A stretch of 64,000 bases of DNA from Gammaproteobacteria bacterium (GCA_963422205.2 CAXMWX010000001.1:480001-544000), one strand, 5' to 3'; positions 1-64,000 are shown, numbered from the stretch's first letter. The notes: generated by a model from the letters alone, not told the origin. A program made the numbers and translations.

Positions 1-1241
1 TGGGGCCGGATGAGGACATCCTGTTTGATGCCAACACCACCTCATTAGGCAAGAAGGTCGGCAAGGACTCATCCCTACGCACCTGGTGTGTGGATGAGCC
101 GGGTGCATGGGGCGCGCTGCGTGCCAACTCGGCCAAGGAGCGCGAGTGTGAAAACCGCAGCGACCAGTGGAAGCTGGGCGGTGGTTCAACCTGGGGCTGG
201 TGGCCTGCTGACTTCAAAGAGAACCTGGTGTATTACGGCTCCGGCAATCCAGGCACGTGGAACCCGGTTGTTCGTCCGGGCGATAACAGGTGGTCTATGA
301 GCGTCTTCGCCCGTGACATTGACACCGGTATGGCTCGCTGGGTCTACCAGATGACGCCGCATGATGAGTGGGATTACGATGGTGTGAACGAGATGATCCT
401 GGTCGACATGAAGGTGAAAGGCAAGCAGACGCCAGCACTGGTGCATTTCGACCGTAATGGATTTGCTTATACCATGAACCGCGTGAATGGTGCCTTGCTG
501 GTGGCCGAGAAGTACGACCCGTCTGTCAACTGGGCAACCCATGTCGACATGAAAACGGGTTATCCGCAGGTCGTCAATGCCTACAGCACCGCTTATAACG
601 GTGAGGATGTTGTCTCCAAGGACATCTGTCCTGCTGCCTTGGGTACCAAAGACCAGCAGCCGGCGGCCTACTCGCCACGGACTAATCTGTTCTATGTACC
701 CACCAACCATGTGTGCATGACCTACGAGCCGGTCAGTTATGCTGCTGGCGGTAATCAGTACACCGCAGGTCAAGCCTTTGTGAATGCCAACCTGACCATG
801 TATCCGGCTGGTGCTGTCACGAAGGATGGCACTGATAACATGGGTAACTTCATCGCCTGGAACGCTGACACTGGCAAGATAGTCTGGTCAATCCCTGAGC
901 AGTGGTCGGTGTGGAGTGGCGTGTTGGCCACCGCAGGTGACGTGGCGTTCTATGGTACGCTCGATGGCTACGCCAAGGCGGTGGATGCGAAAACCGGCAA
1001 GCTGCTGTGGAAGTTTAAGGCGCCGTCCGGCATCATCGGCAACTTCCACACCTGGGCGCATAAAGGCAAGCAGTACGTCGGTGTGCTTTCTGGTATCGGC
1101 GGTTGGGCTGGTGCGGTCGTTGCTATTCCGGGTCTGGCCGCTGCGCCTGACACGGCGGCCCTGGGTGCTGTCGGTGGCTACCGCAAACTGCTGAATGTAT
1201 CGCGTAATGCGGGTGTCTTGATGGTGTTCAGCCTGCCGTAG
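1..1241 (+). CDS. xoxF: PQQ/lanthanide-dependent methanol dehydrogenase XoxF (5'-truncated by window edge)
   Basis: Frame is open from nt 3 (GPDEDILFD...GKDSSLRTW). MDH motifs: [57 protein letters not shown]. The D-Y-D (nt 372-380) carries the extra Asp diagnostic of Ln-dependent XoxF, where MxaF has DYAG. Confidence 0.95.
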
Positions 1242-1306
1242 GCATTCGCTCATAGCGATAGCGTTACAGTAAGCTACTAATAAGAAACGTTGTTGTAGCT
1301 TTGCAT

Positions 1307-1342
1307 AAATCCCCGGTGTCCTGAGATGCCGGGGATTTTTTT
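1307..1342 (+). terminator. Rho-independent terminator after xoxF
   Basis: Hairpin aaatccccggtgtc-ctga-gatgccggggattt followed by a T-run. Confidence 0.8.
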
Positions 1343-1478
1343 ATGACGTTAAGATCAGGGAAAAATTCCTGTATAACACAAGAACGTAAATTATCTTACC
1401 GAGTCTTTAGTCATACTGTCACAAGCATCAGGCAGGCGATGATCCTGCACATGCAGGCTGTTTGAAACCCGGAGGACT

Positions 1479-1924
1479 ATGATGAAAATAAAATATATCG
1501 ATATACTGCTTGCCAGTCTGTCGGGGCTGTTATTCTTGCCCGGTGTATTTGCGGCAGAGCATATCATCAATGCCGAGGCGCGCCGGTTTAACCCCGATAT
1601 CGTTTACATACAGCCAGGTGATACCGTTGGCTTTATCAACATGACCTCACACAATGCGGTTTCTGAGGATGGCCTGTTACCTGAAGGCGCCGCACCGTTT
1701 CGCTCGGATCTGGGGAGAATCTGAAATTAACGCTGGATGTGGAGGGCATTTATCCTTATGTCTGTGAACCACATATCGGTTTCGGCATGGTCGGGGTGAT
1801 TGTGGTCGGGGCGCCCGTCAATGTTGATGAGGTGATGGCGAAGGCCAGAGAAACGCTGGAGGGGCCCAAGCGTCGTTTAATTGGCAAGATATTAAAGGTG
1901 CAGCGTGCAGCAAAAAAACAGTAA
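1479..1924 (+). pseudogene. Pseudoazurin/plastocyanin-family blue copper protein, split by a 1-nt frameshift (possibly a sequencing error)
   Basis: RBS ggagga and signal peptide. N-half carries FNPDIVYIQPGDTV..SHN (His ligand). C-half carries GIYPYVCEPHIGFGMVG (Cys, His, Met ligands). Adding one G to gggg at 1712-1715 gives ...DLGENLKLTLDVEGIY..., a continuous cupredoxin. Confidence 0.85.
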
Positions 1925-1979
1925 AATACGAGCGCACAAACCATAGTGTTAAGATGACCAGTTCAACGGGAGAGTTAAG

Positions 1980-2894
1980 ATGAATGCGGCTGTTAGACCC
2001 TGCGGCTTTTTGCTGTTAATGATGGCAGTGACCCTGATGGTGAGTGCCCAGGAGAGAGTTGACGGAAAAGCCGGAGGAGAAGCGCAGCAAGCTGAGTTAA
2101 TGACGGTGCTTAAAGTCTGTGCTGATCCGTTTATGTTGCCTTTTTCCAATCGCAAGGAAGAGGGTTTTGAGAACCGGATTGCCGAATTGTTTGCCGAGAG
2201 ATTGGGCGTGCCTGTTCGCTATGAGTTTTTCCCGCAGCGCATGGGCTTTATCAGGAACACCTTGCGGGCAGAGTCCGATGCTGGCCCGGGCTATAAATGC
2301 GATCTGGTCATCAATGTGCCGGAATCGTTTGAACTGGCTGCCACCACAGATTCTTATTACACCACGTCTTATGTGCTGGTCTTTGCCAGGGGCCGGGGCA
2401 TGGACAGCGTGACCTCGGCAGAGATGCTGGGGGAGTTGGTGAACACGCAGGGCGTGAAGATCAGGTTCGGGCTGGCCGATCGTGGCCCGGCCCAGTTCTG
2501 GGTCTCTAAGCATGGCTTGATGGGCAGCATCGTGCCTTATCAGGGGCAGCCCGGTGATGCCCGGGTCAATCCCGGAGAGCAACTGATCAAGGATATTCTG
2601 GCGGGCAAGATTGATGCCGCTATCGCCTGGGGGCCGACGGCCGGTTATTTTGCCAGCCAGGCAGATGCCAAAGACAAACTGGTGATCTTGCCGCTGCGGG
2701 ATGATCCGGATTCCCCTCGGATCAAGTTTGAATACAGCATGGCCATGGGCGTACGTTATGGTGAGAAAGCCTGGAAGGATAAAATCAACGGCCTGATTGC
2801 GGCCAATCAGGATGAGATCAATGCGATCCTGCAAGCATACGGCGTACCCTTGCTGCCGCTTAAACACGCCGCCGAACAAGATGATGATGACTGA
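1980..2894 (+). CDS. xoxJ: XoxJ/MxaJ-family periplasmic substrate-binding protein associated with methanol dehydrogenase
   Basis: Signal peptide; motifs LKVCADP..LPFSN..EEGFENRIAEL, QRMGFIRNTL, YYTTSYVLV, IAWGPTAGYFA, MAMGVRYGEKAWK; lies downstream of xoxF. Confidence 0.88.
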   Translation: MNAAVRPCGFLLLMMAVTLMVSAQERVDGKAGGEAQQAELMTVLKVCADPFMLPFSNRKEEGFENRIAELFAERLGVPVRYEFFPQRMGFIRNTLRAESDAGPGYKCDLVINVPESFELAATTDSYYTTSYVLVFARGRGMDSVTSAEMLGELVNTQGVKIRFGLADRGPAQFWVSKHGLMGSIVPYQGQPGDARVNPGEQLIKDILAGKIDAAIAWGPTAGYFASQADAKDKLVILPLRDDPDSPRIKFEYSMAMGVRYGEKAWKDKINGLIAANQDEINAILQAYGVPLLPLKHAAEQDDDD

Positions 2895-2898
2895 GACC

Positions 2899-3690
2899 AT
2901 GAAGATACACAAAAATATTTATGCTGGCATGATGGCCTTCGGGCTGTTGCTTACCGTGCTGGTCACCGTTCAGGCACAGGAACAAAATGCCGTTGAGGTG
3001 GAGGTACAAGAAGATGGCGTTGTTGAGATTCCAGGGGCAACCATAGGCCGTATGGGTGATGCCGTGAGGGTTGATCCGGACACGTTTGAATTTGCCGAGG
3101 CGGAAACCAAACTCTGGCTGGATGATCATTTGCATAATATCGATAAACCCGCCAGGCTCTATTATGAGTTTGTCAAATCCGGCAGCTATGAAGAAGGATT
3201 CACCGACTCGGTCTATCTGGATATCATCGCTGTCAATGCCGATGGCAGCAAGAATGCCAATCTGGAGTTCTTCGCAGCTGAGAGGCGTCAGATAGCAGAG
3301 CCTGATAACCTGACCAACATCATCGGCAACCCCGTGCTGGTGTTGTACATGCAGGGCGATGTATATGAAATGAGCCGCTTGACGAGCGGCAGCTGGCGTT
3401 ATTTTCAGCGTCGTATCAAGCTGGCATTCAGCGAAGCGGCTAGGATCGAACCGGTGACTTTTACCTTTGCCGGCAAAGAGTTGACAGGTGAGAAAATATC
3501 GATTGCGCCTTACCTGAACGATCCCAGACGCCGACAGTTTGAGCAGTTTGCGGTCAAATCCTATGAGTTCATCTTATCCGATGCTGTGCCCGGCAAGGTC
3601 TATCAGATAAAAACCGTGGTGCCAGACAGCAAAAATCCCGACCAGCCCCTGCTTGAGGAAGTGCTGACACTGCAAAGTGTGAAGTCCTAG
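2899..3690 (+). CDS. Exported hypothetical protein, tightly coupled to xoxJ
   Basis: ATG 4 nt after the xoxJ stop; N-terminal signal-peptide-like MKIHKNIYAGMMAFGLLLTVLVTVQAQE; 263 codons; no family recognised. Confidence 0.75.
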   Translation: MKIHKNIYAGMMAFGLLLTVLVTVQAQEQNAVEVEVQEDGVVEIPGATIGRMGDAVRVDPDTFEFAEAETKLWLDDHLHNIDKPARLYYEFVKSGSYEEGFTDSVYLDIIAVNADGSKNANLEFFAAERRQIAEPDNLTNIIGNPVLVLYMQGDVYEMSRLTSGSWRYFQRRIKLAFSEAARIEPVTFTFAGKELTGEKISIAPYLNDPRRRQFEQFAVKSYEFILSDAVPGKVYQIKTVVPDSKNPDQPLLEEVLTLQSVKS

Positions 3691-3699
3691 CCTGAAATC

Positions 3700-6435
3700 T
3701 CAAGCCGCTTCCAGCTTGACGGCGCAGTATTTAAATTCCGGTATCTTGCCGTAAGGGTCCAGTGCTTCAATGGTCAACAGGTTGGCCGCTGCCTCATGGT
3801 AGCAAAACGCCATGAAGACGTTGCCCGGTTGCAGTCTCGTATCTGCCCGGCTAATGGCCTCTACCGCCCCTCTTCTTGAACTGATATGTACCCGCTTGCC
3901 CGCATCCAGTGCAAGCCGGTCAAGATCATCGGGATGCACGCTGACCACCGGCAAGGGTTCCAGTTGGTTCAATATGCTGGCACGCCGGGTCATGCTGCCG
4001 GTGTGCCAATGTTCAAGCTGCCTGCCCGTGATGAAGATGAACGGGAATGCCTGATCCGGCAGTTCGGCGGCCATCTCATAGTCCGCTGAGACAAAACGGC
4101 CACGTTTGTCGTCGGTAGGGAAGCCCTCGGTAAAGATCACCGCCGTGCCGGGATCGCCTGTATTTAACAAGGGATAAGTTAAGGAATGTGCCTTGTCCAG
4201 TCTGTCCCATGTCATGCCCGCCATGCTGGGTGTTGCCTGTCTGATCTCGTTGAAGACAGATCCCGCTGAAGGGTAGTCCCAATCCAGCCCCAGGCGTTTT
4301 GCCAGTTCCTGGATGATCCATAAGTCCTGTCGGGCCTGGCCGGGCGGTTCGATGGCCTGTCTGCCGAGTTGTACCCGTCTGTCAGTGTTGGTAAACGTAC
4401 CGGTTTTCTCAGGGAAGGCAGAGGCGGGCAAAATCACATCGGCAAAGCCGGCGGTCTCGGTGAAAAAAATATCCTGCACGATGAGATGCCTTAATCTCGC
4501 CAGGGCAGCACGTGCATGGTGTAAATTGGGATCGGACATGGCCGGGTTTTCACCCATAATATACATCCCGTCCAACTCACCATCATGGATGGCGTGCATG
4601 ATCTCAACCACGGTCAGGCCGGGCTCTCTATCCAGTTCCGTGTGCCATAATTGTTCGAATTTTTGCTGTACCTGCTGATCGTTGACCGGCTGATAATCCG
4701 GGTAGACCATGGGGATGAGGCCAACATCGGATGCGCCTTGGACGTTGTTCTGTCCTCGCAATGGATGCAGGCCAGCCCCGGGGCGTCCAATCTGACCGGT
4801 CATCAAGGCCAGCGAGATAAGGCAGCGGGCATTGTCTGTGCCGTGCGTATGCTGGGAGATCCCCATGCCCCAGAAGATCATGGCGGCATCGGCCTTGGCA
4901 TAGATGCGGGCGACTTGTTTTAAGGTAGCGGCGTCAATACCGCAGATGGCAGCGACAGACTCCGGGCGGTATTTCGCTACGGCCGCTGTCAGCTCGGCAA
5001 AACCGTCCGTGTATTGCTCAATATAATCACGATCATAAAGCTCTTCTGTAATGATGGTGTGTATCATGGCATTGAGCATGGGAACATCGGTATCCGGCCG
5101 GAATTGCAAAAAGTAATCGGCATGACGGGCCAGATCAGAGCGATAGGGATCCATCAGGATGAGAGTCTTGCCGGCCTTGCTCGCATTCTTCATAAACGTA
5201 GCCGCCACCGGATGATTGACCGTCGGCCTGGCGCCAATGACGATGATGACCTCGGCCTCGCTGACATCGGTGACCGGATTGGATACTGCCCCTGAGCCGA
5301 TCGTCTCCAGCAGTGCGGCCACGGAAGAGGCATGACATAAACGGGTACAATGATCGACATTGTTTGAACGAAAGCCCGTTCTGATGAGTTTCTGAAACAG
5401 ATACGCCTCTTCATTGCTGCCCTTGGCCGAACCAAACCCCGCCAGTGCGCGTGCACCTTTGCCATCACGTATTGCCAATAACCCGGCGGCGGCAACATCC
5501 AGTGCCTCCTCCCAGCTTGCCTCAGTAAAGTAATCCATCCTGTTCTCAGGGGCGATCACCTCGGCGGTCTTGGGCGCATCCGGCTTGCGAATTAATGGCG
5601 TGGTGAGCCGGTCGGGATGATGCACATAATCAAAACCGTAACGGCCCTTGACACAAAGCCGGCCTTTATTGGCTGGCCCGTCTTTGCCGTTGACGGCGTG
5701 AATCCGGTTGTCCTTGACGTGATAGGTGAGCAGGCAGCCCACACCGCAGTAGGGGCAGACGGAATCCACCTGCTTATCGGCATCCTCCCCGGCCCGCCCA
5801 TTGACCGACATCAGGGCGCCGGTAGGGCAGGCTTGCACGCATTCCCCGCAGCTAACGCAGCTGCTCTCACCCAAGGGGTCATCACTATCGAAGACAATTT
5901 TTGCCTGCTCCCCCCGGAAGGCATAACCGATGACATCATTCACTTGCTCTTCCCGGCAGGCCCTGATGCAGCGTGTGCAGTGAATGCAGGTATCCAGGTT
6001 GACCTGGATTGCCGGGTGGCTTGAATCGGCAGCAACAGGCTTTCGAGCCGGGAGGCGTGGCCGGCCCACCGCCATCTCCCTGGCCCAGTAGTCCAGCTCT
6101 GATTGGCTGGTGTGTGGTGAGCCGCCCTGATCAGGCATATCCGCCAGTAACAACTCAAGGATCATTTTCTGTGCCTGCACCGCCCGTTCGCTGTCCGTGC
6201 TGACCTTCATGCCTGCCTGTGGCTGGCGGCAGCAGGCGGCGGCCAGCACCCGCTCGCCATCGATCTCGACCATGCAGGCCCGGCAGTTGCCATCAGCACG
6301 GTAGCCCGGTTTGTAGCAGAGATACGGGATAGCGACATGCAGGCGTTTTGCCGTTTGCAAAATGCTCTCACCGGCCAGAGCCTGCACGGGTTTGTCGTTT
6401 AAGTAAAAAGCAACCGGGTTTTCCTGTAAGGTCAT
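3700..6435 (-). CDS. fdhA: NAD-dependent formate dehydrogenase alpha subunit (W/Mo-bisPGD, Fdh1A-like)
   Basis: N-terminal 2Fe-2S motif (C..GNCRAC..C), 2x4Fe-4S motifs (CIHCTRC, CVSCGEC), CPYCGVGC, active site DHCTRLCHASS (Cys, not Sec), LRGQNNVQG, C-terminal KIPEFKYCAV. Confidence 0.93.
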   Translation of the reverse strand: MTLQENPVAFYLNDKPVQALAGESILQTAKRLHVAIPYLCYKPGYRADGNCRACMVEIDGERVLAAACCRQPQAGMKVSTDSERAVQAQKMILELLLADMPDQGGSPHTSQSELDYWAREMAVGRPRLPARKPVAADSSHPAIQVNLDTCIHCTRCIRACREEQVNDVIGYAFRGEQAKIVFDSDDPLGESSCVSCGECVQACPTGALMSVNGRAGEDADKQVDSVCPYCGVGCLLTYHVKDNRIHAVNGKDGPANKGRLCVKGRYGFDYVHHPDRLTTPLIRKPDAPKTAEVIAPENRMDYFTEASWEEALDVAAAGLLAIRDGKGARALAGFGSAKGSNEEAYLFQKLIRTGFRSNNVDHCTRLCHASSVAALLETIGSGAVSNPVTDVSEAEVIIVIGARPTVNHPVAATFMKNASKAGKTLILMDPYRSDLARHADYFLQFRPDTDVPMLNAMIHTIITEELYDRDYIEQYTDGFAELTAAVAKYRPESVAAICGIDAATLKQVARIYAKADAAMIFWGMGISQHTHGTDNARCLISLALMTGQIGRPGAGLHPLRGQNNVQGASDVGLIPMVYPDYQPVNDQQVQQKFEQLWHTELDREPGLTVVEIMHAIHDGELDGMYIMGENPAMSDPNLHHARAALARLRHLIVQDIFFTETAGFADVILPASAFPEKTGTFTNTDRRVQLGRQAIEPPGQARQDLWIIQELAKRLGLDWDYPSAGSVFNEIRQATPSMAGMTWDRLDKAHSLTYPLLNTGDPGTAVIFTEGFPTDDKRGRFVSADYEMAAELPDQAFPFIFITGRQLEHWHTGSMTRRASILNQLEPLPVVSVHPDDLDRLALDAGKRVHISSRRGAVEAISRADTRLQPGNVFMAFCYHEAAANLLTIEALDPYGKIPEFKYCAVKLEAA

Positions 6436-8096
6436 TTTGCAAACTCCTGAGGGAAATGGTTGATGGCCGAGCGCAGGGGATTAGGCGCCGCCTGACCCAG
6501 CCCGCAGATAGAGGCATCGGCCATGGCGGCACAAAGCTCCTCCAATAAGGCGACATCCCATTTTTCCCGTTGCATCAGCTTGACCGCCTTGGCCGTGCCG
6601 ACACGGCAGGGCGTACATTGGCCGCAGGATTCGTGGGCGAAAAAACGCATGCAGTTCAGCGCCAGCTGCCTTGCGGAGTCATGTTGTGACAACACAATAA
6701 TGGCCGCCGAGCCAATAAAACAGCCGGCCTCATGCAGCGTGTCGAAATCCAGCGGCAGATCCGCCAGGCTTGCCGGCAGGATGCCGCCTGAAGCACCGCC
6801 CGGAAAATAGCCATACAACTGATGCCCGGCGAGCATACCGCCGCAATACTCGGCAATCAATTCATTCAGTGTGATCCCGGCCGGGGCGAGATGGACTCCA
6901 GGCCGGTTGATGCGACCGCTGACAGAGAACGAGCGCAGACCCTGCCTGCCGTTGCGCCCATGCGATAAAAACCACGCCGGGCCCCTCTCCAGAATATCCC
7001 GCACCCAGTACAGGGTTTCCATGTTGTGTTCCAGGGTCGGCTTGCCAAACAAACCCACCTCGGCCACGAACGGCGGCCTTAGCCTTGGCATACCACGTTT
7101 GCCTTCGATGGATTCGATCATGGCCGACTCCTCCCCACAGATATAGGCACCCGCCCCCCGGCGCAGAATGATCTGTGGTGTTTGCAGGGTTTTATCGTTC
7201 GCCAGGGCCGCCAGCTCATGCTGCATTATCTGTCGGCATTCTGCATACTCATCACGTAAATACATATAGATCGCCTCGGCCTCTATTGCCCAGGCAGCGA
7301 TCAATACCCCCTCAAGCAGGCGGTGCGGGTCGCGCTCCAGATAATACCGATCCTTGAATGTGCCTGGCTCCCCCTCATCAATATTGACGGCGATCAGGCG
7401 CGGCTTTTTCTGCTGGCTGAGTATATCCCACTTCTTGCCGGCCGGAAATCCGGCACCCCCCAGGCCGCGCAAGCCGGCCGCCTGCATTTGCGAGATCACG
7501 TATGCACGTGTCAGGTCGCCGTCATGGCATTTTTTCAGCAGTTGATACCCCGCCGTGCGGCGATACGCATCCAGCGTGATATACGGCCTGAGTGTTGTCA
7601 CGGCTGTCTCGCCGCGCGCTATCATGGCGGTGATTTTTTTCGCCGTTGCCTGTTCTGCCGGGTTTGTCCCGACAACGGCCACGGGCGCACTATGGCATCG
7701 GCCGACACATGGCACAGGCTGAATACGTACCTTGTGGCGAGGGAGTTGTTGCTCAAGCTCGGCCATGAGGTGTTCAGCCCCGTACATCTCGCAGGTGATG
7801 GACTGACAGACCCGGACTGTCAACTCGGGCGGGGCGGGGTGCTGGTCTTTGACGACATCAAAATGATGATAGAAGGTGGCCACTTCATAAACCTCGGTGG
7901 TGGAGAGTTTTAACTCCTCAGCCAGTGCGGTGATGTGATCGGCGGAGATATGGTGATATTCATCCTGTAGCCGATGCAGAAATTCGATCAGCAGGTCTCT
8001 TCGTCTCGGCATACCTTCCAGCAGCTGTGTGATGGCCTGCCGTGATTGTGCATCGGCCTCCCGCCCGCGAAATTGATTGTTGATTTTTTTATTCAT
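6432..8096 (-). CDS. fdhB: Formate dehydrogenase beta (diaphorase) subunit, NuoE+NuoF fusion (Fdh1B-like)
   Basis: EVATFYHHF, VCQSITC, CVGRC (2Fe-2S), LRGLGGAGFP, DEGEPGTFKDR, GAGAYICGEE, ESCGQCTPCRVG; 4-nt overlap with the alpha gene. Confidence 0.92.
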   Translation of the reverse strand: MNKKINNQFRGREADAQSRQAITQLLEGMPRRRDLLIEFLHRLQDEYHHISADHITALAEELKLSTTEVYEVATFYHHFDVVKDQHPAPPELTVRVCQSITCEMYGAEHLMAELEQQLPRHKVRIQPVPCVGRCHSAPVAVVGTNPAEQATAKKITAMIARGETAVTTLRPYITLDAYRRTAGYQLLKKCHDGDLTRAYVISQMQAAGLRGLGGAGFPAGKKWDILSQQKKPRLIAVNIDEGEPGTFKDRYYLERDPHRLLEGVLIAAWAIEAEAIYMYLRDEYAECRQIMQHELAALANDKTLQTPQIILRRGAGAYICGEESAMIESIEGKRGMPRLRPPFVAEVGLFGKPTLEHNMETLYWVRDILERGPAWFLSHGRNGRQGLRSFSVSGRINRPGVHLAPAGITLNELIAEYCGGMLAGHQLYGYFPGGASGGILPASLADLPLDFDTLHEAGCFIGSAAIIVLSQHDSARQLALNCMRFFAHESCGQCTPCRVGTAKAVKLMQREKWDVALLEELCAAMADASICGLGQAAPNPLRSAINHFPQEFAK

Positions 8097-8105
8097 GAGA
8101 CAAGT

Positions 8106-8924
8106 TTATTTTGGTGTGTTTAACAGGACAAGTAACTCCCCTTTGCCGTTCTCCGCCATATCGCCGGCATAGCGATGCACCTCAGGCCCGTAGTGCTTGA
8201 AGCGGCGATACCTGCTGCCCATGCGCGATAGCTGCTTGAAGAACAGCCGTAAATAGGCCATCTTCAAATGGCCGCAACTGACCATGCCCGCCCCCATCAG
8301 GGCCGGGGCAGATTGCATGATAATCGTGCCTCTTTTCATGCCATAGCCGGGCAGGTGGCCGCACTTGCCCAGCACCACTACCGTACCGGCAATCATATTC
8401 GCCCCCGTATAATCGCCAGCATCTTTAGCGATCAGGATCATCCCGCGGCGCATCTTCTGCCCGGCCCGATCACCGGCATTTCCCCACACCGTGATCAGGC
8501 CATCATCCATGCCGTGCCTGCCACAGCCGATAGCGTGACCGGCATCGCCCATCACCTCGATCCTGCCCCAGCGCATCTGCCACCCCAGCCAGTTGCCGCA
8601 GTGACCATGCACATGAATGCTGCCGCCCTGCATGGCTTCGCCCAGGTAATCGCCAGCGTGTGATTTGACAGTGATACGGCCCTTGGTCATGCCATAACCA
8701 ATACGCTGCACATATTCGTTAGTGCGCCGTATTTCGATGTCATTGGCATCGTTGCCCTGTAGGGTAAACAGCTCGCCAATGCGAATTTTCTCATTGCCAA
8801 GCCGTACCTTGAGCGCGGCGATGGCGTGTCGATCCCCGGCCCGGGCGAGCAGGTCCGGCGTCAACACCGATAAATCCAGCGTTTTATCCGGTTTGCTTAA
8901 CAGGGTAAAGATCATGCGGCTCAT
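8106..8924 (-). CDS. fhcC: Formyltransferase/hydrolase complex subunit C (beta-helix)
   Basis: Repeated G.aGd..G..M.gG.I.v beta-helix units; C-terminal YAGDMAENGKGELL; last gene of the fhcBADC order. Confidence 0.9.
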   Translation of the reverse strand: MSRMIFTLLSKPDKTLDLSVLTPDLLARAGDRHAIAALKVRLGNEKIRIGELFTLQGNDANDIEIRRTNEYVQRIGYGMTKGRITVKSHAGDYLGEAMQGGSIHVHGHCGNWLGWQMRWGRIEVMGDAGHAIGCGRHGMDDGLITVWGNAGDRAGQKMRRGMILIAKDAGDYTGANMIAGTVVVLGKCGHLPGYGMKRGTIIMQSAPALMGAGMVSCGHLKMAYLRLFFKQLSRMGSRYRRFKHYGPEVHRYAGDMAENGKGELLVLLNTPK

Positions 8925-9817
8925 GTCAGTATATCCCTTAAATGAAAGTGGTACGGCCCCAGTTTGCCGCCATAGTTCCCGGCGCTGATCCGGTAAATGC
9001 CCTTCTCCGGGCCATACTGACAGACCGCTTCAACCCCGGCCTTGATCGCGGCTTTTATTGCCGCTTCGCTCATACCATCGATCACGATCTCCAGCACCGA
9101 GCCGATCTCCTCGGTCAACATGCTGTCCACCTGGCCCTTTAGTGTCGGACAAAAGGCTTCGTTGGTGGAGGCGGGCAGGAAGGTGTATTTGGAGCCAACC
9201 TTTGAACCAGAACCGACAATGCCGCCGGGAAAGGTGGTGACCGCCCCGGGTATGTTGCTGATCGCTTTGACGGCTTTTTCACAGGCGAGCAGGCCCTGGC
9301 GTGATGTCCTGGCCATGACCATGAAATTACCACCACCGATCGCCGGCACCACGCCGGTAGACTCCTCGCACAGGAACTCGCCGTGCATCACCGGAATCCG
9401 CCAGTATCTGATCCCGGCCAGCACCTTGGCGATCTGATAACCATCACCAAAATACCGGAGATTTTTACCCAGTGGCAGCATGGTGTTGCTTCTGATGCCA
9501 GCAAAACATGCACTGGTGGCGGTGGTCATCACCGATTGCCCGACGCGCCGGGTGAGTTGGTCGGCCAGCTGAGTTTTTGACATGGCAAAGATCAAAACCG
9601 CCAGCCCGGGCCTGCCGTCCGGGGTTTCTGCCGGTTTTAATTCGCATTCAATGTCCGACTCGCAACCACAGGCGATGACCGAGGAGGCAAAGCCGGTCAG
9701 CGAGTTGGCCGCCCGGTACGCCCATTGCAGCGACATCGCCGTGATGATGATACGGGTGGCCTGCATCGGGAAGCCCTCGGCAAAGGTATCGTCTATGACT
9801 ATGCCGTTGATCTTCAT
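8921..9817 (-). CDS. fhcD: Formylmethanofuran(methylofuran):H4MPT formyltransferase, Fhc subunit D
   Basis: MKINGIVIDDTFAEGF, TGFASSVIACGCE, TPDGRPG, RVGQSVMT, GSGSKVGSKY, ISAGNYGGKLG. Confidence 0.93.
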   Translation of the reverse strand: MKINGIVIDDTFAEGFPMQATRIIITAMSLQWAYRAANSLTGFASSVIACGCESDIECELKPAETPDGRPGLAVLIFAMSKTQLADQLTRRVGQSVMTTATSACFAGIRSNTMLPLGKNLRYFGDGYQIAKVLAGIRYWRIPVMHGEFLCEESTGVVPAIGGGNFMVMARTSRQGLLACEKAVKAISNIPGAVTTFPGGIVGSGSKVGSKYTFLPASTNEAFCPTLKGQVDSMLTEEIGSVLEIVIDGMSEAAIKAAIKAGVEAVCQYGPEKGIYRISAGNYGGKLGPYHFHLRDILT

Positions 9818-9818
9818 A

Positions 9819-11471
9819 TTACCTGCCGGGCTGTACTGTCAAGGCGCTCTCATTGTAGCTTTCCAGCTCCGCTGTGCTTAACTTGAAATTACCCAGGCGC
9901 ATGGTCATGTAGTCATCGAAATAACGTTTTAACGAGCGCTCAATACCGGCATCGTAATCGGGCCTGAGCACGTGTGTGGTTGTTTTCGGCAGGGCGCAGA
10001 CCTTGCCGTCTTTCACCACCCGCTCGCCATTTTTAAATACATACGCTGGTCGGCTGAACATTCTCTCGACATTCTTATCGGGGCTGTAGACCGCGATATC
10101 AGCCCGTGCGCCAGCGCCCAGATGCCCGCTGTCAGTCAGCCCCAGGCTCCTGGCGGGGGCGGCACGGGTCAGGATGGCGATTTCATGCAGCGTGTATTCC
10201 CGGGTGATGCTGGCCAGATGGCTGGCCCCGGCGGCCTCTGGATGAATGCGCTTGAGCATATCGTTGCGAAAGCTCTTGTCCATCAATAGACGAATCAGAT
10301 GAGGGTATGAGGTGAACGGCGCACCATTGGGGTGATCGGTGGTTAAAAAAACACGCCAGGGATCGTCCACCAGCAAAAAGATCTCAAGGCCAATACACCA
10401 TTGCAAGGCGTTCACAAAACGCATGTCTCGATACTTGAACGGCACCACCCCGCAGCCGGCATCACATTCAATATCCATACAGACCCACTTATTCGGGTGT
10501 GCATGGGCATGGCCGGCATACTGCATCATGGTATCCGCCGATGTGGTGGCTGTCTGGCCGAACATGATCTGACCCACATCAATGGAAATATTGGGATTGC
10601 TGTTGACCGCTTCGGCAATCTCTGCGGCGGCTGAGGAGAAATTTCTGTCGCCCTCCTGTCCATAGCTGTGAAACTGGACATGCGTTAAGTGCATGGGCCG
10701 TCCCTGTGCGGCGGCGATGGTATCTAACGTGGTCTTGACATTCCCCGGCACGCCCAGGTTACAGCCGTGTACATGCAGCGGGTGGGGTATGGCGATGTCG
10801 GCCACGGCGGTGAGTAATGCCGTCAAGATCGTGCGCGGCGTCAGGCCATAGTGGCGATTTTTCTCATCCAGATCGAGCTGGCGCTGATTAAATTTAAAGG
10901 CACTGATGCCGCCGGGGTTGACCGTCTTTACCCCCATTGCCTGGGTAGCTTGAATAGTCCAGGCGATGTAATCGTTGATGAGTTGCTGATCACGCCCGGC
11001 TTTAAGCAGGCGCAAAAAAAAGTCATCATTGCCTAACAACACATAGGCCCCGGTGTCCAGCATCGGTGTGTCCGCCATCTCCATGTGCGTCTGGCGTGCA
11101 TTGACCGGCAACATGGCTGGTTCAAAGCAGGAGGTATAACCCATCTCAGCATAGCGATAGCCGGTAATGAAGCTGGAGGGCGTACACCGCCCGGAGCCGG
11201 AGCGGGTCAAGCGCCCCCTCCTGACTCTGTTGTCTGCGTGATCCTCGGCCAGCAGCATGCGCCCGATATTGACCTTGCCGCCGCCTATGTGCGTATGGAT
11301 ATCAATCCCTCCCGCCATCACTATCTTGCCGCTGACATCAATAACGGCATCGATCTTTTGATTCCTACCGGGCTTGACCAGCCTGCCATCCTCAATAAAC
11401 ACATCACGTTTTTTACCCGTATCCGCATTCGCCGGATCATAAATGCGACCGCCTTTCAGTCGCATCAGCAT
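9819..11471 (-). CDS. fhcA: Fhc subunit A, formyl-methylofuran amidohydrolase
   Basis: GGIDIHTHIGGGKVN, GYRYAEMGYT, KTVNPGG, HPLHVHGCNLG, HLTHVQFHSYG, TTDHPNG. Confidence 0.93.
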   Translation of the reverse strand: MLMRLKGGRIYDPANADTGKKRDVFIEDGRLVKPGRNQKIDAVIDVSGKIVMAGGIDIHTHIGGGKVNIGRMLLAEDHADNRVRRGRLTRSGSGRCTPSSFITGYRYAEMGYTSCFEPAMLPVNARQTHMEMADTPMLDTGAYVLLGNDDFFLRLLKAGRDQQLINDYIAWTIQATQAMGVKTVNPGGISAFKFNQRQLDLDEKNRHYGLTPRTILTALLTAVADIAIPHPLHVHGCNLGVPGNVKTTLDTIAAAQGRPMHLTHVQFHSYGQEGDRNFSSAAAEIAEAVNSNPNISIDVGQIMFGQTATTSADTMMQYAGHAHAHPNKWVCMDIECDAGCGVVPFKYRDMRFVNALQWCIGLEIFLLVDDPWRVFLTTDHPNGAPFTSYPHLIRLLMDKSFRNDMLKRIHPEAAGASHLASITREYTLHEIAILTRAAPARSLGLTDSGHLGAGARADIAVYSPDKNVERMFSRPAYVFKNGERVVKDGKVCALPKTTTHVLRPDYDAGIERSLKRYFDDYMTMRLGNFKLSTAELESYNESALTVQPGR

Positions 11472-12715
11472 CCGCTTATCGCCTGTAGCCGGGCTATGAT
11501 CTGTTTAAGCACAGCACCTGTGCTGTACAGTTCGCTGTCACGCAGCTTTTTTAATGGCAGATTGATCACCGCATCGGCACGAAACAGGTTGCCTGCATGA
11601 TCGATGCCGGGCGTGCCTACCGGCAGGTATATCGTGGCACCTTTGCGAACGGCCTGATTGTTCGAGATGATGATGCCTGGCACATCCAGGGTCGGCGGGG
11701 TATCTCTCTCCAGGCTGGAAATCCAGACCAGGGCATCACACTCGGCCGGGTATGGCGTGTACGGGTCGGGTTGGCTGTCGGGGAAGCCATCGGTAAAACG
11801 CAGCCCGGCGGGGAAACCGGTTTGCCAGGTGGCGACTTGTTGTAACGATCCACCGGCATTATTATCCGTCAGTGCCAGCCCGGCGGCCCGTTGGCGTTGA
11901 TTCAGTTTGGCGATCAGATCGGTGATCGTGCGGATAAGCAAATCGGCACTGTCTGCCGGCAGGGCGGCGGCCGACCAGATAAAAACCGGATAGTGCGCTG
12001 CCTGGATCAGGGCGCTTGCCTGCTTGAGTTTTTTCAGTTTTTCTCTGGCAATGTTTTGATCCGTACCGCGCTGACCAAGCAGCGTGCATTTAAGTAATGT
12101 CAGCAGGTTGAGCAGCCCGTTGCCAGTGGCCGGTATGTGCAGTAAAGATTCGCCCAGTTTGATTTTCTCCTGCCGGCTCGCCTGCCCGATACAGATCAGT
12201 TTTCTCCGCTGTCCTTTGGGAAGAAACTGCGCCTGCCTGGTGGTGATAAACCTGTCGAGCAGGCGGGGGTACTTCGTGGTGATTTTATCGCCGATGAACA
12301 CCACCACATCGGCGCGATTTTTCAACTCGGCAAACGTGGTCATCATCCCGCCGCCGGTCTGCATCACATTGAGATTGTGTAATGTGCTGTCCTCGTATTT
12401 GTGTCGGATCACCGCATTGGTTAATTCGGCGAGATGAAGCGCCGCACGGAGCCCGTTTATGTCTGTCCCGAGATCGGCAATCAGCGGTCGCCTGGATTTT
12501 TTCAGCAGGATGGCGGCGTGTTTTACCGCCTCTGTATGTGATACGGGTTGTTGGTGTGCATAGGCTTGTGCTCCTGGCGGGGCCTGCTTAAAGCCCCGGG
12601 CGGCAAGTACACAGCCATGATTGACGACCTGCAATCGCCTCTGCCGTGCCTGCACGGACAGATCATCACATAATAGACTGCAAAAAGGGCAGGTTATGTC
12701 ATGCAATGTCGTCAC
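11465..12715 (-). CDS. fhcB: Fhc subunit B (FwdB homologue lacking Mo/W active-site residues)
   Basis: CPFCSLLCDD, ELKNRADVVVFIG, WQTGFP, GTPGIDHAG..FRAD. The catalytic CHG and RGH motifs of FwdB are absent. Confidence 0.88.
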   Translation of the reverse strand: MTTLHDITCPFCSLLCDDLSVQARQRRLQVVNHGCVLAARGFKQAPPGAQAYAHQQPVSHTEAVKHAAILLKKSRRPLIADLGTDINGLRAALHLAELTNAVIRHKYEDSTLHNLNVMQTGGGMMTTFAELKNRADVVVFIGDKITTKYPRLLDRFITTRQAQFLPKGQRRKLICIGQASRQEKIKLGESLLHIPATGNGLLNLLTLLKCTLLGQRGTDQNIAREKLKKLKQASALIQAAHYPVFIWSAAALPADSADLLIRTITDLIAKLNQRQRAAGLALTDNNAGGSLQQVATWQTGFPAGLRFTDGFPDSQPDPYTPYPAECDALVWISSLERDTPPTLDVPGIIISNNQAVRKGATIYLPVGTPGIDHAGNLFRADAVINLPLKKLRDSELYSTGAVLKQIIARLQAISGC

Positions 12716-12822
12716 TATGGCCTCTGTCTCGGTACGGCTTACGGTTATCCATCAGGAGCAACAGCCTGGCTTATCGCAGGCTGTGCGTGGGTGCGGAGAG
12801 TTAAGAGTTGTCTACGGCGGCG

Positions 12823-14196
12823 TCAGTCCAACAAGGCCAGCATGGCAGAGATGTCGGTATATTTTTCTCGGGGCTTTCCCGCTGCCTGGCCTCGCTCTAT
12901 CTCGCTTGCGTCAATTTTTTTCCAATCCTCAAAACTGACGTATCGTATGTTACGTTCAGTCAGGATCGTATAACAGCCTTCAGCCCCGGTTTTCGCCTCG
13001 CCTGTGTCAAGCCGGTCGATGTCGTCAAGTAAACAACCGACAGTCTCAACACTGTCTGCGCGGTTGGTGCCGATGATACCAGTTGCCCCCCGTTTTATCC
13101 ATCCTGCGGTATACAGCCCGGGCATGAGGCCATCGGCAGCGTGAATACGCCCCATCTGGTTGGCAAAGACCCCGCTGCTCTCATCAAACGGCACACCGGG
13201 CATCGCCCGTCCCTGATAGCCGATGCTGCGAAACACGAGGCCTGTTTCTATCTCATACCTTGCCCCCGTCCCGTGTGCTTTTTGGGAGAAGGGTTCGCCC
13301 GCCAGCCGGTTACTCTCCAGCACGATGCGCTGCACCCGGCCATTGCCAGTGATGGCCACCGGGCTGTTAAGAAAGGTAAATCGGCATTGTCTTGCCTTGG
13401 TGGTGCGGCGTTCGGAGAATTGTTTGAATAGATCCACCACCTTCCGACTGCCAGCGTTGGTTTTCTCGGCAAGTTCGGCCTTGCTTTCGGGATTAAGCTG
13501 CAAGTCCTCTGTGGCAACCACCGGATCGCACATGGCCAGCTCTCCAAATTCCTTCAGCTCTTTTGAGGTAAATTTCGCCTGTGCCGGCCCCCGCCGGCCA
13601 ATCACATACACCTGCTTGATTTTGCTCATCGCCAGGGCATCCAGTGCATGTTGGGCGATGTCGGTGTGTTTTAACTCATCGATCGTCTTGCTGAGGATAC
13701 GGCTGACATCGGCTGCCACATTCCCCTGGCCGATGATGACCGCCGTCTCATGGGAAAGATCAAATTGCCGATCACGGTAATCCGGGTGACCGTTATACCA
13801 GCCGACAAACTCGGTTGCCGTATGACTGCCGGGCAGGTCTTCACCCGGAATCTCCAGCCGGCGGTCGGTCTCGGCACCACAACTTAAAATGACCGCATGG
13901 TGGGTTTGTTGCAACTCTGTGATGCTGATATCCCGGCCCACAGTCACGTTGCCGAGGTAGTTGAATTGGCTCGCCTCGGCGATGCGGGCATAGACCTTGA
14001 TCACCTGCTTTAACTTGGGATGATCCGGGGCGACTCCGCTACGCACCAGACCATAAGGAGTGGGCAGGCGTTCCAGCAGGGTAATGTTCACCGTCAAGGC
14101 GGATTTAAGCAGTGCCTCGGCGGCATAAAAACCGCTGGGGCCGCTGCCGACGATAGCGACCTGAAGCGGGTTAGCCGGCGTGCCTGTGTGACTCAT
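12823..14196 (-). CDS. Ferredoxin-NADP+ reductase, adrenodoxin-reductase/FprA type
   Basis: VAIVGSGPSGFYAA, PYGLVRSGVAPDH, FVGWYNGHP, IGQGNVAADV, GRRGP, RSIGY, GWIKRGATG.IGTN. Confidence 0.92.
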   Translation of the reverse strand: MSHTGTPANPLQVAIVGSGPSGFYAAEALLKSALTVNITLLERLPTPYGLVRSGVAPDHPKLKQVIKVYARIAEASQFNYLGNVTVGRDISITELQQTHHAVILSCGAETDRRLEIPGEDLPGSHTATEFVGWYNGHPDYRDRQFDLSHETAVIIGQGNVAADVSRILSKTIDELKHTDIAQHALDALAMSKIKQVYVIGRRGPAQAKFTSKELKEFGELAMCDPVVATEDLQLNPESKAELAEKTNAGSRKVVDLFKQFSERRTTKARQCRFTFLNSPVAITGNGRVQRIVLESNRLAGEPFSQKAHGTGARYEIETGLVFRSIGYQGRAMPGVPFDESSGVFANQMGRIHAADGLMPGLYTAGWIKRGATGIIGTNRADSVETVGCLLDDIDRLDTGEAKTGAEGCYTILTERNIRYVSFEDWKKIDASEIERGQAAGKPREKYTDISAMLALLD

Positions 14197-14249
14197 GGCC
14201 TGTCGTGTTTTTTAACCGATGCCAGGGCGAGACTGCCTTGACAGCGTGG

Positions 14250-14555
14250 TCATAAACCCAGGGCGGCCTTCTTCTCATCGGCACCGGGCAGGGGTTCCAT
14301 GGAATCGGCGCAAACGGGCAGGGCAGGTGCTCTCTGGGCATTGATGTCAATCCACTCCAGCTTGTCTTCCGGCAAGTCATCTTCCTCATAAATGGCCTGC
14401 ACCGGGCATTCCGGGATACAGGCGCTACAGTCAATGCAGACATCGGGATCGATGTAGAGCATCTGCTCATCATAGTGAAAACACTCTACCGGGCAGACAG
14501 TCACGCAGTCTGTGTAACGGCAGTCTTTACAATTATCGGTGACAACGGTCGTCAT
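14250..14555 (-). CDS. fdxA: Dicluster ferredoxin, FdxA/Azotobacter FdI (7Fe)-type
   Basis: CKDCRYTDCVTVCPVECF...LYIDPDVCIDCSACIPECPVQAI; RBS aaggagag upstream. Confidence 0.9.
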   Translation of the reverse strand: MTTVVTDNCKDCRYTDCVTVCPVECFHYDEQMLYIDPDVCIDCSACIPECPVQAIYEEDDLPEDKLEWIDINAQRAPALPVCADSMEPLPGADEKKAALGL

Positions 14556-14638
14556 GTTTCTCTCCTTAAAGCCGGGTGCTGAACGATGCAGATTCTAACC
14601 TGCCTGCAGGGGGTAATGATAGCTTAAAAATAAAAATC

Positions 14639-15451
14639 TCAGCCGGCGTAAAGTAATATTTCACCTTTATTTAACTCCACGCCATCCCCGCAAAAACGCC
14701 TGTAGCTGCCGGCTTTATGTGCTGCCGTCAAGGCCAGCCCCAGCTGTTGCAGATAAATAAAATACATACGCAGAAAGGCCGGCGGCCAGGTGCAGGCGTA
14801 AGTGAAGGTCGGTAACAACTCCGCCTGCTTGAGCGATACGATAGACCCTCTTTTCATGCCGGCCCCGGTGCGAAGCCCCAGCTCTCCCAACACCATGATC
14901 GTACCGGCCAGCATGTTCACGCCGGTGAAGTCGCCGCTGTTGCCGGCGATGGCGATCAGCCCATTACGCATGGCATGACCCACTTCGTTACGGGCGCTGC
15001 CGTGGATGATGATCTCCCCGCCACACATGCCCGTGGCCGCCCCCCGGTAGGCACTGCCAATCATGTGGCCAGCATCACCATAGATGATGATGCGACCGCC
15101 GGACATCTCCGGCCCGACCCAGTCGTCAGCGTTGCCCTCTACCCGTATCTCACCGCCCCGCATCCCCGCCCCCAGATGCGGGCCGACATCGCCCTCAATA
15201 TGCAGGCTGCCATGGGTCATCTGGGCGCCCAGGAATTTAACTTTGGACAGATCGCCAGAGATACGCACCGTGCGGTCATCTGCATTGCCTGAAACAGCAA
15301 AAAAATCGGCCAGCAGGCAGGGCTGATTGCCATAGTGCAGGGGCAGTTTTTCAATCTCGGTATGGCCTAACCCAGATAATCTGTCGGGGGTGATGGTATC
15401 GGCTTCCAGCGGCACATCAGGGCAGACCCGTTGTGTAAGTTCCAGTGCCAT
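14639..15451 (-). CDS. fwdC: Formylmethanofuran dehydrogenase subunit C
   Basis: Start MALELT, 1 nt after the ftr stop; VPLEADTITPD, LADFFAVSG, repeated G..M.GG.I.V.G beta-helix units, GSAYRG...GMCGG, C-terminal GKGEIL-like NKGEILL. Confidence 0.88.
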   Translation of the reverse strand: MALELTQRVCPDVPLEADTITPDRLSGLGHTEIEKLPLHYGNQPCLLADFFAVSGNADDRTVRISGDLSKVKFLGAQMTHGSLHIEGDVGPHLGAGMRGGEIRVEGNADDWVGPEMSGGRIIIYGDAGHMIGSAYRGAATGMCGGEIIIHGSARNEVGHAMRNGLIAIAGNSGDFTGVNMLAGTIMVLGELGLRTGAGMKRGSIVSLKQAELLPTFTYACTWPPAFLRMYFIYLQQLGLALTAAHKAGSYRRFCGDGVELNKGEILLYAG

Positions 15452-15452
15452 G

Positions 15453-16340
15453 TCAACCGGCCATGAGTTCATGTAAGTGAATTTTATATTGCCCCAGGCT
15501 GCCGCCATAATTCCCTGCACTGATCTTGACCACCCCTGGCCGGGCGGCGGCCTCCACACCTGCCTGCATTGCCGCCCTGATGGCAGCTTCTGTGAGTCCG
15601 TCGATGACTATCTCCAGTACACAGTTGACCTCATCGGGTAATGCCGTGCTGGTGAGGGCCTTTAAGGTGGGGCAATAGGCTTCGTTGGTTGAGGCGGGCA
15701 GCCCCTTGTAGCGAGAGCCGACCTTGCTGCCGCTACGTACCACACCATCCGGGAAAGGCAGGATGATATCGCCGCACATACGCATGGCCTGCACCGCTGC
15801 CGTGGCGGCGGACAGGCCCTGTTCTGCATCGGTTGCCATCAGGATAATATTGCCGCCTGCCACGGCCTCCTGCACGGCAAAACTCTCGGCCACGGTAAAC
15901 TCACCATCCATCACCGGAATACGCCAGTAGCGCCGGCCGGCAAGTTGTTTACTGGCCTGGAAGCCATCGCCGAAATAGCGCAGTTGGGAGCCAACCTGCA
16001 CAGTCTGTTCATTCTCAAGCCCGCTGAAACATGCCGTGGTCGGGCAGGTCATCACACACTGGCCGATGCGTTCCACCAGCCGTTTGCCAACCGCTGCCTT
16101 GTCCATCGCAAATAACAAGACACTGACGCCAGGCCGCTCGTCCGGTGTTTGTTCGGGCGATAATGTGGTTTCAATGCCGGCTTCGCATTGGCAGCCAATG
16201 ATGGAGGTGGCGAATCCGGTCATTGTCTGTGCGGCGGCCAGCGCCCATTGTTCAGTCGCCGCGGTGATGATCACACGTGTGCCCCACAGTGCGAAGGCCT
16301 CAGCAAAGGTATCTGCTATGTCGGTGGTTCTGAGCCTCAT
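15453..16340 (-). CDS. ftr: Second formylmethanofuran:H4MPT formyltransferase (Ftr)
   Basis: IADTFAEAF, TGFATSIIGCQCEAGIE, RIGQCVMTCPTTACF, VRSGSKVGSRY, ISAGNYGGSLG. Confidence 0.92.
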   Translation of the reverse strand: MRLRTTDIADTFAEAFALWGTRVIITAATEQWALAAAQTMTGFATSIIGCQCEAGIETTLSPEQTPDERPGVSVLLFAMDKAAVGKRLVERIGQCVMTCPTTACFSGLENEQTVQVGSQLRYFGDGFQASKQLAGRRYWRIPVMDGEFTVAESFAVQEAVAGGNIILMATDAEQGLSAATAAVQAMRMCGDIILPFPDGVVRSGSKVGSRYKGLPASTNEAYCPTLKALTSTALPDEVNCVLEIVIDGLTEAAIRAAMQAGVEAAARPGVVKISAGNYGGSLGQYKIHLHELMAG

Positions 16341-17980
16341 CCTGGCACGGTTGCAATGATTTGGTGATCATGCAGGTAGCTGTCGTTGACGGCATAGTTA
16401 TCGAACTCAATGGAGTAATAGTTCTCAAAGAACGGCCTCACCTGCCGAACAATGCCATCATCATAACCGGGTTCGACATGTAAAAATTTACCGCTGTGAT
16501 CCTGGCGGAACTCATGATCTTCTATCACCGGTATGCCGGCCTTGAAGACATACCGCGGTGCATTGAACATGGCCTCTTTGTCTTCCATGTCATCATAGAC
16601 GGTGATGTCGGCATCGGCACCGGCCGCCAAATGCCCCTTGTTGTTCAAACCCAGCGCCCGGGCCGGGCCGGCGCGGGTGATGATGGCGATCTCGTTTAGG
16701 GTATATTCCCGATCTAGCTCGTTCAGCATGGTCTGGTTGATCGCCTTTTGGTTCACCCGCTTGATCTCCTCGGCACGAAACGCGCTGTCCATCAGCAGCC
16801 GGATCAGTTTAGGATAGCTCATGAACGAGCCGCCGTTGGGGTGATCCGTTGACAGCACGATGCGCCAGGGATCGTTTGACAGCAGGAATAATTCGAGACC
16901 AATCGCCCATTGCAGGGCGTGTACGTAGACATGTTCCTGGTAGTTGAACGGCACGATGCCGCAGCCGCTTTCACATTCGGTATCCGCATTGACCCATTTG
17001 CCCTTCTTAAACCCCCGCAACATGTACGCCAGGGGTGCATCGGCGGTCATGATGGTGGATTTGCCAAACATGACCTGGCCGACATCGCAGGTAATGTTCG
17101 GATGGGCATTGACATACTCGGCTATTTCTCTGGCGGCTGATTTCGGGTTTTTACCCAACTCGCCGGCATAGCTGTGAAACTGGATATGGGCGAGGTGGAC
17201 CCGTCTGTCAGCGGCGGTTTTCATGGTCTCCAGCGTGGTGGTGACATTGCCGCTGTGGCCGAGGTTGTTGCAATGAATGTGCGGCGGGTGAGGCAGGCCC
17301 AGTGCATTGACGCTGTCAATAAACGCCTCAATAATCTGCCGTGGCGTGATCTCAAAGACATCGCTCTGCTCATCAATGTGGGTAACATTGGCATTTTTTT
17401 TGCCCTTCCAGGGCTCATCGCCGCCCGGGTTGACCAGCTTGGTCGTGTAGGCCTTGGTTGCATTGATCCACCAGGCAACCGCCTGTTTGAACTCCTCTGT
17501 GCGCTTTTCCCTGAGCAGTTGCTGTAGAAAGATATTATTGCCGAGCAACACATAAAAGCCTTTATCGATCACGGGTGTGTCGTGCAATTCCTCAATGGTA
17601 TGGCGAGCGCCAATGGGCGTGACGGCAGCTTCCATGGCCGTGGTGTAACCCAGGGCGGCATAGCGGTAGCCCGTGGCAAAGGTTGAGGGGACGGTGCCGC
17701 CTGAGCCAGACCGGGTACAAGCGGTGGCCGGATGGGGATCATGCCGATGATCCTCCGGCTGGAGTTTGCGCGCCAGATTGACCTTCGGGCCGGCGATATG
17801 GCAATGAATGTCCACCCCGCCGGGCATGACGACCATGCCATCAAGGGCATATCTTCTCGGCGTAGCAGAGGGTGATTTAACGATTATGCCGTTTTCAATA
17901 AAGAGGTCTTTGACCTGGCCGTTGATACCATTGCCAGGGTCATATACCCGGCCGCCAGCAAGCTGTATGCAGTCTGTCAT
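16337..17980 (-). CDS. fwdA: Formylmethanofuran dehydrogenase subunit A (binuclear amidohydrolase)
   Basis: MPGGVDIHCHIAGPKVN.ARKLQPEDH, VPSTFATGYRYA.LGYTT, KLVNPGG, HIHCNNLG, HLAHIQFHSY, STDHPNGG; archaeal FwdA-like wording, distinct from the neighbouring fhcA. Confidence 0.9.
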   Translation of the reverse strand: MTDCIQLAGGRVYDPGNGINGQVKDLFIENGIIVKSPSATPRRYALDGMVVMPGGVDIHCHIAGPKVNLARKLQPEDHRHDPHPATACTRSGSGGTVPSTFATGYRYAALGYTTAMEAAVTPIGARHTIEELHDTPVIDKGFYVLLGNNIFLQQLLREKRTEEFKQAVAWWINATKAYTTKLVNPGGDEPWKGKKNANVTHIDEQSDVFEITPRQIIEAFIDSVNALGLPHPPHIHCNNLGHSGNVTTTLETMKTAADRRVHLAHIQFHSYAGELGKNPKSAAREIAEYVNAHPNITCDVGQVMFGKSTIMTADAPLAYMLRGFKKGKWVNADTECESGCGIVPFNYQEHVYVHALQWAIGLELFLLSNDPWRIVLSTDHPNGGSFMSYPKLIRLLMDSAFRAEEIKRVNQKAINQTMLNELDREYTLNEIAIITRAGPARALGLNNKGHLAAGADADITVYDDMEDKEAMFNAPRYVFKAGIPVIEDHEFRQDHSGKFLHVEPGYDDGIVRQVRPFFENYYSIEFDNYAVNDSYLHDHQIIATVPG

Positions 17981-18037
17981 TATCTTTTGGGATGATTATG
18001 TTTATGGCGGGTCAGCCGCCGGTTGCTGTCCGCCAGC

Positions 18038-19414
18038 TCATGGCATGGCGGCGGTCATCTGCTCATCTGCATCAGCACGCCGAACGATGTGACTGCTCTC
18101 GCTTCTGGCCTGTACCAACTCCTGCACACGCTGTTTGATGGCCGTGAGTATCTCCTCATCGGTGGGGAAGGGCGAATCATAGACCTTACGCAGGGTGATG
18201 GGGACATCGTCCATGCGATAGACCGTGCCGGTGGTGTTGATGCCGTAGGTTGCCGTCCGAAAAGCGACATGTGCCAGCCTGCTGGTCAGGGTTTCCTTGG
18301 TATCCAGGCAGATCACCGGTATGTTGGACAGATGATCGATCGCTGCCCTGGGGAAATTAGCCGCCGGATCACTGGCGATAATCAAGGCGGCATCAGCATC
18401 TTGTTTTGCCAGGACATCGACCGTGGTAAATTCGCCCGGGTTAAACCGCGGGAAGCCGCGGCTGAAATTCACGCCAAAGGGATACCCTGTCTGCCAGGAC
18501 AGGACGTTATCAGCACCGGTCACGTTGCCATGACCACGCACTGGCTTGGCGACAAAATGGGTATATTCGTTTAAGTCTGTTGCCAGTGCCAACAGGGCGC
18601 CTGAGTTGAAATGTCGGCCGCGGGTCATGGTCAGCCCCATGCCAAAAAACAGCACGCCGTAGCGACAGTTCCTCATCATCTCCACCAGCATCTGCATCAC
18701 CTGCTGGCTGACGCCGGTAATCGCTTCAATATTCTCGGCCAGTGATCGGCCTTTGAGCAAGGCACGCAGCGCCCACAGCAATTCAAAATCCTTACCCGGT
18801 TTGACCTGCACAAAATGATTGGCCGCCGGTGCGCTGGGCGTCTTGCGTACATCCACCACCACGACCGTGCGATCTTTCTTGCCTTTGGGGGTGAACATCC
18901 CCTTGGCCGTGACGGCATAGCGACCGAAATGGCGCGGGTGCGATTCCGCCGGATTGCCGCCCCAGTAGATGACCAGATCGGCGCGGTTTTTAACCTCGCC
19001 CAGCGTCATGGTGCTCTCCCCTACCCCCTGAAAGGCCAGGCCTGATGGCCCGTGGCAGACCGAGGTGGTGGTGTCTATGTTGCCCCGGCTAATATCGGCA
19101 ATCGCCACCGCCTGTCGCTGTGCCTCGCAGGTGGTATCACTCAGGCCATAGATGATCGGGAACCTCGCCCGGGCGAGGGTCTGTGCGGCCTGTTCAATGG
19201 CCTCATCCAGCGATGCCGGCTGGCCGTCGATCAACGCCGCCGGGGCAGCTTCGTCGATCGTATGTTCAGCAAACCAGGCACGACCCAGCACGCAGGCATT
19301 TTTTGATTTGATAATGCGTTTCGCCTCCTCATCCACACTCAAGATCATGTCATCACACACACAGCCACAGAAGGTGCAGGTGGCGTTTTTGATCACGTTG
19401 ATATTGGCGCTCAT
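18038..19414 (-). CDS. fwdB: Formylmethanofuran dehydrogenase subunit B (W/Mo-bisPGD catalytic subunit, apparently intact)
   Basis: 4Fe-4S motif CTFCGCVCDD...NAC; metal-ligand motif TTSVCHGPS; TLGEVKNRADLVIYWGGNPAESHPRH; RGHGNVTG; WQTGYPFGV; GTVYRMDDVP. Confidence 0.9.
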   Translation of the reverse strand: MSANINVIKNATCTFCGCVCDDMILSVDEEAKRIIKSKNACVLGRAWFAEHTIDEAAPAALIDGQPASLDEAIEQAAQTLARARFPIIYGLSDTTCEAQRQAVAIADISRGNIDTTTSVCHGPSGLAFQGVGESTMTLGEVKNRADLVIYWGGNPAESHPRHFGRYAVTAKGMFTPKGKKDRTVVVVDVRKTPSAPAANHFVQVKPGKDFELLWALRALLKGRSLAENIEAITGVSQQVMQMLVEMMRNCRYGVLFFGMGLTMTRGRHFNSGALLALATDLNEYTHFVAKPVRGHGNVTGADNVLSWQTGYPFGVNFSRGFPRFNPGEFTTVDVLAKQDADAALIIASDPAANFPRAAIDHLSNIPVICLDTKETLTSRLAHVAFRTATYGINTTGTVYRMDDVPITLRKVYDSPFPTDEEILTAIKQRVQELVQARSESSHIVRRADADEQMTAAMP

Positions 19415-19420
19415 GGTGTT

Positions 19421-19777
19421 TTACGTTACCGGTTGAATTGATGAGATTTTCTCTACATCCACTGCCAGGTGTTTTGAGAGCGGCATACCGCTGCCCGCCG
19501 TATCGCTTTCCATAAGCTGGCTGGACTGGGGGCCGTAGGGAATGAACAGCATACCGGCGGGCAGACCGGTGCCCGCCGTACAGGTGACGATTGCCTCGCC
19601 GATGGCATTGCTTAACCGCAGGCGATCGCCCTCGCTGAACCCCAGGTGCTGCATATCCTCCTGACTCATCTCGACAGTGGAGGTGACTTGCTGGTAGTCC
19701 GCTTTCAGCTTACCTTTGTTGAGTGTGGTGCCCTGTTGTTTCGAACGCCCGGGCACCAGGAGCATATTTGTTGGCAT
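19421..19777 (-). CDS. fwdD: Formylmethanofuran dehydrogenase subunit D (molybdopterin dinucleotide-binding)
   Basis: LVPGRSKQQG...GK...Y, MSQEDMQHLGFSEGDRLRL, LPAGMLFIPYGP, TAGSGMPLSK.L.VDVE match the FwdD/FmdD pattern; 6 nt upstream of fwdB. Confidence 0.87.
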   Translation of the reverse strand: MPTNMLLVPGRSKQQGTTLNKGKLKADYQQVTSTVEMSQEDMQHLGFSEGDRLRLSNAIGEAIVTCTAGTGLPAGMLFIPYGPQSSQLMESDTAGSGMPLSKHLAVDVEKISSIQPVT

Positions 19778-19958
19778 AGATTGGCTCCGTTGCAGCGCAA
19801 CATAAATTATTGATATTATGCAGGTATTACGCTCGGAAACATGCCATCGCTACTGTCCCCTGATACGGGTTTCAGTAATATCACTTTCAGCGATGAGCGT
19901 CAAATTAAGACCAATACAACGCGATGGCAGAGAAAACCATGACAGATCATACCAGAGC

Positions 19959-20969
19959 ATGAAGACGGCAGTCCGTGTTACGGCACCTGCCCGCCTGCAC
20001 CTGGGGTTTTTGGATTTGAACGGTGGGATGGGCAGGCGTTTTGGCAGTATCGGTGTGGGCATACAAGGCATCGCTACTCGTCTTCGGCTGCACCACAGCC
20101 GGGAGGTACGCATCATCGGGGCAGATGATCATGGCCTGGTTGAGGCTGTCCGCCGTTTGCTGGATCACTTCGCCATCAAGACCGGTGTGGCGGTACAGGT
20201 GGAACAGCAGATCCCCGCCCATCAGGGTTTGGGCTCTGGCACACAGATGGCGCTGGCGCTGGGGGTGGCGATAAGCCGTTTGTTTGGTATACACGCCAGG
20301 GTTGAACACATCGCTGCGGCCATGGGCCGGGGCCGGCGCTCCGGTATTGGTATCGGCGTGTTCAACCATGGCGGTTTTATTGTGGACAGCGGCCGGGCTG
20401 GGCGGCAGGCTGTGCCTTGCGTGATCTCGCATTTGCCGTTTCCAGAGGGCTGGCCGTTTGCACTGATAGGCGATAGCTCGGTGAGGGGGATCAGCGGCCT
20501 TGCCGAGACCGATGCCTTCGCTGCATTGCCCGCTATCGGCGGTGATTTGGCCGCCGAAGTCTGCCGTCTGGTGCTGATGCAGACCCTGCCTGGCATTATC
20601 GAAAGGGACTGTGTACAGTTTGGCCGCTCGGTCAGCCGGATACAGCAGATTTATGGCGAGTACTTCAGGCCGGCACAAGGCGGCGCCTATGCCAGCGAGC
20701 GGGTAGCGCAGGCGGTGGGGTTTTTGCAGGCTAGGGGGGCAACCGGTGGCGGGCAGACTTCCTGGGGGCCGACAGGTTTTGCGATCTTCCCCGATCAGAT
20801 AACAGCACAACGTGCGCTCACTGAGCTTGCCGGGCAGAGCGGTGCGGACAGCACGCTGCATGTGCAATTAACGGCGGCTGAAAACAGGCCGGCGCGTATC
20901 CACAGCGAGCCGGATGATTCTGGTAACAGAGCGGCTAACAGGGTTGCACAGGTAAAGACTCATGAATAA
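19959..20969 (+). CDS. mptG: Beta-ribofuranosylaminobenzene 5'-phosphate synthase (GHMP family; H4MPT biosynthesis)
   Basis: VTAPARLHLGFLDLNG..GRRFGSIG, IPAHQGLGSGTQ, GRGRRSGIG, GGFIVDSG, GQTSWGPTGF. Confidence 0.9.
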   Translation: MKTAVRVTAPARLHLGFLDLNGGMGRRFGSIGVGIQGIATRLRLHHSREVRIIGADDHGLVEAVRRLLDHFAIKTGVAVQVEQQIPAHQGLGSGTQMALALGVAISRLFGIHARVEHIAAAMGRGRRSGIGIGVFNHGGFIVDSGRAGRQAVPCVISHLPFPEGWPFALIGDSSVRGISGLAETDAFAALPAIGGDLAAEVCRLVLMQTLPGIIERDCVQFGRSVSRIQQIYGEYFRPAQGGAYASERVAQAVGFLQARGATGGGQTSWGPTGFAIFPDQITAQRALTELAGQSGADSTLHVQLTAAENRPARIHSEPDDSGNRAANRVAQVKTHE

Positions 20970-21978
20970 ACCAGAGACAGTAGAAATAACGGCCGCTGCC
21001 CTCACCGCATTGCCCAGTATTAATGCGTTGTCTAACCAGCGTATCGCTGACTTGCTGGCGGCCCGGCAGGCATGTCGTCTGTCAGTCACCACCCTGGCCG
21101 GCGGGACGACATTGATTGATGCCGGGATTGACGTACCGGGCGGCCTTGAGGCAGGTCGTCAGATCGCCGAGATCTGCATGGGCGGGCTTGGCTCGGTGTC
21201 ATTGCGTGCCGCCAGTGCTGGCGAGCGGTGGTGCTGGTATGTCGATGTACACAGCAATCATCCGGTGCTGGCTTGCCTCGCCAGCCAGTATGCCGGCTGG
21301 CAGTTAGCCTGTGGTGAAGGTGAACAGGCATTTAACGCCCTCGGCTCTGGCCCCGGCAGGGCGCTTGGCAGCAAGGAGGCGTTATTTGACGAGCTGGCTT
21401 ACCGGGACCGGGCAGATAAGACATCGCTGGTGCTGGAAGTCGGTAAGGTGCCGCCGTCAGCGCTGATCGAAGAGATCGCCGCGGCATGTCAGGTTGAACC
21501 TGCCGGATTGACCTTGATCCTCACGCCCACCTTGAGCTTGGCCGGCAGCGTACAGATCGTTGCCCGGGTGTTGGAGACGGCGCTGCACAAAGCCCATGAA
21601 CTGGGTTTTCCACTGGATCAGATCGTGGATGGCATGGGCAGTGCGCCGCTGTGTCCGCCTGCCGGTGATTTTTTAACTGGCATGAGCCGGGCCAACGATG
21701 CCATTTTGTTTGCCGGTCAGGTACAGTTGTTTGTGGCAGCGGATGATGTAGCGTGTGAGCACCTGGCAGCACGCCTGCCCAGCAGCACATCGCCTGATTA
21801 TGGGCGGCCGTTTGCCGAGGTCTTCAAGGCGGTGGACTATGATTTCTATCGGGTCGATCCCATGCTGTTCAGCCCGGCAAAGGTGACCGTGAGTTCGCTC
21901 AACACTGGCCACAGTTTTCATGCCGGGAGGCTCGATATCGATTTGCTGGATCACTCATTCAGCCAGACTTTCAGTTGA
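20962..21978 (+). CDS. mch: Methenyl-H4MPT cyclohydrolase
   Basis: GGLEAG...AEICMGGLG, ACLASQYAGW, GSGPGRAL, VQIVARVLETALHK, NDAILF, DFYRVDPMLFSPA. Confidence 0.94.
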   Translation: MNKPETVEITAAALTALPSINALSNQRIADLLAARQACRLSVTTLAGGTTLIDAGIDVPGGLEAGRQIAEICMGGLGSVSLRAASAGERWCWYVDVHSNHPVLACLASQYAGWQLACGEGEQAFNALGSGPGRALGSKEALFDELAYRDRADKTSLVLEVGKVPPSALIEEIAAACQVEPAGLTLILTPTLSLAGSVQIVARVLETALHKAHELGFPLDQIVDGMGSAPLCPPAGDFLTGMSRANDAILFAGQVQLFVAADDVACEHLAARLPSSTSPDYGRPFAEVFKAVDYDFYRVDPMLFSPAKVTVSSLNTGHSFHAGRLDIDLLDHSFSQTFS

Positions 21979-22000
21979 TGTAAGGCCGGGCAGGGTGGCG

Positions 22001-22846
22001 GTGAGCGGCTCCTTGCAGGATAGGGTGTTTAGCAGTTTTATCATGGAAATCAAGGCGTTGAAACCCGGCAATGTGAGCCGCTACTGTGCCGGGCATGGTA
22101 TGGCGTATGCGGATTTTTATCGCAGTGCCGAGTTGGTCAGTCCTATCCTGTGCGATCCGGCATCATCGATGGGCGAGCGCTTGTTGCAGGCTGTGGAGGT
22201 GACCATGACCGAGGTCGGCTGCAATACCAACTTAGGTATGTTGCTGCTGTTTCTGCCCATTATTCGGGTATACGAACAGCGAGTGCCGCCGCCCGGGGCC
22301 TGGTCGGCCCGCCTTCATGCGCTTGTGGTTGGGGTGCAGGCAGCGGAATCGGCTTTGTTTTTTGCCGCTATCGGCCGGGCGAATCCGGGCGGCCTGGGTA
22401 CGGTTGAGCGCTATGATGTGACTAAAAAACCGTCAGTTACGCTGTCAACAGCCATGCAGGCGGCCAGGGACAGGGACTGGATAGCTGCCCAGTATTGCAA
22501 TGGCTATGCCCAGGTGCTTGATTTTGGACTTTCTGCTCTTAATGACTACGTTCAGCGTTGGAATAGTGTAGAATGGGCGACTGTGGGCTGTTATCTTTCC
22601 TATATGGCGACGCTGAATGACTCGCATATTGTCAGGAAATCCGGTCTGCTTGTGGCAGAGCAGACAAGACAGCAGGCGGCGCCGGTTTTAGCCCAGTTTG
22701 ATAATTATAACAATCCAGAGCGGGCAGCAGATCTGTTACTGGCGTTCGATAAAACACTTAAAAGAGCAGGCATTAATCCTGGCACCAGTGCTGATCTGAC
22801 GGCCGCCACGCTGCTGCTGTATCAGTTGGGTGTCAGACCGTTTTAA
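22001..22846 (+). CDS. Orf7, CitG (triphosphoribosyl-dephospho-CoA synthase)-family protein of H4MPT clusters
   Basis: [47 protein letters not shown]; GTG start position uncertain. Confidence 0.85.
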
Positions 22847-22914
22847 TCTGTAGTATGACCCGGGCATTTGCCCTCGATAAAAACCTTGAAGTTTCTAACA
22901 GGAGGAGACGAAAA

Positions 22915-23427
22915 ATGGCAGTAGTAGATAAAGTACTTGTAGGTGAGGCATTGGTGGGTGAGGGCAATGAAGTTGCTCATATCGATCTGATTATGGGGCC
23001 TCGAGGGAGTGCTGCTGAGACGGCAGCATGTAATGCACTGACCAATAACAAAGATGGTTTTACCTCACTCTTGGCGGTGGTCTCGCCCAACCTGGCCTGT
23101 AAACCCACCACGGTGATGTTTAACAAGGTGACGATTAAAGGCGCAACACAGGCGGTGCAGATGTTCGGCCCGGCCCAGCGCGCTGTCTCAATGGCGGTGA
23201 TGGATTGTGTGGAAGATGGCACTATCCCGGCCGATGAGGCGGATGATATTTATGTCTGTGTCGGGGTGTTTATCCACTGGCTGGCTGAGGATGATGCCAA
23301 GATTCAGGATTATAACTATGAAGCCACCAAGCTCTCTATCAAGCGGGCTGTGGCGGGCGAGCCGAAGGCCTCTGAGGTGTTGAGCAAGCGCGGCGATGCC
23401 GATCATCCTTTCCAGGCACACTCCTAG
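22915..23427 (+). CDS. fae: Formaldehyde-activating enzyme
   Basis: [57 protein letters not shown]; RBS ggagga. Confidence 0.96.
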
Positions 23428-23483
23428 GGCGCACGCTTGTAAGGACACCCCGGCGTTGTTGCCAGCATTGTTGTTAAGGGTAG

Positions 23484-23517
23484 AAGGGACGGGCGTTATG
23501 CTCGTCCCTTTTTATTT
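23484..23517 (+). terminator. Rho-independent terminator after fae
   Basis: Stem-loop aagggacgggc-gttat-gctcgtccctt followed by tttattt. Confidence 0.7.
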
Positions 23518-23547
23518 GGGGTTAAGGACAGGGGGGTTAAGGACAGG
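23518..23547. repeat. Perfect 15-bp tandem direct repeat (ggggttaaggacagg x2)
   Basis: Read directly from the sequence, between the convergent fae and orf17 genes. Confidence 0.85.
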
Positions 23548-23553
23548 CGTGTT

Positions 23554-24252
23554 TTATCCGCTGCTCTCCAGTGCTGTGATCTCAGCCGGTGTGAGGCGCA
23601 TCTCATGCAGGCAGGTGCCAACCAAGGCCCCGGCCGCTGCCTGTTGTTGCAGCCGCCAGAGGTCTTCATAGCCTCGCACACCGCCGGCCATAAAGAGTCT
23701 TTTGCCGGTCTGTTTCAGCGCTGCCAGCCTTGCCAGGTCCGGCCCGTTGCGACTGCCGACAGCGTCCATGCACATCACAATGATCTCATCGGTGAGCCCC
23801 GGCTTTAGTTCGGCCAGGGCATAGGATCCGAGCAACTCGCCGTTGCGGTAATCCAGCGACAGGATGCAGTCAAAGCGATGGCATAGCCTCTGGTAGGTGC
23901 TGAGTTGGAAATCTGTCTCTGTACCCAGCACGATGCTGACCCGCCGGGGGAAATCGACATACAGCCTGTGCGGGTAGTCATGTCGCCCGGCATCCAGCCA
24001 GAGCTGAATTGCCGGATACGCCTGAAGCAGGTCACGGATGGGCAGATAGTTATCGCCAGTGTTGCTTAATGCATCAAGATCGGCGATATAAATCCGGGAA
24101 AAACAGTAATAGTTCAGATAAGCGGCCACCAGATGGTGTATGTCAGCGCTGGGACAGAGCCGACTGTTGACCGGCTGGTAGTGGTCACGTTCCCCTGGCA
24201 TCGCCTGCACCGCCTGTTGCTGCCTGATGTCAATGACAGGAATGATTTGCAT
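23554..24252 (-). CDS. HisA/HisF-related TIM-barrel protein (Orf17 of H4MPT clusters)
   Basis: MQIIPVIDI...AVQA..GERDHYQP, IYIADLDAL, LWLDAG, VLGTET, VGSRNGPD, AGGVRG. Confidence 0.85.
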   Translation of the reverse strand: MQIIPVIDIRQQQAVQAMPGERDHYQPVNSRLCPSADIHHLVAAYLNYYCFSRIYIADLDALSNTGDNYLPIRDLLQAYPAIQLWLDAGRHDYPHRLYVDFPRRVSIVLGTETDFQLSTYQRLCHRFDCILSLDYRNGELLGSYALAELKPGLTDEIIVMCMDAVGSRNGPDLARLAALKQTGKRLFMAGGVRGYEDLWRLQQQAAAGALVGTCLHEMRLTPAEITALESSG

Positions 24253-24297
24253 ATTCGGGGTATATACTGATCAGATGTGCATAGTGTACCTGCCGAG

Positions 24298-25362
24298 ATG
24301 ACAGAGCAAGCCATCATCGCCTGGGATATTGGTGGGGCGCATTTGAAGGTGGCGAGCCTTGAAAGCGGACGCCTTGCGGCAACCTGGCAGTACGCCACGC
24401 CCTTGTGGCAGGGGCTGTCTGTGCTGGATCAGGCAATCGCTGAGATAAAACAGCAAGTCGAATCGGCTGTCTGTACCCATGTCGTGACCATGACGGGCGA
24501 GCTGGTCGATGTGTTCAAACACCGCTACCAGGGCGTCGCAGAGATTATAAAGCACCTTGCGAACAGCCATGATAGTGGCAGCCATACGTTTGTTTATGCC
24601 GGTCGCCATGGTTTTGTGACAGCAGAGAAAAGCGCTCGGTATTATGCCGATATTGCCTCGGCGAACTGGCATGCCACCGCATCATTGCTGTCCCGAGCGC
24701 TGGTTTCAGGGTATCTGATCGATATCGGTACCACCACCACGGACATCATTCCATTTCATGCAGGACAGGTATGTCATCAGGGCTACACCGATCAACAGCG
24801 CATGCGTACGGATGAGCTGATCTATACCGGCGTGGTGCGTACCCCGGTGATGGCTATCGTTGATCGGGTGTTGTTTCAGGGCCAATGGCAGTCGCTTGCC
24901 GCCGAGTGCTTTGCCACCATGGCAGATGTCTACCGGCTGACGGGCGAGCTGGCGGAGCAATGTGATGTCTTGCCGACGGCCGATGGGGCGGGCAAGAGGT
25001 TGGCCGATAGCCGCCGCCGCCTGGCCAGGATGTTAGGTACCGATGTCGAAGATGACAGCACACCCGGGCAGTGGCAGGCGTTGGCACATTTCATTGCCGG
25101 CAAGCAGTATGGGCGGGTGGCGGCAGGTTTCTCGCAGGTCAAGTCCCGGCAACAGCACGTTGCTGACTGTATCGTTGCGGCCGGTGCCGGTGCTTTTCTG
25201 GTGGATAAACTGGCGCAGGAGCATGGCTGCAGGCTGTATGCGTTTGAGGACATCGTTGCATCAGGCAATCTACACGGGGGCAAGCTGCACGAGATGGCAA
25301 CGCCTAATTGCGCCAGCGCCATCGCATTGGCACAGTTATTTCACGCCTGTAACACCCCATGA
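24298..25362 (+). CDS. Hydantoinase/oxoprolinase-family protein (Orf9, MfnF-like; methylofuran biosynthesis)
   Basis: WDIGGAHLK, PLWQG, TMTGELVDVF, ASANWHATA, IDIGTTTTDIIP, ELIYTGVVRTP, FATMADVY. Confidence 0.87.
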   Translation: MTEQAIIAWDIGGAHLKVASLESGRLAATWQYATPLWQGLSVLDQAIAEIKQQVESAVCTHVVTMTGELVDVFKHRYQGVAEIIKHLANSHDSGSHTFVYAGRHGFVTAEKSARYYADIASANWHATASLLSRALVSGYLIDIGTTTTDIIPFHAGQVCHQGYTDQQRMRTDELIYTGVVRTPVMAIVDRVLFQGQWQSLAAECFATMADVYRLTGELAEQCDVLPTADGAGKRLADSRRRLARMLGTDVEDDSTPGQWQALAHFIAGKQYGRVAAGFSQVKSRQQHVADCIVAAGAGAFLVDKLAQEHGCRLYAFEDIVASGNLHGGKLHEMATPNCASAIALAQLFHACNTP

Positions 25363-26732
25363 AAATATCGGAATTACCCTATAGCAGAGACAGCGTCTCG
25401 TTATTTAACAGCATAGCGGCGGAGGAGTGGGCGGTGTTTCTTGATAGCGGTTATCCGATGATAGATCGTGGCCGCTATGACATTCTTGCCGCCCGCCCGT
25501 GGAAGACGCTGACCACCTGCGGCAGGCAAACGACTATCGTGGTTGGGGATAAATGCCGCCTTAGCCATGTCGACCCATTTCATCTGATTGCACAACACCT
25601 GGGCACGGCACAGCGCAACCTGTCCGGGTTGCCGTTCTGCGGGGGGGTGCTGGGGTATTTTTCCTATGATCTTGGCCGATGTATAGAGACCCTGCCAGTG
25701 CAGGCGGAAGATGATATTGCCCTGCCTGATATGGCGATCGGTTTTTATGACTGGTGTGTGATTGTCGATCATCATCGCCGGCGTTCCTGGCTGTATGGGG
25801 TGGGGCAATCTGACCGGACTTTTGCCGAATGGGGCGAGTTACAGGCATTGTTCAACAGCCATACCCGCCCGGTCACCCCGACACAACCCATCGATGCCGA
25901 TATCGTGGCACAAACAAGCAAACAACAATACGCCCGGGCATTTAACAAGATAAAACACTATATCCATGAAGGCGACTGTTACCAGGTGAATCTGGCACAG
26001 CGCTTCTCGGCCACGGTCAGGGAGGATCCCTGGACAGTCTATCAGCACCTGCGCCAGTCCAATCCGGCGCCATTCGCCGCCTATATGCGCCTCGCCGATC
26101 ATGCGGTGTTAAGCTCATCGCCCGAGCGGTTCATCGCCGTTACCGATCGCCTGGTGGAAGCCAAACCCATCAAGGGCACGGTAAGACGTTCCAATTTTGC
26201 CTACGAAGACAAGGCGCTGGCCGAGCAGTTACTGGAGAGCGAAAAAGACCGGGCGGAGAATTTGATGATCGTTGATCTGTTACGCAATGACATCGGCAAG
26301 AGTTGTGCAGTTGGTAGTATCAACGTGCCTCGCTTGTTTGCGCTGGAGAGCTACGCCAGTGTCCATCATCTGGTGAGCACCGTATCAGGCCGGCTGGATG
26401 CGAATAAATCGGTGCTAGACCTGCTGCGGGGGGCGTTTCCGGGCGGCTCTATTACCGGTGCGCCGAAGCGACGGGCGATGGAGATCATCGAGGAGCTGGA
26501 ACCGTCTCGTCGAAAAATCTACTGCGGTGCTATCGGCTATATTGGTCTGGATGGAAACATGGATACCAACATCGCTATCCGCACCATGATCCAGAAGGCA
26601 GACCGGCTGTATTACTGGGCCGGCGGCGGCATTGTTGCTGATTCTGATCTGGACAGTGAATACCAGGAATGCTTTGCCAAGGCCGCCGCCATGGCCGGGG
26701 TTTTTCGATGCAGCGATATCCGGTATGGGTAG
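25359..26732 (+). CDS. pabB: Aminodeoxychorismate synthase component I
   Basis: FLDSG, GYFSYDLG, GDCYQVNLAQRF, SSSPERF, KPIKGT, SEKDRAENLMIVDLLRND, FPGGSITGAPK, AGGGIVADS. Confidence 0.92.
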   Translation: MKISELPYSRDSVSLFNSIAAEEWAVFLDSGYPMIDRGRYDILAARPWKTLTTCGRQTTIVVGDKCRLSHVDPFHLIAQHLGTAQRNLSGLPFCGGVLGYFSYDLGRCIETLPVQAEDDIALPDMAIGFYDWCVIVDHHRRRSWLYGVGQSDRTFAEWGELQALFNSHTRPVTPTQPIDADIVAQTSKQQYARAFNKIKHYIHEGDCYQVNLAQRFSATVREDPWTVYQHLRQSNPAPFAAYMRLADHAVLSSSPERFIAVTDRLVEAKPIKGTVRRSNFAYEDKALAEQLLESEKDRAENLMIVDLLRNDIGKSCAVGSINVPRLFALESYASVHHLVSTVSGRLDANKSVLDLLRGAFPGGSITGAPKRRAMEIIEELEPSRRKIYCGAIGYIGLDGNMDTNIAIRTMIQKADRLYYWAGGGIVADSDLDSEYQECFAKAAAMAGVFRCSDIRYG

Positions 26733-27337
26733 TTAAGCTGGGCGGCAGCTTGGAATCTTCTTTGCCGTTGCGAGAGCTGCTGGCTCAACTCATTGTGAGC
26801 ACCGCCGGTAAGGCGGTTATCGTGCCGGGCGGGGGATGTTTTGCTGATCAGGTGCGGCAGGCGCAGTCGAAGCACCAGTTCGATGACAGCACGGCACATG
26901 CGATGGCGATTGCCGCTATGGATCAATATGGCCTGATGTTGTGTGCGTTGCATCCCCGGTTACGGCCTTTGCTTGATCTGCATGAATTACCCGGGCTGTT
27001 GCAGGGCGATCAGGTGCCGGTCTGGTTGCCTTATACCCATCGGCGGCGATTGCAAGGTGTACCGGCCACCTGGCAGGCAAGTTCAGACAGCCTCGCCCTG
27101 TGGCTGGCCGGGCAGATAGCGGATGCGGTTTTGCTGTTGCTGAAATCGACGACAGCGCCCAGTCGCTCGGTACATGAGCTGTCGAAGTCCGGCTTTCTCG
27201 ATGACCATTTCCCACGGCTCTTTGCCCGCCTCCTGCGGCCGGTGGTGTGTATCAATGCCAACACGCCGCCTGCTCTGCAAGCCGTGCTGGAAGATCCAAC
27301 CATCATCCACCAGCACTGCCTGCTGGATGGCGACTAG
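26708..27337 (+). CDS. Amino-acid-kinase-family protein (Orf21, MfnE-like)
   Basis: WVVKLGGSL, IVPGGGCFADQVR, AHAMAIAAMDQYG, WQASSDSLALWLA, LLLKS. Confidence 0.85.
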   Translation: MQRYPVWVVKLGGSLESSLPLRELLAQLIVSTAGKAVIVPGGGCFADQVRQAQSKHQFDDSTAHAMAIAAMDQYGLMLCALHPRLRPLLDLHELPGLLQGDQVPVWLPYTHRRRLQGVPATWQASSDSLALWLAGQIADAVLLLLKSTTAPSRSVHELSKSGFLDDHFPRLFARLLRPVVCINANTPPALQAVLEDPTIIHQHCLLDGD

Positions 27338-27433
27338 GATCACCTGCTTCCTTATCTTGGCCGGTGTTATCGACCTGTCGCTTGCGTGCGGCTTAACGCT
27401 GACTTCGACTTTGGGCGGTCTTTGGCGGTCATG

Positions 27434-28156
27434 TTAATCACCCTCAATCAGGGTATGCAGCTTCTGGCCAATCTGGTCAAGAAGCCCAAACCAGTTTGGA
27501 TCGTTGGTCATTAAGACTTTGGGTGTACGCGGAATAACGCCATCGTCGCTGGCAATACTGGCAGGCAAACATACACGCCAATCATCATAGGTGCATCTAC
27601 GTAATTCTGCGTTTGACTCAACGCCATAATACGCTTTAAGCCACCGCAGGGCATCAGTGTCCTGGATTAAAGGTAAGCCACGGTCAAGAGACTTCCTGCG
27701 AAAAATCGAGTTAGATACATTGCATAGCAAAACATCAAAGTCGCCTGCTAGGTAACGGTCATTATGCTTTCTGCTCAAATGGCTTCTTGATTTGTGGCAT
27801 TTGACGGTAAAATGCGGGCCTGGCGTTCTGTGGGTGCCTGTCTTGAAGCTACCACGCACCGCATTCTTGGTCTCGGCCTTCAAACGCCTTCCCGTCCTTC
27901 GATAAGTTATGCTTACGTCCTCATCTATCGATCCTGGTTGCGGGTTTAGATTCAGCTTATCAACTGACCAGTCTCTCCGATCAAGGGATTGTTTGAGTAC
28001 CACCGCCCCGATATATTCGGTGGCTTTGCCCCGTATCATCGGCAGGACTTTCTGATCCTCCAGAATATTTATCAGATTTTCCAGAGGAATATTATAGGTT
28101 GAACAGTATTCCTGAATGCTGCGATAGACGTGCAAGGCAGCGTTTTGATCAGACAT
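27434..28156 (-). CDS. Putative type II restriction endonuclease (PD-(D/E)XK-like)
   Basis: Overlaps the 3' end of the methyltransferase gene; candidate nuclease motif RGKATE...DEDVSI...KAETKNA; AT-richer than the flanks. Confidence 0.6.
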   Translation of the reverse strand: MSDQNAALHVYRSIQEYCSTYNIPLENLINILEDQKVLPMIRGKATEYIGAVVLKQSLDRRDWSVDKLNLNPQPGSIDEDVSITYRRTGRRLKAETKNAVRGSFKTGTHRTPGPHFTVKCHKSRSHLSRKHNDRYLAGDFDVLLCNVSNSIFRRKSLDRGLPLIQDTDALRWLKAYYGVESNAELRRCTYDDWRVCLPASIASDDGVIPRTPKVLMTNDPNWFGLLDQIGQKLHTLIEGD

Positions 28157-29030
28157 GATAATTGCGAATAAACACTTCCCGCCCTTTATGCCGCCCCCGT
28201 GTAAAGCCATCCTTTAACTGTAAGCCGTTGCGTTGGTCATCCGTTCTGTTAATGGTGTAATTCCAGGTGCGATTGTGGATTTCTGAAACCCATCGGTATT
28301 TTTCACGGATGGCTGCATGATCATCATAGGTCAACAAAAACAGAATACGGTGGGCGTTACGCTGCAAACACGCCGCCAGGCGGTCATGATCTTTCTCTGC
28401 AAAAGTCACGTTGTAAAATTTTTGTTGATCTGCATCATAATAAGGCGGGTCAACAAATGCGAAACAGCCATCCGGCAAGGCATCAATGATGTCTTCAAAA
28501 TCCAGTGCGGTGAGTTCCACCCCCTGCAATCGATCCGATACGGTACGCAAATGCGGCGGCCAGTTTTCAGGTCGCATTGAATATTTATGGCCATAGCCCC
28601 AGTAACAATTCTGGGGTCGCATAATGCCGGAATAAGAAGTGCGGTTTAGGTAGAACCAACGTAAAGCCCGCCCCAGCCCGCACTTGGGCTGGTAATGGTT
28701 TTTGTAGAAAGCATGGTTCTGCTTTGTGGCCGGGATGCCTTCAAGCATTGCAATTAAATCTTCAACCCTATCCCTAATCTGCCGAAGTGTATTGATTACG
28801 GCCTCATCTCGATCATTGAGCATTGATGATTGTGCTGACTGTTTGGCAAAGAACACACTTGCACCGCCACAAAAGGGTTCAGCATAGACAGCATGAGGGG
28901 GTATCTCGCCAAGGATCAAACTGCGGGCATAAAACTTACCGCCCGGATACCGGAAAGGTGAGTTTGAACGATTTGATCTCGGCAGTTGTTTCTGCACGAT
29001 GTTGTTTGCAATTATCTCCAAAGCACTCAT
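28149..29030 (-). CDS. N6-adenine DNA methyltransferase, Dam/D12 family
   Basis: SPFRYPGGK, YAEPFCGGASVF, FYLNRTSYSG, catalytic FVDPPYY. Confidence 0.92.
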   Translation of the reverse strand: MSALEIIANNIVQKQLPRSNRSNSPFRYPGGKFYARSLILGEIPPHAVYAEPFCGGASVFFAKQSAQSSMLNDRDEAVINTLRQIRDRVEDLIAMLEGIPATKQNHAFYKNHYQPKCGLGRALRWFYLNRTSYSGIMRPQNCYWGYGHKYSMRPENWPPHLRTVSDRLQGVELTALDFEDIIDALPDGCFAFVDPPYYDADQQKFYNVTFAEKDHDRLAACLQRNAHRILFLLTYDDHAAIREKYRWVSEIHNRTWNYTINRTDDQRNGLQLKDGFTRGRHKGREVFIRNYHV

Positions 29031-29155
29031 GGAAATTACGCTGTTAAATCCGTGTGCTTCACTTGCTCGATGAACTCCCCGACATAGCGACTCAGGTACT
29101 TCCCGGTCATGTGGTGGAAGGCAGCATGATGCCGGCGTCCGAAGCAGTCATTGCC

Positions 29156-30442
29156 TTAGTCCCAGTTCAAGGTCCCGCCGGTCTGATATTCGGTCACACG
29201 GGTTTCAAAGAAGTTCTTTTCTTTTTTCAGATCCATGACTTCACTCATCCAGGGGAAGGGATTGCTCGCCCCCGGATACTGTTCGGCCAAGCCAATCTGG
29301 GCACAGCGGCGGTTGGCGATGAACTGGAGGTAATCTGCAAACATATTGGCATTTAAACCCAGCACCCCTCGTGGCATGGTGTCATGGGCATAGCGGGTCT
29401 CCAGCACCACGGCTTCTCTGATGATGGTGATCATTTCCTGCTGAAATGCTGGCGTCCACAGATGGGGATTTTCGATTTTGATCTGATTGATGACATCAAT
29501 ACCAAAATTCATGTGCATGGACTCATCACGCAGAATGTACTGGAACTGTTCGGCACAGCCGGTCATTTTGTTTCTGCGTCCCATGGACAGCATCTGCACA
29601 AAGCCAACGTAGAAGAAGATGCCTTCAAAGACGATATAAAAAGCGATCAAGTCTCGCAGCAAGCGCTGATCCGCCTCGGGCGTACCGGTGTTAAAACCGG
29701 CATCCCCTAGGCTGTCGGTGAAGCGCATTGCCCAGGCCGCCTTGTCATGAATAGCAGGCACCTCACGGTACATGTTGAACACCTCGGCCTCATCCAGCCC
29801 TAAGGATTCAATACAATACTGATAGGCATGGGTGTGCAATGCTTCCTCAAAAGCCTGCCTCAGCAGGTACTGACGACACTCCGGATTGGTGATGTGCCGG
29901 TAGACCGCCAGCACCAGGTTGTTTGCCACCAGGGAATCGGCCGAGGCGAAAAACCCCAGGTTACGCTTGATGATCGTCCTCTCATCCTCACTCAGCCCAT
30001 CCGGGTTTTTCCACAGGGCAATGTCTGCTGTCATGTTGACTTCCTGCGGCATCCAGTGGTTGGCACAGGCATCCAGGTATTTCTGCCAGGCCCATTTGTA
30101 CTTGAAAGGCACGAGCTGATTCAGATCCGCCCGGCAGTTGATCATCTGCTTGTCATCAACGCTGATCCGGGCGGCGCCGAATTCGACGTTCTCCAGCCCG
30201 GTAACACCGGCATGATCGGCGCCTGGCTGCTCTGCCCGGGTGCTGGTCGGTGGCACGGGAGCAGGGGAAGGGGTGGCCGACGGTGCCACCGAATGATGCT
30301 CTGCCATGTTCGCCCGGGCCATGTTCCTCCTGGCCGTGTTGACCTGGGCCAGGGTCTGGTGGATGACTTCCGGGGCATCTGCAATCGGTGTTTTTTGCTG
30401 GCGTTTTAAGGTGGCGATGGGATCATCCCAATCAGCTAACAT
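29156..30442 (-). CDS. nrdB: Ribonucleotide reductase class Ia beta subunit
   Basis: Di-iron ligands ADSL, EEALH, FEGIFFY, DESMH; radical Tyr in HTHAY; C-terminal [13 protein letters not shown]. Confidence 0.95.
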
Positions 30443-30522
30443 AGTCTCTCTCCTCCGGTTTTTATCCGGTGTTGTTGTTGCTTGTTTCTCTGTGCGGCTT
30501 GGTATTATTTTGCTGGTTTATT

Positions 30523-33459
30523 TCACTGGCAGGCATCGCAGTCAGAGGCGTTGATGGTGCATTGCCCCAGCGTGGATTGCATTGACTCGCCTGCCGTATT
30601 GCGTGCTACGGCGGCCAGCTTATTGCCCCGGGCATCATCGCTCAGGGTGCTTTTCTCTACGTGGGTGGCCCCCATGCTGCGTAGGTAATACGTGGTCTTC
30701 AGGCCACGTATCCAGGCGAGTTTGTACAGCGTGTCCATTTTTCTCCCATCCGGTGCGGCCATGTACAGGTTTAATGACTGTGCCTGATCGATCCACTTCT
30801 GCCGCCGTGAGCCGGCCTCAACCAGCCAGCGCGGATCGATCTCAAACGCTGTGGCATAGAGGGATTTCAGATCCTCCGGGATACGATCGATCTCCTGTGC
30901 GCTGCCATCAAAATATTTCAGATCGCTGACCATGACCTCATCCCAGAGCCCGCGTGCCTTTAAATCCTGCACCAGATACGGGTTCACCACGGTAAACTCG
31001 CCGGACAAGTTGGATTTGACGAACAGGTTTTGGTAGGTCGGCTCAATGGACTGGCTGACACCACAAATATTGGAGATGGTCGCTGTCGGGGCAATCGCCA
31101 TACAGTTCGAGTTACGCATCCCCGCTTTCTGCACCCGGCGGCGCAATGCGTCCCAATCCAGGCGCTGGCTGGTGTCCACATCCAGATAACCACAACGGCT
31201 CTTCGCCAGCAGTTGCAACGAATCAACCGGCAGTATCCCCTGGCTCCAGAGTGAGCCTTCAAAGCTGGAATATGGCCCGCGCTCCTCGGCCAACCTGGTC
31301 GATGCGCTGATGGCATAGTAACTGATGACCTCCATGCTGTGATCGGCAAACCTGACTGCCTCCTCCGAGGCATAGGCGATACGCAGCTTGTACAGCGCAT
31401 CCTGAAAACCCATGATCCCTAAGCCCACGGGGCGATGCTTGAGGTTGGAACGGCGCGCCTGTGGTACGCTGTAGTAGTTGTAATCAATGACGTTATCGAG
31501 CATACGCATGGCCGTGCTGATGGTCTGCTCCAGCCTGGCCTCATTCAGGCCGTCCTCATCCACATGCTGTGCCAGGTTGATCGAGCCGAGGTTACACACG
31601 GCAATCTCATCATCGGAGGTGTTCAAGGTGATCTCCGTGCACAGGTTGGACGAATGCACCACGCCAGCATGTTGCTGTGGCGAGCGCAGGTTGCACGGGT
31701 CCTTAAAAGTGAACCACGGATGACCGGTTTCATACAGCATGGATAACATGCGCCGCCACAGGTCGGTCGCCCGGACGGTTTTGAAATTGCGAATCTTGCC
31801 CTCTGCCGCCAGATGCTCATACTCCACATATCGCCGGTCGAACGCAAGGCCGTACAACTCGTGCAGATCAGGCACCTCATCCGGTGAGAACAGCGTCCAG
31901 TTATCCTCTTCGGCCACCCGCCGCATGAACATATCCGGAATCCAGTTGGCGGTATTCATGTCATGGGTACGGCGGCGATCATCGCCCGTGTTTTTACGTA
32001 ACTCCAGAAACTCTTCGATATCCAGGTGCCAGGTTTCCAGATAAGCGCACACCGCTCCCTTGCGTTTACCGCCCTGATTGACCGCAACAGCGGTGTCATT
32101 GGCGACTTTCAGAAACGGCACCACGCCCTGTGATTTCCCGTTGGTGCCCCTGATGTGCGCCCCCATGGATCTGACCCGGCTCCAGTCATTGCCCAGGCCA
32201 CCGGCGAACTTCGATAGCAAGGCATCGTCTTTGATCGCGCTGAATATGCCGTCCAGATCATCAGGCACCGTGCTGAGGTAACAGCTCGATAGCTGCGGCC
32301 TGCAAGTACCGGCATTAAACAGGGTGGGCGTTGAACTCATAAAATCAAACGAGGACAATAATTCATAGAAGGCGATCGCCCAGGTCTCCCGGTCGGTTTC
32401 ATTGATGGCCAGCCCCATGGCGACACGCATGAAGAATATCTGTGGTAATTCAAAGCGGATGCCATCATCGGTATGGATGAAGTACCGATCGTATAAGGTC
32501 TGTAAGCCGAGGTAGGTGAATTGCTCATCTCGCCTGGGCTGCAAGGCTGCTCCCAGGCGTTGCAGATCGTATTTCAGCAGCTCGCCATCGAGCAGCCCCA
32601 GGGCAACGGCCTTCTCCAGGTAGAGGGGCAGGCTCAAGGGGTATTGCCTGTCCATCTCGGCCTGGGTGGCGTTTGTCTCTTGATCGTTGAGAAAACTCAG
32701 CGCCTCATGGCGCAAGCCGTCCAGCAGCAGGCGCGCCGCGACATAGGTATAATCCGGTTCTTTTTCGATCAGGGTGCGGGCACTCATCACCAGCGCCGGG
32801 TTGACATCGGCCTCTTTGACGCCATCGAACAGATTACGCAAGGCATCATCAATAATCAGGTGGCCGGCAACAGAGGGCAGTTGATCGCAGGCCTCATGCA
32901 CGATGGCGATCAGGCGGTGCATATCCAGCGGTTTCAGGTGGCCATCTTTGGTCATCACGTTGATGACCCGGCCGGTGCCGCTCAACTCAAGCTCTTTTGC
33001 CAGGGTCTGTTTTTGGGCCTGTTTCTGTCGCTCCCGTGTGCGCTCCTCCCGGTAGATGACATAGGCGCGGGCAATTTTCTGCTCGCCAGCACGCATCAGG
33101 GCGAGTTCCACTTGATCCTGGATGTCCTCTATGTGGACAGTGCCGCCACTCGGCATACGGCGGGTGACGGCCTGGATAGTCTGTTCGGTGAGTTCGGCGA
33201 CTTTTTCATGTACCCGTCTGGAGGCCGCCGCGGTGCTGCCCTCAACCTCCAAAAACGCCTTGGTCACGGCCACGCTGATCTTGCTGCCATCAAAGGTGGT
33301 CACCTTGCCATTGCGGCGAATCACCCGGTACTCGCCTGGTTGATGCACCATCAATTCGCTGGCCGGTTTCTCCGGCACAGCTTGTGCGTTCTCAACAACA
33401 CATACATCGTCAGAATGCGTCTCTACGACAGACTCAACAACTGCTTTTTCACGCTGCAT
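30523..33459 (-). CDS. nrdA: Ribonucleotide reductase class Ia alpha subunit with two ATP cones
   Basis: VIRRNG and VMTKDG ATP cones, STPTLFNAG, QLSSCYL, NQGGKRKGA, SSNLCTEI, AVCNLGS, AIAPTATIS, LKTTYYLRS, C-terminal CDACQ. Confidence 0.96.
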   Translation of the reverse strand: MQREKAVVESVVETHSDDVCVVENAQAVPEKPASELMVHQPGEYRVIRRNGKVTTFDGSKISVAVTKAFLEVEGSTAAASRRVHEKVAELTEQTIQAVTRRMPSGGTVHIEDIQDQVELALMRAGEQKIARAYVIYREERTRERQKQAQKQTLAKELELSGTGRVINVMTKDGHLKPLDMHRLIAIVHEACDQLPSVAGHLIIDDALRNLFDGVKEADVNPALVMSARTLIEKEPDYTYVAARLLLDGLRHEALSFLNDQETNATQAEMDRQYPLSLPLYLEKAVALGLLDGELLKYDLQRLGAALQPRRDEQFTYLGLQTLYDRYFIHTDDGIRFELPQIFFMRVAMGLAINETDRETWAIAFYELLSSFDFMSSTPTLFNAGTCRPQLSSCYLSTVPDDLDGIFSAIKDDALLSKFAGGLGNDWSRVRSMGAHIRGTNGKSQGVVPFLKVANDTAVAVNQGGKRKGAVCAYLETWHLDIEEFLELRKNTGDDRRRTHDMNTANWIPDMFMRRVAEEDNWTLFSPDEVPDLHELYGLAFDRRYVEYEHLAAEGKIRNFKTVRATDLWRRMLSMLYETGHPWFTFKDPCNLRSPQQHAGVVHSSNLCTEITLNTSDDEIAVCNLGSINLAQHVDEDGLNEARLEQTISTAMRMLDNVIDYNYYSVPQARRSNLKHRPVGLGIMGFQDALYKLRIAYASEEAVRFADHSMEVISYYAISASTRLAEERGPYSSFEGSLWSQGILPVDSLQLLAKSRCGYLDVDTSQRLDWDALRRRVQKAGMRNSNCMAIAPTATISNICGVSQSIEPTYQNLFVKSNLSGEFTVVNPYLVQDLKARGLWDEVMVSDLKYFDGSAQEIDRIPEDLKSLYATAFEIDPRWLVEAGSRRQKWIDQAQSLNLYMAAPDGRKMDTLYKLAWIRGLKTTYYLRSMGATHVEKSTLSDDARGNKLAAVARNTAGESMQSTLGQCTINASDCDACQ

Positions 33460-33599
33460 GAACCCCTCCTGTGGCCGTTTTTTCTCTTGCAGTTTGTCCT
33501 CTTGCCCCCAAGCGGTTTATGCCCATGCCGCCATGCGAGAACGGCAGGGTAAAACCTTAATAAACGGGATGAGGTTTGTTAGCTAAGACGTTTATAACA

Positions 33600-33647
33600 C
33601 CACTACAAAATGTGGTCAAGCACTATTTAAGCTACTATATCTTGTGG
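33600..33647 (-). promoter_or_regulatory. Tandem NrdR boxes upstream of nrdA
   Basis: ccactacaaaatgtgg (33600-33615) and ctactatatcttgtgg (33632-33647) resemble the consensus acaCwAtATaTwGtg; they are 32 bp apart. Confidence 0.8.
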
Positions 33648-34001
33648 ACTGAAGGGTGATTTCCGGTTGGGTTTCCTGTGGATATCCTGCGGAAAAACCG
33701 GTACAGGCGAGCTGTTGCAAGGCATCAATTACCTGTATTTGAGCAGTTATACGGGCTGATATTTAAGGGCAAAAGCGGGCGGGCTGTGCAAGGTACTTTA
33801 ACATCTGCCATCGTATCCGTCTTCGAGTCTCAGGCCATCTGGCCGCGGCGGCCACAGAGCACCTGATGCTGTTTTTGCACTTGTATTTTTTCGATCATTT
33901 TTATCGGGTAGCGGGGCGGATGTTTGTTACTATTTTAATGCGGTTGGAAGCGGGCTGCCAAAGGCAGCGAAAATACCAGGCAACATGACGAGGAGCGTAC
34001 C

Positions 34002-35753
34002 ATGTCGATAGAGATCAGACTGCCGAATATCGGTGATTTTACCGAAGTAGCGATCGTTGACTTACACGTTAAGGCAGGGGACAGGCTACAGCGTGATGCG
34101 CCGATAGTGACCCTGGAGAGCGACAAGGCCAGCATGGAGATCCCGGCAGAACAGGCCGGTACGATCCGCCGGGTGCTGGTGGCGGTGGGCGATACAGTCT
34201 CGGCAGGGGCGCTGTTGCTGGAGTTGGAAGAGGCACCCGATGCACCGGGTACGGATCAGCCGGCAACCGATGAACCCGTCGCTGATCAACTGGCGAGAGA
34301 GGCGCCGAGACAGAGCAAGGGGGATGTTGCCAGCGATATGTACGCCGAAGTCGTGGTGCTGGGGTCTGGTCCGGGTGGGTACACGGCGGCCTTCCGGGCG
34401 GCTGATCTGGGCAAGAAAACCGTATTGATAGAGCGCTATCCCTCATTGGGCGGGGTCTGCCTGAATGTCGGCTGCATCCCGTCCAAGGCGCTGCTGCATG
34501 CGGCCAGGGTCATCAGCGAAAGCCGGGAAGCGGCGGCGTTTGGGATTGAGTTCGGCGCACCTGTCATCGACAAAGACAGGCTCAGGCAATGGAAAGACAA
34601 GGTTCTGCGGCAGCTGACCGGTGGTTTGACCGGCCTTGCACGGCAGCGGGGCGTGACCGTTATCCAGGGCACGGGCAGTTTCAGCGCCAGTCACCAGCTA
34701 CGCGTTGAGACCCCGGTGGGCGTTAAAACCATCGGCTTTGAGCAGGCGATCATCGCCGCTGGCTCACAGACGGCCATGCTGCCCGGCCTGCCTGATGACC
34801 CTCGCATCATGGACTCGACCTCGGCGCTGGCATTGCAAGACATCCCGGAGCGGCTGCTGGTCATCGGCGGCGGCATTATCGGGCTGGAAATGGCCACGGT
34901 GTACCATGAGCTAGGCAGCCAGGTGACGGTGGTGGAGATGCTGGACCGATTGCTCGCCGGGGCCGATGCCGATATCGTTAAGCCATTGCACAAGCGAATA
35001 CAACAGCACTATGCACATATCTATCTCAGCACGGCGGTCACCGGGGTGGTGGCGGAGCAGCCGGGCCTGCGCGTTGCCTTCAAGGGCGATGCGGCGCCGG
35101 CGGAAGCGGTTTTTGATCGCATCCTGGTGGCGGTCGGGCGGCGGCCGAATGGTCATCAGATCAACGCCGAGGCGGCGGGCGTGACGGTGAATGAGTCCGG
35201 CTTTATTCCGGTCGATGAGCAACAACGCACCGATGTGCCCCATATCTTTGCCATCGGCGATGTAACAGGCCAGCCCATGCTGGCGCACAAGGCGGTGCAT
35301 GAGGGCCGGGTGGCGGCGGAAGTCGTTGCTGGGCTAAAGCGTGCGTTTGATGCGAGGGTCATCCCCTCCGTTGCCTATACTGATCCGGAAGTTGCCTGGG
35401 CCGGGCTGACCGAGGCCGAGGCGAAGGCACAGGGGATAAACTATGGCAAAGGCGTATTCCCCTGGGCGGCCAATGGCCGCTCCTTGAGCCAGGGCCGCCA
35501 TGAAGGGCTGACCAAGCTGCTGTTTGATGCAGCCACTGACCGCCTTATCGGTGCCGGCATTGTTGGCCCCAGTGCCGGCGATCTGATTGCTGAGGCTGCC
35601 CTGGCCATCGAGATGGGCTGTGATGCCAGTGATATCAGCCTGACCATCCATGCACACCCCACGCTGTCTGAAACGCTGGCCATGTCAGCCGAGATGTTTG
35701 AAGGGACAATCACGGATCTGTATGTACCGAAAAAACAATCGCCACGGAAATAG
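34002..35753 (+). CDS. lpdA: Dihydrolipoamide dehydrogenase with N-terminal lipoyl domain
   Basis: Lipoyl motif LESDKASMEIP; GSGPGGY, GGVCLNVGCIPSK, GGGIIGLE, PMLAHKA, HAHPTLSE. Confidence 0.95.
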   Translation: MSIEIRLPNIGDFTEVAIVDLHVKAGDRLQRDAPIVTLESDKASMEIPAEQAGTIRRVLVAVGDTVSAGALLLELEEAPDAPGTDQPATDEPVADQLAREAPRQSKGDVASDMYAEVVVLGSGPGGYTAAFRAADLGKKTVLIERYPSLGGVCLNVGCIPSKALLHAARVISESREAAAFGIEFGAPVIDKDRLRQWKDKVLRQLTGGLTGLARQRGVTVIQGTGSFSASHQLRVETPVGVKTIGFEQAIIAAGSQTAMLPGLPDDPRIMDSTSALALQDIPERLLVIGGGIIGLEMATVYHELGSQVTVVEMLDRLLAGADADIVKPLHKRIQQHYAHIYLSTAVTGVVAEQPGLRVAFKGDAAPAEAVFDRILVAVGRRPNGHQINAEAAGVTVNESGFIPVDEQQRTDVPHIFAIGDVTGQPMLAHKAVHEGRVAAEVVAGLKRAFDARVIPSVAYTDPEVAWAGLTEAEAKAQGINYGKGVFPWAANGRSLSQGRHEGLTKLLFDAATDRLIGAGIVGPSAGDLIAEAALAIEMGCDASDISLTIHAHPTLSETLAMSAEMFEGTITDLYVPKKQSPRK

Positions 35754-35886
35754 CCGCCGAGCCAGGCCCGCACCGCCCCTGATAAAGCGGCCGCAGGATG
35801 TGGCATGAGCGATGATGTGGGGGGTGTCCACTCATGCGGGCAGGGAAGCCGGATGGATAGATAGCCAGAGCGTGCAGCGTATCGCC

Positions 35887-36807
35887 TTATTTCTGTGTCA
35901 GCCTGTCATATCGCCGATCGAACACGAACCTGTCCGTTGCGCGTCTGACGGGCGGCTTTATCTTTGGTCGGCCTTTATGCAGCTTGCCCAGCGCATAGCC
36001 CTGGACCTGGGCGGCACGGGTGATGAGGGTATGTTTCATCAGCCAGCCGCCGAGCAGCACCAGCAGGCTGGCAACCAGGCCCAGGGGTTTCGTGTAGGCC
36101 GGGAACAGGGCGATGAATAACAGCAACAACAGCGGTATCAGATTAGCGCTGATCACATACGGGCGACTGATGTCCTCAAGCGCATTGATTGCCTTTATCG
36201 GTGCTTTGCCAGCGGCCAGTCTGTGCCGGTATTTGAACCAGTTGATCAGGCGCAGGATCGACAGCGAGATCAGGGCATAAAGTAGCCCGTTGTTTTCCTG
36301 GTCAGTGAAGATCAGCAGGATCAGCAACAGCGCGGCACCTTCCGCCAGGCCGGTCAAGACGATCAGCGGCACAACCATCGGCTCACGCCAGGCCACAATC
36401 CCCCGACTGGCACGCAGGATGAACCCCTGACAACACAAAAACACCAGGCCCAGGACGCCAGCAACGGCGATGGCGGCGGGCAGTTGCCAGATAAGGCCCG
36501 GTATGGCGATTGCAAACAGGACGACTGCCACGCTGGCCTCACGGGTCATCCAGGAGGTTTGCGGATGAAAAAATACGTGCAGGAAACGCCAGGGGCGGCC
36601 TATCTCCAGCCAGACGCACAGCAAACCGACACCGAGCAGCGCAAGCGCCAGCAGACCAGCGGGTCTGAGGGGCACCGCTTGCAACGAGGTGATGGCCAGC
36701 ATCAGCATCAGCGCCGCCCCACTGCCAGCGAACATGAAGTTAGCGGCAGCGCGCCCGTCCCATTGGCTTTGCTGGACGTTGCCGAAGCTGTTTGTGAACT
36801 TACTCAT
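35887..36807 (-). CDS. padD: DmsC-family membrane anchor, PadD-like
   Basis: Multiple hydrophobic helices; WDGRAAANF, EIGRPWRFLHVFFHPQTSWMTREA; third gene of a molybdoenzyme operon. Confidence 0.75.
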   Translation of the reverse strand: MSKFTNSFGNVQQSQWDGRAAANFMFAGSGAALMLMLAITSLQAVPLRPAGLLALALLGVGLLCVWLEIGRPWRFLHVFFHPQTSWMTREASVAVVLFAIAIPGLIWQLPAAIAVAGVLGLVFLCCQGFILRASRGIVAWREPMVVPLIVLTGLAEGAALLLILLIFTDQENNGLLYALISLSILRLINWFKYRHRLAAGKAPIKAINALEDISRPYVISANLIPLLLLLFIALFPAYTKPLGLVASLLVLLGGWLMKHTLITRAAQVQGYALGKLHKGRPKIKPPVRRATDRFVFDRRYDRLTQK

Positions 36808-37471
36808 TTACCTGCCCCTCGGGCGGCTCCTGATCCCAGAGATAATAAAACCCCGGCTCAGTGCCCAGCTCGGCGTGCATCTGAAACCAACTGTTCTCGG
36901 CCAGCAACTCAGAGACATTGCTGTTCTCATCTTCAATATCGCCAAAGCTCAAGGCATCGGCGATACAGGCATTCACACAGGCGGGCGTTGCCTCCGGGTC
37001 AATGCCGGGCGTTAAGCCCTGTTCCACGCCAGCATCCACCCGGTCAGAACAGAAGGTGCATTTTTGCGCCACGCCCAGGCGCCCCTCATCAAAGCGCCTG
37101 GCCTCGGCTTCGGTGGGTTCAGCACCGTAGGCGAATGCCGGTTTGTCTACCTTATAGCGTGCCTGGTACGGGCAGGCGACTGTGCAGTAGCTGCAACCAA
37201 TACACAGATCGTAATCAATGGTGACGATGCCATCCTCACGCTGGCCGGTGGCCGTGCTCGGACAGACGTGCATGCAGGGCGGATCAGCACAATGCTGGCA
37301 GCCGACCGGGATAAACAAGCGCTCTACATCCGGGTACTCGCCCCATTCCACATCCAGCACCTTGCGCCATTGCACACCGGGCGCCGTGGCATTGGTGTGT
37401 TTGCAGGCCGCCGTGCAGGTCTGACACCCCACACAGCGGTTCAGATCGGCAATCATGACATAGCGCGTCAT
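36800..37471 (-). CDS. padC: 4x[4Fe-4S] electron-transfer subunit, PadC-like
   Basis: MTRYVMIADLNRCVGCQTCTAACKHTNAT.PGVQWR, GCQHCADPPC, CIGCSYC, KCTFC, PACVNAC. Confidence 0.8.
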   Translation of the reverse strand: MTRYVMIADLNRCVGCQTCTAACKHTNATAPGVQWRKVLDVEWGEYPDVERLFIPVGCQHCADPPCMHVCPSTATGQREDGIVTIDYDLCIGCSYCTVACPYQARYKVDKPAFAYGAEPTEAEARRFDEGRLGVAQKCTFCSDRVDAGVEQGLTPGIDPEATPACVNACIADALSFGDIEDENSNVSELLAENSWFQMHAELGTEPGFYYLWDQEPPEGQVNE

Positions 37472-40215
37472 TGCCCGGCCCCGATGCGGGTGACATAGAC
37501 CTTGGTGCCATCAATGCTGGCACCGCCGCCATCCAGATAGTCCAGCCCCATCGGCACCAGGGCGTTCAAGCCGGGGCGTTTTAAGTCCCTGGCGAATGGC
37601 ATCTTCCACTGGCCGAACTGGGCCAGCATGACCACCACATCCGGGCGCACGCCCTGACGCAGCCGGGCATGGCCACGGGTTGAATTAACCGGCGAGGTGA
37701 CGGCGATCAGATCGCCATCGGCAATGCCCATGGTCTCGGCGACATGGGCATTCATCACGATGCCATCATGGCCGAAGACATTATCGGCCACCTCTTGGAT
37801 CATCTGAATGCCGACATTCGACCCCCAGGCGTACTGCATGGAGCGCCCGGTCAGCAGCCAGAAAGGAAAATCCGATGCCTTGACGCCATGGTTGCGTTCG
37901 ATCAACGTATCCCAGAGGGCATTCAGATCGGTAAAATGCGGCAGCGGCTGGTATTCGGCCAGTTGCTTGTCCCACCAGGTGACGCCAGTCTCATGCAGGC
38001 GATTGGTCAGTTGTTTTCCCATGCGGTAGTAACGTTCCTGATAGGGTAACTCAAACCGCAAGCCCATATCCTCCAGTTTGTGGTACAGATACCAGTTCAG
38101 GCGTGAGTAGGGCCGGGTCTTAAAACCGTGCTTTCTGAACCAGTCCAGATCAAGGATCTCCTCGCCGCCCGTGAGATCATGGCTGGCGGCCTTGCTGACG
38201 GCATTCCAGATCGCCTCCTGGCTATGTTCCACATCACCGGCCAGGGAAAAATCATAAGAATCGCTCTTTAACGGGATCCCGCACCCCCCATCATTGATGA
38301 CCGCATTATACGCCGCCAGCAGGTCGGTGCGCCGGGCCAGTTCATTGGCAATCCAGCTAAAGTCCTTGGCCTCATGCAGGGGCGGGATCACGGCCTGACG
38401 CAGGGCCCAGCCCTCGGACTCCCAGTGGTTTTCAAAATAATGCCCACCGCCAATGCGATGCAGCTGATCGCTTTCCAGATCGGTCGCCTCGGGCAGGATG
38501 ATATCGGCATAGTGATTGGTCTCATCCAGGGTATAGGCAAAAGCAGCAATGAAGGGGAACTCGGCCATCGCCACACCCAGGCTGTCCGTCTCGGAATGTG
38601 AGATAGCCGGGTTGCATTTGTAGATAAACCAGACATCAGGCGGATGAGGCCGCGGCCAGGAATCAGCCGCCCGGCCTTGCAGCCGTAGCCAGGCGAGTGT
38701 GGTTGAGCCGAATAGCTGTGCGCCCATTTTATCCCCGCCCATGGGCGTTAAGGCATCATGGGCATGACGGGTGAAGGGGTTGGCATTCCAGCCGGCCTTA
38801 TCCGTGGCGGTAAAGGTGTGCATCATAAAGCCATCCTCACCGGCGGCCACGGTCAGCGAGCGCTCCCAGTCGGTATCGCCGGCGATGTGGGTGGTGCTGC
38901 CCAGCATACCGCCAGGCACTTCCAGCGCACCGACCAGCACCTGCATCAGGGTGTGCGCCCAGACGCATTCATAAGCGCCCCAGCCGTTGTTGACCGACTT
39001 GCCCAGCACGGTGGCGACCGGTCGCAATGGCAACGTGCGGCCATCGACGATCTCGGTCTCGCCAATGTGTGCATGGGCGATAAAGTCCTTGACGATGCGC
39101 CTGATGGTAGCGGCGGGGACTTCCGAGAGCCGCTCGGCAAACTCCGGCGTTGTCCTGGCAACCTGCTGCCGCGCCTTCTCAAGGCCGGTCTCGCCCAGTG
39201 CGGTGTGGTGTTGCCAAGTCTGCTCATCAGCGCCGATTTCCAGGCAGTCGGTCACGGTGAAGCTGCCCAGCAGGGCCGGGTCTGTATCGGCGGTATCGTA
39301 AGGAACAGCCATGCGGGTGTTGTTATCCCACAGCAGCGGCTTGTTGCTTTGTGCATCACGTAAATAAAATCCGTGCGGCCCGACCAGATAGGGGGCGGCG
39401 GTCATGTTTTTCAGAAAGGCAACATCCAGTTGCACAATCGGAGTCTCATGCAGCATGACGTGCAGCATGGCGAACAACACGGCGTTGTCGGTCTTGGTTT
39501 TGATGGGGATCCATTCGGTGGCATTGGCGCCGGTGACGCTAAGGTGAGGTTCAAACTGAATCCGTTGCATACCGCGCTTGCGCGCATCGGCATGACGGCG
39601 CACACCCGTCACGCCACCGGAAGCGTCAATATTGCTGCCGAATGAGATCAGGTAGTCACAGCGCGGCGTGTCGGGCAGGACGGTGAAGGCGCGATGCCAG
39701 AGCTCGCCGAACATGTGTTCGGTGTGATAACACTTCACCGTGCCGCCGGCGCCCAGGCTTTGATCAAACGGCCCCCAGGCAAACAGCAGGCAGGGGAAAG
39801 AGCCCATGTACTTGAACGGGGTGGCCGCCCCGCCCGTGGTGAAGGCCAGCCTGGGGTTACCGTGCTCATCCAGCAGCCCCCTGGCCCTGGCGGCGTTCAG
39901 CTTTGAGGCCACGATATCCAGCGCCTCATCCCAGGTGATCTCTACCCAGCCGGGGTCCTCATCACGGCCCTTCTTCGGGTTGCTGCGCTTCATCGGGCGT
40001 TTGATGCGGTGCGGGTTATACAGCTTCTGCACCAGGCCGAAGGGTTTGACACAGACCTTGCCGTCCGCCGGGTGCTCGCCTTTAAGGTCGAAGTTCGGCC
40101 CGATCTGGGTGGCGATGCCATCGATTACCTCTACAGTGAGCAGATCCGGGCCGTTGACGCACTGATAGCAATAGGTGGAGAGTCTTTTTGTATGCTCTTT
40201 GATGACTGCTGACAT
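37468..40215 (-). CDS. padB: Mo-bisPGD oxidoreductase large subunit, phenylacetyl-CoA:acceptor oxidoreductase (PadB)-like
   Basis: YCYQCVNGPD...HPADGKVCVKP, KLYNPHRIKRPMKRSNPKKGRDEDPG, KCYHTEH, ADIILPEATDLES, TGRSMQYAWG; no twin-arginine signal. Family is firm; substrate inferred from recalled PadB similarity. Confidence 0.75.
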   Translation of the reverse strand: MSAVIKEHTKRLSTYCYQCVNGPDLLTVEVIDGIATQIGPNFDLKGEHPADGKVCVKPFGLVQKLYNPHRIKRPMKRSNPKKGRDEDPGWVEITWDEALDIVASKLNAARARGLLDEHGNPRLAFTTGGAATPFKYMGSFPCLLFAWGPFDQSLGAGGTVKCYHTEHMFGELWHRAFTVLPDTPRCDYLISFGSNIDASGGVTGVRRHADARKRGMQRIQFEPHLSVTGANATEWIPIKTKTDNAVLFAMLHVMLHETPIVQLDVAFLKNMTAAPYLVGPHGFYLRDAQSNKPLLWDNNTRMAVPYDTADTDPALLGSFTVTDCLEIGADEQTWQHHTALGETGLEKARQQVARTTPEFAERLSEVPAATIRRIVKDFIAHAHIGETEIVDGRTLPLRPVATVLGKSVNNGWGAYECVWAHTLMQVLVGALEVPGGMLGSTTHIAGDTDWERSLTVAAGEDGFMMHTFTATDKAGWNANPFTRHAHDALTPMGGDKMGAQLFGSTTLAWLRLQGRAADSWPRPHPPDVWFIYKCNPAISHSETDSLGVAMAEFPFIAAFAYTLDETNHYADIILPEATDLESDQLHRIGGGHYFENHWESEGWALRQAVIPPLHEAKDFSWIANELARRTDLLAAYNAVINDGGCGIPLKSDSYDFSLAGDVEHSQEAIWNAVSKAASHDLTGGEEILDLDWFRKHGFKTRPYSRLNWYLYHKLEDMGLRFELPYQERYYRMGKQLTNRLHETGVTWWDKQLAEYQPLPHFTDLNALWDTLIERNHGVKASDFPFWLLTGRSMQYAWGSNVGIQMIQEVADNVFGHDGIVMNAHVAETMGIADGDLIAVTSPVNSTRGHARLRQGVRPDVVVMLAQFGQWKMPFARDLKRPGLNALVPMGLDYLDGGGASIDGTKVYVTRIGAGQ

Positions 40216-40697
40216 AACATCTGCCCCTCAATCGTTTATTTTGCCATTTATTTTTCCTTGCGCTCGCCTGCAACCGGCAAAACGCCTGCTGCATCCATCG
40301 TCAATCGTGATAATGCCCCTGTGGTGCTGTCATAAAACCGGCCATTCCAATATCCACAAAGGAGGCTGGAATTGTAGCACCTTTGGCATGGTGCAGCACG
40401 GCTTGCAGGCGAGATTAAAAAGCCAGTATTGACCCCGATGACAGGCAACCAGGCGATGAGGGTGGTATAGATGGCAACGCCCATGTTGAGCAAAAAACCG
40501 AGGCCCTGTGCATCACCTCATTCAGGCCATGACTGCAAAACTTCATGCCTGTGATGAACGATTGCTATTCACAGCAATGACTTTACTACCAGCGCATGAT
40601 AGTATTTTCCAATGCGGGACAAGGCGAGAGATTCAGGGTGATGAATAGCAAACAGCAGCAGACCAGGACGCCCGACAAAACTCAGAATAAATAACAC

Positions 40698-41705
40698 ATG
40701 CCCCATCACATTGAATCTATCGCCATCTGCATCCCCACCTTCCGGCGACCGCAGCCGTTAGGCCAGTGCCTGGCCTCCATCGGGCAGTTGCAGTTGCCCG
40801 AACAGATCAAGGTAATCGTGATTGTGGTGGACAATGATGTCGAACAATCCGGGCGCGATGCCTTTGATGCGGCCGCTGCCCGGCTACCGGTCGCCGCCCA
40901 TTATCATGTCCAACCAGAGCGCGGCCTGGCCGCCGTCAGAAATGCCCTGCTGGAACACGCCCTGGCACAGCAGGTGAGTCATATTGCCTTTATTGATGAT
41001 GATGAACAGGTGCATCCAGCCTGGCTGCTGAAGATGATCGATGCCCTGCATCGTTATCAGACCGATATCATTACCGGGCCGGTCATCCAGATGTCAGCAT
41101 ATTCTCCTGCCCCCAATCCCCCCCTCCCGAATGCGTCCAGCAACAAAGTCACGCATCAATCAATAGGGATAACTCTCCTTAACTATTTGCTTATCTGCCC
41201 GAATGCGTCCAGCATCAACATCACGTATCAATCAGGCGATACCCCCAGACGCATTGGCACGAACAACGTCTTGTTCAGCATGCGGCTGGTCTCTGAATTG
41301 GGATTGCGCTTTGATCCCCGCTTTAACTTTACTGGCGCTGAGGATATGGATTTCTTCGAGCGTACCAGAGCACAGGGCGCCACCGCGGCATGGCTGGCCG
41401 AACACCTGGTCTTTGAGAGAGCCGTGCCAGCCAGAGAAACGCACCGCTACCTGATCTATAAAAGCTTCGCCATTGGCGTGGGTGGCGCGCGGTTCTACAG
41501 GCGGCATTATGGCATCGTGCGGGTCTTTCTGTATTTCACGCTGCTGGCCATGGTAAGATCCATTCAGGCGATGCGGCATCTCTTGCTGGCGATCATCACC
41601 TCCCCCGCCCGCCATGCGAATGAAGCTGCGTGTCAACTGGCGCGCATCGCCGGGCTTTTTTGCGGCCTGGCAGGCATCACCACCGAGCCTTACCGCTATG
41701 ATTAA
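40698..41705 (+). CDS. Glycosyltransferase family 2 (ExoM-like)
   Basis: ICIPTFRRP, IVVDND, RGLAAVRN, IAFIDDDE, GTNNVLF, FDPRFNFTGAED. Confidence 0.88.
   Translation: MPHHIESIAICIPTFRRPQPLGQCLASIGQLQLPEQIKVIVIVVDNDVEQSGRDAFDAAAARLPVAAHYHVQPERGLAAVRNALLEHALAQQVSHIAFIDDDEQVHPAWLLKMIDALHRYQTDIITGPVIQMSAYSPAPNPPLPNASSNKVTHQSIGITLLNYLLICPNASSINITYQSGDTPRRIGTNNVLFSMRLVSELGLRFDPRFNFTGAEDMDFFERTRAQGATAAWLAEHLVFERAVPARETHRYLIYKSFAIGVGGARFYRRHYGIVRVFLYFTLLAMVRSIQAMRHLLLAIITSPARHANEAACQLARIAGLFCGLAGITTEPYRYD
41126..41234 (+). repeat. Imperfect 37-bp direct repeat, 72 bp apart, in frame within the GT2 gene
   Basis: cccgaatgcgtccagcaacaaagtcacgcatcaatca vs cccgaatgcgtccagcatcaacatcacgtatcaatca (PNASSNKVTHQS / PNASSINITYQS). 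Confidence 0.8.
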
Positions 41706-41791
41706 GCGCCGTTATGTACGATAAGAACACGCATCACACGGGCATGTAGAGGCGGCGGCCATTGACCTCAAATAAGTGAATGCCATCAGTG

Positions 41792-42772
41792 CTACTCTGA
41801 CCATCGCTGCCGCAGCCGCTCCGCATCTTCTTTGGTGTAGAAATGGCGAAAGAACTTAGAGCCCAGCATCTTGTCCAGATGCCACCCGGGCAGCTTGACC
41901 TCGTTTTTGAACAATGCGTAAGAATCGGCGATTGCCCTGGTCTTCTCGGCGGTGACTTTTCGATAGCCCATCTCGAAGGCATCCAGACCGAGAAAATCCT
42001 GCACCCGCTGCGCCTTGGTTGCATTGGGCAGGCTGGATTCCAGGATCATCATATCGGCCTGGTTGAGGCAATAGTAAGCCACTTTCTCATCGGGGAAGGG
42101 TTGCTCGTAGACATCCAGGGACAGGTATTTTTTTACACAGTTATCGAACCAGTCTATAGCGAAGAATTGTGCATCGTAACGTTGAAGAAACATCTGCCGC
42201 AGTTGTGGCGGGTCAAGGTTCTGGATCTGCTTGATATGCTCATCTTTATACAGCCAGCCATCCTGCGGGATCACCAGCCTCCTGTGCAACCTGGAATCCG
42301 CCGGCAGTGCGGCGATGCCTCGCTTGATGCGGTCTTTGACCAGAATCGGCAGTCTGCTTGCCAAGGCGTGTTTCAGCGGGTTACTTTTCAATGGACGCGC
42401 ACCAAGAATACGTTGCAACCTTGTTTCATAGAAAGCCGCGACATTGCGGCCAATCGGCTCACGGATGGGGGTGATGATCTTCAGCCGGTTGTCATCCGTA
42501 TCCGCAGCTGCGGCGGCGGGGAGCGTCCCGTGTACATAACGGGCCAGCAGGTAATCACAGAAGTCAGCCTTGTAATGCCCATGCAGATGGGGAAGCCTGA
42601 TATTTACAGGCTTTTTTTCGGGCGGCAATTTTTCCATTCTGATGGTCAACCCGGGGTACTGGTCAAGCAGCGCACGGTACAGAGACGTGGAGCCAACTTT
42701 GCCGGCGCTGAGTATTAGCACCGGCGGTTTGCGGCAAAAGTCGGCGAATATTTTTGTCCTGGATCTAAACAT
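41792..42772 (-). CDS. Sulfotransferase-like protein (putative capsular polysaccharide synthesis/NKWYS-like family)
   Basis: PAPS-binding-like motifs AGKVGSTSL and IITPIREPIGRNVAAFYE; WFD...LDVYEQPF; C-terminal FFRHFYT...RW. Confidence 0.7.
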   Translation of the reverse strand: MFRSRTKIFADFCRKPPVLILSAGKVGSTSLYRALLDQYPGLTIRMEKLPPEKKPVNIRLPHLHGHYKADFCDYLLARYVHGTLPAAAAADTDDNRLKIITPIREPIGRNVAAFYETRLQRILGARPLKSNPLKHALASRLPILVKDRIKRGIAALPADSRLHRRLVIPQDGWLYKDEHIKQIQNLDPPQLRQMFLQRYDAQFFAIDWFDNCVKKYLSLDVYEQPFPDEKVAYYCLNQADMMILESSLPNATKAQRVQDFLGLDAFEMGYRKVTAEKTRAIADSYALFKNEVKLPGWHLDKMLGSKFFRHFYTKEDAERLRQRWSE

Positions 42773-42943
42773 GGATTTTTATTCCCGAGTTCATCGTTTA
42801 CAGCAGGCGATTACTATTGCCTCAAATCTTGCACTTTAACATGGATACCGATACCATGTAAGGAGTTTTGTAACCATTGTTACGCGTCCATTACAGAATT
42901 AGCCCCAGGCAGTGAATACATCCCTTGATAAGGAGTTGCACAG

Positions 42944-45514
42944 ATGAAGATCGGAAACATGAACCCACCTGCAAACACCCGATGTCTCGTCACTGCCTGT
43001 CTGTGTATCAGTCTGCTCAGTCTGTCTGTCCAGGGTTTTGCTCGGGGTTTTGCCCAGGGTGGCGTGGGCAGTGTGCTGGAGGAGGTGGTGGTCACGGCAC
43101 AAAAGCGCGAGCAGAACGTCCAGGACGTGGGCATTGCCATCACTGCCTTTAACGGTGAGCAGATGCGCGCCCTGGGGGTGGAGGAGAGCTTTGATGTCGC
43201 CGCTTTCTCGCCCGGTGTGCATATCAGCGGCAATCTTGCCGGGCAAAACACGCAGTTCTCCATCCGCGGCGTCACACAAAATGATTTCAACGATGTGATC
43301 GAGGCGCCCAATGCAGTGTATCTGGATGAGGGCTACATCGCCATCGCCCAGGCGCAGACCTTCGCCCTGTTCGATATAGAGCGGGTGGAGATCCTCAAAG
43401 GCCCGCAAGGCACGCTGTTCGGACGCAACGCCACGGGCGGCCTGGTGCAGTATGTGAGCAACAAGCCTGACTTTGACAGCACCCGGGGCTATGTCGATGT
43501 GACCTATGGCCGGTTTGACTCCCCGGCCGATGCCGATCAGTTCCGGGTGGAAGCGGCTGTGGGCGGTCCTCTGTCCGAGACGCTCGCCGGGCGCGTGGCC
43601 TTGCTCTATAACCAGCATGATGGCTATCTGGATAACCTGTACCCGCAGTCTGCCGCGGGCGCAGCGCCCGGGCCGGGGGCGGGTGCTGATCTGGGGGATG
43701 ACGATACCTTTGCCCTGCGAACGACCGCCTTGTTCAAACCACAGGAAAACCTGCGCTTTACCGTATCGGCCAATTATGCACGTACTGAGGTGGCCACCGG
43801 GCCGTATCAGTCCAAGCCGACCACTGGCGTCTACAATGCCGGTGGTGAATTGATCAATGTCATTGATACGCCAGCGGGCGATACCCGGCGCAGCATTGCC
43901 GCCGATGGCTCTGATTTTGGCTCGGATCAGAACGATGATGGCAGGCAGGATGATTTCGTTGACAATGCCACGGGGGTATTGGGGTCGGGCGGCTTTACGC
44001 CGAGCGGCACGCCCATAGGCGATGGCATCGTCGATGTGGGTCGGCCTGCCGGCACGGACTTCTTCGGTTATCTGGACCCCGATGGCGAGGACTTCAGCTT
44101 CTCCGGTGATTTCGCCTTCGCCGATTCCGGCGAGACCGAGACCTGGGGAATCAATGGCCGGGCAGAATGGGAGTTGGACAACGGCATGTTGTTCACCAGC
44201 CTCACCGATTACAAGCAATATGACAAGCTCCTGTTTATTGATGTGGACTCGGCGCCGGTCAATCAACTGGCCAATTATGCCGCGGTTGATGCCAGCAGCT
44301 TCACCCAAGAGCTGCGCCTTACCGGCGAGGGTGAGAATAACCGCTGGCTGCTGGGCTTTTATTATCTGAACATTGACACCGATTCGGACAACGGGCTGAA
44401 GATCTCCGCTGGCGGGGTGGCCGGTGCGCCGGCGGATGTCGGTACGGATGCGGATTTACAGACTCATTCCTACTCGCTGTTCGGCCAGTTGGAATGGGAT
44501 GTGGCTGAACGCATCACCGTGATCAGCGGCCTGCGGCTTATTCAGGAAGAGAAGGACTTCATCATGGATGCGGGGCTGTATCTTAACAGCGACAATCCGC
44601 GCACCATACATGTGGGGGCGAAGACTTCGGGCGTGGCGGCCCTGGCCGTGGATGGCGTTACCCTGCCGGGGCCGACTGCGATTGATACCAGCTCATCGGA
44701 TACCTTATGGGCGGGCAAGCTGCAACTGAATTATCAGGCAAATGATGATCTGCTGCTCTATGCGGGGGTCAATCGTGGCGTGAAGGCCGGCAGTTTTAAT
44801 GCACCTTTACTCGGCTCGTATGTCTCCCTGCAATTTGCCAGAAATGGTCAGGGTAATGATGCCATCCCGTACAAGGAGGAAGTGTTGCTCAGTTACGAGG
44901 GCGGTTTCAAGCAGACGCTTCTCGGTGGGCATACCCGACTGAATGGATCGCTGTTCTATTATGATTATACCGACTATCAAGCCTTTCTGTTTACCGGCGT
45001 GGGTGGCGTGGTGATCAACGCCGATGCGAGAACCTATGGCGTGGAGTTGGAATTGCAGACATCTCCCGTTGAGGGGTTTGATGCCATCTTGAGCGCAAGC
45101 TGGTTTGATGCCACGGTCGAAGATGTGCCGCTGCGTATTGGCTCGGCCATCAGCCGTGATGTAGACCCCACCTATGCCCCGGAATTTCAGTTTACTGCCA
45201 TCGCCCGTTATGAGTGGCCGGTAGCGGCCCTTGGCGGTCGGCTGCATATTGCCGGTGATCTGAGTTACTCCGATCAGTATTTCTATAATCTGCGTAATTT
45301 TGATGCGGATAAATTTGACAGCTATGTCATGGTCAACCTGGGTGCGGGGTGGGCGAGTGAGGATGGCCGCTGGCAGGCCAGGTTCAAGGTGAACAACCTC
45401 ACCGATGCGCGCGCCGGGATTCAGGGCTTTGATATCGCCACCGCCTGCGGTTGCAATGAGATCGCCTTCCGGGCACCGCGCTGGTATGGCGTGAATGTCA
45501 AATATGCTTTTTGA
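42944..45514 (+). CDS. TonB-dependent outer-membrane receptor
   Basis: Signal peptide, LEEVVVTAQKREQNVQDVGIAITAF, FSIRG, FDIERVEILKGPQGTLFGRNATGG, C-terminal PRWYGVNVKYAF. Confidence 0.93.
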   Translation: MKIGNMNPPANTRCLVTACLCISLLSLSVQGFARGFAQGGVGSVLEEVVVTAQKREQNVQDVGIAITAFNGEQMRALGVEESFDVAAFSPGVHISGNLAGQNTQFSIRGVTQNDFNDVIEAPNAVYLDEGYIAIAQAQTFALFDIERVEILKGPQGTLFGRNATGGLVQYVSNKPDFDSTRGYVDVTYGRFDSPADADQFRVEAAVGGPLSETLAGRVALLYNQHDGYLDNLYPQSAAGAAPGPGAGADLGDDDTFALRTTALFKPQENLRFTVSANYARTEVATGPYQSKPTTGVYNAGGELINVIDTPAGDTRRSIAADGSDFGSDQNDDGRQDDFVDNATGVLGSGGFTPSGTPIGDGIVDVGRPAGTDFFGYLDPDGEDFSFSGDFAFADSGETETWGINGRAEWELDNGMLFTSLTDYKQYDKLLFIDVDSAPVNQLANYAAVDASSFTQELRLTGEGENNRWLLGFYYLNIDTDSDNGLKISAGGVAGAPADVGTDADLQTHSYSLFGQLEWDVAERITVISGLRLIQEEKDFIMDAGLYLNSDNPRTIHVGAKTSGVAALAVDGVTLPGPTAIDTSSSDTLWAGKLQLNYQANDDLLLYAGVNRGVKAGSFNAPLLGSYVSLQFARNGQGNDAIPYKEEVLLSYEGGFKQTLLGGHTRLNGSLFYYDYTDYQAFLFTGVGGVVINADARTYGVELELQTSPVEGFDAILSASWFDATVEDVPLRIGSAISRDVDPTYAPEFQFTAIARYEWPVAALGGRLHIAGDLSYSDQYFYNLRNFDADKFDSYVMVNLGAGWASEDGRWQARFKVNNLTDARAGIQGFDIATACGCNEIAFRAPRWYGVNVKYAF

Positions 45515-45848
45515 TCTTTACCTGCCTGTCTTGATGCCGTACTGCTATCGCCTTAACAGACGGCGGGCGGGTGCAGATTCACAAGACGCCGCACCATGAC
45601 CGGGCGTTGTTTTAGTCCGGCAGAAGCGCCGGTACCTTAACAGCCCTTATACGCTTGACCACCGATACGCCGGTAACGGTTTATCTCTGCTGCCCATGCG
45701 GTTTGGCATGATACAGGCACAGGGCAATCTGCCCGTCAACACTCTGTTAAGGCTGCCTTGCTTATAACACAGGGGCGATAGCCGCTCATCATGATTGTTA
45801 TATATACTGTGTGCCATGTATCTCAATCAGGTTTACCATCATCCGATC

Positions 45849-47858
45849 ATGATCCAGCCCACCCGCGAGCTACCCAAATGGGTTGGCATCATCGGGGCGG
45901 GGGCTGTTGGGTCAGGGATCGGTTACTACCTTAAAAGCACCATCCCGGATCTCAAGCTGGTGCTGATTGACAGTCAGCAGCAGGCCCTGGACAGGGCGGT
46001 TGAGCGCATTAATGCGTATGCCGATAACGAAGTTAAACGGGGTCGGTTGCTGCCTGAGCAAGCCGATGAGATCAGGCAGCACATTCTGGCCTCAACAGAA
46101 TATGAGGTGCTGGCCTATTGTGACTGGGTGATTGAGGCGGTCACGGAGCATATTCACATCAAACAGCAGGTGTTCAGCCAGGTTGAGGCGATAGTGGATG
46201 AGCGTTGTCTCATCACATCAAACACCCGAACGATTCCGGCGGCCTGGCTGTTTTCCCATCTGGCACACCCGGAGCGCACCACAGTCACACATTTCCTTGC
46301 GCCCGCTTTGCCGAACTCTGTCGTGGAGGTAATCGAGTGGGAAAAATCGGCGCCCCTGCTTATCCAGTATCTGCGCTGGCTGTGCTATGTGACGGGCAAG
46401 GTGCCGCTGCTGATCAAAGATATGGTGTGTTTCATGCTGCATCGTGTGTTTGACAACTGGTGTAACGAGGCCGCCCTGCTGCTGGCTGAGGCCACGCCCG
46501 CACAAATCGATACGGTGGCTGCCGAGTACGCCCATGCCGGGCCGTTTTATCTGTTGAACCGGGCAAATGGCAACGCGGCCCTGATCAGGACGCTTCGTTT
46601 GCTGGCCGAGATAGAGGGCGATCACTATGCACCAGCAGCGGCCTTTGAGCGGGATGCGCCCGATGAGGATATGGCCTGGGAGACGATTAAGCCGGGCGAG
46701 CATGCGGATGTCAGCGTGGCACTCCAGCAGGCAATCGCCGAGCGCTTGCTGGGGGTTTTGTTTTCACAGGCCGTGGATATTCTGGATAGAGGTATTGGCA
46801 CGGCAGAGGATTTGGATCTGGGCTGTCGGCTGGCCTTTGGCTTTAAGACCGGCCCTCTGGAATTGATGCACCGGCTGGGTGCAGATGAGGTGAGGCGGAT
46901 AACAGGCAGGTTTGCCCGGCAGCGGCCGGGTCTGCCCGTTGCAAGCTGTACGCCAAGCCATTATGTCAACTGCCACTGTTACCTTTTGCTGGATGAGCTG
47001 GATGGGGTGAAGATCATCACGCTGCGTCGGCCTGATGCCGTAAATGCCTTACATGATGCCATGATCGATGAGGTAATCGCGCTGCTGCAAAACTGTGAAG
47101 ATGATGATGGCATAACCGGTGTTGTGATCACCGGTTATGGTATGCAGGCGTTTTGTGCGGGTGCCGACATTGATCGTCTGCCATCCGTGCTGGGCGATAA
47201 GGCGGCCCTGGTTGCGTATGCACAGGCCAGCGCCCGGTTAGTGATTCGGCTGGATCAGTGCAGCAAGCCGGTGGTTGCCGCGCTGAACGGGGCAGCACGG
47301 GGAGCAGGGCTGGAATTAGCGATGCGCTGTCATGGTATCGTCTCCAGTGCGGATGCGTATTTGCAGTTCCCCGAGATCACCCTGGGGTTAGTGCCGGGCA
47401 CGGGTGCGCTGGTGGTGCCGTATCGCCGCTGGCCGGGGGCGGCGACAACCTTTCATCAAATGTTGCTAAAAGCCGATAAGCTCAATGCGGCCAGGGCAAC
47501 AGCGCTGGGGATCATCAATACCCTGGTGGACAAGCCGATCAACTTGGTGCCGGCGGCGGTGTGGCTGGCTAAAGAGCTGGCTCAAGAATCGCACCAGATA
47601 ACCGATGCGCCGGTGAATATTGCGCCGGTTATTGCCGAGATTAAACAACCTCGAAGTGCAGAAGGACAGCGGTTAAGCGCCAGCGTGGTGAGTATTATGC
47701 ACAAGGCGATACACACAGCAGCGGCCGCCGGCACGTTTGCCGAGGCGCTTGAAATCGGTTATCAAGCCTTTGCCGAGAGTGCCTGTACGGCGGCGGCCAG
47801 AGAGGGGATAAGGGCTTTTACTGAGCGCCGGCGGCCGGATTTTGAAGCAACGGGGTAA
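45849..47858 (+). CDS. 3-hydroxyacyl-CoA dehydrogenase / enoyl-CoA hydratase fusion (HAD N-terminal, ECH C-terminal)
   Basis: VGIIGAGAVGSGI, WVIEAVTE, TSNT, THF..P...VE; then NALHD, AFCAGADI, KPVVAALNG...GAGLELA, FPEITLGLVPG. Confidence 0.88.
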   Translation: MIQPTRELPKWVGIIGAGAVGSGIGYYLKSTIPDLKLVLIDSQQQALDRAVERINAYADNEVKRGRLLPEQADEIRQHILASTEYEVLAYCDWVIEAVTEHIHIKQQVFSQVEAIVDERCLITSNTRTIPAAWLFSHLAHPERTTVTHFLAPALPNSVVEVIEWEKSAPLLIQYLRWLCYVTGKVPLLIKDMVCFMLHRVFDNWCNEAALLLAEATPAQIDTVAAEYAHAGPFYLLNRANGNAALIRTLRLLAEIEGDHYAPAAAFERDAPDEDMAWETIKPGEHADVSVALQQAIAERLLGVLFSQAVDILDRGIGTAEDLDLGCRLAFGFKTGPLELMHRLGADEVRRITGRFARQRPGLPVASCTPSHYVNCHCYLLLDELDGVKIITLRRPDAVNALHDAMIDEVIALLQNCEDDDGITGVVITGYGMQAFCAGADIDRLPSVLGDKAALVAYAQASARLVIRLDQCSKPVVAALNGAARGAGLELAMRCHGIVSSADAYLQFPEITLGLVPGTGALVVPYRRWPGAATTFHQMLLKADKLNAARATALGIINTLVDKPINLVPAAVWLAKELAQESHQITDAPVNIAPVIAEIKQPRSAEGQRLSASVVSIMHKAIHTAAAAGTFAEALEIGYQAFAESACTAAAREGIRAFTERRRPDFEATG

Positions 47859-47897
47859 GGCGTTGTGATGAACGGCAGGCGGTTCGCCAGCGTGATG

Positions 47898-48344
47898 CTA
47901 TGCAGAGGGTTGCAGCCGTATTAACGCTTGCCGTAAATCTTCGGGTATGTTCACCGGCTGGCGCGTTTCTCTGTCCACATACACATGCACAAAATGCCCC
48001 TGTGCCGAGGCGGTCTGCTCGCTGTCTTTAAATAGGCCGATCGCATAGCGCACACTGCTGTTGCCGATGTGTGCTACCCGCAAGCCGGCGGTTACTGAGT
48101 CTGGAAAGCGGATGGGTGAAAAATAATTGCATTGGGTTTCGACCACCAGGCCGATGACTGCACCAGCCACCGGATCGAGTACGCCTTCGGCCAGGAGATA
48201 ATGATTCACGGCGGTATCAAAGTACGCGTAATACACCACGTTGTTGACATGTGCGTAGATATCGTTATCCATCCAGCGAGTCGAGATGGCGATGCGGTAA
48301 GGATACTTGCCTAACGTTGTTTTTCTGATCTTGCCGGTCATCAT
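47898..48344 (-). CDS. Acyl-CoA thioesterase (4HBT/YbgC hot-dog fold)
   Basis: [40 protein letters not shown]. Confidence 0.9.
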
Positions 48345-49360
48345 CGGCGCTCATGCGCCAGCAGGTCGATGCCGAATTGACGAAACAGGTGGATCATGTC
48401 AACGAAGACCCAGTTCTCCATAAACAGATCGCCATCACGCTTCCACCAGTCCAGCCCGTTGAAGGCGATGGGGTTGCCTGTTGCCGCCACGCCTTTGTAC
48501 TCGCCAGCATGGGTGGCTTTGACATCGCCCCAGCCAGCGGCGGCGGTGTAGCAACCCTCAGCATACAGTGCATCAATATTGCCGCACAGACGATCAGGGA
48601 AGGCCGTCAGCCAAGGCTGCTGATGGCAGTGTTCAAATGCTTGCAGGCCATCGCAGGCGCCGATACCGCCGGGGCCATACCATTGTATCTCTGGATGGAA
48701 GAAGTCGGCCACGCCCATGCTGCTCAAAGCACGCTGGTCATAGTTGTTCAGGCCATCGAAAATAAAACGCCGGATGTGTTCCAGGCTGTATGCACTCGTG
48801 CTCGCATCTTGCGACTCATGCAACATACCATCGCCCGCATGCGGGGCGGGGTAGCGGCCATCTTTTCCCAGGGCAGGCGGGAGCACGTGAATACCAGCCT
48901 GCTGCATCAGATCAACCAGGTCCAGCAGGCAAAATATTTCTGTTATTTTATCTTGCTGGATTTTGCAGAACTCGCCCCAGCGGATTTTCACCGCTTTGCC
49001 GGTTGCGGCGATGGTCAGATAGTCATGCCTGAAAGTGCCGGTGAATGTGCCAGTACCAGAGACCCAGGTATGCCCATCCCGGGACATATCGCCATCCACC
49101 CGGCCATTTGACTGGCCGCCCATGAAGATGAAGGTATCACGTTTGATATCGGGAAAAGCATGGACAAGCGGCTGCCAGAATTGACGGCTAACCGCCTCAG
49201 CACCTTGCAGCTCATTGATCGGCGCCGGCCCGTGCCAGATAAGATCAGCATCACAAAAGCGGCTGATGGTTTGTTGATACTGCCCGGCATCGGCGGATTC
49301 CAGCCCCTGCCAGAAATCCCGGACTCGTTGTTTGTTCTGTTGGTTCAATGCCGTTGTCAT
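48341..49360 (-). CDS. Tandem SnoaL/ester-cyclase (NTF2-like) protein
   Basis: Two repeats with [11 protein letters not shown]...[13 protein letters not shown] and WYGPGGIG...[12 protein letters not shown]...[21 protein letters not shown]; start [10 protein letters not shown] after RBS gaggg. Confidence 0.85.
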
Positions 49361-49571
49361 CGCCGCCCCTCGGAATTTAGCTTTGCAGTAAATATTTACG
49401 CTACGTCTGTAATTAACGATAGCCACAGTCGCCATGTGCATGGCTTTTTGCCTTGCTGTCCATTGCTGATTAAGGAATGCGCCCAAGGAATGCACCCAGG
49501 GTATTCCCCTGGCGTGGTCAGGAAAGAATAGGGGGTGCACTCAAAGCGGTTGCCCGTATCGTTGATGTGTG

Positions 49572-49919
49572 ATGAGCGAGCAGCAGCAAAACAACGCAGA
49601 TATAAACGTGATCTCTCTATTTCCGCCCAAAAGCGATGTCAAGACAGACGAAGCCGACCAGCGCCAATTCGCCCGACAACTGCTTATCGGCTTTTGGCTT
49701 ATCGGCCTGGCGATTATCTGCATTGACATCTTCATAGCCTGCGGCTGGTATCCACACAACGCCGCGCCGGTCGCCATGTTTACGCTTGCCAGGACAGGTG
49801 CCCTGCCGCTTGTTACCTTAGGTTATCTCCCTAGTATTTTCTCAACGCCAACCCAGTGGTCTGCCAATCAGCTGGGGCAAGCTGTAGCGCCAAGGCAGAG
49901 TGGCGCACCCAAAAGCTGA
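49572..49919 (+). CDS. Possible small membrane protein of unknown function
   Basis: ORF fills the gap between two minus-strand genes and has one hydrophobic segment (LLIGFWLIGLAIICIDIFIACGW); no family recognised and no clear RBS. Confidence 0.35.
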   Translation: MSEQQQNNADINVISLFPPKSDVKTDEADQRQFARQLLIGFWLIGLAIICIDIFIACGWYPHNAAPVAMFTLARTGALPLVTLGYLPSIFSTPTQWSANQLGQAVAPRQSGAPKS

Positions 49920-49995
49920 CCGGGCAGCAGATGTCAGCCGTGAATAAAAGCGGAAGGGATGAGAACATCCCCTCCGCCACCATCACCGCTGCCAA

Positions 49996-52509
49996 TCAAT
50001 CCCAACTGGCCGCAAAGCGCACGCCAAAGTTGCGCGGATACAGATAACCGGTCTGGACATTATCATCACTGCCGTTATTACCACGCGACAGCACCGCCTC
50101 ATCCTCAATGTTCTCAACAAAGCCTTCCAGCGAGTAGCGCTGGCTGGGCGAGCGCCAGATCAGGCGCAGGTCTGTCTTGGTGAAGCTGCTCTGCTCATGG
50201 CTGGGGTCAATTGCCAACAGGTTGCTTGTGTTATAGCCATCGCTATAGTAGAACTGCACATACGGCGTTAAGGTGCCGTTATCTCCGCCCAGGGCGACCT
50301 CATAAGCAGCACTTAACGTGACCGTGAACTCAGGCGACCAGCCTGGTGTCTCGCCTTCCACATTGATAAAGCTGTCTGTATCGCCACCAAATAGCTGGTA
50401 GGGATTGGTCTGACCGAAGGTGCCGAACTCGGCATTGAGATAGGCGGCTGAGGCCGTCAGAGTCATGTTCTCTGTCGGGTTGTAGATGGTGTCCAGCTCT
50501 ATGCCCCAGGCATCGATCTCGCCGCCATTGCGGCTGTTGGTGATCACATTCCCGGTTTCGACGTTAAGTACCTGGAACTGCGCTAACAGGTTGGTGTACT
50601 CGGTATAGTGGGCGCTGATGTTAAAGCGCATGCTGCCATCGAGCAAGGTGCTTTTAAGGCCGATCTCATAGAGTTGCGATTCCTGCTCGTCTGTGAATGT
50701 GCCGTTGTTGTTGACGGCGCCCGATAAAAACCCGGTTGAGGCCGTGAAATAGATCAGCGCATCGTAATCGGGCAGATCATATTCCAGCCCGGCCTTCCAG
50801 CTGACGTTATTAAACGAGGGGCTCACCGAATTAGCACCTGTGGCAGAGCGGTTATAAGCGAACACATCGCGGGAGAATGCCGGCACCACCAGCGGCGAAT
50901 CACCATTGCTAAACAGCGTGGTGACCGGGCCGTTGGCGGTAAAATTGCTGCCGCCGCCGGTCAGTTTCTTTTTCTCATAGTTATAGCGCGCACCGCCGAT
51001 AAGGCGCAGGTTCTCAAGCACGCTAAACTCCCCTTGCAGGTACAGGCCGAAGGTATCAATCTCGATCCACTGGCTATCGGCGAAGGCGCCGTTCAGGCTG
51101 GTCGCCGCAGAGACTATCGGTGTGCCGTTTTGCAGTGTGAACATCATCCCGTCAGGCCCTGTGACCATGGGGCGAGTGTTATTTTCCTGGGTCTGGTTAA
51201 AAATGGTGAAGCTGAAAAACGTCTTGTCCTGCGAGTAGTAGGCGCCGGATGTCCACTGAAAGGGACTGTCATAATCTGAGGTGAACTGTAATTCCTGCGT
51301 GAAGGACTCGGCGGTCTCATCAAAGCCGCCGACATTGAAAGGCGTTTGACTGTAGTCAAAATCAAAGCCGATGAGGTTTTTAAAATCCGTGTATGAGGTG
51401 ATGGATTTCACCAGCACAGGCCCGGCATCCCAGTTGATCTCCAGGGTGATGTTATCATCATCCAGATCAACCGGCGGGACATAATCCTGGGCCACATCCC
51501 AGGGGCCTGTATCGCCCCGTGGCAATCCATTGGAGCCATTTTGCGGGTTCTGGCAATCTATGACAGAGCCAAGCGGGTCGGTGATGCCATCTGCCCGTGT
51601 GCGCCGGCAGATGTTTCGGTAGCCGAATAGCCCCGCTGAGGTGCCGGACTCCCGAATGCGGGTGTAGCGCAACAGTGCCTCCAGTTCGTCCGATGGTTGG
51701 TATAACACGCTCAACCGTACGCCCTGATCATCCGGTGCGCCCACATCCGGGCCAGCACTGTTTTTCACGAAGCCATCGCCGTTCTCAACGAAGCCGGCCA
51801 GCCGCACGGCGAGTTGATCATTCACGGGCAGGTTCACAAAGCCTTCAAACTGCGTGGTGTTAAAGCGCTCATACCCCACCTCAATGCGGCCAGCGATACC
51901 ATCTAAATCCGGCCGATTTGTATGGAGATTTAATGCACCGGCGAAGGTGTTACGCCCATACAGCGTACCCTGCGGCCCCTTGAGAAATTCAATGCGCTCG
52001 ACATCGAAAAAGGCGCGTGACTGCTGTGAGGCGCGCGGTTTGTATACGCCGTCAACATAGGCGCCAACAATCGAGCCGTTATCATTGAAGGTGTTGGTTG
52101 AATTGGCCCCGCGCACATTGAACTTGGCATCGTTACCGGTATAGGCGAAGTTGACACCCGGCACCAGCAGCTCAATCCGGCTGACATCATCCAGGCCGCC
52201 CCGCTGCATTGCATCCTCACCGAAGGCCGAGATAGACAAGCCGACATCCTGCACATCCTCAGCGCGCTTCTCGGCCGTCACGGTTATCTCCTCCAGCACG
52301 ATAGCCGCGCGGGAGGGGGTCGTGATGGCAAGGCAGAGCAGCAGGATACATGGATAGGGCAGCCGTGCCGCCAGGCTTCGGGGGGGGGGGGGGTGATGAT
52401 ACGCTCGTGCGCCCGGGTTAATCGGCCGCATCAACAGGCGGTGTAGTAATCTGGCCGGGCGTGCCAATGCAGGCAGGTCTGCCCCGGCGGTTTGCAGGTA
52501 GTCAGTCAT
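49996..52509 (-). CDS. TonB-dependent outer-membrane receptor with a poly-C tract near the 5' end
   Basis: LEEITVTAEKRAEDVQDVGLSISAF, FNVRG, FDVERIEFLKGPQGTLYGRNTFAG, C-terminal PRNFGVRFAASWD; RBS aagggag before MTDYL; start could alternatively be the ATG at 52431. Confidence 0.9.
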   Translation of the reverse strand: MTDYLQTAGADLPALARPARLLHRLLMRPINPGARAYHHPPPPRSLAARLPYPCILLLCLAITTPSRAAIVLEEITVTAEKRAEDVQDVGLSISAFGEDAMQRGGLDDVSRIELLVPGVNFAYTGNDAKFNVRGANSTNTFNDNGSIVGAYVDGVYKPRASQQSRAFFDVERIEFLKGPQGTLYGRNTFAGALNLHTNRPDLDGIAGRIEVGYERFNTTQFEGFVNLPVNDQLAVRLAGFVENGDGFVKNSAGPDVGAPDDQGVRLSVLYQPSDELEALLRYTRIRESGTSAGLFGYRNICRRTRADGITDPLGSVIDCQNPQNGSNGLPRGDTGPWDVAQDYVPPVDLDDDNITLEINWDAGPVLVKSITSYTDFKNLIGFDFDYSQTPFNVGGFDETAESFTQELQFTSDYDSPFQWTSGAYYSQDKTFFSFTIFNQTQENNTRPMVTGPDGMMFTLQNGTPIVSAATSLNGAFADSQWIEIDTFGLYLQGEFSVLENLRLIGGARYNYEKKKLTGGGSNFTANGPVTTLFSNGDSPLVVPAFSRDVFAYNRSATGANSVSPSFNNVSWKAGLEYDLPDYDALIYFTASTGFLSGAVNNNGTFTDEQESQLYEIGLKSTLLDGSMRFNISAHYTEYTNLLAQFQVLNVETGNVITNSRNGGEIDAWGIELDTIYNPTENMTLTASAAYLNAEFGTFGQTNPYQLFGGDTDSFINVEGETPGWSPEFTVTLSAAYEVALGGDNGTLTPYVQFYYSDGYNTSNLLAIDPSHEQSSFTKTDLRLIWRSPSQRYSLEGFVENIEDEAVLSRGNNGSDDNVQTGYLYPRNFGVRFAASWD
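52380..52393 (-). repeat. 14-nt homopolymer (G14 on +, C14 on the coding strand)
   Basis: Read directly; encodes part of HPPPPR just before the signal-peptide hydrophobic core. Confidence 0.9.
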
Positions 52510-52601
52510 TGATGATGCTCCCTTAGTGTTGGGTTTTATTCGGAAAATGTGTGTCAGGTCACTACATGACCCATGACCAGGGCGCATCTTGGTATAAGAT
52601 G

Positions 52602-52614
52602 ACTTCGAATGCAA
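52602..52614 (-). promoter_or_regulatory. Putative LacI-family operator upstream of the TonB receptor gene
   Basis: Reverse complement TTGCATTCGAAGT is identical (13/13) to 54264-54276; central TTCGAA dyad. Confidence 0.6.
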
Positions 52615-52790
52615 ACAATTTATGCACTAAAAATACAAAATAGTTACAGAAGTTGCCAATATACAACAGTTGAGGGCGGTCAACGGCGACCACGGGAAGC
52701 GGCGCAGCGCTAACGGGGCTTGCCGTGTCGGGCTTGTTGGCCGGGCTCGCCTGGCGACCTCCCTTACAACAAACTGTATCGCCACCGGCG

Positions 52791-53092
52791 TTACGTTCTC
52801 CCGGGGAACGGGCAGGAGGTGACCGACAACATGATAGCGCCTGACTGAACCGTGGTTGCACCCAACAGCGCCATGATGACCTGGGCACTGATGCGCCTGT
52901 CTGACGGCATGCTCTCCTCATGCCCAGAGTGACCCGGTCAGCAGCGATGAGCAATCATATGATACCAGGCACGTACTTGTTGGCCGTTATGAACAGGGGG
53001 ATGATTTTCTCTACAATATGCTTGCGTAGTTTGAGTTCTCATCGTTCAACTATGCAGGAAGCAGCCGCACGTTTGTCAAGGTCAACTGTCAT
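52791..53092 (-). pseudogene. Degraded small membrane-protein gene
   Basis: MTVDLDKRAAASCIVER*ELKLRKHIVEKIIPLFITANKYVPGII*LLIAADRVTLG, then a 1-nt shift to HEESMPSDRRISAQVIMALLGATTVQSGAIMLSVTSCPFPGRT*: two in-frame TGA codons plus one frameshift; its ATG overlaps the end of the upstream gene. Confidence 0.5.
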
Positions 53093-53327
53093 TTTGAGCT
53101 TTCGCCAGTTGTACTTCCAGATGGTTATTACGCTGATCGATGATCCTGAGTATATGGTCATCGTCCGCATTCCCGGCAGCGATGTCCGCCAGGGCCAGCG
53201 CTTTACGCAGAACAGCGGCATTGCTGTTTACGCCGAACCCGGCCTGCAATTTCTCAAACATTGCAGCCGCCCCCGGGCCGACCACAAAGCCGATTTCCTG
53301 CTTTGCAGTTTCTGCCTCGCCTGCCAT
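53082..53327 (-). CDS. Small ribbon-helix-helix/CopG-like protein
   Basis: RBS gggag; pattern EIGFVV (strand)-AAAMFEKLQAGFG (helix)-SNAAVLRKALAL (helix). Confidence 0.55.
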   Translation of the reverse strand: MAGEAETAKQEIGFVVGPGAAAMFEKLQAGFGVNSNAAVLRKALALADIAAGNADDDHILRIIDQRNNHLEVQLAKAQNDS

Positions 53328-53481
53328 TGTCTTGATCTCCCAGGGCCAAGAACCTGGCGTATTAGTAAGTAGCGATGCTGATTACGGCAATATTTCACCG
53401 CTACTATCTGCGTCAAACTTCTCTGATTTTAAGGCCACGGGGATAAGGTGTTATTGGCAATTTATGGGCGATTGCCCGGCA

Positions 53482-54228
53482 CTACTGCGCCGTCCAGCCG
53501 CCATCCACCTTGAGGCTGTCACCGGTGATCATCTTTGATCGGGGCGAGGCCAGGAATAAGACGGCCTCGGCCACATCCTCTACCTGGCCGACTTTTCCCA
53601 ACGGGATCCGGCTTAACACAAACGTTTCAAATTCCGGGTTGTCAAACATCGGTCTGGTCATGGGCGTGTCGATAAACGTCGGTGCGATGGCGTTGACACG
53701 AATCCCGGCAGGGGCCAGCTCGACAGCCATCGCCCTGGTCAGGCCTTCGATGGCATGTTTGGTCATGCAATACACCGTGCGACCGGGCGAGCCGACATGT
53801 CCCATCTGGGATGACATATTGATGATAGTGCCCGGGCGCTGGTCTCTCAGCATGACCCTGGCCGCCGATTGTGCGGTGCGAAAAGCGGCCTCCACATTGA
53901 GCGTGATCATCGTTTGCAATCTCTCCGGTGTGACCTCAACAAATGGCTCCGGCTGGTTGGTGCCCGCATTGTTGACCAGGATATCGAGCTGCATCAGCGC
54001 TTCCAGCCGGTTGTAGAAGCTGGCTGTCCGTACATCCATCGGCCAGGTCTCAATGCGGTCGGGCGCATGCGCTTTGACTGCCGCCAATTCATCGCCGCTG
54101 CGGGCGACAGCGATAATGCAGGCCCCGGCATCCGCCAGATGCTCCACACAGGCCCGGCCGATACCTCGGCCTGCCCCTGTCACCAGCGCCACTTTACCCT
54201 CAAGGTCTGCTCTGTGTTTGTCTGTCAA
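53482..54228 (-). CDS. Short-chain dehydrogenase/reductase
   Basis: ALVTGAGRGIG, DILVNNAGTN, SSQMGHVG, YCMTKHAIEGLT, IRVNAIAPTFI, VDGGWTAQ. Confidence 0.92.
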   Translation of the reverse strand: MTDKHRADLEGKVALVTGAGRGIGRACVEHLADAGACIIAVARSGDELAAVKAHAPDRIETWPMDVRTASFYNRLEALMQLDILVNNAGTNQPEPFVEVTPERLQTMITLNVEAAFRTAQSAARVMLRDQRPGTIINMSSQMGHVGSPGRTVYCMTKHAIEGLTRAMAVELAPAGIRVNAIAPTFIDTPMTRPMFDNPEFETFVLSRIPLGKVGQVEDVAEAVLFLASPRSKMITGDSLKVDGGWTAQ

Positions 54229-54263
54229 GTCGCCCCCGCCTGTCCGTCTGCTGCATGATCAAA

Positions 54264-54281
54264 TTGCATTCGAAGTATAAT
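54264..54281 (+). promoter_or_regulatory. Putative LacI-family operator abutting a TATAAT -10 element in the SDR/hisD-like divergent region
   Basis: ttgcattcgaagt (54264-54276) overlaps tataat (54276-54281); the same 13-mer occurs at 52602-52614. Confidence 0.6.
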
Positions 54282-54324
54282 ATCGCTTAGGATACATGGC
54301 TACACAAGCATGAGAGAAACAGGC

Positions 54325-55605
54325 ATGGCAATCTATCTGAAAAATGGCAAATCCGGCGTTGAGGTGGCGAGTCAGGATGCGGGCGTGAGAAAAACGGTTG
54401 AAGCGATTCTGGATGACATCAGCGGGCGGGGCGATGCGGCATTACATGAATACTCGGCCAGGTTTGATAACTGGTCGCCTGAGAGGTTTCGTTTGAGCGC
54501 CGAGGAGATCAGCGCCTGTTACGATGAGGTGCCGCAACAGGTCATAGCGGATATTGAGTTCGCACAAACGCAGATTCGCAATTTTGCCCAGCACCAGCGT
54601 GCGGCGCTGCAGGATGTGGAGGTAGAGACGCTGCCCGGTGTCATCCTGGGGCATAAGAATATTCCGGTGAACAGCGTCGGCTGTTATGTGCCGGGCGGCA
54701 GGTATCCGATGGTGGCATCGGCACACATGAGTGTGGTGACGGCCAAGGTCGCCGGCGTTAAGCGCATCATCGCCACCGCCCCGCCCAATCAGGGCAAGCC
54801 CCATCCGGCCATCGTGGTGGCCATGGATAAGGGGGGGGCGGATGAGATTTACTGTATTGGCGGGGTGCAGGCGGTTGGCGGCATGGCGTTGGGTACGGAA
54901 TCCATCGCGCCCGTGGATATGCTGGTGGGGCCGGGTAATGCGTATGTGGCGGAGGCCAAGCGCCAGCTTTTTGGTCGGGTCGGTATCGATCTCTTTGCCG
55001 GGCCGACAGAGACCCTGGTGATTGCTGATGAGATAGTGGATGCGGAGTTGTGTGCCGCCGATCTGCTTGGGCAGGCCGAACATGGACCGAATTCCCCGGC
55101 GATCCTGCTGACTGACTCAGAAAAGCTGGCCAGAGAGACCCTGGCCGAGATAGAGCGGCAACTACAGATATTGCCAACCGGTGATATTGCCGGGCAGGCC
55201 TGGGCAGATTATGGTCAGGTCATTGTCTGTGATACGTGCGAGGACATGCTTGCGGTGGCGAACGATATCGCTTCAGAGCATGTGCAGGTGATGACAAAAG
55301 ACCCGGACTATTTTCTTCAGAACATGACCAATTACGGTGCCTTGTTTCTGGGCGCCGAGACCAATGTTTCCTATGGCGATAAAGTCATCGGCACCAATCA
55401 TACGCTTCCCACCCGAAAGGCTGCTCGTTATACTGGCGGCTTGTGGGTGGGTAAATTTATCAAAACCTGCACCTACCAGAAGATAACAAAAGAGGCGGCC
55501 GTGGTGGTGGGCGAGTATTGTTCTCGTCTGTGCGAACTGGAGGGTTTTATGGGACACAAAGAGCAGGCGGATATACGCCTGCGCCGATTTGCCGGCCAGT
55601 ATTGA
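54325..55605 (+). CDS. Histidinol dehydrogenase paralogue (HisD/HpsN-like NAD-dependent dehydrogenase)
   Basis: [66 protein letters not shown]; no his genes nearby; catabolic context. Confidence 0.85.
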
Positions 55606-56642
55606 CATTGGCAGAGGACAATCAATGCGCCGCCGGTAGGAAAACTCAGAAAGTGACATCCTATGATGTGGCTGACTACGCTGGTGTGTCACAATCCGCC
55701 GTATCGCGTTGCTTTAAGCCGGGCGCCAGTGTCTCTAAAAAAATGCGCGCCCGCGTGATGAAGGCGGCGAATGAGTTGGGCTATCAGCCCAACGCGATTG
55801 CCAGAAGCCTGATTACCCGTCGCTCCAATCTGGTCGGTGTCATCCTGTCCGATTTTACCAACCTGCATTACCCGGAAGTGTTGTATGAGCTAAACCAGGG
55901 CTTTTCCAATCATGGCGTCCACGTGCTGTTGTTTACCCTGCATCGGGAGCGTGATATTGACGAGATCATCGGGCAGGTGTTTCAGTATCAAGTGGATGGT
56001 GTCGTGGTTGCCACAACATTATCGCCTGAGCAGATTGACAGATTCGAAAAAAGAAACCTGCCGCTGGTGTTCTTTAATCGCACGATACAGGACCGCATGG
56101 TGAACACGGTGTGCTGTGATCAGGAAGCGGGCGAGAGAATACTGGTCAATGCGCTGGCGAATGCCGGGCATAAATCATTTGGCCTGATAAGCGGCCCGGA
56201 AGATTCTCTGGTCGGGGTGCAGCGCGCTGCCGGGGCCAGTAGCTGCCTGGCGGCGCTGGGGTTTCATGGGGTGCCCACAGTGCCGGGCGATTATACCTAT
56301 GAGAGCGGGCAGGACGGCACCCGGGCCCTGATGCAGCAGCTTGATGGCCGGCCGGATGCGATCATTTGTGCCAATGATGTGATGGCGATAGGCTGCATAG
56401 ATACATTACGCGGAGAATTTTCATTGCGGATCCCGAATGATGTATCGGTGGTCGGTTTTGATGGCATCGCACCGGCGATATGGTCGGGCTATAATCTGAC
56501 CACCATTCGCCAGCCGGTGGCGCACATGTCGGAGGCGGCTGTTGATATGGTACTGGGGCGGGTGGATGATCCGGACAAGGCGCCGGAGATGCGCGTGTTC
56601 TCAGGCGAGATGCTGCCGGGTGGATCAGCACGCTCAGCGTGA
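55602..56642 (+). CDS. LacI-family transcriptional regulator
   Basis: [66 protein letters not shown]; TTG start overlapping the upstream TGA (start uncertain). Confidence 0.92.
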
Positions 56643-56687
56643 ACCGAAAAAGCGGCGTTACGTTGTTTCGAATACGGCCAGAGAACC

Positions 56688-57398
56688 GTGCCAGCCAGGC
56701 CACATCTGATTCTTATCCCCGGCATGATGTGTGATGCCCGTCTGTGGGCGCCTCAGCGTGACTGCCTGCAAGCCTGTTGCAGCTCAGTGACTGTGGCCGA
56801 CACCACACGGCATGATTCTATTGCCGCGATTGCCCGACACATTCTGGCAGAGGCACCGGACAGATTCGCCGTTGCCGGTTTGTCCATGGGAGGGTTTGTC
56901 GTGTTTGAATTATGGCGGCAGGCGGCGGCGCGGATTACGCATCTTGCGCTGCTAGATACCAACGATCATGCCGACATGACCGAGCGTGCAGAGCAACGCC
57001 AGCAACTGCTGGCCCAGGCCATCGCTGGCGGGCTTCAGGCGGTTGTTGCCGAGGCGCTGAAGCCGGTTTATCTGGCCGCCGGTCATCAGCATGAAAAAGC
57101 GGTTTTGCATACCATCATGGATATGGCCTTGAGCCTGGGGGTGGAGGTCTTCGAGAGGCAGTGTAAAGCGATAAGAAACCGTCGGGAAAGCCGCTCTTTG
57201 CTGGCAGAGATTACCGTGCCAGCGCTGGTGTTGTGTGGCGTGGAAGATAAGCTGTGTCCGCCTGATGTTCATAAGGCAATGGCCGCACATATCGCCAACA
57301 GCCAGCTGGTGCTGGTAGAGCGCTGTGGTCATTTGTCGAGCCTGGAACAGCCAGAAATCGTCAATGCCGCCATGCAGGCGTGGCTGAACTTGGCTTAA
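56688..57398 (+). CDS. Alpha/beta-fold hydrolase
   Basis: LILIPGMMCD, nucleophile elbow GLSMGG, acid residue in GVEDKLCP, catalytic His in CGHLSSLEQP. Confidence 0.88.
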   Translation: MPARPHLILIPGMMCDARLWAPQRDCLQACCSSVTVADTTRHDSIAAIARHILAEAPDRFAVAGLSMGGFVVFELWRQAAARITHLALLDTNDHADMTERAEQRQQLLAQAIAGGLQAVVAEALKPVYLAAGHQHEKAVLHTIMDMALSLGVEVFERQCKAIRNRRESRSLLAEITVPALVLCGVEDKLCPPDVHKAMAAHIANSQLVLVERCGHLSSLEQPEIVNAAMQAWLNLA

Positions 57399-57415
57399 CC
57401 CGTAAGGAGCACGCA

Positions 57416-58567
57416 ATGATAACAAGCAACGATCGCATACTGACGACCCATGTGGGCAGCCTGCCACGTTCAAAGGCCGTCACAGATGGCGTGTTTGCGA
57501 AAGAAAATGGCACCTTATCCGATGAGGACGATCTGGAACAAACCATAGCAGCGGCTGTGACAGAGGTTGTGGTGCGTCAGGTGAATGCGGGCATAGACAT
57601 CGTCAGCGATGGTGAGATGAGCAAGATAAGCTATGCCACCTACATTAAGGATCGCTTGAGCGGTTTTGCTGGCGATAGCCCGCGTATACCCCCGCAGGAC
57701 CTGGAGGACTATCCCGGCTTTCTGCAACGCCAGGCGAGGTCCGGAGGCACACCGACCTACAAGCGACCGGTCTGTGTGGCCGAGATAAAACCTAAAGATA
57801 CAGAGCCGCTGGATAAGGATCTGGCCAACCTCACCCGTGTGACTCAGCAGGCAAGGCCAGTGCAGGCGTTTATGAATGCCGCCTCGCCCGGTGTTATCGC
57901 CTTATTCCAGCCTAACCGGTATTACCCGGATCATAGAAGTTACCTTGAAGCCCTGGCCGAGGCCATGCAGCATGAATATGAAGCCATAGTCAATGCGGGT
58001 TTTCTGTTGCAGTTGGACAGCCCTGATTTGGGGCTGGGCCGACACATGATGTTTAAAGATAAATCCGATCAGGCGTATAGTGATCTGGCCAATCTGCATG
58101 TGGATATGTTAAACCATGCCGTGCGTAATATCCCGGCTGAAAAAATGCGTCTGCATGTGTGCTGGGGGAATTATGAAGGCCCGCATCATTGTGATGTTCC
58201 GATGGCCACGGTGTTGCCGATTGCCCTGCGTGCAAAGCCAGCCGCCCTGTTATTTGAATCGGCCAATCCTCGACATGCCCATGAATGGGAGGTGTTTGCA
58301 CAAACGGCGATAGCGGATGAGAAGATTCTTGTGCCGGGCGTGATCGATTCCACGACCAATTTTATTGAACATCCGAGGCTGGTTGCACAACGGATTTGTC
58401 GGTTCGCTGATATCGTCGGTCGTGAACGTGTCATCGCTGGCACGGATTGTGGCTTTTCCACCTTTGCCGGTTTTGGTGCCGTTGATGAGGCGATTGTGTA
58501 TGCCAAGCTGGCGAGTCTGGTTGAAGGTGCCAGGCTGGCCAGTGAACACTTATGGAACATACGTTGA
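57416..58567 (+). CDS. Cobalamin-independent methionine synthase II-family (single-barrel MetE/EaCoMT-like) Zn enzyme
   Basis: ILTTHVGSLPR, GIDIVSDGE, LQLDSPDL, Zn ligands HVCWGNY, FESANPRH.HEW and AGTDCGF; RBS aaggag. Confidence 0.88.
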   Translation: MITSNDRILTTHVGSLPRSKAVTDGVFAKENGTLSDEDDLEQTIAAAVTEVVVRQVNAGIDIVSDGEMSKISYATYIKDRLSGFAGDSPRIPPQDLEDYPGFLQRQARSGGTPTYKRPVCVAEIKPKDTEPLDKDLANLTRVTQQARPVQAFMNAASPGVIALFQPNRYYPDHRSYLEALAEAMQHEYEAIVNAGFLLQLDSPDLGLGRHMMFKDKSDQAYSDLANLHVDMLNHAVRNIPAEKMRLHVCWGNYEGPHHCDVPMATVLPIALRAKPAALLFESANPRHAHEWEVFAQTAIADEKILVPGVIDSTTNFIEHPRLVAQRICRFADIVGRERVIAGTDCGFSTFAGFGAVDEAIVYAKLASLVEGARLASEHLWNIR

Positions 58568-59334
58568 TGTTGGCATCACTCGCCGCCACATTCCGCCAGC
58601 GCCTGCTGGCAAAAGAGGTACTGGTCGGTACCTTTGTTAAAACGCCATCACCGATCATCACCGAAGTCCTGGCGTTGACGGCGCTCGATGCCGTCTGTCT
58701 GGATGCAGAGCATGCCCCGTTTGGTCGGGTGGAGTTAGATGCCTGTATCCAGACCTTGCGTGCGGCCGGGATGCCGGCCTTGGTGCGGGTAGCGGCGAAT
58801 GCGCCGGAGTACATCATGCAGGCCCTCGATTGTGGTGCAACCGGTATCATCGTACCGCATATCACCACCGCCGAACAGGCCGAGGCAGTGGCGAGGGCGG
58901 CGCACTTTGGCGAGGGCGGCCGAGGATATGCCGGTTCCACCCGTGCGGCTGGTTATACCCAAAAGCCGCTGCGGGATCATGTTAAGGACAGCGCACAACA
59001 GACTGCCGTCATCGTGCAGATTGAAGATCCGAGCGCTGTTACTGCCATTGAAGAGATCTGCACGGTGACCGGGGTGGATTGTCTGTTCATCGGGCGTATC
59101 GATCTGACAGTCGCCTTGCAGGCACACTCACCGAATGATGAGGTGGTGATTGCTGCCGTTGAGGCAATCTGTACAGCGGCCACAGCGGCAAACAAAACGA
59201 TAGGCATGTTTGTCTCTGATCCGAATGAAGCACAGTTATGGCAAGCACAGGGGGCTTCGTTATTTTTGCTGGGTTCGGATCATGGCTTTATTCTCAGCGG
59301 TGCAAACAATCTGCACCGGCTGATCGCCGGATGA
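58567..59334 (+). CDS. HpcH/HpaI-family class II aldolase
   Basis: LDAEHAPF, ALVRV, ALDCGATGIIVPHI, RGYAG, IVQIED, GVDCLFIGRIDL. Confidence 0.88.
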   Translation: MLASLAATFRQRLLAKEVLVGTFVKTPSPIITEVLALTALDAVCLDAEHAPFGRVELDACIQTLRAAGMPALVRVAANAPEYIMQALDCGATGIIVPHITTAEQAEAVARAAHFGEGGRGYAGSTRAAGYTQKPLRDHVKDSAQQTAVIVQIEDPSAVTAIEEICTVTGVDCLFIGRIDLTVALQAHSPNDEVVIAAVEAICTAATAANKTIGMFVSDPNEAQLWQAQGASLFLLGSDHGFILSGANNLHRLIAG

Positions 59335-59365
59335 ATCGGGCAACCGGCTGCCGGTTATGACAACA

Positions 59366-60277
59366 TCATAAGTTCAACGCATAAAACTGATTCGCTGTGC
59401 CGAAGAACAGGGCCTGTTGTTCATCTGCACTGAATGCACGGCTGATGTCAAGGTAAGCCTGCCAGAGCGTCTGATAATCCCGATGCAGCTTGTCAACCGG
59501 GAAGTTTGATCCAAACATGCAGCGTTCTGGTGTAAAGATATCGATCACGCTTTCAATAACAGGCCGTATGCTGTTGGTTGTCCAGTGATGATCGAACATA
59601 CCAAAACCTGAGAGCTTGCAGAAGATGTTGGGTAATTGTGCCAGCCTCGCCAGCTCGGTGCGCCAGAAATCCAGCGCCTGCCTGCTTTGATCAAACGGCG
59701 AGCCACAATGACAAAGGGCAATTTTCGTATCGGCCACGGAGCGCAGGACATCATAGGTCGGGGAGATGTATTCCGGGATGAGTTGCAGATCAAATGACAG
59801 GCCGTGCTGTGCCAGTTTACCCAGATTGTCTGCCCAGGCGGTGCTGGTCAGTAAGCCATAGCTGTTGGTTAAGCGATCCTCGGCGGGTGCTCGTCCGATG
59901 ATCTGCCGGATCCCTCGAAGGTTGGTAAATACTTTTTGCTGTTCCAGCTGTGCTATCGCATCGGCTGTCGACAGATCACAAAAGGCGACTATCGCATGCG
60001 GAAACCCCCTGCCAGTTGCCGATTCGGCCACAGATTGCAACCAGCACGTCTCCGCCACTGCCTGATCTTCCTGCGTGCCTGCTTGTATGTGTACCGAGCC
60101 AGCAATGGGCAGGTCTGCCATATCGGCAAAGAAATCTTTAATGAGGTAATTTTTTTGTATCGGTGTGGGGTCGCCGAAGAATCGCCTTACACCTTTGGCC
60201 ATCAGCCAGGGATAATGACAGGCTTGCAGATCCCAGAGATGATGATGGGCATCGATGATCTTCGTGATGGTATGCAC
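59366..60277 (-). CDS. Amidohydrolase-2 family protein (lactonase-like)
   Basis: IIDAHHHLWD, SVHIQA, LRGIRQ, LSFDLQ, LCHCGSP, CKLSG, RCMFGSNFPVD. Confidence 0.87.
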   Translation of the reverse strand: MHTITKIIDAHHHLWDLQACHYPWLMAKGVRRFFGDPTPIQKNYLIKDFFADMADLPIAGSVHIQAGTQEDQAVAETCWLQSVAESATGRGFPHAIVAFCDLSTADAIAQLEQQKVFTNLRGIRQIIGRAPAEDRLTNSYGLLTSTAWADNLGKLAQHGLSFDLQLIPEYISPTYDVLRSVADTKIALCHCGSPFDQSRQALDFWRTELARLAQLPNIFCKLSGFGMFDHHWTTNSIRPVIESVIDIFTPERCMFGSNFPVDKLHRDYQTLWQAYLDISRAFSADEQQALFFGTANQFYALNL

Positions 60278-60289
60278 GATGCCGGGGTA

Positions 60290-61285
60290 TCACGGCGTGT
60301 AGATCTGTCTTAACACGGCCAGCTCATCGAATACCGTCCACTCTTCTGTAACACTGCCCTGATACAGACGCCAGTGTGTGCCGACAAGGAACATGAGCCG
60401 CCTGCCAGAGGCCGCACCGTAGATGCCTGCCTGATCATGTTTGCCTGTCAACACCCAGCGTATGGCAACCTCTGTGGTATCATCATCGATACCAACCGAG
60501 CAGATATGATCAACGCTCGCCTGTGTGCCTGACAAGGTGGCATGCAGTTCACTTATCCCCGCCTTGATCGGTGCATGTCCTGTCATTTCCCGACCAGCCG
60601 GCCCGTGCAGGCAGGCATCGGGTGTGTACACCTTCTCAACTGTATCAATATCCCGTCTGTGCCATAGACTGGCAAAGACCTGCCGGATAAATGTGTTGAG
60701 ATCAGTTTTTGCATCGGCCAGGCTGGCGGTTGTCGGTAAGGGCGGCTGGCTGGCTACCCGCTCGATCTCACGTGCCAGCCAGTCATGCACTGCCTGTTCA
60801 TGCTGGTTTTCCATGGCCAGCCGATGTGCAACGGCGTGCGGGTCAAGCCCCAGTTGCTGCACCAGCCCCATGTTGTCGCGCATCAGCCATTCTTCATGGA
60901 TGTGATTCTCCCTCGCCGCACAGTCAGCGATGGTACGCACCGTGGCCTGTCTGCCGGTTGGCGGGCCGAACTCGCTGTGTCCCAGGTTAGTCATGGCCGG
61001 GCTGATGATGCGATGCGAAGAGTAATGGCCGGCGGTATCATCACCCGTACAGATCACGGCCTCGGTATCGAGTCGTCTGTCTGGAAATGCCGCCAGGGTT
61101 TTGATGGTGTTGTTAATGACGGCCTCGCTGCCATAGACCGGGCCGCCCAGGGTATGTATGACGGCATCTTCTGCATAGTAGCGTGCGATGGCGCCGATAT
61201 TTCTCTCCTTCCATATCCGATCGGTAATGCGCTTTATATAATCCGCATAATCCGTAAACTCTGCATCAAAACCTTTCATAGCCAC
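60290..61285 (-). CDS. Tandem SnoaL/ester-cyclase (NTF2-like) protein
   Basis: DYIKRITDRIW, TLAAFPDR, YSSHRI, FGPPTGR..TVRTIADC, EEWLMRDN; second domain ends RW...G.H..YGAASGR...EEWTVFDELA. Confidence 0.85.
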   Translation of the reverse strand: MAMKGFDAEFTDYADYIKRITDRIWKERNIGAIARYYAEDAVIHTLGGPVYGSEAVINNTIKTLAAFPDRRLDTEAVICTGDDTAGHYSSHRIISPAMTNLGHSEFGPPTGRQATVRTIADCAARENHIHEEWLMRDNMGLVQQLGLDPHAVAHRLAMENQHEQAVHDWLAREIERVASQPPLPTTASLADAKTDLNTFIRQVFASLWHRRDIDTVEKVYTPDACLHGPAGREMTGHAPIKAGISELHATLSGTQASVDHICSVGIDDDTTEVAIRWVLTGKHDQAGIYGAASGRRLMFLVGTHWRLYQGSVTEEWTVFDELAVLRQIYTP

Positions 61286-61303
61286 TCTTCTCCCACTGAC
61301 AGA

Positions 61304-62278
61304 TTATCTGCCGGCATAGCCGTTGTGCATGTGTTGAAAGACATCGTGCCCCATTTGTTTTAACAGGTGAATCAGATCGATACTGACCCAGTTCTCCTGC
61401 AGCAACTCGCCCTCACGCCGCCAGAAGTCCATGACCCGCATGGTCACTTGCCGGTTAGAAGCAGGCCGGCCCAGCCAGCCATCACCGGTATGGGTGGCGG
61501 ACATGTGCGGCCAGCCGCCCGTTGCTGCATAATTGCCCTCGGCCACATAGTTCAGGTAGTTGTCCACGGTGCGGTCGGGAAAGCCTTGCAGGAAGGGGGC
61601 CTGATGCTGTTCACGAAAACCGCTTAAACCACGGGTGGTGCCGATCCCGGCCGGCCCGTACCACATAAAATCCGGGTGCCAGTAGTTTTCCTGATCCATG
61701 CTGAGTAATGATTTGCCATCATACTGCGCCAGCCCGGCGTGCATGGCCTTGACCAGCCGTAGGCTCTTGTCACTTTGCCCGGTGCTGGCATTGTCAGGGG
61801 TCAGCCCGTCCATGCTGGAAGGCGGCATGACCAGGCCATAATGACGATGCCCAGGCCGAAGCGGGTTGACATTCGCCTGATACATGGCATCGATAAAATC
61901 AGGAATAACATAACCGGCACTTATCCTGTTATTTTCAATCAGCAGCATCTCCGCATAGCGTAGATAAAGCACATCGCCTGTCGGTGTTATATCAAACAAC
62001 GGTTGCGTGAATGTGCCGATGAAATAACCGGTTGTATTCACCCAGTGCTGCCCGGCATATTCACCGGCAAGCATGATAAACGGCTTGTATTCAATGTCCG
62101 GCAAGGCCAGCTTCAACGGCTGCCAGTAGTGCGTCAGAAACTGCCGAGGCCCCTGCAACTCATTGACCGGATGGGCAGCACACCATGTCAGCTCATCACT
62201 GAGATGGCGTAATGCGGTAGCCGTATCATCCCCCGTGAGCGCTTGATAAAACGCCGTCACTACAGTTTTATTGTGCAT
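61304..62278 (-). CDS. Tandem SnoaL/ester-cyclase (NTF2-like) protein
   Basis: HPVNELQG, YWQPLKLALPD, PTGDVLYLRYAE; WHPDFMWYGPAGIGTTRGL..F...HQAPFLQGFPDR, MRVMDFWRREG..ENWVSID. Confidence 0.85.
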   Translation of the reverse strand: MHNKTVVTAFYQALTGDDTATALRHLSDELTWCAAHPVNELQGPRQFLTHYWQPLKLALPDIEYKPFIMLAGEYAGQHWVNTTGYFIGTFTQPLFDITPTGDVLYLRYAEMLLIENNRISAGYVIPDFIDAMYQANVNPLRPGHRHYGLVMPPSSMDGLTPDNASTGQSDKSLRLVKAMHAGLAQYDGKSLLSMDQENYWHPDFMWYGPAGIGTTRGLSGFREQHQAPFLQGFPDRTVDNYLNYVAEGNYAATGGWPHMSATHTGDGWLGRPASNRQVTMRVMDFWRREGELLQENWVSIDLIHLLKQMGHDVFQHMHNGYAGR

Positions 62279-62312
62279 ATTTTCCTGTCAGTCATGGTCA
62301 AAAGCAGCCGGG

Positions 62313-63386
62313 CTAACATTGCTGCTGCACGTTCGCCATAATATCCACATCCATCTGCAACAGGATGTCGATGATATCGATCGGCACCCAGTTCTCGCGT
62401 ATCAGGCCGGCATCACAGAGATAAAAATCCATCACGCGCATGTTGATATGACGGCTGGTAGGGCCTGTTCCAAGCCAGTTGCCACCGGTATGTTTTGCCA
62501 CCACACTGGGCCAGCCGGAGGTCGCCGTATATTTACCATCACCAATCTGCACATAATGATTACTGCCACCGCTACTGCGTTTTGGAAAAGCGATACGAAA
62601 AGGCCGTTGATGACAATCCACAAACCCCGCTAACCCGCGGGCGGTACCGATGCCACAGGGCCCATACCACATCATTTTTGGATGCCAGTAATTGACCTGC
62701 GACATGGTGAGTAAGGCATGGCGTTCGATGATCGTGTTGTCCAGTGATTTCTGCATAGCCAGCGTGAGTGCCAGATTGCTGGCGGATTCTGCGGCCTCTT
62801 GTTCTGTAAGCACAATGCCATCTGTCGTCACAGGGCCCGGCCACATCTCCTCAGCGCCCAAAGAGGGCGGCAAGGGCCAGAAGCCGGCCTGGCGAATCAC
62901 ATCCAGCACATCAAGCAGCACGGTACTCATGATGATCTTCTCATCACGTAACTGATGAAACTCGCCATAGCGGATATAGATCACACCACCGCTTGCCGGA
63001 ATGCCCAGCCAGTCCTGTTCAAATCTGCCAACGTAATGACCCACAGCGCCGACATAATCATGCGCCTTGTACGTGCCGCCGATAAGGATAGTGTCACGCC
63101 GTTCCAAATCCGGAAAAGCACACAATAAAGGCGCCCATACGACCTGCTCTATGGCATCAATACCATCTATCTCATTCATGGGATGAGAGCCGCGCCAGTG
63201 AGCATCCTGGTGATATGCGGCATGCAGGCATTGCTGTAACGTGTCCTTTGATGCACTGGCGATATTATCCAGCAGGTGTTTAACCCGCTTTTTATTTTTT
63301 AATGTCAGTGATTCATCAGGCATTAACTTGGCAGGTGTTTTAATAATGCGTGCATGTTCTACAGACTTTGCTGATCTTGATGGCAC
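62313..63386 (-). CDS. Tandem SnoaL/ester-cyclase (NTF2-like) protein
   Basis: HPMNEIDG, WAPLLCAFPDLERRD, IPASGGVIYIRYGEF; WHPKMMWYGPCGIGTARGL..F...HQRPFRIAFP, MRVMDFY..ENWVPID; start uncertain. Confidence 0.85.
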   Translation of the reverse strand: MPSRSAKSVEHARIIKTPAKLMPDESLTLKNKKRVKHLLDNIASASKDTLQQCLHAAYHQDAHWRGSHPMNEIDGIDAIEQVVWAPLLCAFPDLERRDTILIGGTYKAHDYVGAVGHYVGRFEQDWLGIPASGGVIYIRYGEFHQLRDEKIIMSTVLLDVLDVIRQAGFWPLPPSLGAEEMWPGPVTTDGIVLTEQEAAESASNLALTLAMQKSLDNTIIERHALLTMSQVNYWHPKMMWYGPCGIGTARGLAGFVDCHQRPFRIAFPKRSSGGSNHYVQIGDGKYTATSGWPSVVAKHTGGNWLGTGPTSRHINMRVMDFYLCDAGLIRENWVPIDIIDILLQMDVDIMANVQQQC

Positions 63387-63402
63387 AGATATTGGTCGCT
63401 CA

Positions 63403-64000
63403 TCATATCAGTCTCTCAAAGCAAAACAGGAAGGCAACGATCAGCACAAAAAACACCAGCAGAAGATAACTGCTGTTATCTACTCTGCCGGGAACCAGGT
63501 ACCAGCCGTTTTCTTTTTCGGCGATATTTTCCTGTTTAAATTTTGCTATCTGCCCGACCACGGTATAAGGCGAGTAATTTTTTTGTCTGCCATCTATCAG
63601 CAAGCTGCTGCTGATGGTTACAATCACGCTGACAATCAAACCGATCGCACAATACCACGGCCAGGCAACATCGGTATAAGCCGCCACTAACGCAACAGCA
63701 ATAAAAGCCGCCGCCGTGCCGACCAGCAGACCTTTCTCGGTGGCTTGTTTGGAGAGAAACCCCAACACGTACATGCCGAGTTGTGCGCCGATAAAAAAAG
63801 AGCCGACTTTACTTAAAATCTCCAGCACTGAGCCTTCGCTGCGGGTATACAGCAGGGCAGGGATAATAATCAATACCGCAAATATCCCCGTCAGGCCGCG
63901 CGTGACCTTCAGGTAATGTTCGGGTGTGGCATCCGCTTTGATATATTTCTGATAGAAGTCGATGGTGGCGACAGTGGATAGTGAATTGAAGGCCGAATCC
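63403..64000 (-). CDS. Sodium:solute symporter (SSS/SLC5) family transporter, 5'-truncated by window edge
   Basis: Frame open to the window end: DSAFNSLSTVATIDFYQKY...YLKVTR, then multiple TM helices (GSFFIGAQLGMYVLG, VAWPWYCAIG). Confidence 0.85.
   Translation of the reverse strand, partial: DSAFNSLSTVATIDFYQKYIKADATPEHYLKVTRGLTGIFAVLIIIPALLYTRSEGSVLEILSKVGSFFIGAQLGMYVLGFLSKQATEKGLLVGTAAAFIAVALVAAYTDVAWPWYCAIGLIVSVIVTISSSLLIDGRQKNYSPYTVVGQIAKFKQENIAEKENGWYLVPGRVDNSSYLLLVFFVLIVAFLFCFERLI

What the first reader, a model, noticed from the sequence alone, without database searches (positions are those of the whole stretch)
14639..19777. Apparently intact archaeal-style formylmethanofuran dehydrogenase (fwdDBA-ftr-fwdC) in a XoxF methylotroph that also has Fhc
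Seen: a second complete A/B/C/Ftr set plus a separate D subunit. The B subunit retains the 4Fe-4S motif (CTFCGCVC...NAC), the Mo/W-ligating Cys with adjacent His (SVCHGPS), and the active-site Arg (RGHGN). The A subunit retains its binuclear metal ligands. Known: proteobacterial methylotrophs typically use the redox-inactive FhcABCD (no D subunit, no pterin), while redox-active Fwd/Fmd is characteristic of methanogens and other anaerobic archaea. Inference: a hybrid formyltransferase-dehydrogenase complex, with ftr embedded in Fhc-like order B-A-ftr-C, that oxidises formyl-H4MPT directly to CO2 and yields low-potential electrons. I know of no biochemical description of such a complex in an aerobic-type methylotroph, though homologues may already have been noted in genome surveys. 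This is the best candidate for a new system in this window.
Basis: partly seen in the sequence, partly recalled or inferred. Interest (0 to 1): 0.9.

Follow-up and report, generated by a model that had tools for sequence, protein, structure and literature searches.

The report
Redox-active formylmethanofuran dehydrogenase in aerobic methylotroph
An oxygen-respiring, methanol-type bacterium carries, beside the usual formate-releasing enzyme, an intact copy of the metal-pterin enzyme known from methane-making archaea with a formyltransferase built into it, and the same gene set proves common in uncultured relatives, some of which have no other way to finish one-carbon oxidation.

Summary
Window 14639-19777 (minus strand) encodes fwdD, fwdB, fwdA, ftr and fwdC. 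All catalytic signatures are present. A separate fhcBADC set lies at 8106-12715.

It is not an assembly artefact. It is also not a one-off:
- 92 of 126 genomes of the same GTDB family hold a FwdB-type gene.
- So do 20 of 401 sampled Gammaproteobacteria.
- Four complete genomes have this cassette as their only FwdA/FhcA homologue. Two of those also lack a formate dehydrogenase.

- FwdC has an Fhc-like C-terminal part, which is predicted to dock Ftr.
- A 7Fe ferredoxin and an FprA-type NADPH:ferredoxin reductase follow fwdC in 51 of 52 related loci, and in 6 of 6 loci from other families.
- That pair also persists in relatives without the cassette, so it is a likely partner but not a dedicated one.

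Best reading: a dehydrogenase-competent Fwd-Ftr complex oxidises formyl-H4MPT to CO2 and reduces ferredoxin, and through it possibly NADP+.

On novelty, bacterial FwdB homologues and this same gene order (in Actinobacteria) are already in print. I found no biochemistry. I class it as a new variant of a known kind.

The parts
19421..19777 (-). fwdD: the small subunit that caps the pterin site (molybdopterin dinucleotide-binding domain)
   Evidence: PF01568, E 1.9e-11. NF042908 FwdD scores 70 bits, below its archaeal cut-off of 175. All 5 PDB hits are FwdD/FmdD chains, the best being 2ki8_A at E 9e-17. A hit is present in 79 of 80 related loci.
18038..19414 (-). fwdB: W/Mo-bis-pterin catalytic subunit with an N-terminal [4Fe-4S] motif
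   Evidence: TIGR03129 scores 523 bits against a cut-off of 327.8. 5t5i_B matches at E 3.4e-116. Cys13, Cys16, Cys20 and Cys41, plus Cys120, His121 and Arg293, are kept in 85 of 85 gammaproteobacterial sequences.
16337..17980 (-). fwdA: amidohydrolase subunit (formyl-methanofuran hydrolysis/synthesis, binuclear metal site)
   Evidence: TIGR03121 scores 707 bits. Best PDB hits are archaeal: 8rja_A 464 bits and 5t5i_A 448 bits, against Fhc 6s6y_A at 373 bits. His59, His61, Lys181, His236, His265 and Asp379 are kept in 69 of 69 sequences.
15453..16340 (-). ftr: formylmethanofuran:H4MPT formyltransferase. It overlaps fwdA by 4 nt and ends 1 nt before the fwdC start.
   Evidence: PF01913 plus PF02741. 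TIGR03119 scores 432 bits. PDB: 6s6y_D 324 bits and 1ftr_A 308 bits. It follows fwdA in 63 of 64 loci that have room for it.
14639..15451 (-). fwdC: beta-helix (GXGXG) subunit with an Fhc-like C-terminal part predicted to hold Ftr
   Evidence: TIGR03122 scores 271 bits. It aligns at 8-267 with FhcC 6s6y_C, but only to about residue 220 with archaeal FwdC chains. In the predicted complex, the interface residues are 222-233, 246 and 262.
14250..14555 (-). fdx: 7Fe-type (Azotobacter FdI-like) ferredoxin, the candidate electron acceptor
   Evidence: 1frk_A matches at E 3.4e-30, with all Cys aligned. NF045490 FdxA scores 115 bits, below its cut-off of 135. A Shine-Dalgarno-like AAGGAGAG lies upstream, and no terminator-like site lies in the gap. 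The gene follows fwdC in 51 of 52 loci and in 6 of 6 loci from other families.
12823..14196 (-). fprA: adrenodoxin-reductase-type NADPH:ferredoxin oxidoreductase
   Evidence: 1lqt_A (FprA) matches at E 4.3e-105 and 1cjc_A (adrenodoxin reductase) at E 5.6e-103. It is single-copy in the genome. It also occurs in 23 of 34 family genomes without a FwdB-type match.
8106..12715 (-). fhcB-fhcA-fhcD-fhcC: the neighbouring, redox-inactive formyltransferase/hydrolase set (context, not part of the Fwd enzyme)
   Evidence: FhcB scores 226 bits on TIGR03129 and has Ser/Thr/Thr at the Cys/His/Arg sites. FhcA's best PDB hit is 6s6y_A at 459 bits. For FhcD and FhcC.
3700..8096 (-). NAD-type formate dehydrogenase genes downstream of fhc (context): a NuoE/F-like 554-aa subunit and a 911-aa alpha subunit
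   Evidence: TIGR01591 scores 744 bits against a cut-off of 666. The NuoF and NuoE families match the 554-aa protein.

Best explanation
The five genes encode a dehydrogenase-competent bacterial formylmethanofuran dehydrogenase (FwdABCD) that has a formyltransferase docked on FwdC, as in the bacterial Fhc complex.

Proposed path, all of it inferred from homology:
1. Ftr moves the formyl group from formyl-H4MPT to methanofuran or methylofuran.
2. FwdA hydrolyses the formyl-furan at its binuclear metal site.
3. The formate passes inside the complex to the W- or Mo-bis-pterin site of FwdB/FwdD and is oxidised to CO2.
4. Two electrons leave through the FwdB [4Fe-4S] cluster.

The most likely acceptor is the 7Fe ferredoxin encoded just downstream. 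The FprA-type flavoprotein next to it could then reduce NADP+.

In this organism the route would run beside Fhc plus NAD-type formate dehydrogenase. Fwd would handle dissimilation without free formate. Fhc would supply free formate, which the genome can feed to H4F through FTHFS.

My odds for each step:
- intact redox enzyme: about 0.85
- oxidative direction: about 0.8
- Ftr is part of the complex: about 0.65
- the ferredoxin is the acceptor: about 0.5
- FprA links it to NADP+: about 0.4
For: Family scores and solved relatives.

Catalytic residues:
- The 4 Fe-S Cys plus Cys120/His121/Arg293 are kept in 85 of 85 gammaproteobacterial FwdB sequences.
- The six FwdA ligands are kept in 69 of 69 sequences.
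- These are the residues Hemmann 2019 names as lost in FhcB (PMC6926001, passages).

Constraint:
- In 34 of 34 loci holding both, FwdB is more conserved than FhcB. Median identity to the window is 77% against 34%.
- FwdA and FhcA differ by only about 7 points.
- Caveat: the loci were picked by likeness to FwdB.

Necessity:
- G441, G378, G523 and G177 are single-contig genomes, 99-100% complete. Each has one FwdA/FhcA homologue, the cassette's own.
- G441 and G523 also have no formate dehydrogenase alpha over cut-off and no FTHFS, yet they have mch.

Ftr docking:
- Gene order and tight spacing.
- Complex prediction gave score 0.77 with best control 0.00. That mark was reached by 58 of 80 solved complexes and 2 of 110 mismatched pairs. 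The runs agree in at least 95% of contacts, and partner pLDDT is at least 93.
- The interface lies in the C-terminal part of FwdC. Hemmann 2019 reports that FhcD attaches to FhcC there.

Ferredoxin and FprA:
- Same strand, with gaps of 83 and 53 nt and no terminator-like site between.
- Present in 51 of 52 loci with room.
- Present in 6 of 6 loci from other families, 5 of which have no fhc behind them.

Direction and cofactor supply:
- The formyl-MFR/CO2 couple is near -0.53 V (PMC11656701, passage). That is low enough to reduce ferredoxin.
- Cofactor supply and aerobic respiration are encoded: MobA, ModA and an aa3-type oxidase subunit I.
Against: No metal, pterin, activity or expression data exist.

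The ferredoxin/FprA pair is not specific to Fwd:
- An FprA orthologue is found in 23 of 34 family genomes that lack a FwdB-type match of 468 bits or more. One of those 34, G105, in fact holds the cassette with fwdB split over two frames.
- In the same-genus genome G011, and in G051, fdx-fprA stand directly before fhcBADC with no fwd cassette.
- In G028 they stand before the formate dehydrogenase genes, with neither fwd nor fhc.
- The complete genome G033 (= L050) has the cassette but no fdx/fprA beside it, and only a 40%-identical FprA-like hit elsewhere.

Much of the synteny among the 80 loci may be shared ancestry rather than selection.

The complex prediction may only echo the solved Fhc structure 6S6Y.

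Some curated cut-offs are not reached:
- The archaeal 'exception' models score below cut-off: FwdD 70 of 175, FwdC 195 of 340, FwdA 545 of 950.
- The FdxA model scores below cut-off: 115 of 135.

W/Mo-pterin formate-type enzymes are often oxygen-sensitive, and this genome encodes aerobic respiration.
Confidence: 0.6

Rival explanations
1. The Fwd-Ftr enzyme is redox-active and oxidative, but the neighbouring ferredoxin and FprA are a general, or formate-dehydrogenase/Fhc-associated, NADPH:ferredoxin pair. They are not its physiological acceptor chain. Electrons would leave to another ferredoxin, to the NuoE/F-like module, or to an unidentified carrier.
For: - An FprA orthologue is present in 23 of 34 family genomes without a FwdB-type match.
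- fdx-fprA head fhcBADC-fdh in G011 and G051, and head fdh alone in G028.
- G033 has the cassette without the pair.
- A second 7Fe ferredoxin, 50% identical, lies on contig C5.
Against: - The pair follows fwdC in 51 of 52 loci.
- In 5 of 6 loci from other families it follows fwdC with no fhc nearby.
- No other electron-transfer gene lies in the cassette.
- The FmdE family was not found in the genome.
Confidence: 0.25
2. The cassette works in the reductive direction. NADPH, through FprA and the ferredoxin, would drive CO2 fixation to formyl-methanofuran and on to formyl-H4MPT for assimilation, as in methanogens.
For: - The same enzyme family reduces CO2 in methanogens (PMC11656701, passages).
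- FprA-type enzymes normally reduce ferredoxin with NADPH (recalled).
Against: - The couple lies near -0.53 V, while NADPH is about -0.32 V (recalled). Without bifurcation the reaction runs uphill.
- No Hdr, hydrogenase or bifurcating module lies nearby.
- The context is an oxidative H4MPT island, with fae, mch, a PQQ dehydrogenase and aerobic respiration.
Confidence: 0.05
3. It is a second, non-redox formyltransferase/hydrolase. In this reading FwdB and FwdD keep ancestral motifs but bind no cofactor, and the product is formate.
For: - The Fhc-like gene order and the Fhc-like C-terminal part of FwdC.
- The window's own FhcB still keeps four Fe-S cysteines although its catalytic triad is gone. 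Motif retention alone therefore does not prove function.
Against: - All seven FwdB residues are kept in 85 of 85 sequences. FwdB is the best-conserved large subunit, while FhcB is the worst.
- FwdD is retained in 79 of 80 loci.
- G441 and G523 have no formate dehydrogenase alpha over cut-off to consume the formate.
Confidence: 0.05

Closest known systems
Archaeal tungsten/molybdenum formylmethanofuran dehydrogenase FwdABCD(FG), Methanothermobacter wolfeii (PDB 5T5I), and the F420-coupled enzyme of Ca. Ethanoperedens (8RJA)
   Same: - Subunits A, B, C and D are all present.
- FwdB has the [4Fe-4S] motif and Cys/His/Arg.
- FwdA has the binuclear ligands.
- PDB scores: B 391 bits, A 448-464 bits, C 151-168 bits, D 49-60 bits.
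   Different: - No FwdE/F/G polyferredoxin genes lie beside it, and the FmdE family was not found in the genome.
- ftr is encoded inside the operon and is predicted to be docked.
- The C-terminal part of FwdC is not archaeal-like.
- The host respires oxygen.
- The candidate partners are a 7Fe ferredoxin and FprA.
- The archaeal 'exception' HMM cut-offs are not reached.
Formyltransferase/hydrolase complex FhcABCD of Methylorubrum extorquens (PDB 6S6Y; Hemmann 2019, PMC6926001, passages)
   Same: - Gene order B-A-ftr-C.
- Ftr is slightly closer to FhcD than to archaeal Ftr: 324 against 308 bits.
- FwdC aligns over its full length with FhcC, and its C-terminal part is the predicted Ftr contact.
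   Different: - Fhc has no D subunit.
- FhcB has lost Cys118, His119 and Arg288 and the Fe-S domain, and the complex releases formate.
- Here D is present and B keeps all of these.
- A true Fhc set lies next door at 8106-12715.
fwdDBA-ftr-fwdC of the Hakuba Actinobacteria single-cell genomes (Merino 2020, PMC7325909, passages)
   Same: - The same five-gene order.
- No fwdEFG.
- FwdB has the Fe-S domain and Cys118.
- The authors likened the order to Fhc.
   Different: - Those are anaerobic Wood-Ljungdahl Actinobacteria with no H4MPT biosynthesis genes detected.
- No ferredoxin/FprA pair was mentioned in the passages I saw.
- There is no co-resident Fhc.
- That work is genome-only too.
FprA and 7Fe ferredoxin (Mycobacterium tuberculosis FprA 1LQT; Azotobacter ferredoxin I)
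   Same: - FprA matches at E 4e-105 over its full length.
- The ferredoxin matches at E 3e-30 with the 7Fe cysteine pattern aligned.
   Different: - That pair is known as an NADPH-to-ferredoxin supply line (recalled).
- Here it is placed behind a low-potential dehydrogenase, where the flow would be reversed.
- The curated FdxA cut-off is not reached.

Membership tests
Formylmethanofuran dehydrogenase (Fwd/Fmd) | B subunit with an N-terminal four-Cys [4Fe-4S] motif | tested here: met
   Cys13, Cys16, Cys20 and Cys41. They are kept in 107 of 107 aligned FwdB-type sequences.
Formylmethanofuran dehydrogenase (Fwd/Fmd) | Metal-ligating Cys/Sec with the adjacent His, plus the active-site Arg (Cys118/His119/Arg288 of M. 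wolfeii, per Hemmann 2019) | tested here: met
   Cys120, His121 and Arg293, aligned to 5t5i_B. They are kept in 85 of 85 gammaproteobacterial sequences.
Formylmethanofuran dehydrogenase (Fwd/Fmd) | Separate or fused D subunit that caps the pterin site | tested here: met
   PF01568. Only FwdD chains are hit in the PDB. The archaeal NF042908 cut-off is not reached: 70 of 175 bits.
Formylmethanofuran dehydrogenase (Fwd/Fmd) | A subunit: amidohydrolase with four His, a carboxylated Lys and an Asp at a binuclear site | tested here: met
   His59, His61, Lys181, His236, His265 and Asp379 are kept in 69 of 69 sequences. The motifs align with archaeal FwdA.
Formylmethanofuran dehydrogenase (Fwd/Fmd) | Curated family cut-offs for the A, B and C subunits | tested here: met
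   TIGR03121: 707 bits against 392.75. TIGR03129: 523 against 327.8. TIGR03122: 271 against 130.65.
Formylmethanofuran dehydrogenase (Fwd/Fmd) | Bound W or Mo bis-pterin guanine dinucleotide, and formyl-methanofuran dehydrogenase activity | not testable with these tools
   Only the supply genes were seen: MobA at 240 bits and ModA at 137 bits. The formate dehydrogenase needs these too.
Formyltransferase/hydrolase complex (Fhc) | B subunit without the pterin ligands, and no D subunit | tested here: not met
   The set at 14639-19777 keeps both. The set at 8106-12715 does meet this feature.
Formyltransferase/hydrolase complex (Fhc) | Formyltransferase encoded between A and C and held by the C-terminal part of the C subunit | tested here: met
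   Gene order. FwdC aligns with FhcC to residue 267. Predicted docking scored 0.77 with best control 0.00. This may be from memory of 6S6Y.
Formyltransferase/hydrolase complex (Fhc) | Tightly bound polyglutamylated methylofuran anchored on the C subunit | not tested
   The anchoring residues are listed only in a supplement of Hemmann 2019, which I could not see.
FprA / 7Fe-ferredoxin redox pair | Adrenodoxin-reductase-type flavoprotein and a ferredoxin with the 7Fe cysteine pattern | tested here: met
   1lqt_A matches at E 4.3e-105. 1frk_A matches at E 3.4e-30 with all Cys aligned. The NF045490 cut-off is not reached: 115 of 135 bits.
FprA / 7Fe-ferredoxin redox pair | Co-occurrence with the Fwd cassette, if the pair is dedicated to it | tested here: not met
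   FprA is present in 23 of 34 family genomes without a FwdB-type match. It is absent beside the cassette in the complete genome G033.

The most novel reading that the evidence does not exclude
This is a living intermediate between archaeal Fwd and bacterial Fhc. It would be a single aerobic-host complex that already has the docked formyltransferase, and perhaps a tethered methylofuran, but has not lost the W/Mo dehydrogenase. It would turn formyl-H4MPT into CO2 while reducing a 7Fe ferredoxin and, through FprA, NADP+. In several gammaproteobacterial lineages it would be the only terminal step of C1 oxidation, replacing Fhc plus formate dehydrogenase. If so, association of Ftr came before loss of the dehydrogenase in the path proposed by Hemmann 2019. 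It would also add a new electron-output module to the known ones (ferredoxin/polyferredoxin, Hdr supercomplex, F420 reductase).
Probability: 0.35. Interest if true: 0.8.

Novelty: new variant of a known kind. Interest (0 to 1): 0.6.

Why it matters
Textbook bacterial methylotrophy ends the H4MPT pathway with the redox-dead Fhc complex and a separate formate dehydrogenase.
- Chistoserdova 2016 (PMC5020050, passage) states that fwdD is not present in Proteobacteria or Planctomycetes.

The data here point the other way.
- A dehydrogenase-competent Fwd with a built-in formyltransferase is common in uncultured, oxygen-respiring Gammaproteobacteria.
- Those bacteria include relatives labelled as the atmospheric-methane-oxidiser cluster USC-gamma and as sponge and groundwater bins.
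- In some complete genomes it is the only route from formyl-H4MPT to CO2.

If the enzyme is active, three things follow.
- Energy and redox budgets for these methylotrophs change, because low-potential electrons replace a wasted hydrolysis.
- The order of steps in the Fwd-to-Fhc transition becomes testable.
- An oxygen-exposed relative of the CO2-fixing Fwd machine becomes available for enzymology.

Tried and rejected
Co-occurrence test for a dedicated ferredoxin/FprA module. The result went against the idea of a dedicated module, as set out above. I keep the pair only as the likeliest partner.

TIGR03129 cut-off as a divider between FwdB and FhcB. I rejected it.
- FhcB-type genes in relatives score 190-409 bits, and some pass the 327.8 cut-off. 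G302, at 409 bits, sits in an fhcBADC context.
- I used 468 bits or more instead. That leaves a clear gap in both lists.

One extra homologue search showed that the nearest non-gamma group is Planctomycetota.

Planctomycete context. The metagenome scan gave only 2 short loci, each with a different order: ftr on the opposite strand before a D-B fusion and A, and D-B-C. That is too little to generalise.

Expression. No RNA holder is listed.

pmoA. No match, but the control rang nowhere, so the result is uninformative.

Promoter and terminator scan. Counts were near the shuffled expectation. I use only the lack of a terminator-like site in the intergenic gaps.

Literature.
- Adam et al. 2019 (Nat Microbiol), which probably treats the Fwd/Fhc phylogeny, is not held. 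What I say of it is recalled.
- Supplements of Hemmann 2019 and Merino 2020 could not be seen. They may list the methylofuran-anchoring residues and the FwdB alignments.
- My statement that no biochemical description is in print rests on the searches, within the held library only.

I considered assembly chimera or contamination and rejected it (and the synteny in complete genomes).

Full report
WHAT IS THERE

On the minus strand of window 14639-19777 lie five tightly packed ORFs.
- fwdD: 19421-19777.
- fwdB: 18038-19414, 6 nt after fwdD.
- fwdA: 16337-17980.
- ftr: 15453-16340, overlapping fwdA by 4 nt.
- fwdC: ends at 14639.

The longest frame of fwdC starts at a GTG at 15559, inside ftr. The family match begins at residue 39 of that frame, and an ATG lies at 15451, one base after the ftr stop. 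I therefore place fwdC at 14639-15451.

Pfam and NCBIfam name all five genes, and the curated cut-offs for A, B, C and Ftr are passed. The archaeal 'exception' models for FwdA, FwdC and FwdD match but stay below their cut-offs. These are relatives of the methanogen enzymes, not orthologues in NCBI's narrow sense.

CATALYTIC FEATURES

- Against solved structures it matches the tungsten FwdB of Methanothermobacter at E 3.4e-116.
- It matches the Fhc scaffold FhcB only at E 1.7e-12.
- Hemmann 2019 (passages) names the features that FhcB has lost: Cys118, His119, Arg288, the N-terminal Fe-S domain, and the capping subunit FwdD.
- In an alignment of the window protein, 78 related loci and 6 loci from other families, all 85 sequences keep the four Fe-S cysteines and Cys120/His121/Arg293.
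- Some distant unnamed representatives differ at the last three sites.
- The window's own FhcB has Ser/Thr/Thr there.

FwdA keeps six metal-site residues in 69 of 69 sequences. It scores higher against archaeal FwdA (448-464 bits) than against FhcA of Methylorubrum (373 bits). The neighbouring FhcA does the reverse, at 459 against 395-414 bits.

FwdD hits only FwdD chains.

NOT AN ARTEFACT

The window sits within a 615-kb contig of a 2.99-Mb genome that is 98% complete.

They may be the source data. The same arrangement also stands in many complete MAG chromosomes.

HOW COMMON IT IS

- The FwdB protein has thousands of close relatives at 76-83% identity. Where named, they are named formylmethanofuran dehydrogenase subunit B of Gammaproteobacteria MAGs.
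- In one-genome-per-species collections, 556 stretches encode a relative. The best 80 are almost all uncultured Gammaproteobacteria. Among them are records titled USCg_Taylor, Ca. Oxydemutatoraceae, Thiotrichaceae UBA973 and sponge or groundwater bins.
- In the window's own GTDB family, 92 of 126 genomes (34 genera) have a match of 468 bits or more. This is a floor, because G105 holds the cassette with fwdB in two frames.
- The same-genus genome G011 (92% complete) has none. There fdx-fprA-fhcBADC-fdh follow the RFAP synthase gene directly.
- In an even sample of the class, 20 of 401 genomes have a FwdB-type match. Of these, 17 lie in 10 other families, and four are flagged unpublished.
- The nearest non-gamma relatives, at about 54% identity, are Planctomycetota proteins. 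Several have D fused to the N-terminus of B.

IS IT NEEDED?

Four single-contig genomes from other families have exactly one FwdA/FhcA homologue, the cassette's own: G441, G378, G523 and G177. All have mch.

G441 and G523 also have no formate dehydrogenase alpha over the curated cut-off and no formate-tetrahydrofolate ligase. In those two the H4MPT route would dead-end unless the cassette makes CO2. I find this the strongest genomic argument for dehydrogenase activity.

Conservation points the same way. In 34 of 34 loci with both genes, FwdB is far better conserved than FhcB (medians 77% and 34%). The A subunits differ little. The loci were chosen by likeness to FwdB, which inflates this somewhat.

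A HYBRID WITH FHC

The order B-A-ftr-C is that of fhc, and ftr follows fwdA in 63 of 64 loci with room.
- Ftr scores slightly better against bacterial FhcD (324 bits) than against archaeal Ftr (308 bits).
- FwdC aligns with archaeal FwdC only to about residue 220, but with FhcC to residue 267.
- A complex prediction was run from alignments of 29 sequences each. It put Ftr on FwdC residues 222-233, 246 and 262, with score 0.77 and best control 0.00.
- That mark was reached by 58 of 80 solved complexes and 2 of 110 mismatched pairs. The runs agree in at least 95% of contacts, and partner pLDDT is at least 93.
- Because 6S6Y is solved, this shows likeness and does not prove binding.

Taken together, the complex looks like Fhc that never lost its dehydrogenase.

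WHERE THE ELECTRONS GO

No FwdF/G-like or FmdE gene is nearby, and the FmdE family was not found in the genome.

Directly downstream on the same strand come two genes:
- a 101-aa ferredoxin of the Azotobacter 7Fe type (E 3e-30, all cysteines aligned);
- a 457-aa protein of the FprA/adrenodoxin-reductase type (E 4e-105).

The gaps are short and hold no terminator-like site, and a Shine-Dalgarno-like motif lies upstream of fdx.

The pair follows fwdC in 51 of 52 loci with at least 2100 nt of room. The exception is L050, and in L075 mch follows instead. It also follows fwdC in 6 of 6 loci from other families, 5 of them with no fhc behind.

With the formyl-MFR/CO2 couple near -0.53 V, reduction of ferredoxin, and then of NADP+, would be downhill. 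The carrier potentials are recalled.

Against a dedicated module:
- FprA orthologues are in 109 of 126 family genomes, including 23 of the 34 without a FwdB-type match.
- fdx-fprA head fhc-fdh, or fdh alone, in cassette-less relatives.
- One complete genome has the cassette without the pair.

I therefore treat the ferredoxin as the likeliest acceptor (about 0.5) and the FprA link as plausible (about 0.4). Neither is shown.

PHYSIOLOGY OF THE HOST

The genome encodes the following:
- an aa3-type oxidase subunit I, MobA and ModA;
- a PQQ dehydrogenase with a DYDG motif, at the window start;
- fae, mch and methanofuran/H4MPT biosynthesis genes around the cassette;
- FTHFS.

A division of labour is a reasonable inference. 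Fhc would give free formate for assimilation and for NADH. Fwd would give CO2 and low-potential electrons.

WHAT IS KNOWN

- Wells 2023 counted 149 bacterial FwdB homologues and argued for transfer from Archaea.
- Merino 2020 described the identical order fwdDBA-ftr-fwdC, with Cys118 and the Fe-S domain, in anaerobic Actinobacteria.
- Chistoserdova 2016 stated that fwdD is kept in NC10, Firmicutes and Synergistetes but is not present in Proteobacteria or Planctomycetes. The present data contradict this for both phyla.
- A review of the enzyme family lists only Fhc as a bacterial relative with a structure.
- In the held library I found no biochemical study of a bacterial redox-active Fwd.
- Adam 2019 could not be read.

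VERDICT

This is a real, intact and widespread bacterial variant of a known enzyme family. It has an Fhc-like docked formyltransferase and a probable ferredoxin output. It is not categorically new, and its gene order is already in print for another phylum. Its prevalence and likely necessity in aerobic Gammaproteobacteria are not described in what I could search. Nor is the ferredoxin/FprA neighbourhood, or its value as an intermediate between Fwd and Fhc. Interest 0.6.

Noticed in passing
window 11465-12715 (fhcB): This FhcB keeps all four cysteines of the N-terminal [4Fe-4S] motif, although the Cys/His/Arg catalytic sites are Ser/Thr/Thr. The Methylorubrum FhcB is reported to lack the Fe-S domain altogether (Hemmann 2019, passage). 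An Fe-S cluster in an otherwise 'dead' scaffold would be unexplained.
   Followed up: partly
L088 (G028) 7578-13872; L085 (G011) 7315-18141; L090 (G051): The ferredoxin-FprA pair stands directly before the NAD-type formate dehydrogenase genes in a genome with neither fwd nor fhc. In cassette-less relatives it stands before fhcBADC-fdh. The pair seems tied to CO2-forming C1 modules in general, for a reason I cannot give.
   Followed up: partly
window 3-1241 (gene starts upstream, G000:C3) and 1980-2894: A PQQ-dependent methanol/ethanol-family dehydrogenase (about 650 aa in full) has a DYDG motif and a vicinal Cys-Cys. A MoxJ-like binding protein follows it. Reading the motif as lanthanide (XoxF) type is recalled, not tested.
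   Followed up: partly
L086 (G105) 7054-8371 and 15156-16801: In this single-contig genome both fwdB and fhcA read in two frames. This could be long-read assembly error or real decay. It makes genome tallies of the cassette a floor.
   Followed up: no
L075 9308-12636; L087 4549-12102; L089 (G033) 3349-10355: Insertions of 3.3 kb (between fwdB and fwdA), 7.5 kb (between fdx and fprA) and 7 kb (between fwdC and fhcB) break the otherwise fixed order in single genomes. I did not examine their content.
   Followed up: no
proteins P0123, P0275 and others; L098 3019-4731: Planctomycetota (Pirellulales) MAGs carry FwdB-type genes, several with FwdD fused to the N-terminus. This runs contrary to the 2016 statement that planctomycetes lack fwdD. 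In L098, ftr lies on the opposite strand upstream rather than between A and C.
   Followed up: partly
G000:C5:300056-300343: A second 7Fe-type ferredoxin, 50% identical to the cassette-linked one, lies elsewhere in the genome.
   Followed up: no
window 27434-30000: G+C content dips to 0.50 here, against about 0.55-0.60 in the flanks. The stretch holds a Dam-family adenine methyltransferase (28149-29030) and an unassigned 258-aa ORF. It may be a small restriction-modification or mobile insert.
   Followed up: no
window 19084-19174 (inside fwdB): The contigs of run X2 break here into short alternative pieces. A minor variant has depth about 2-4, against about 420-490 for the main form. This looks like a low-frequency single-letter variant in the sample.
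   Followed up: no
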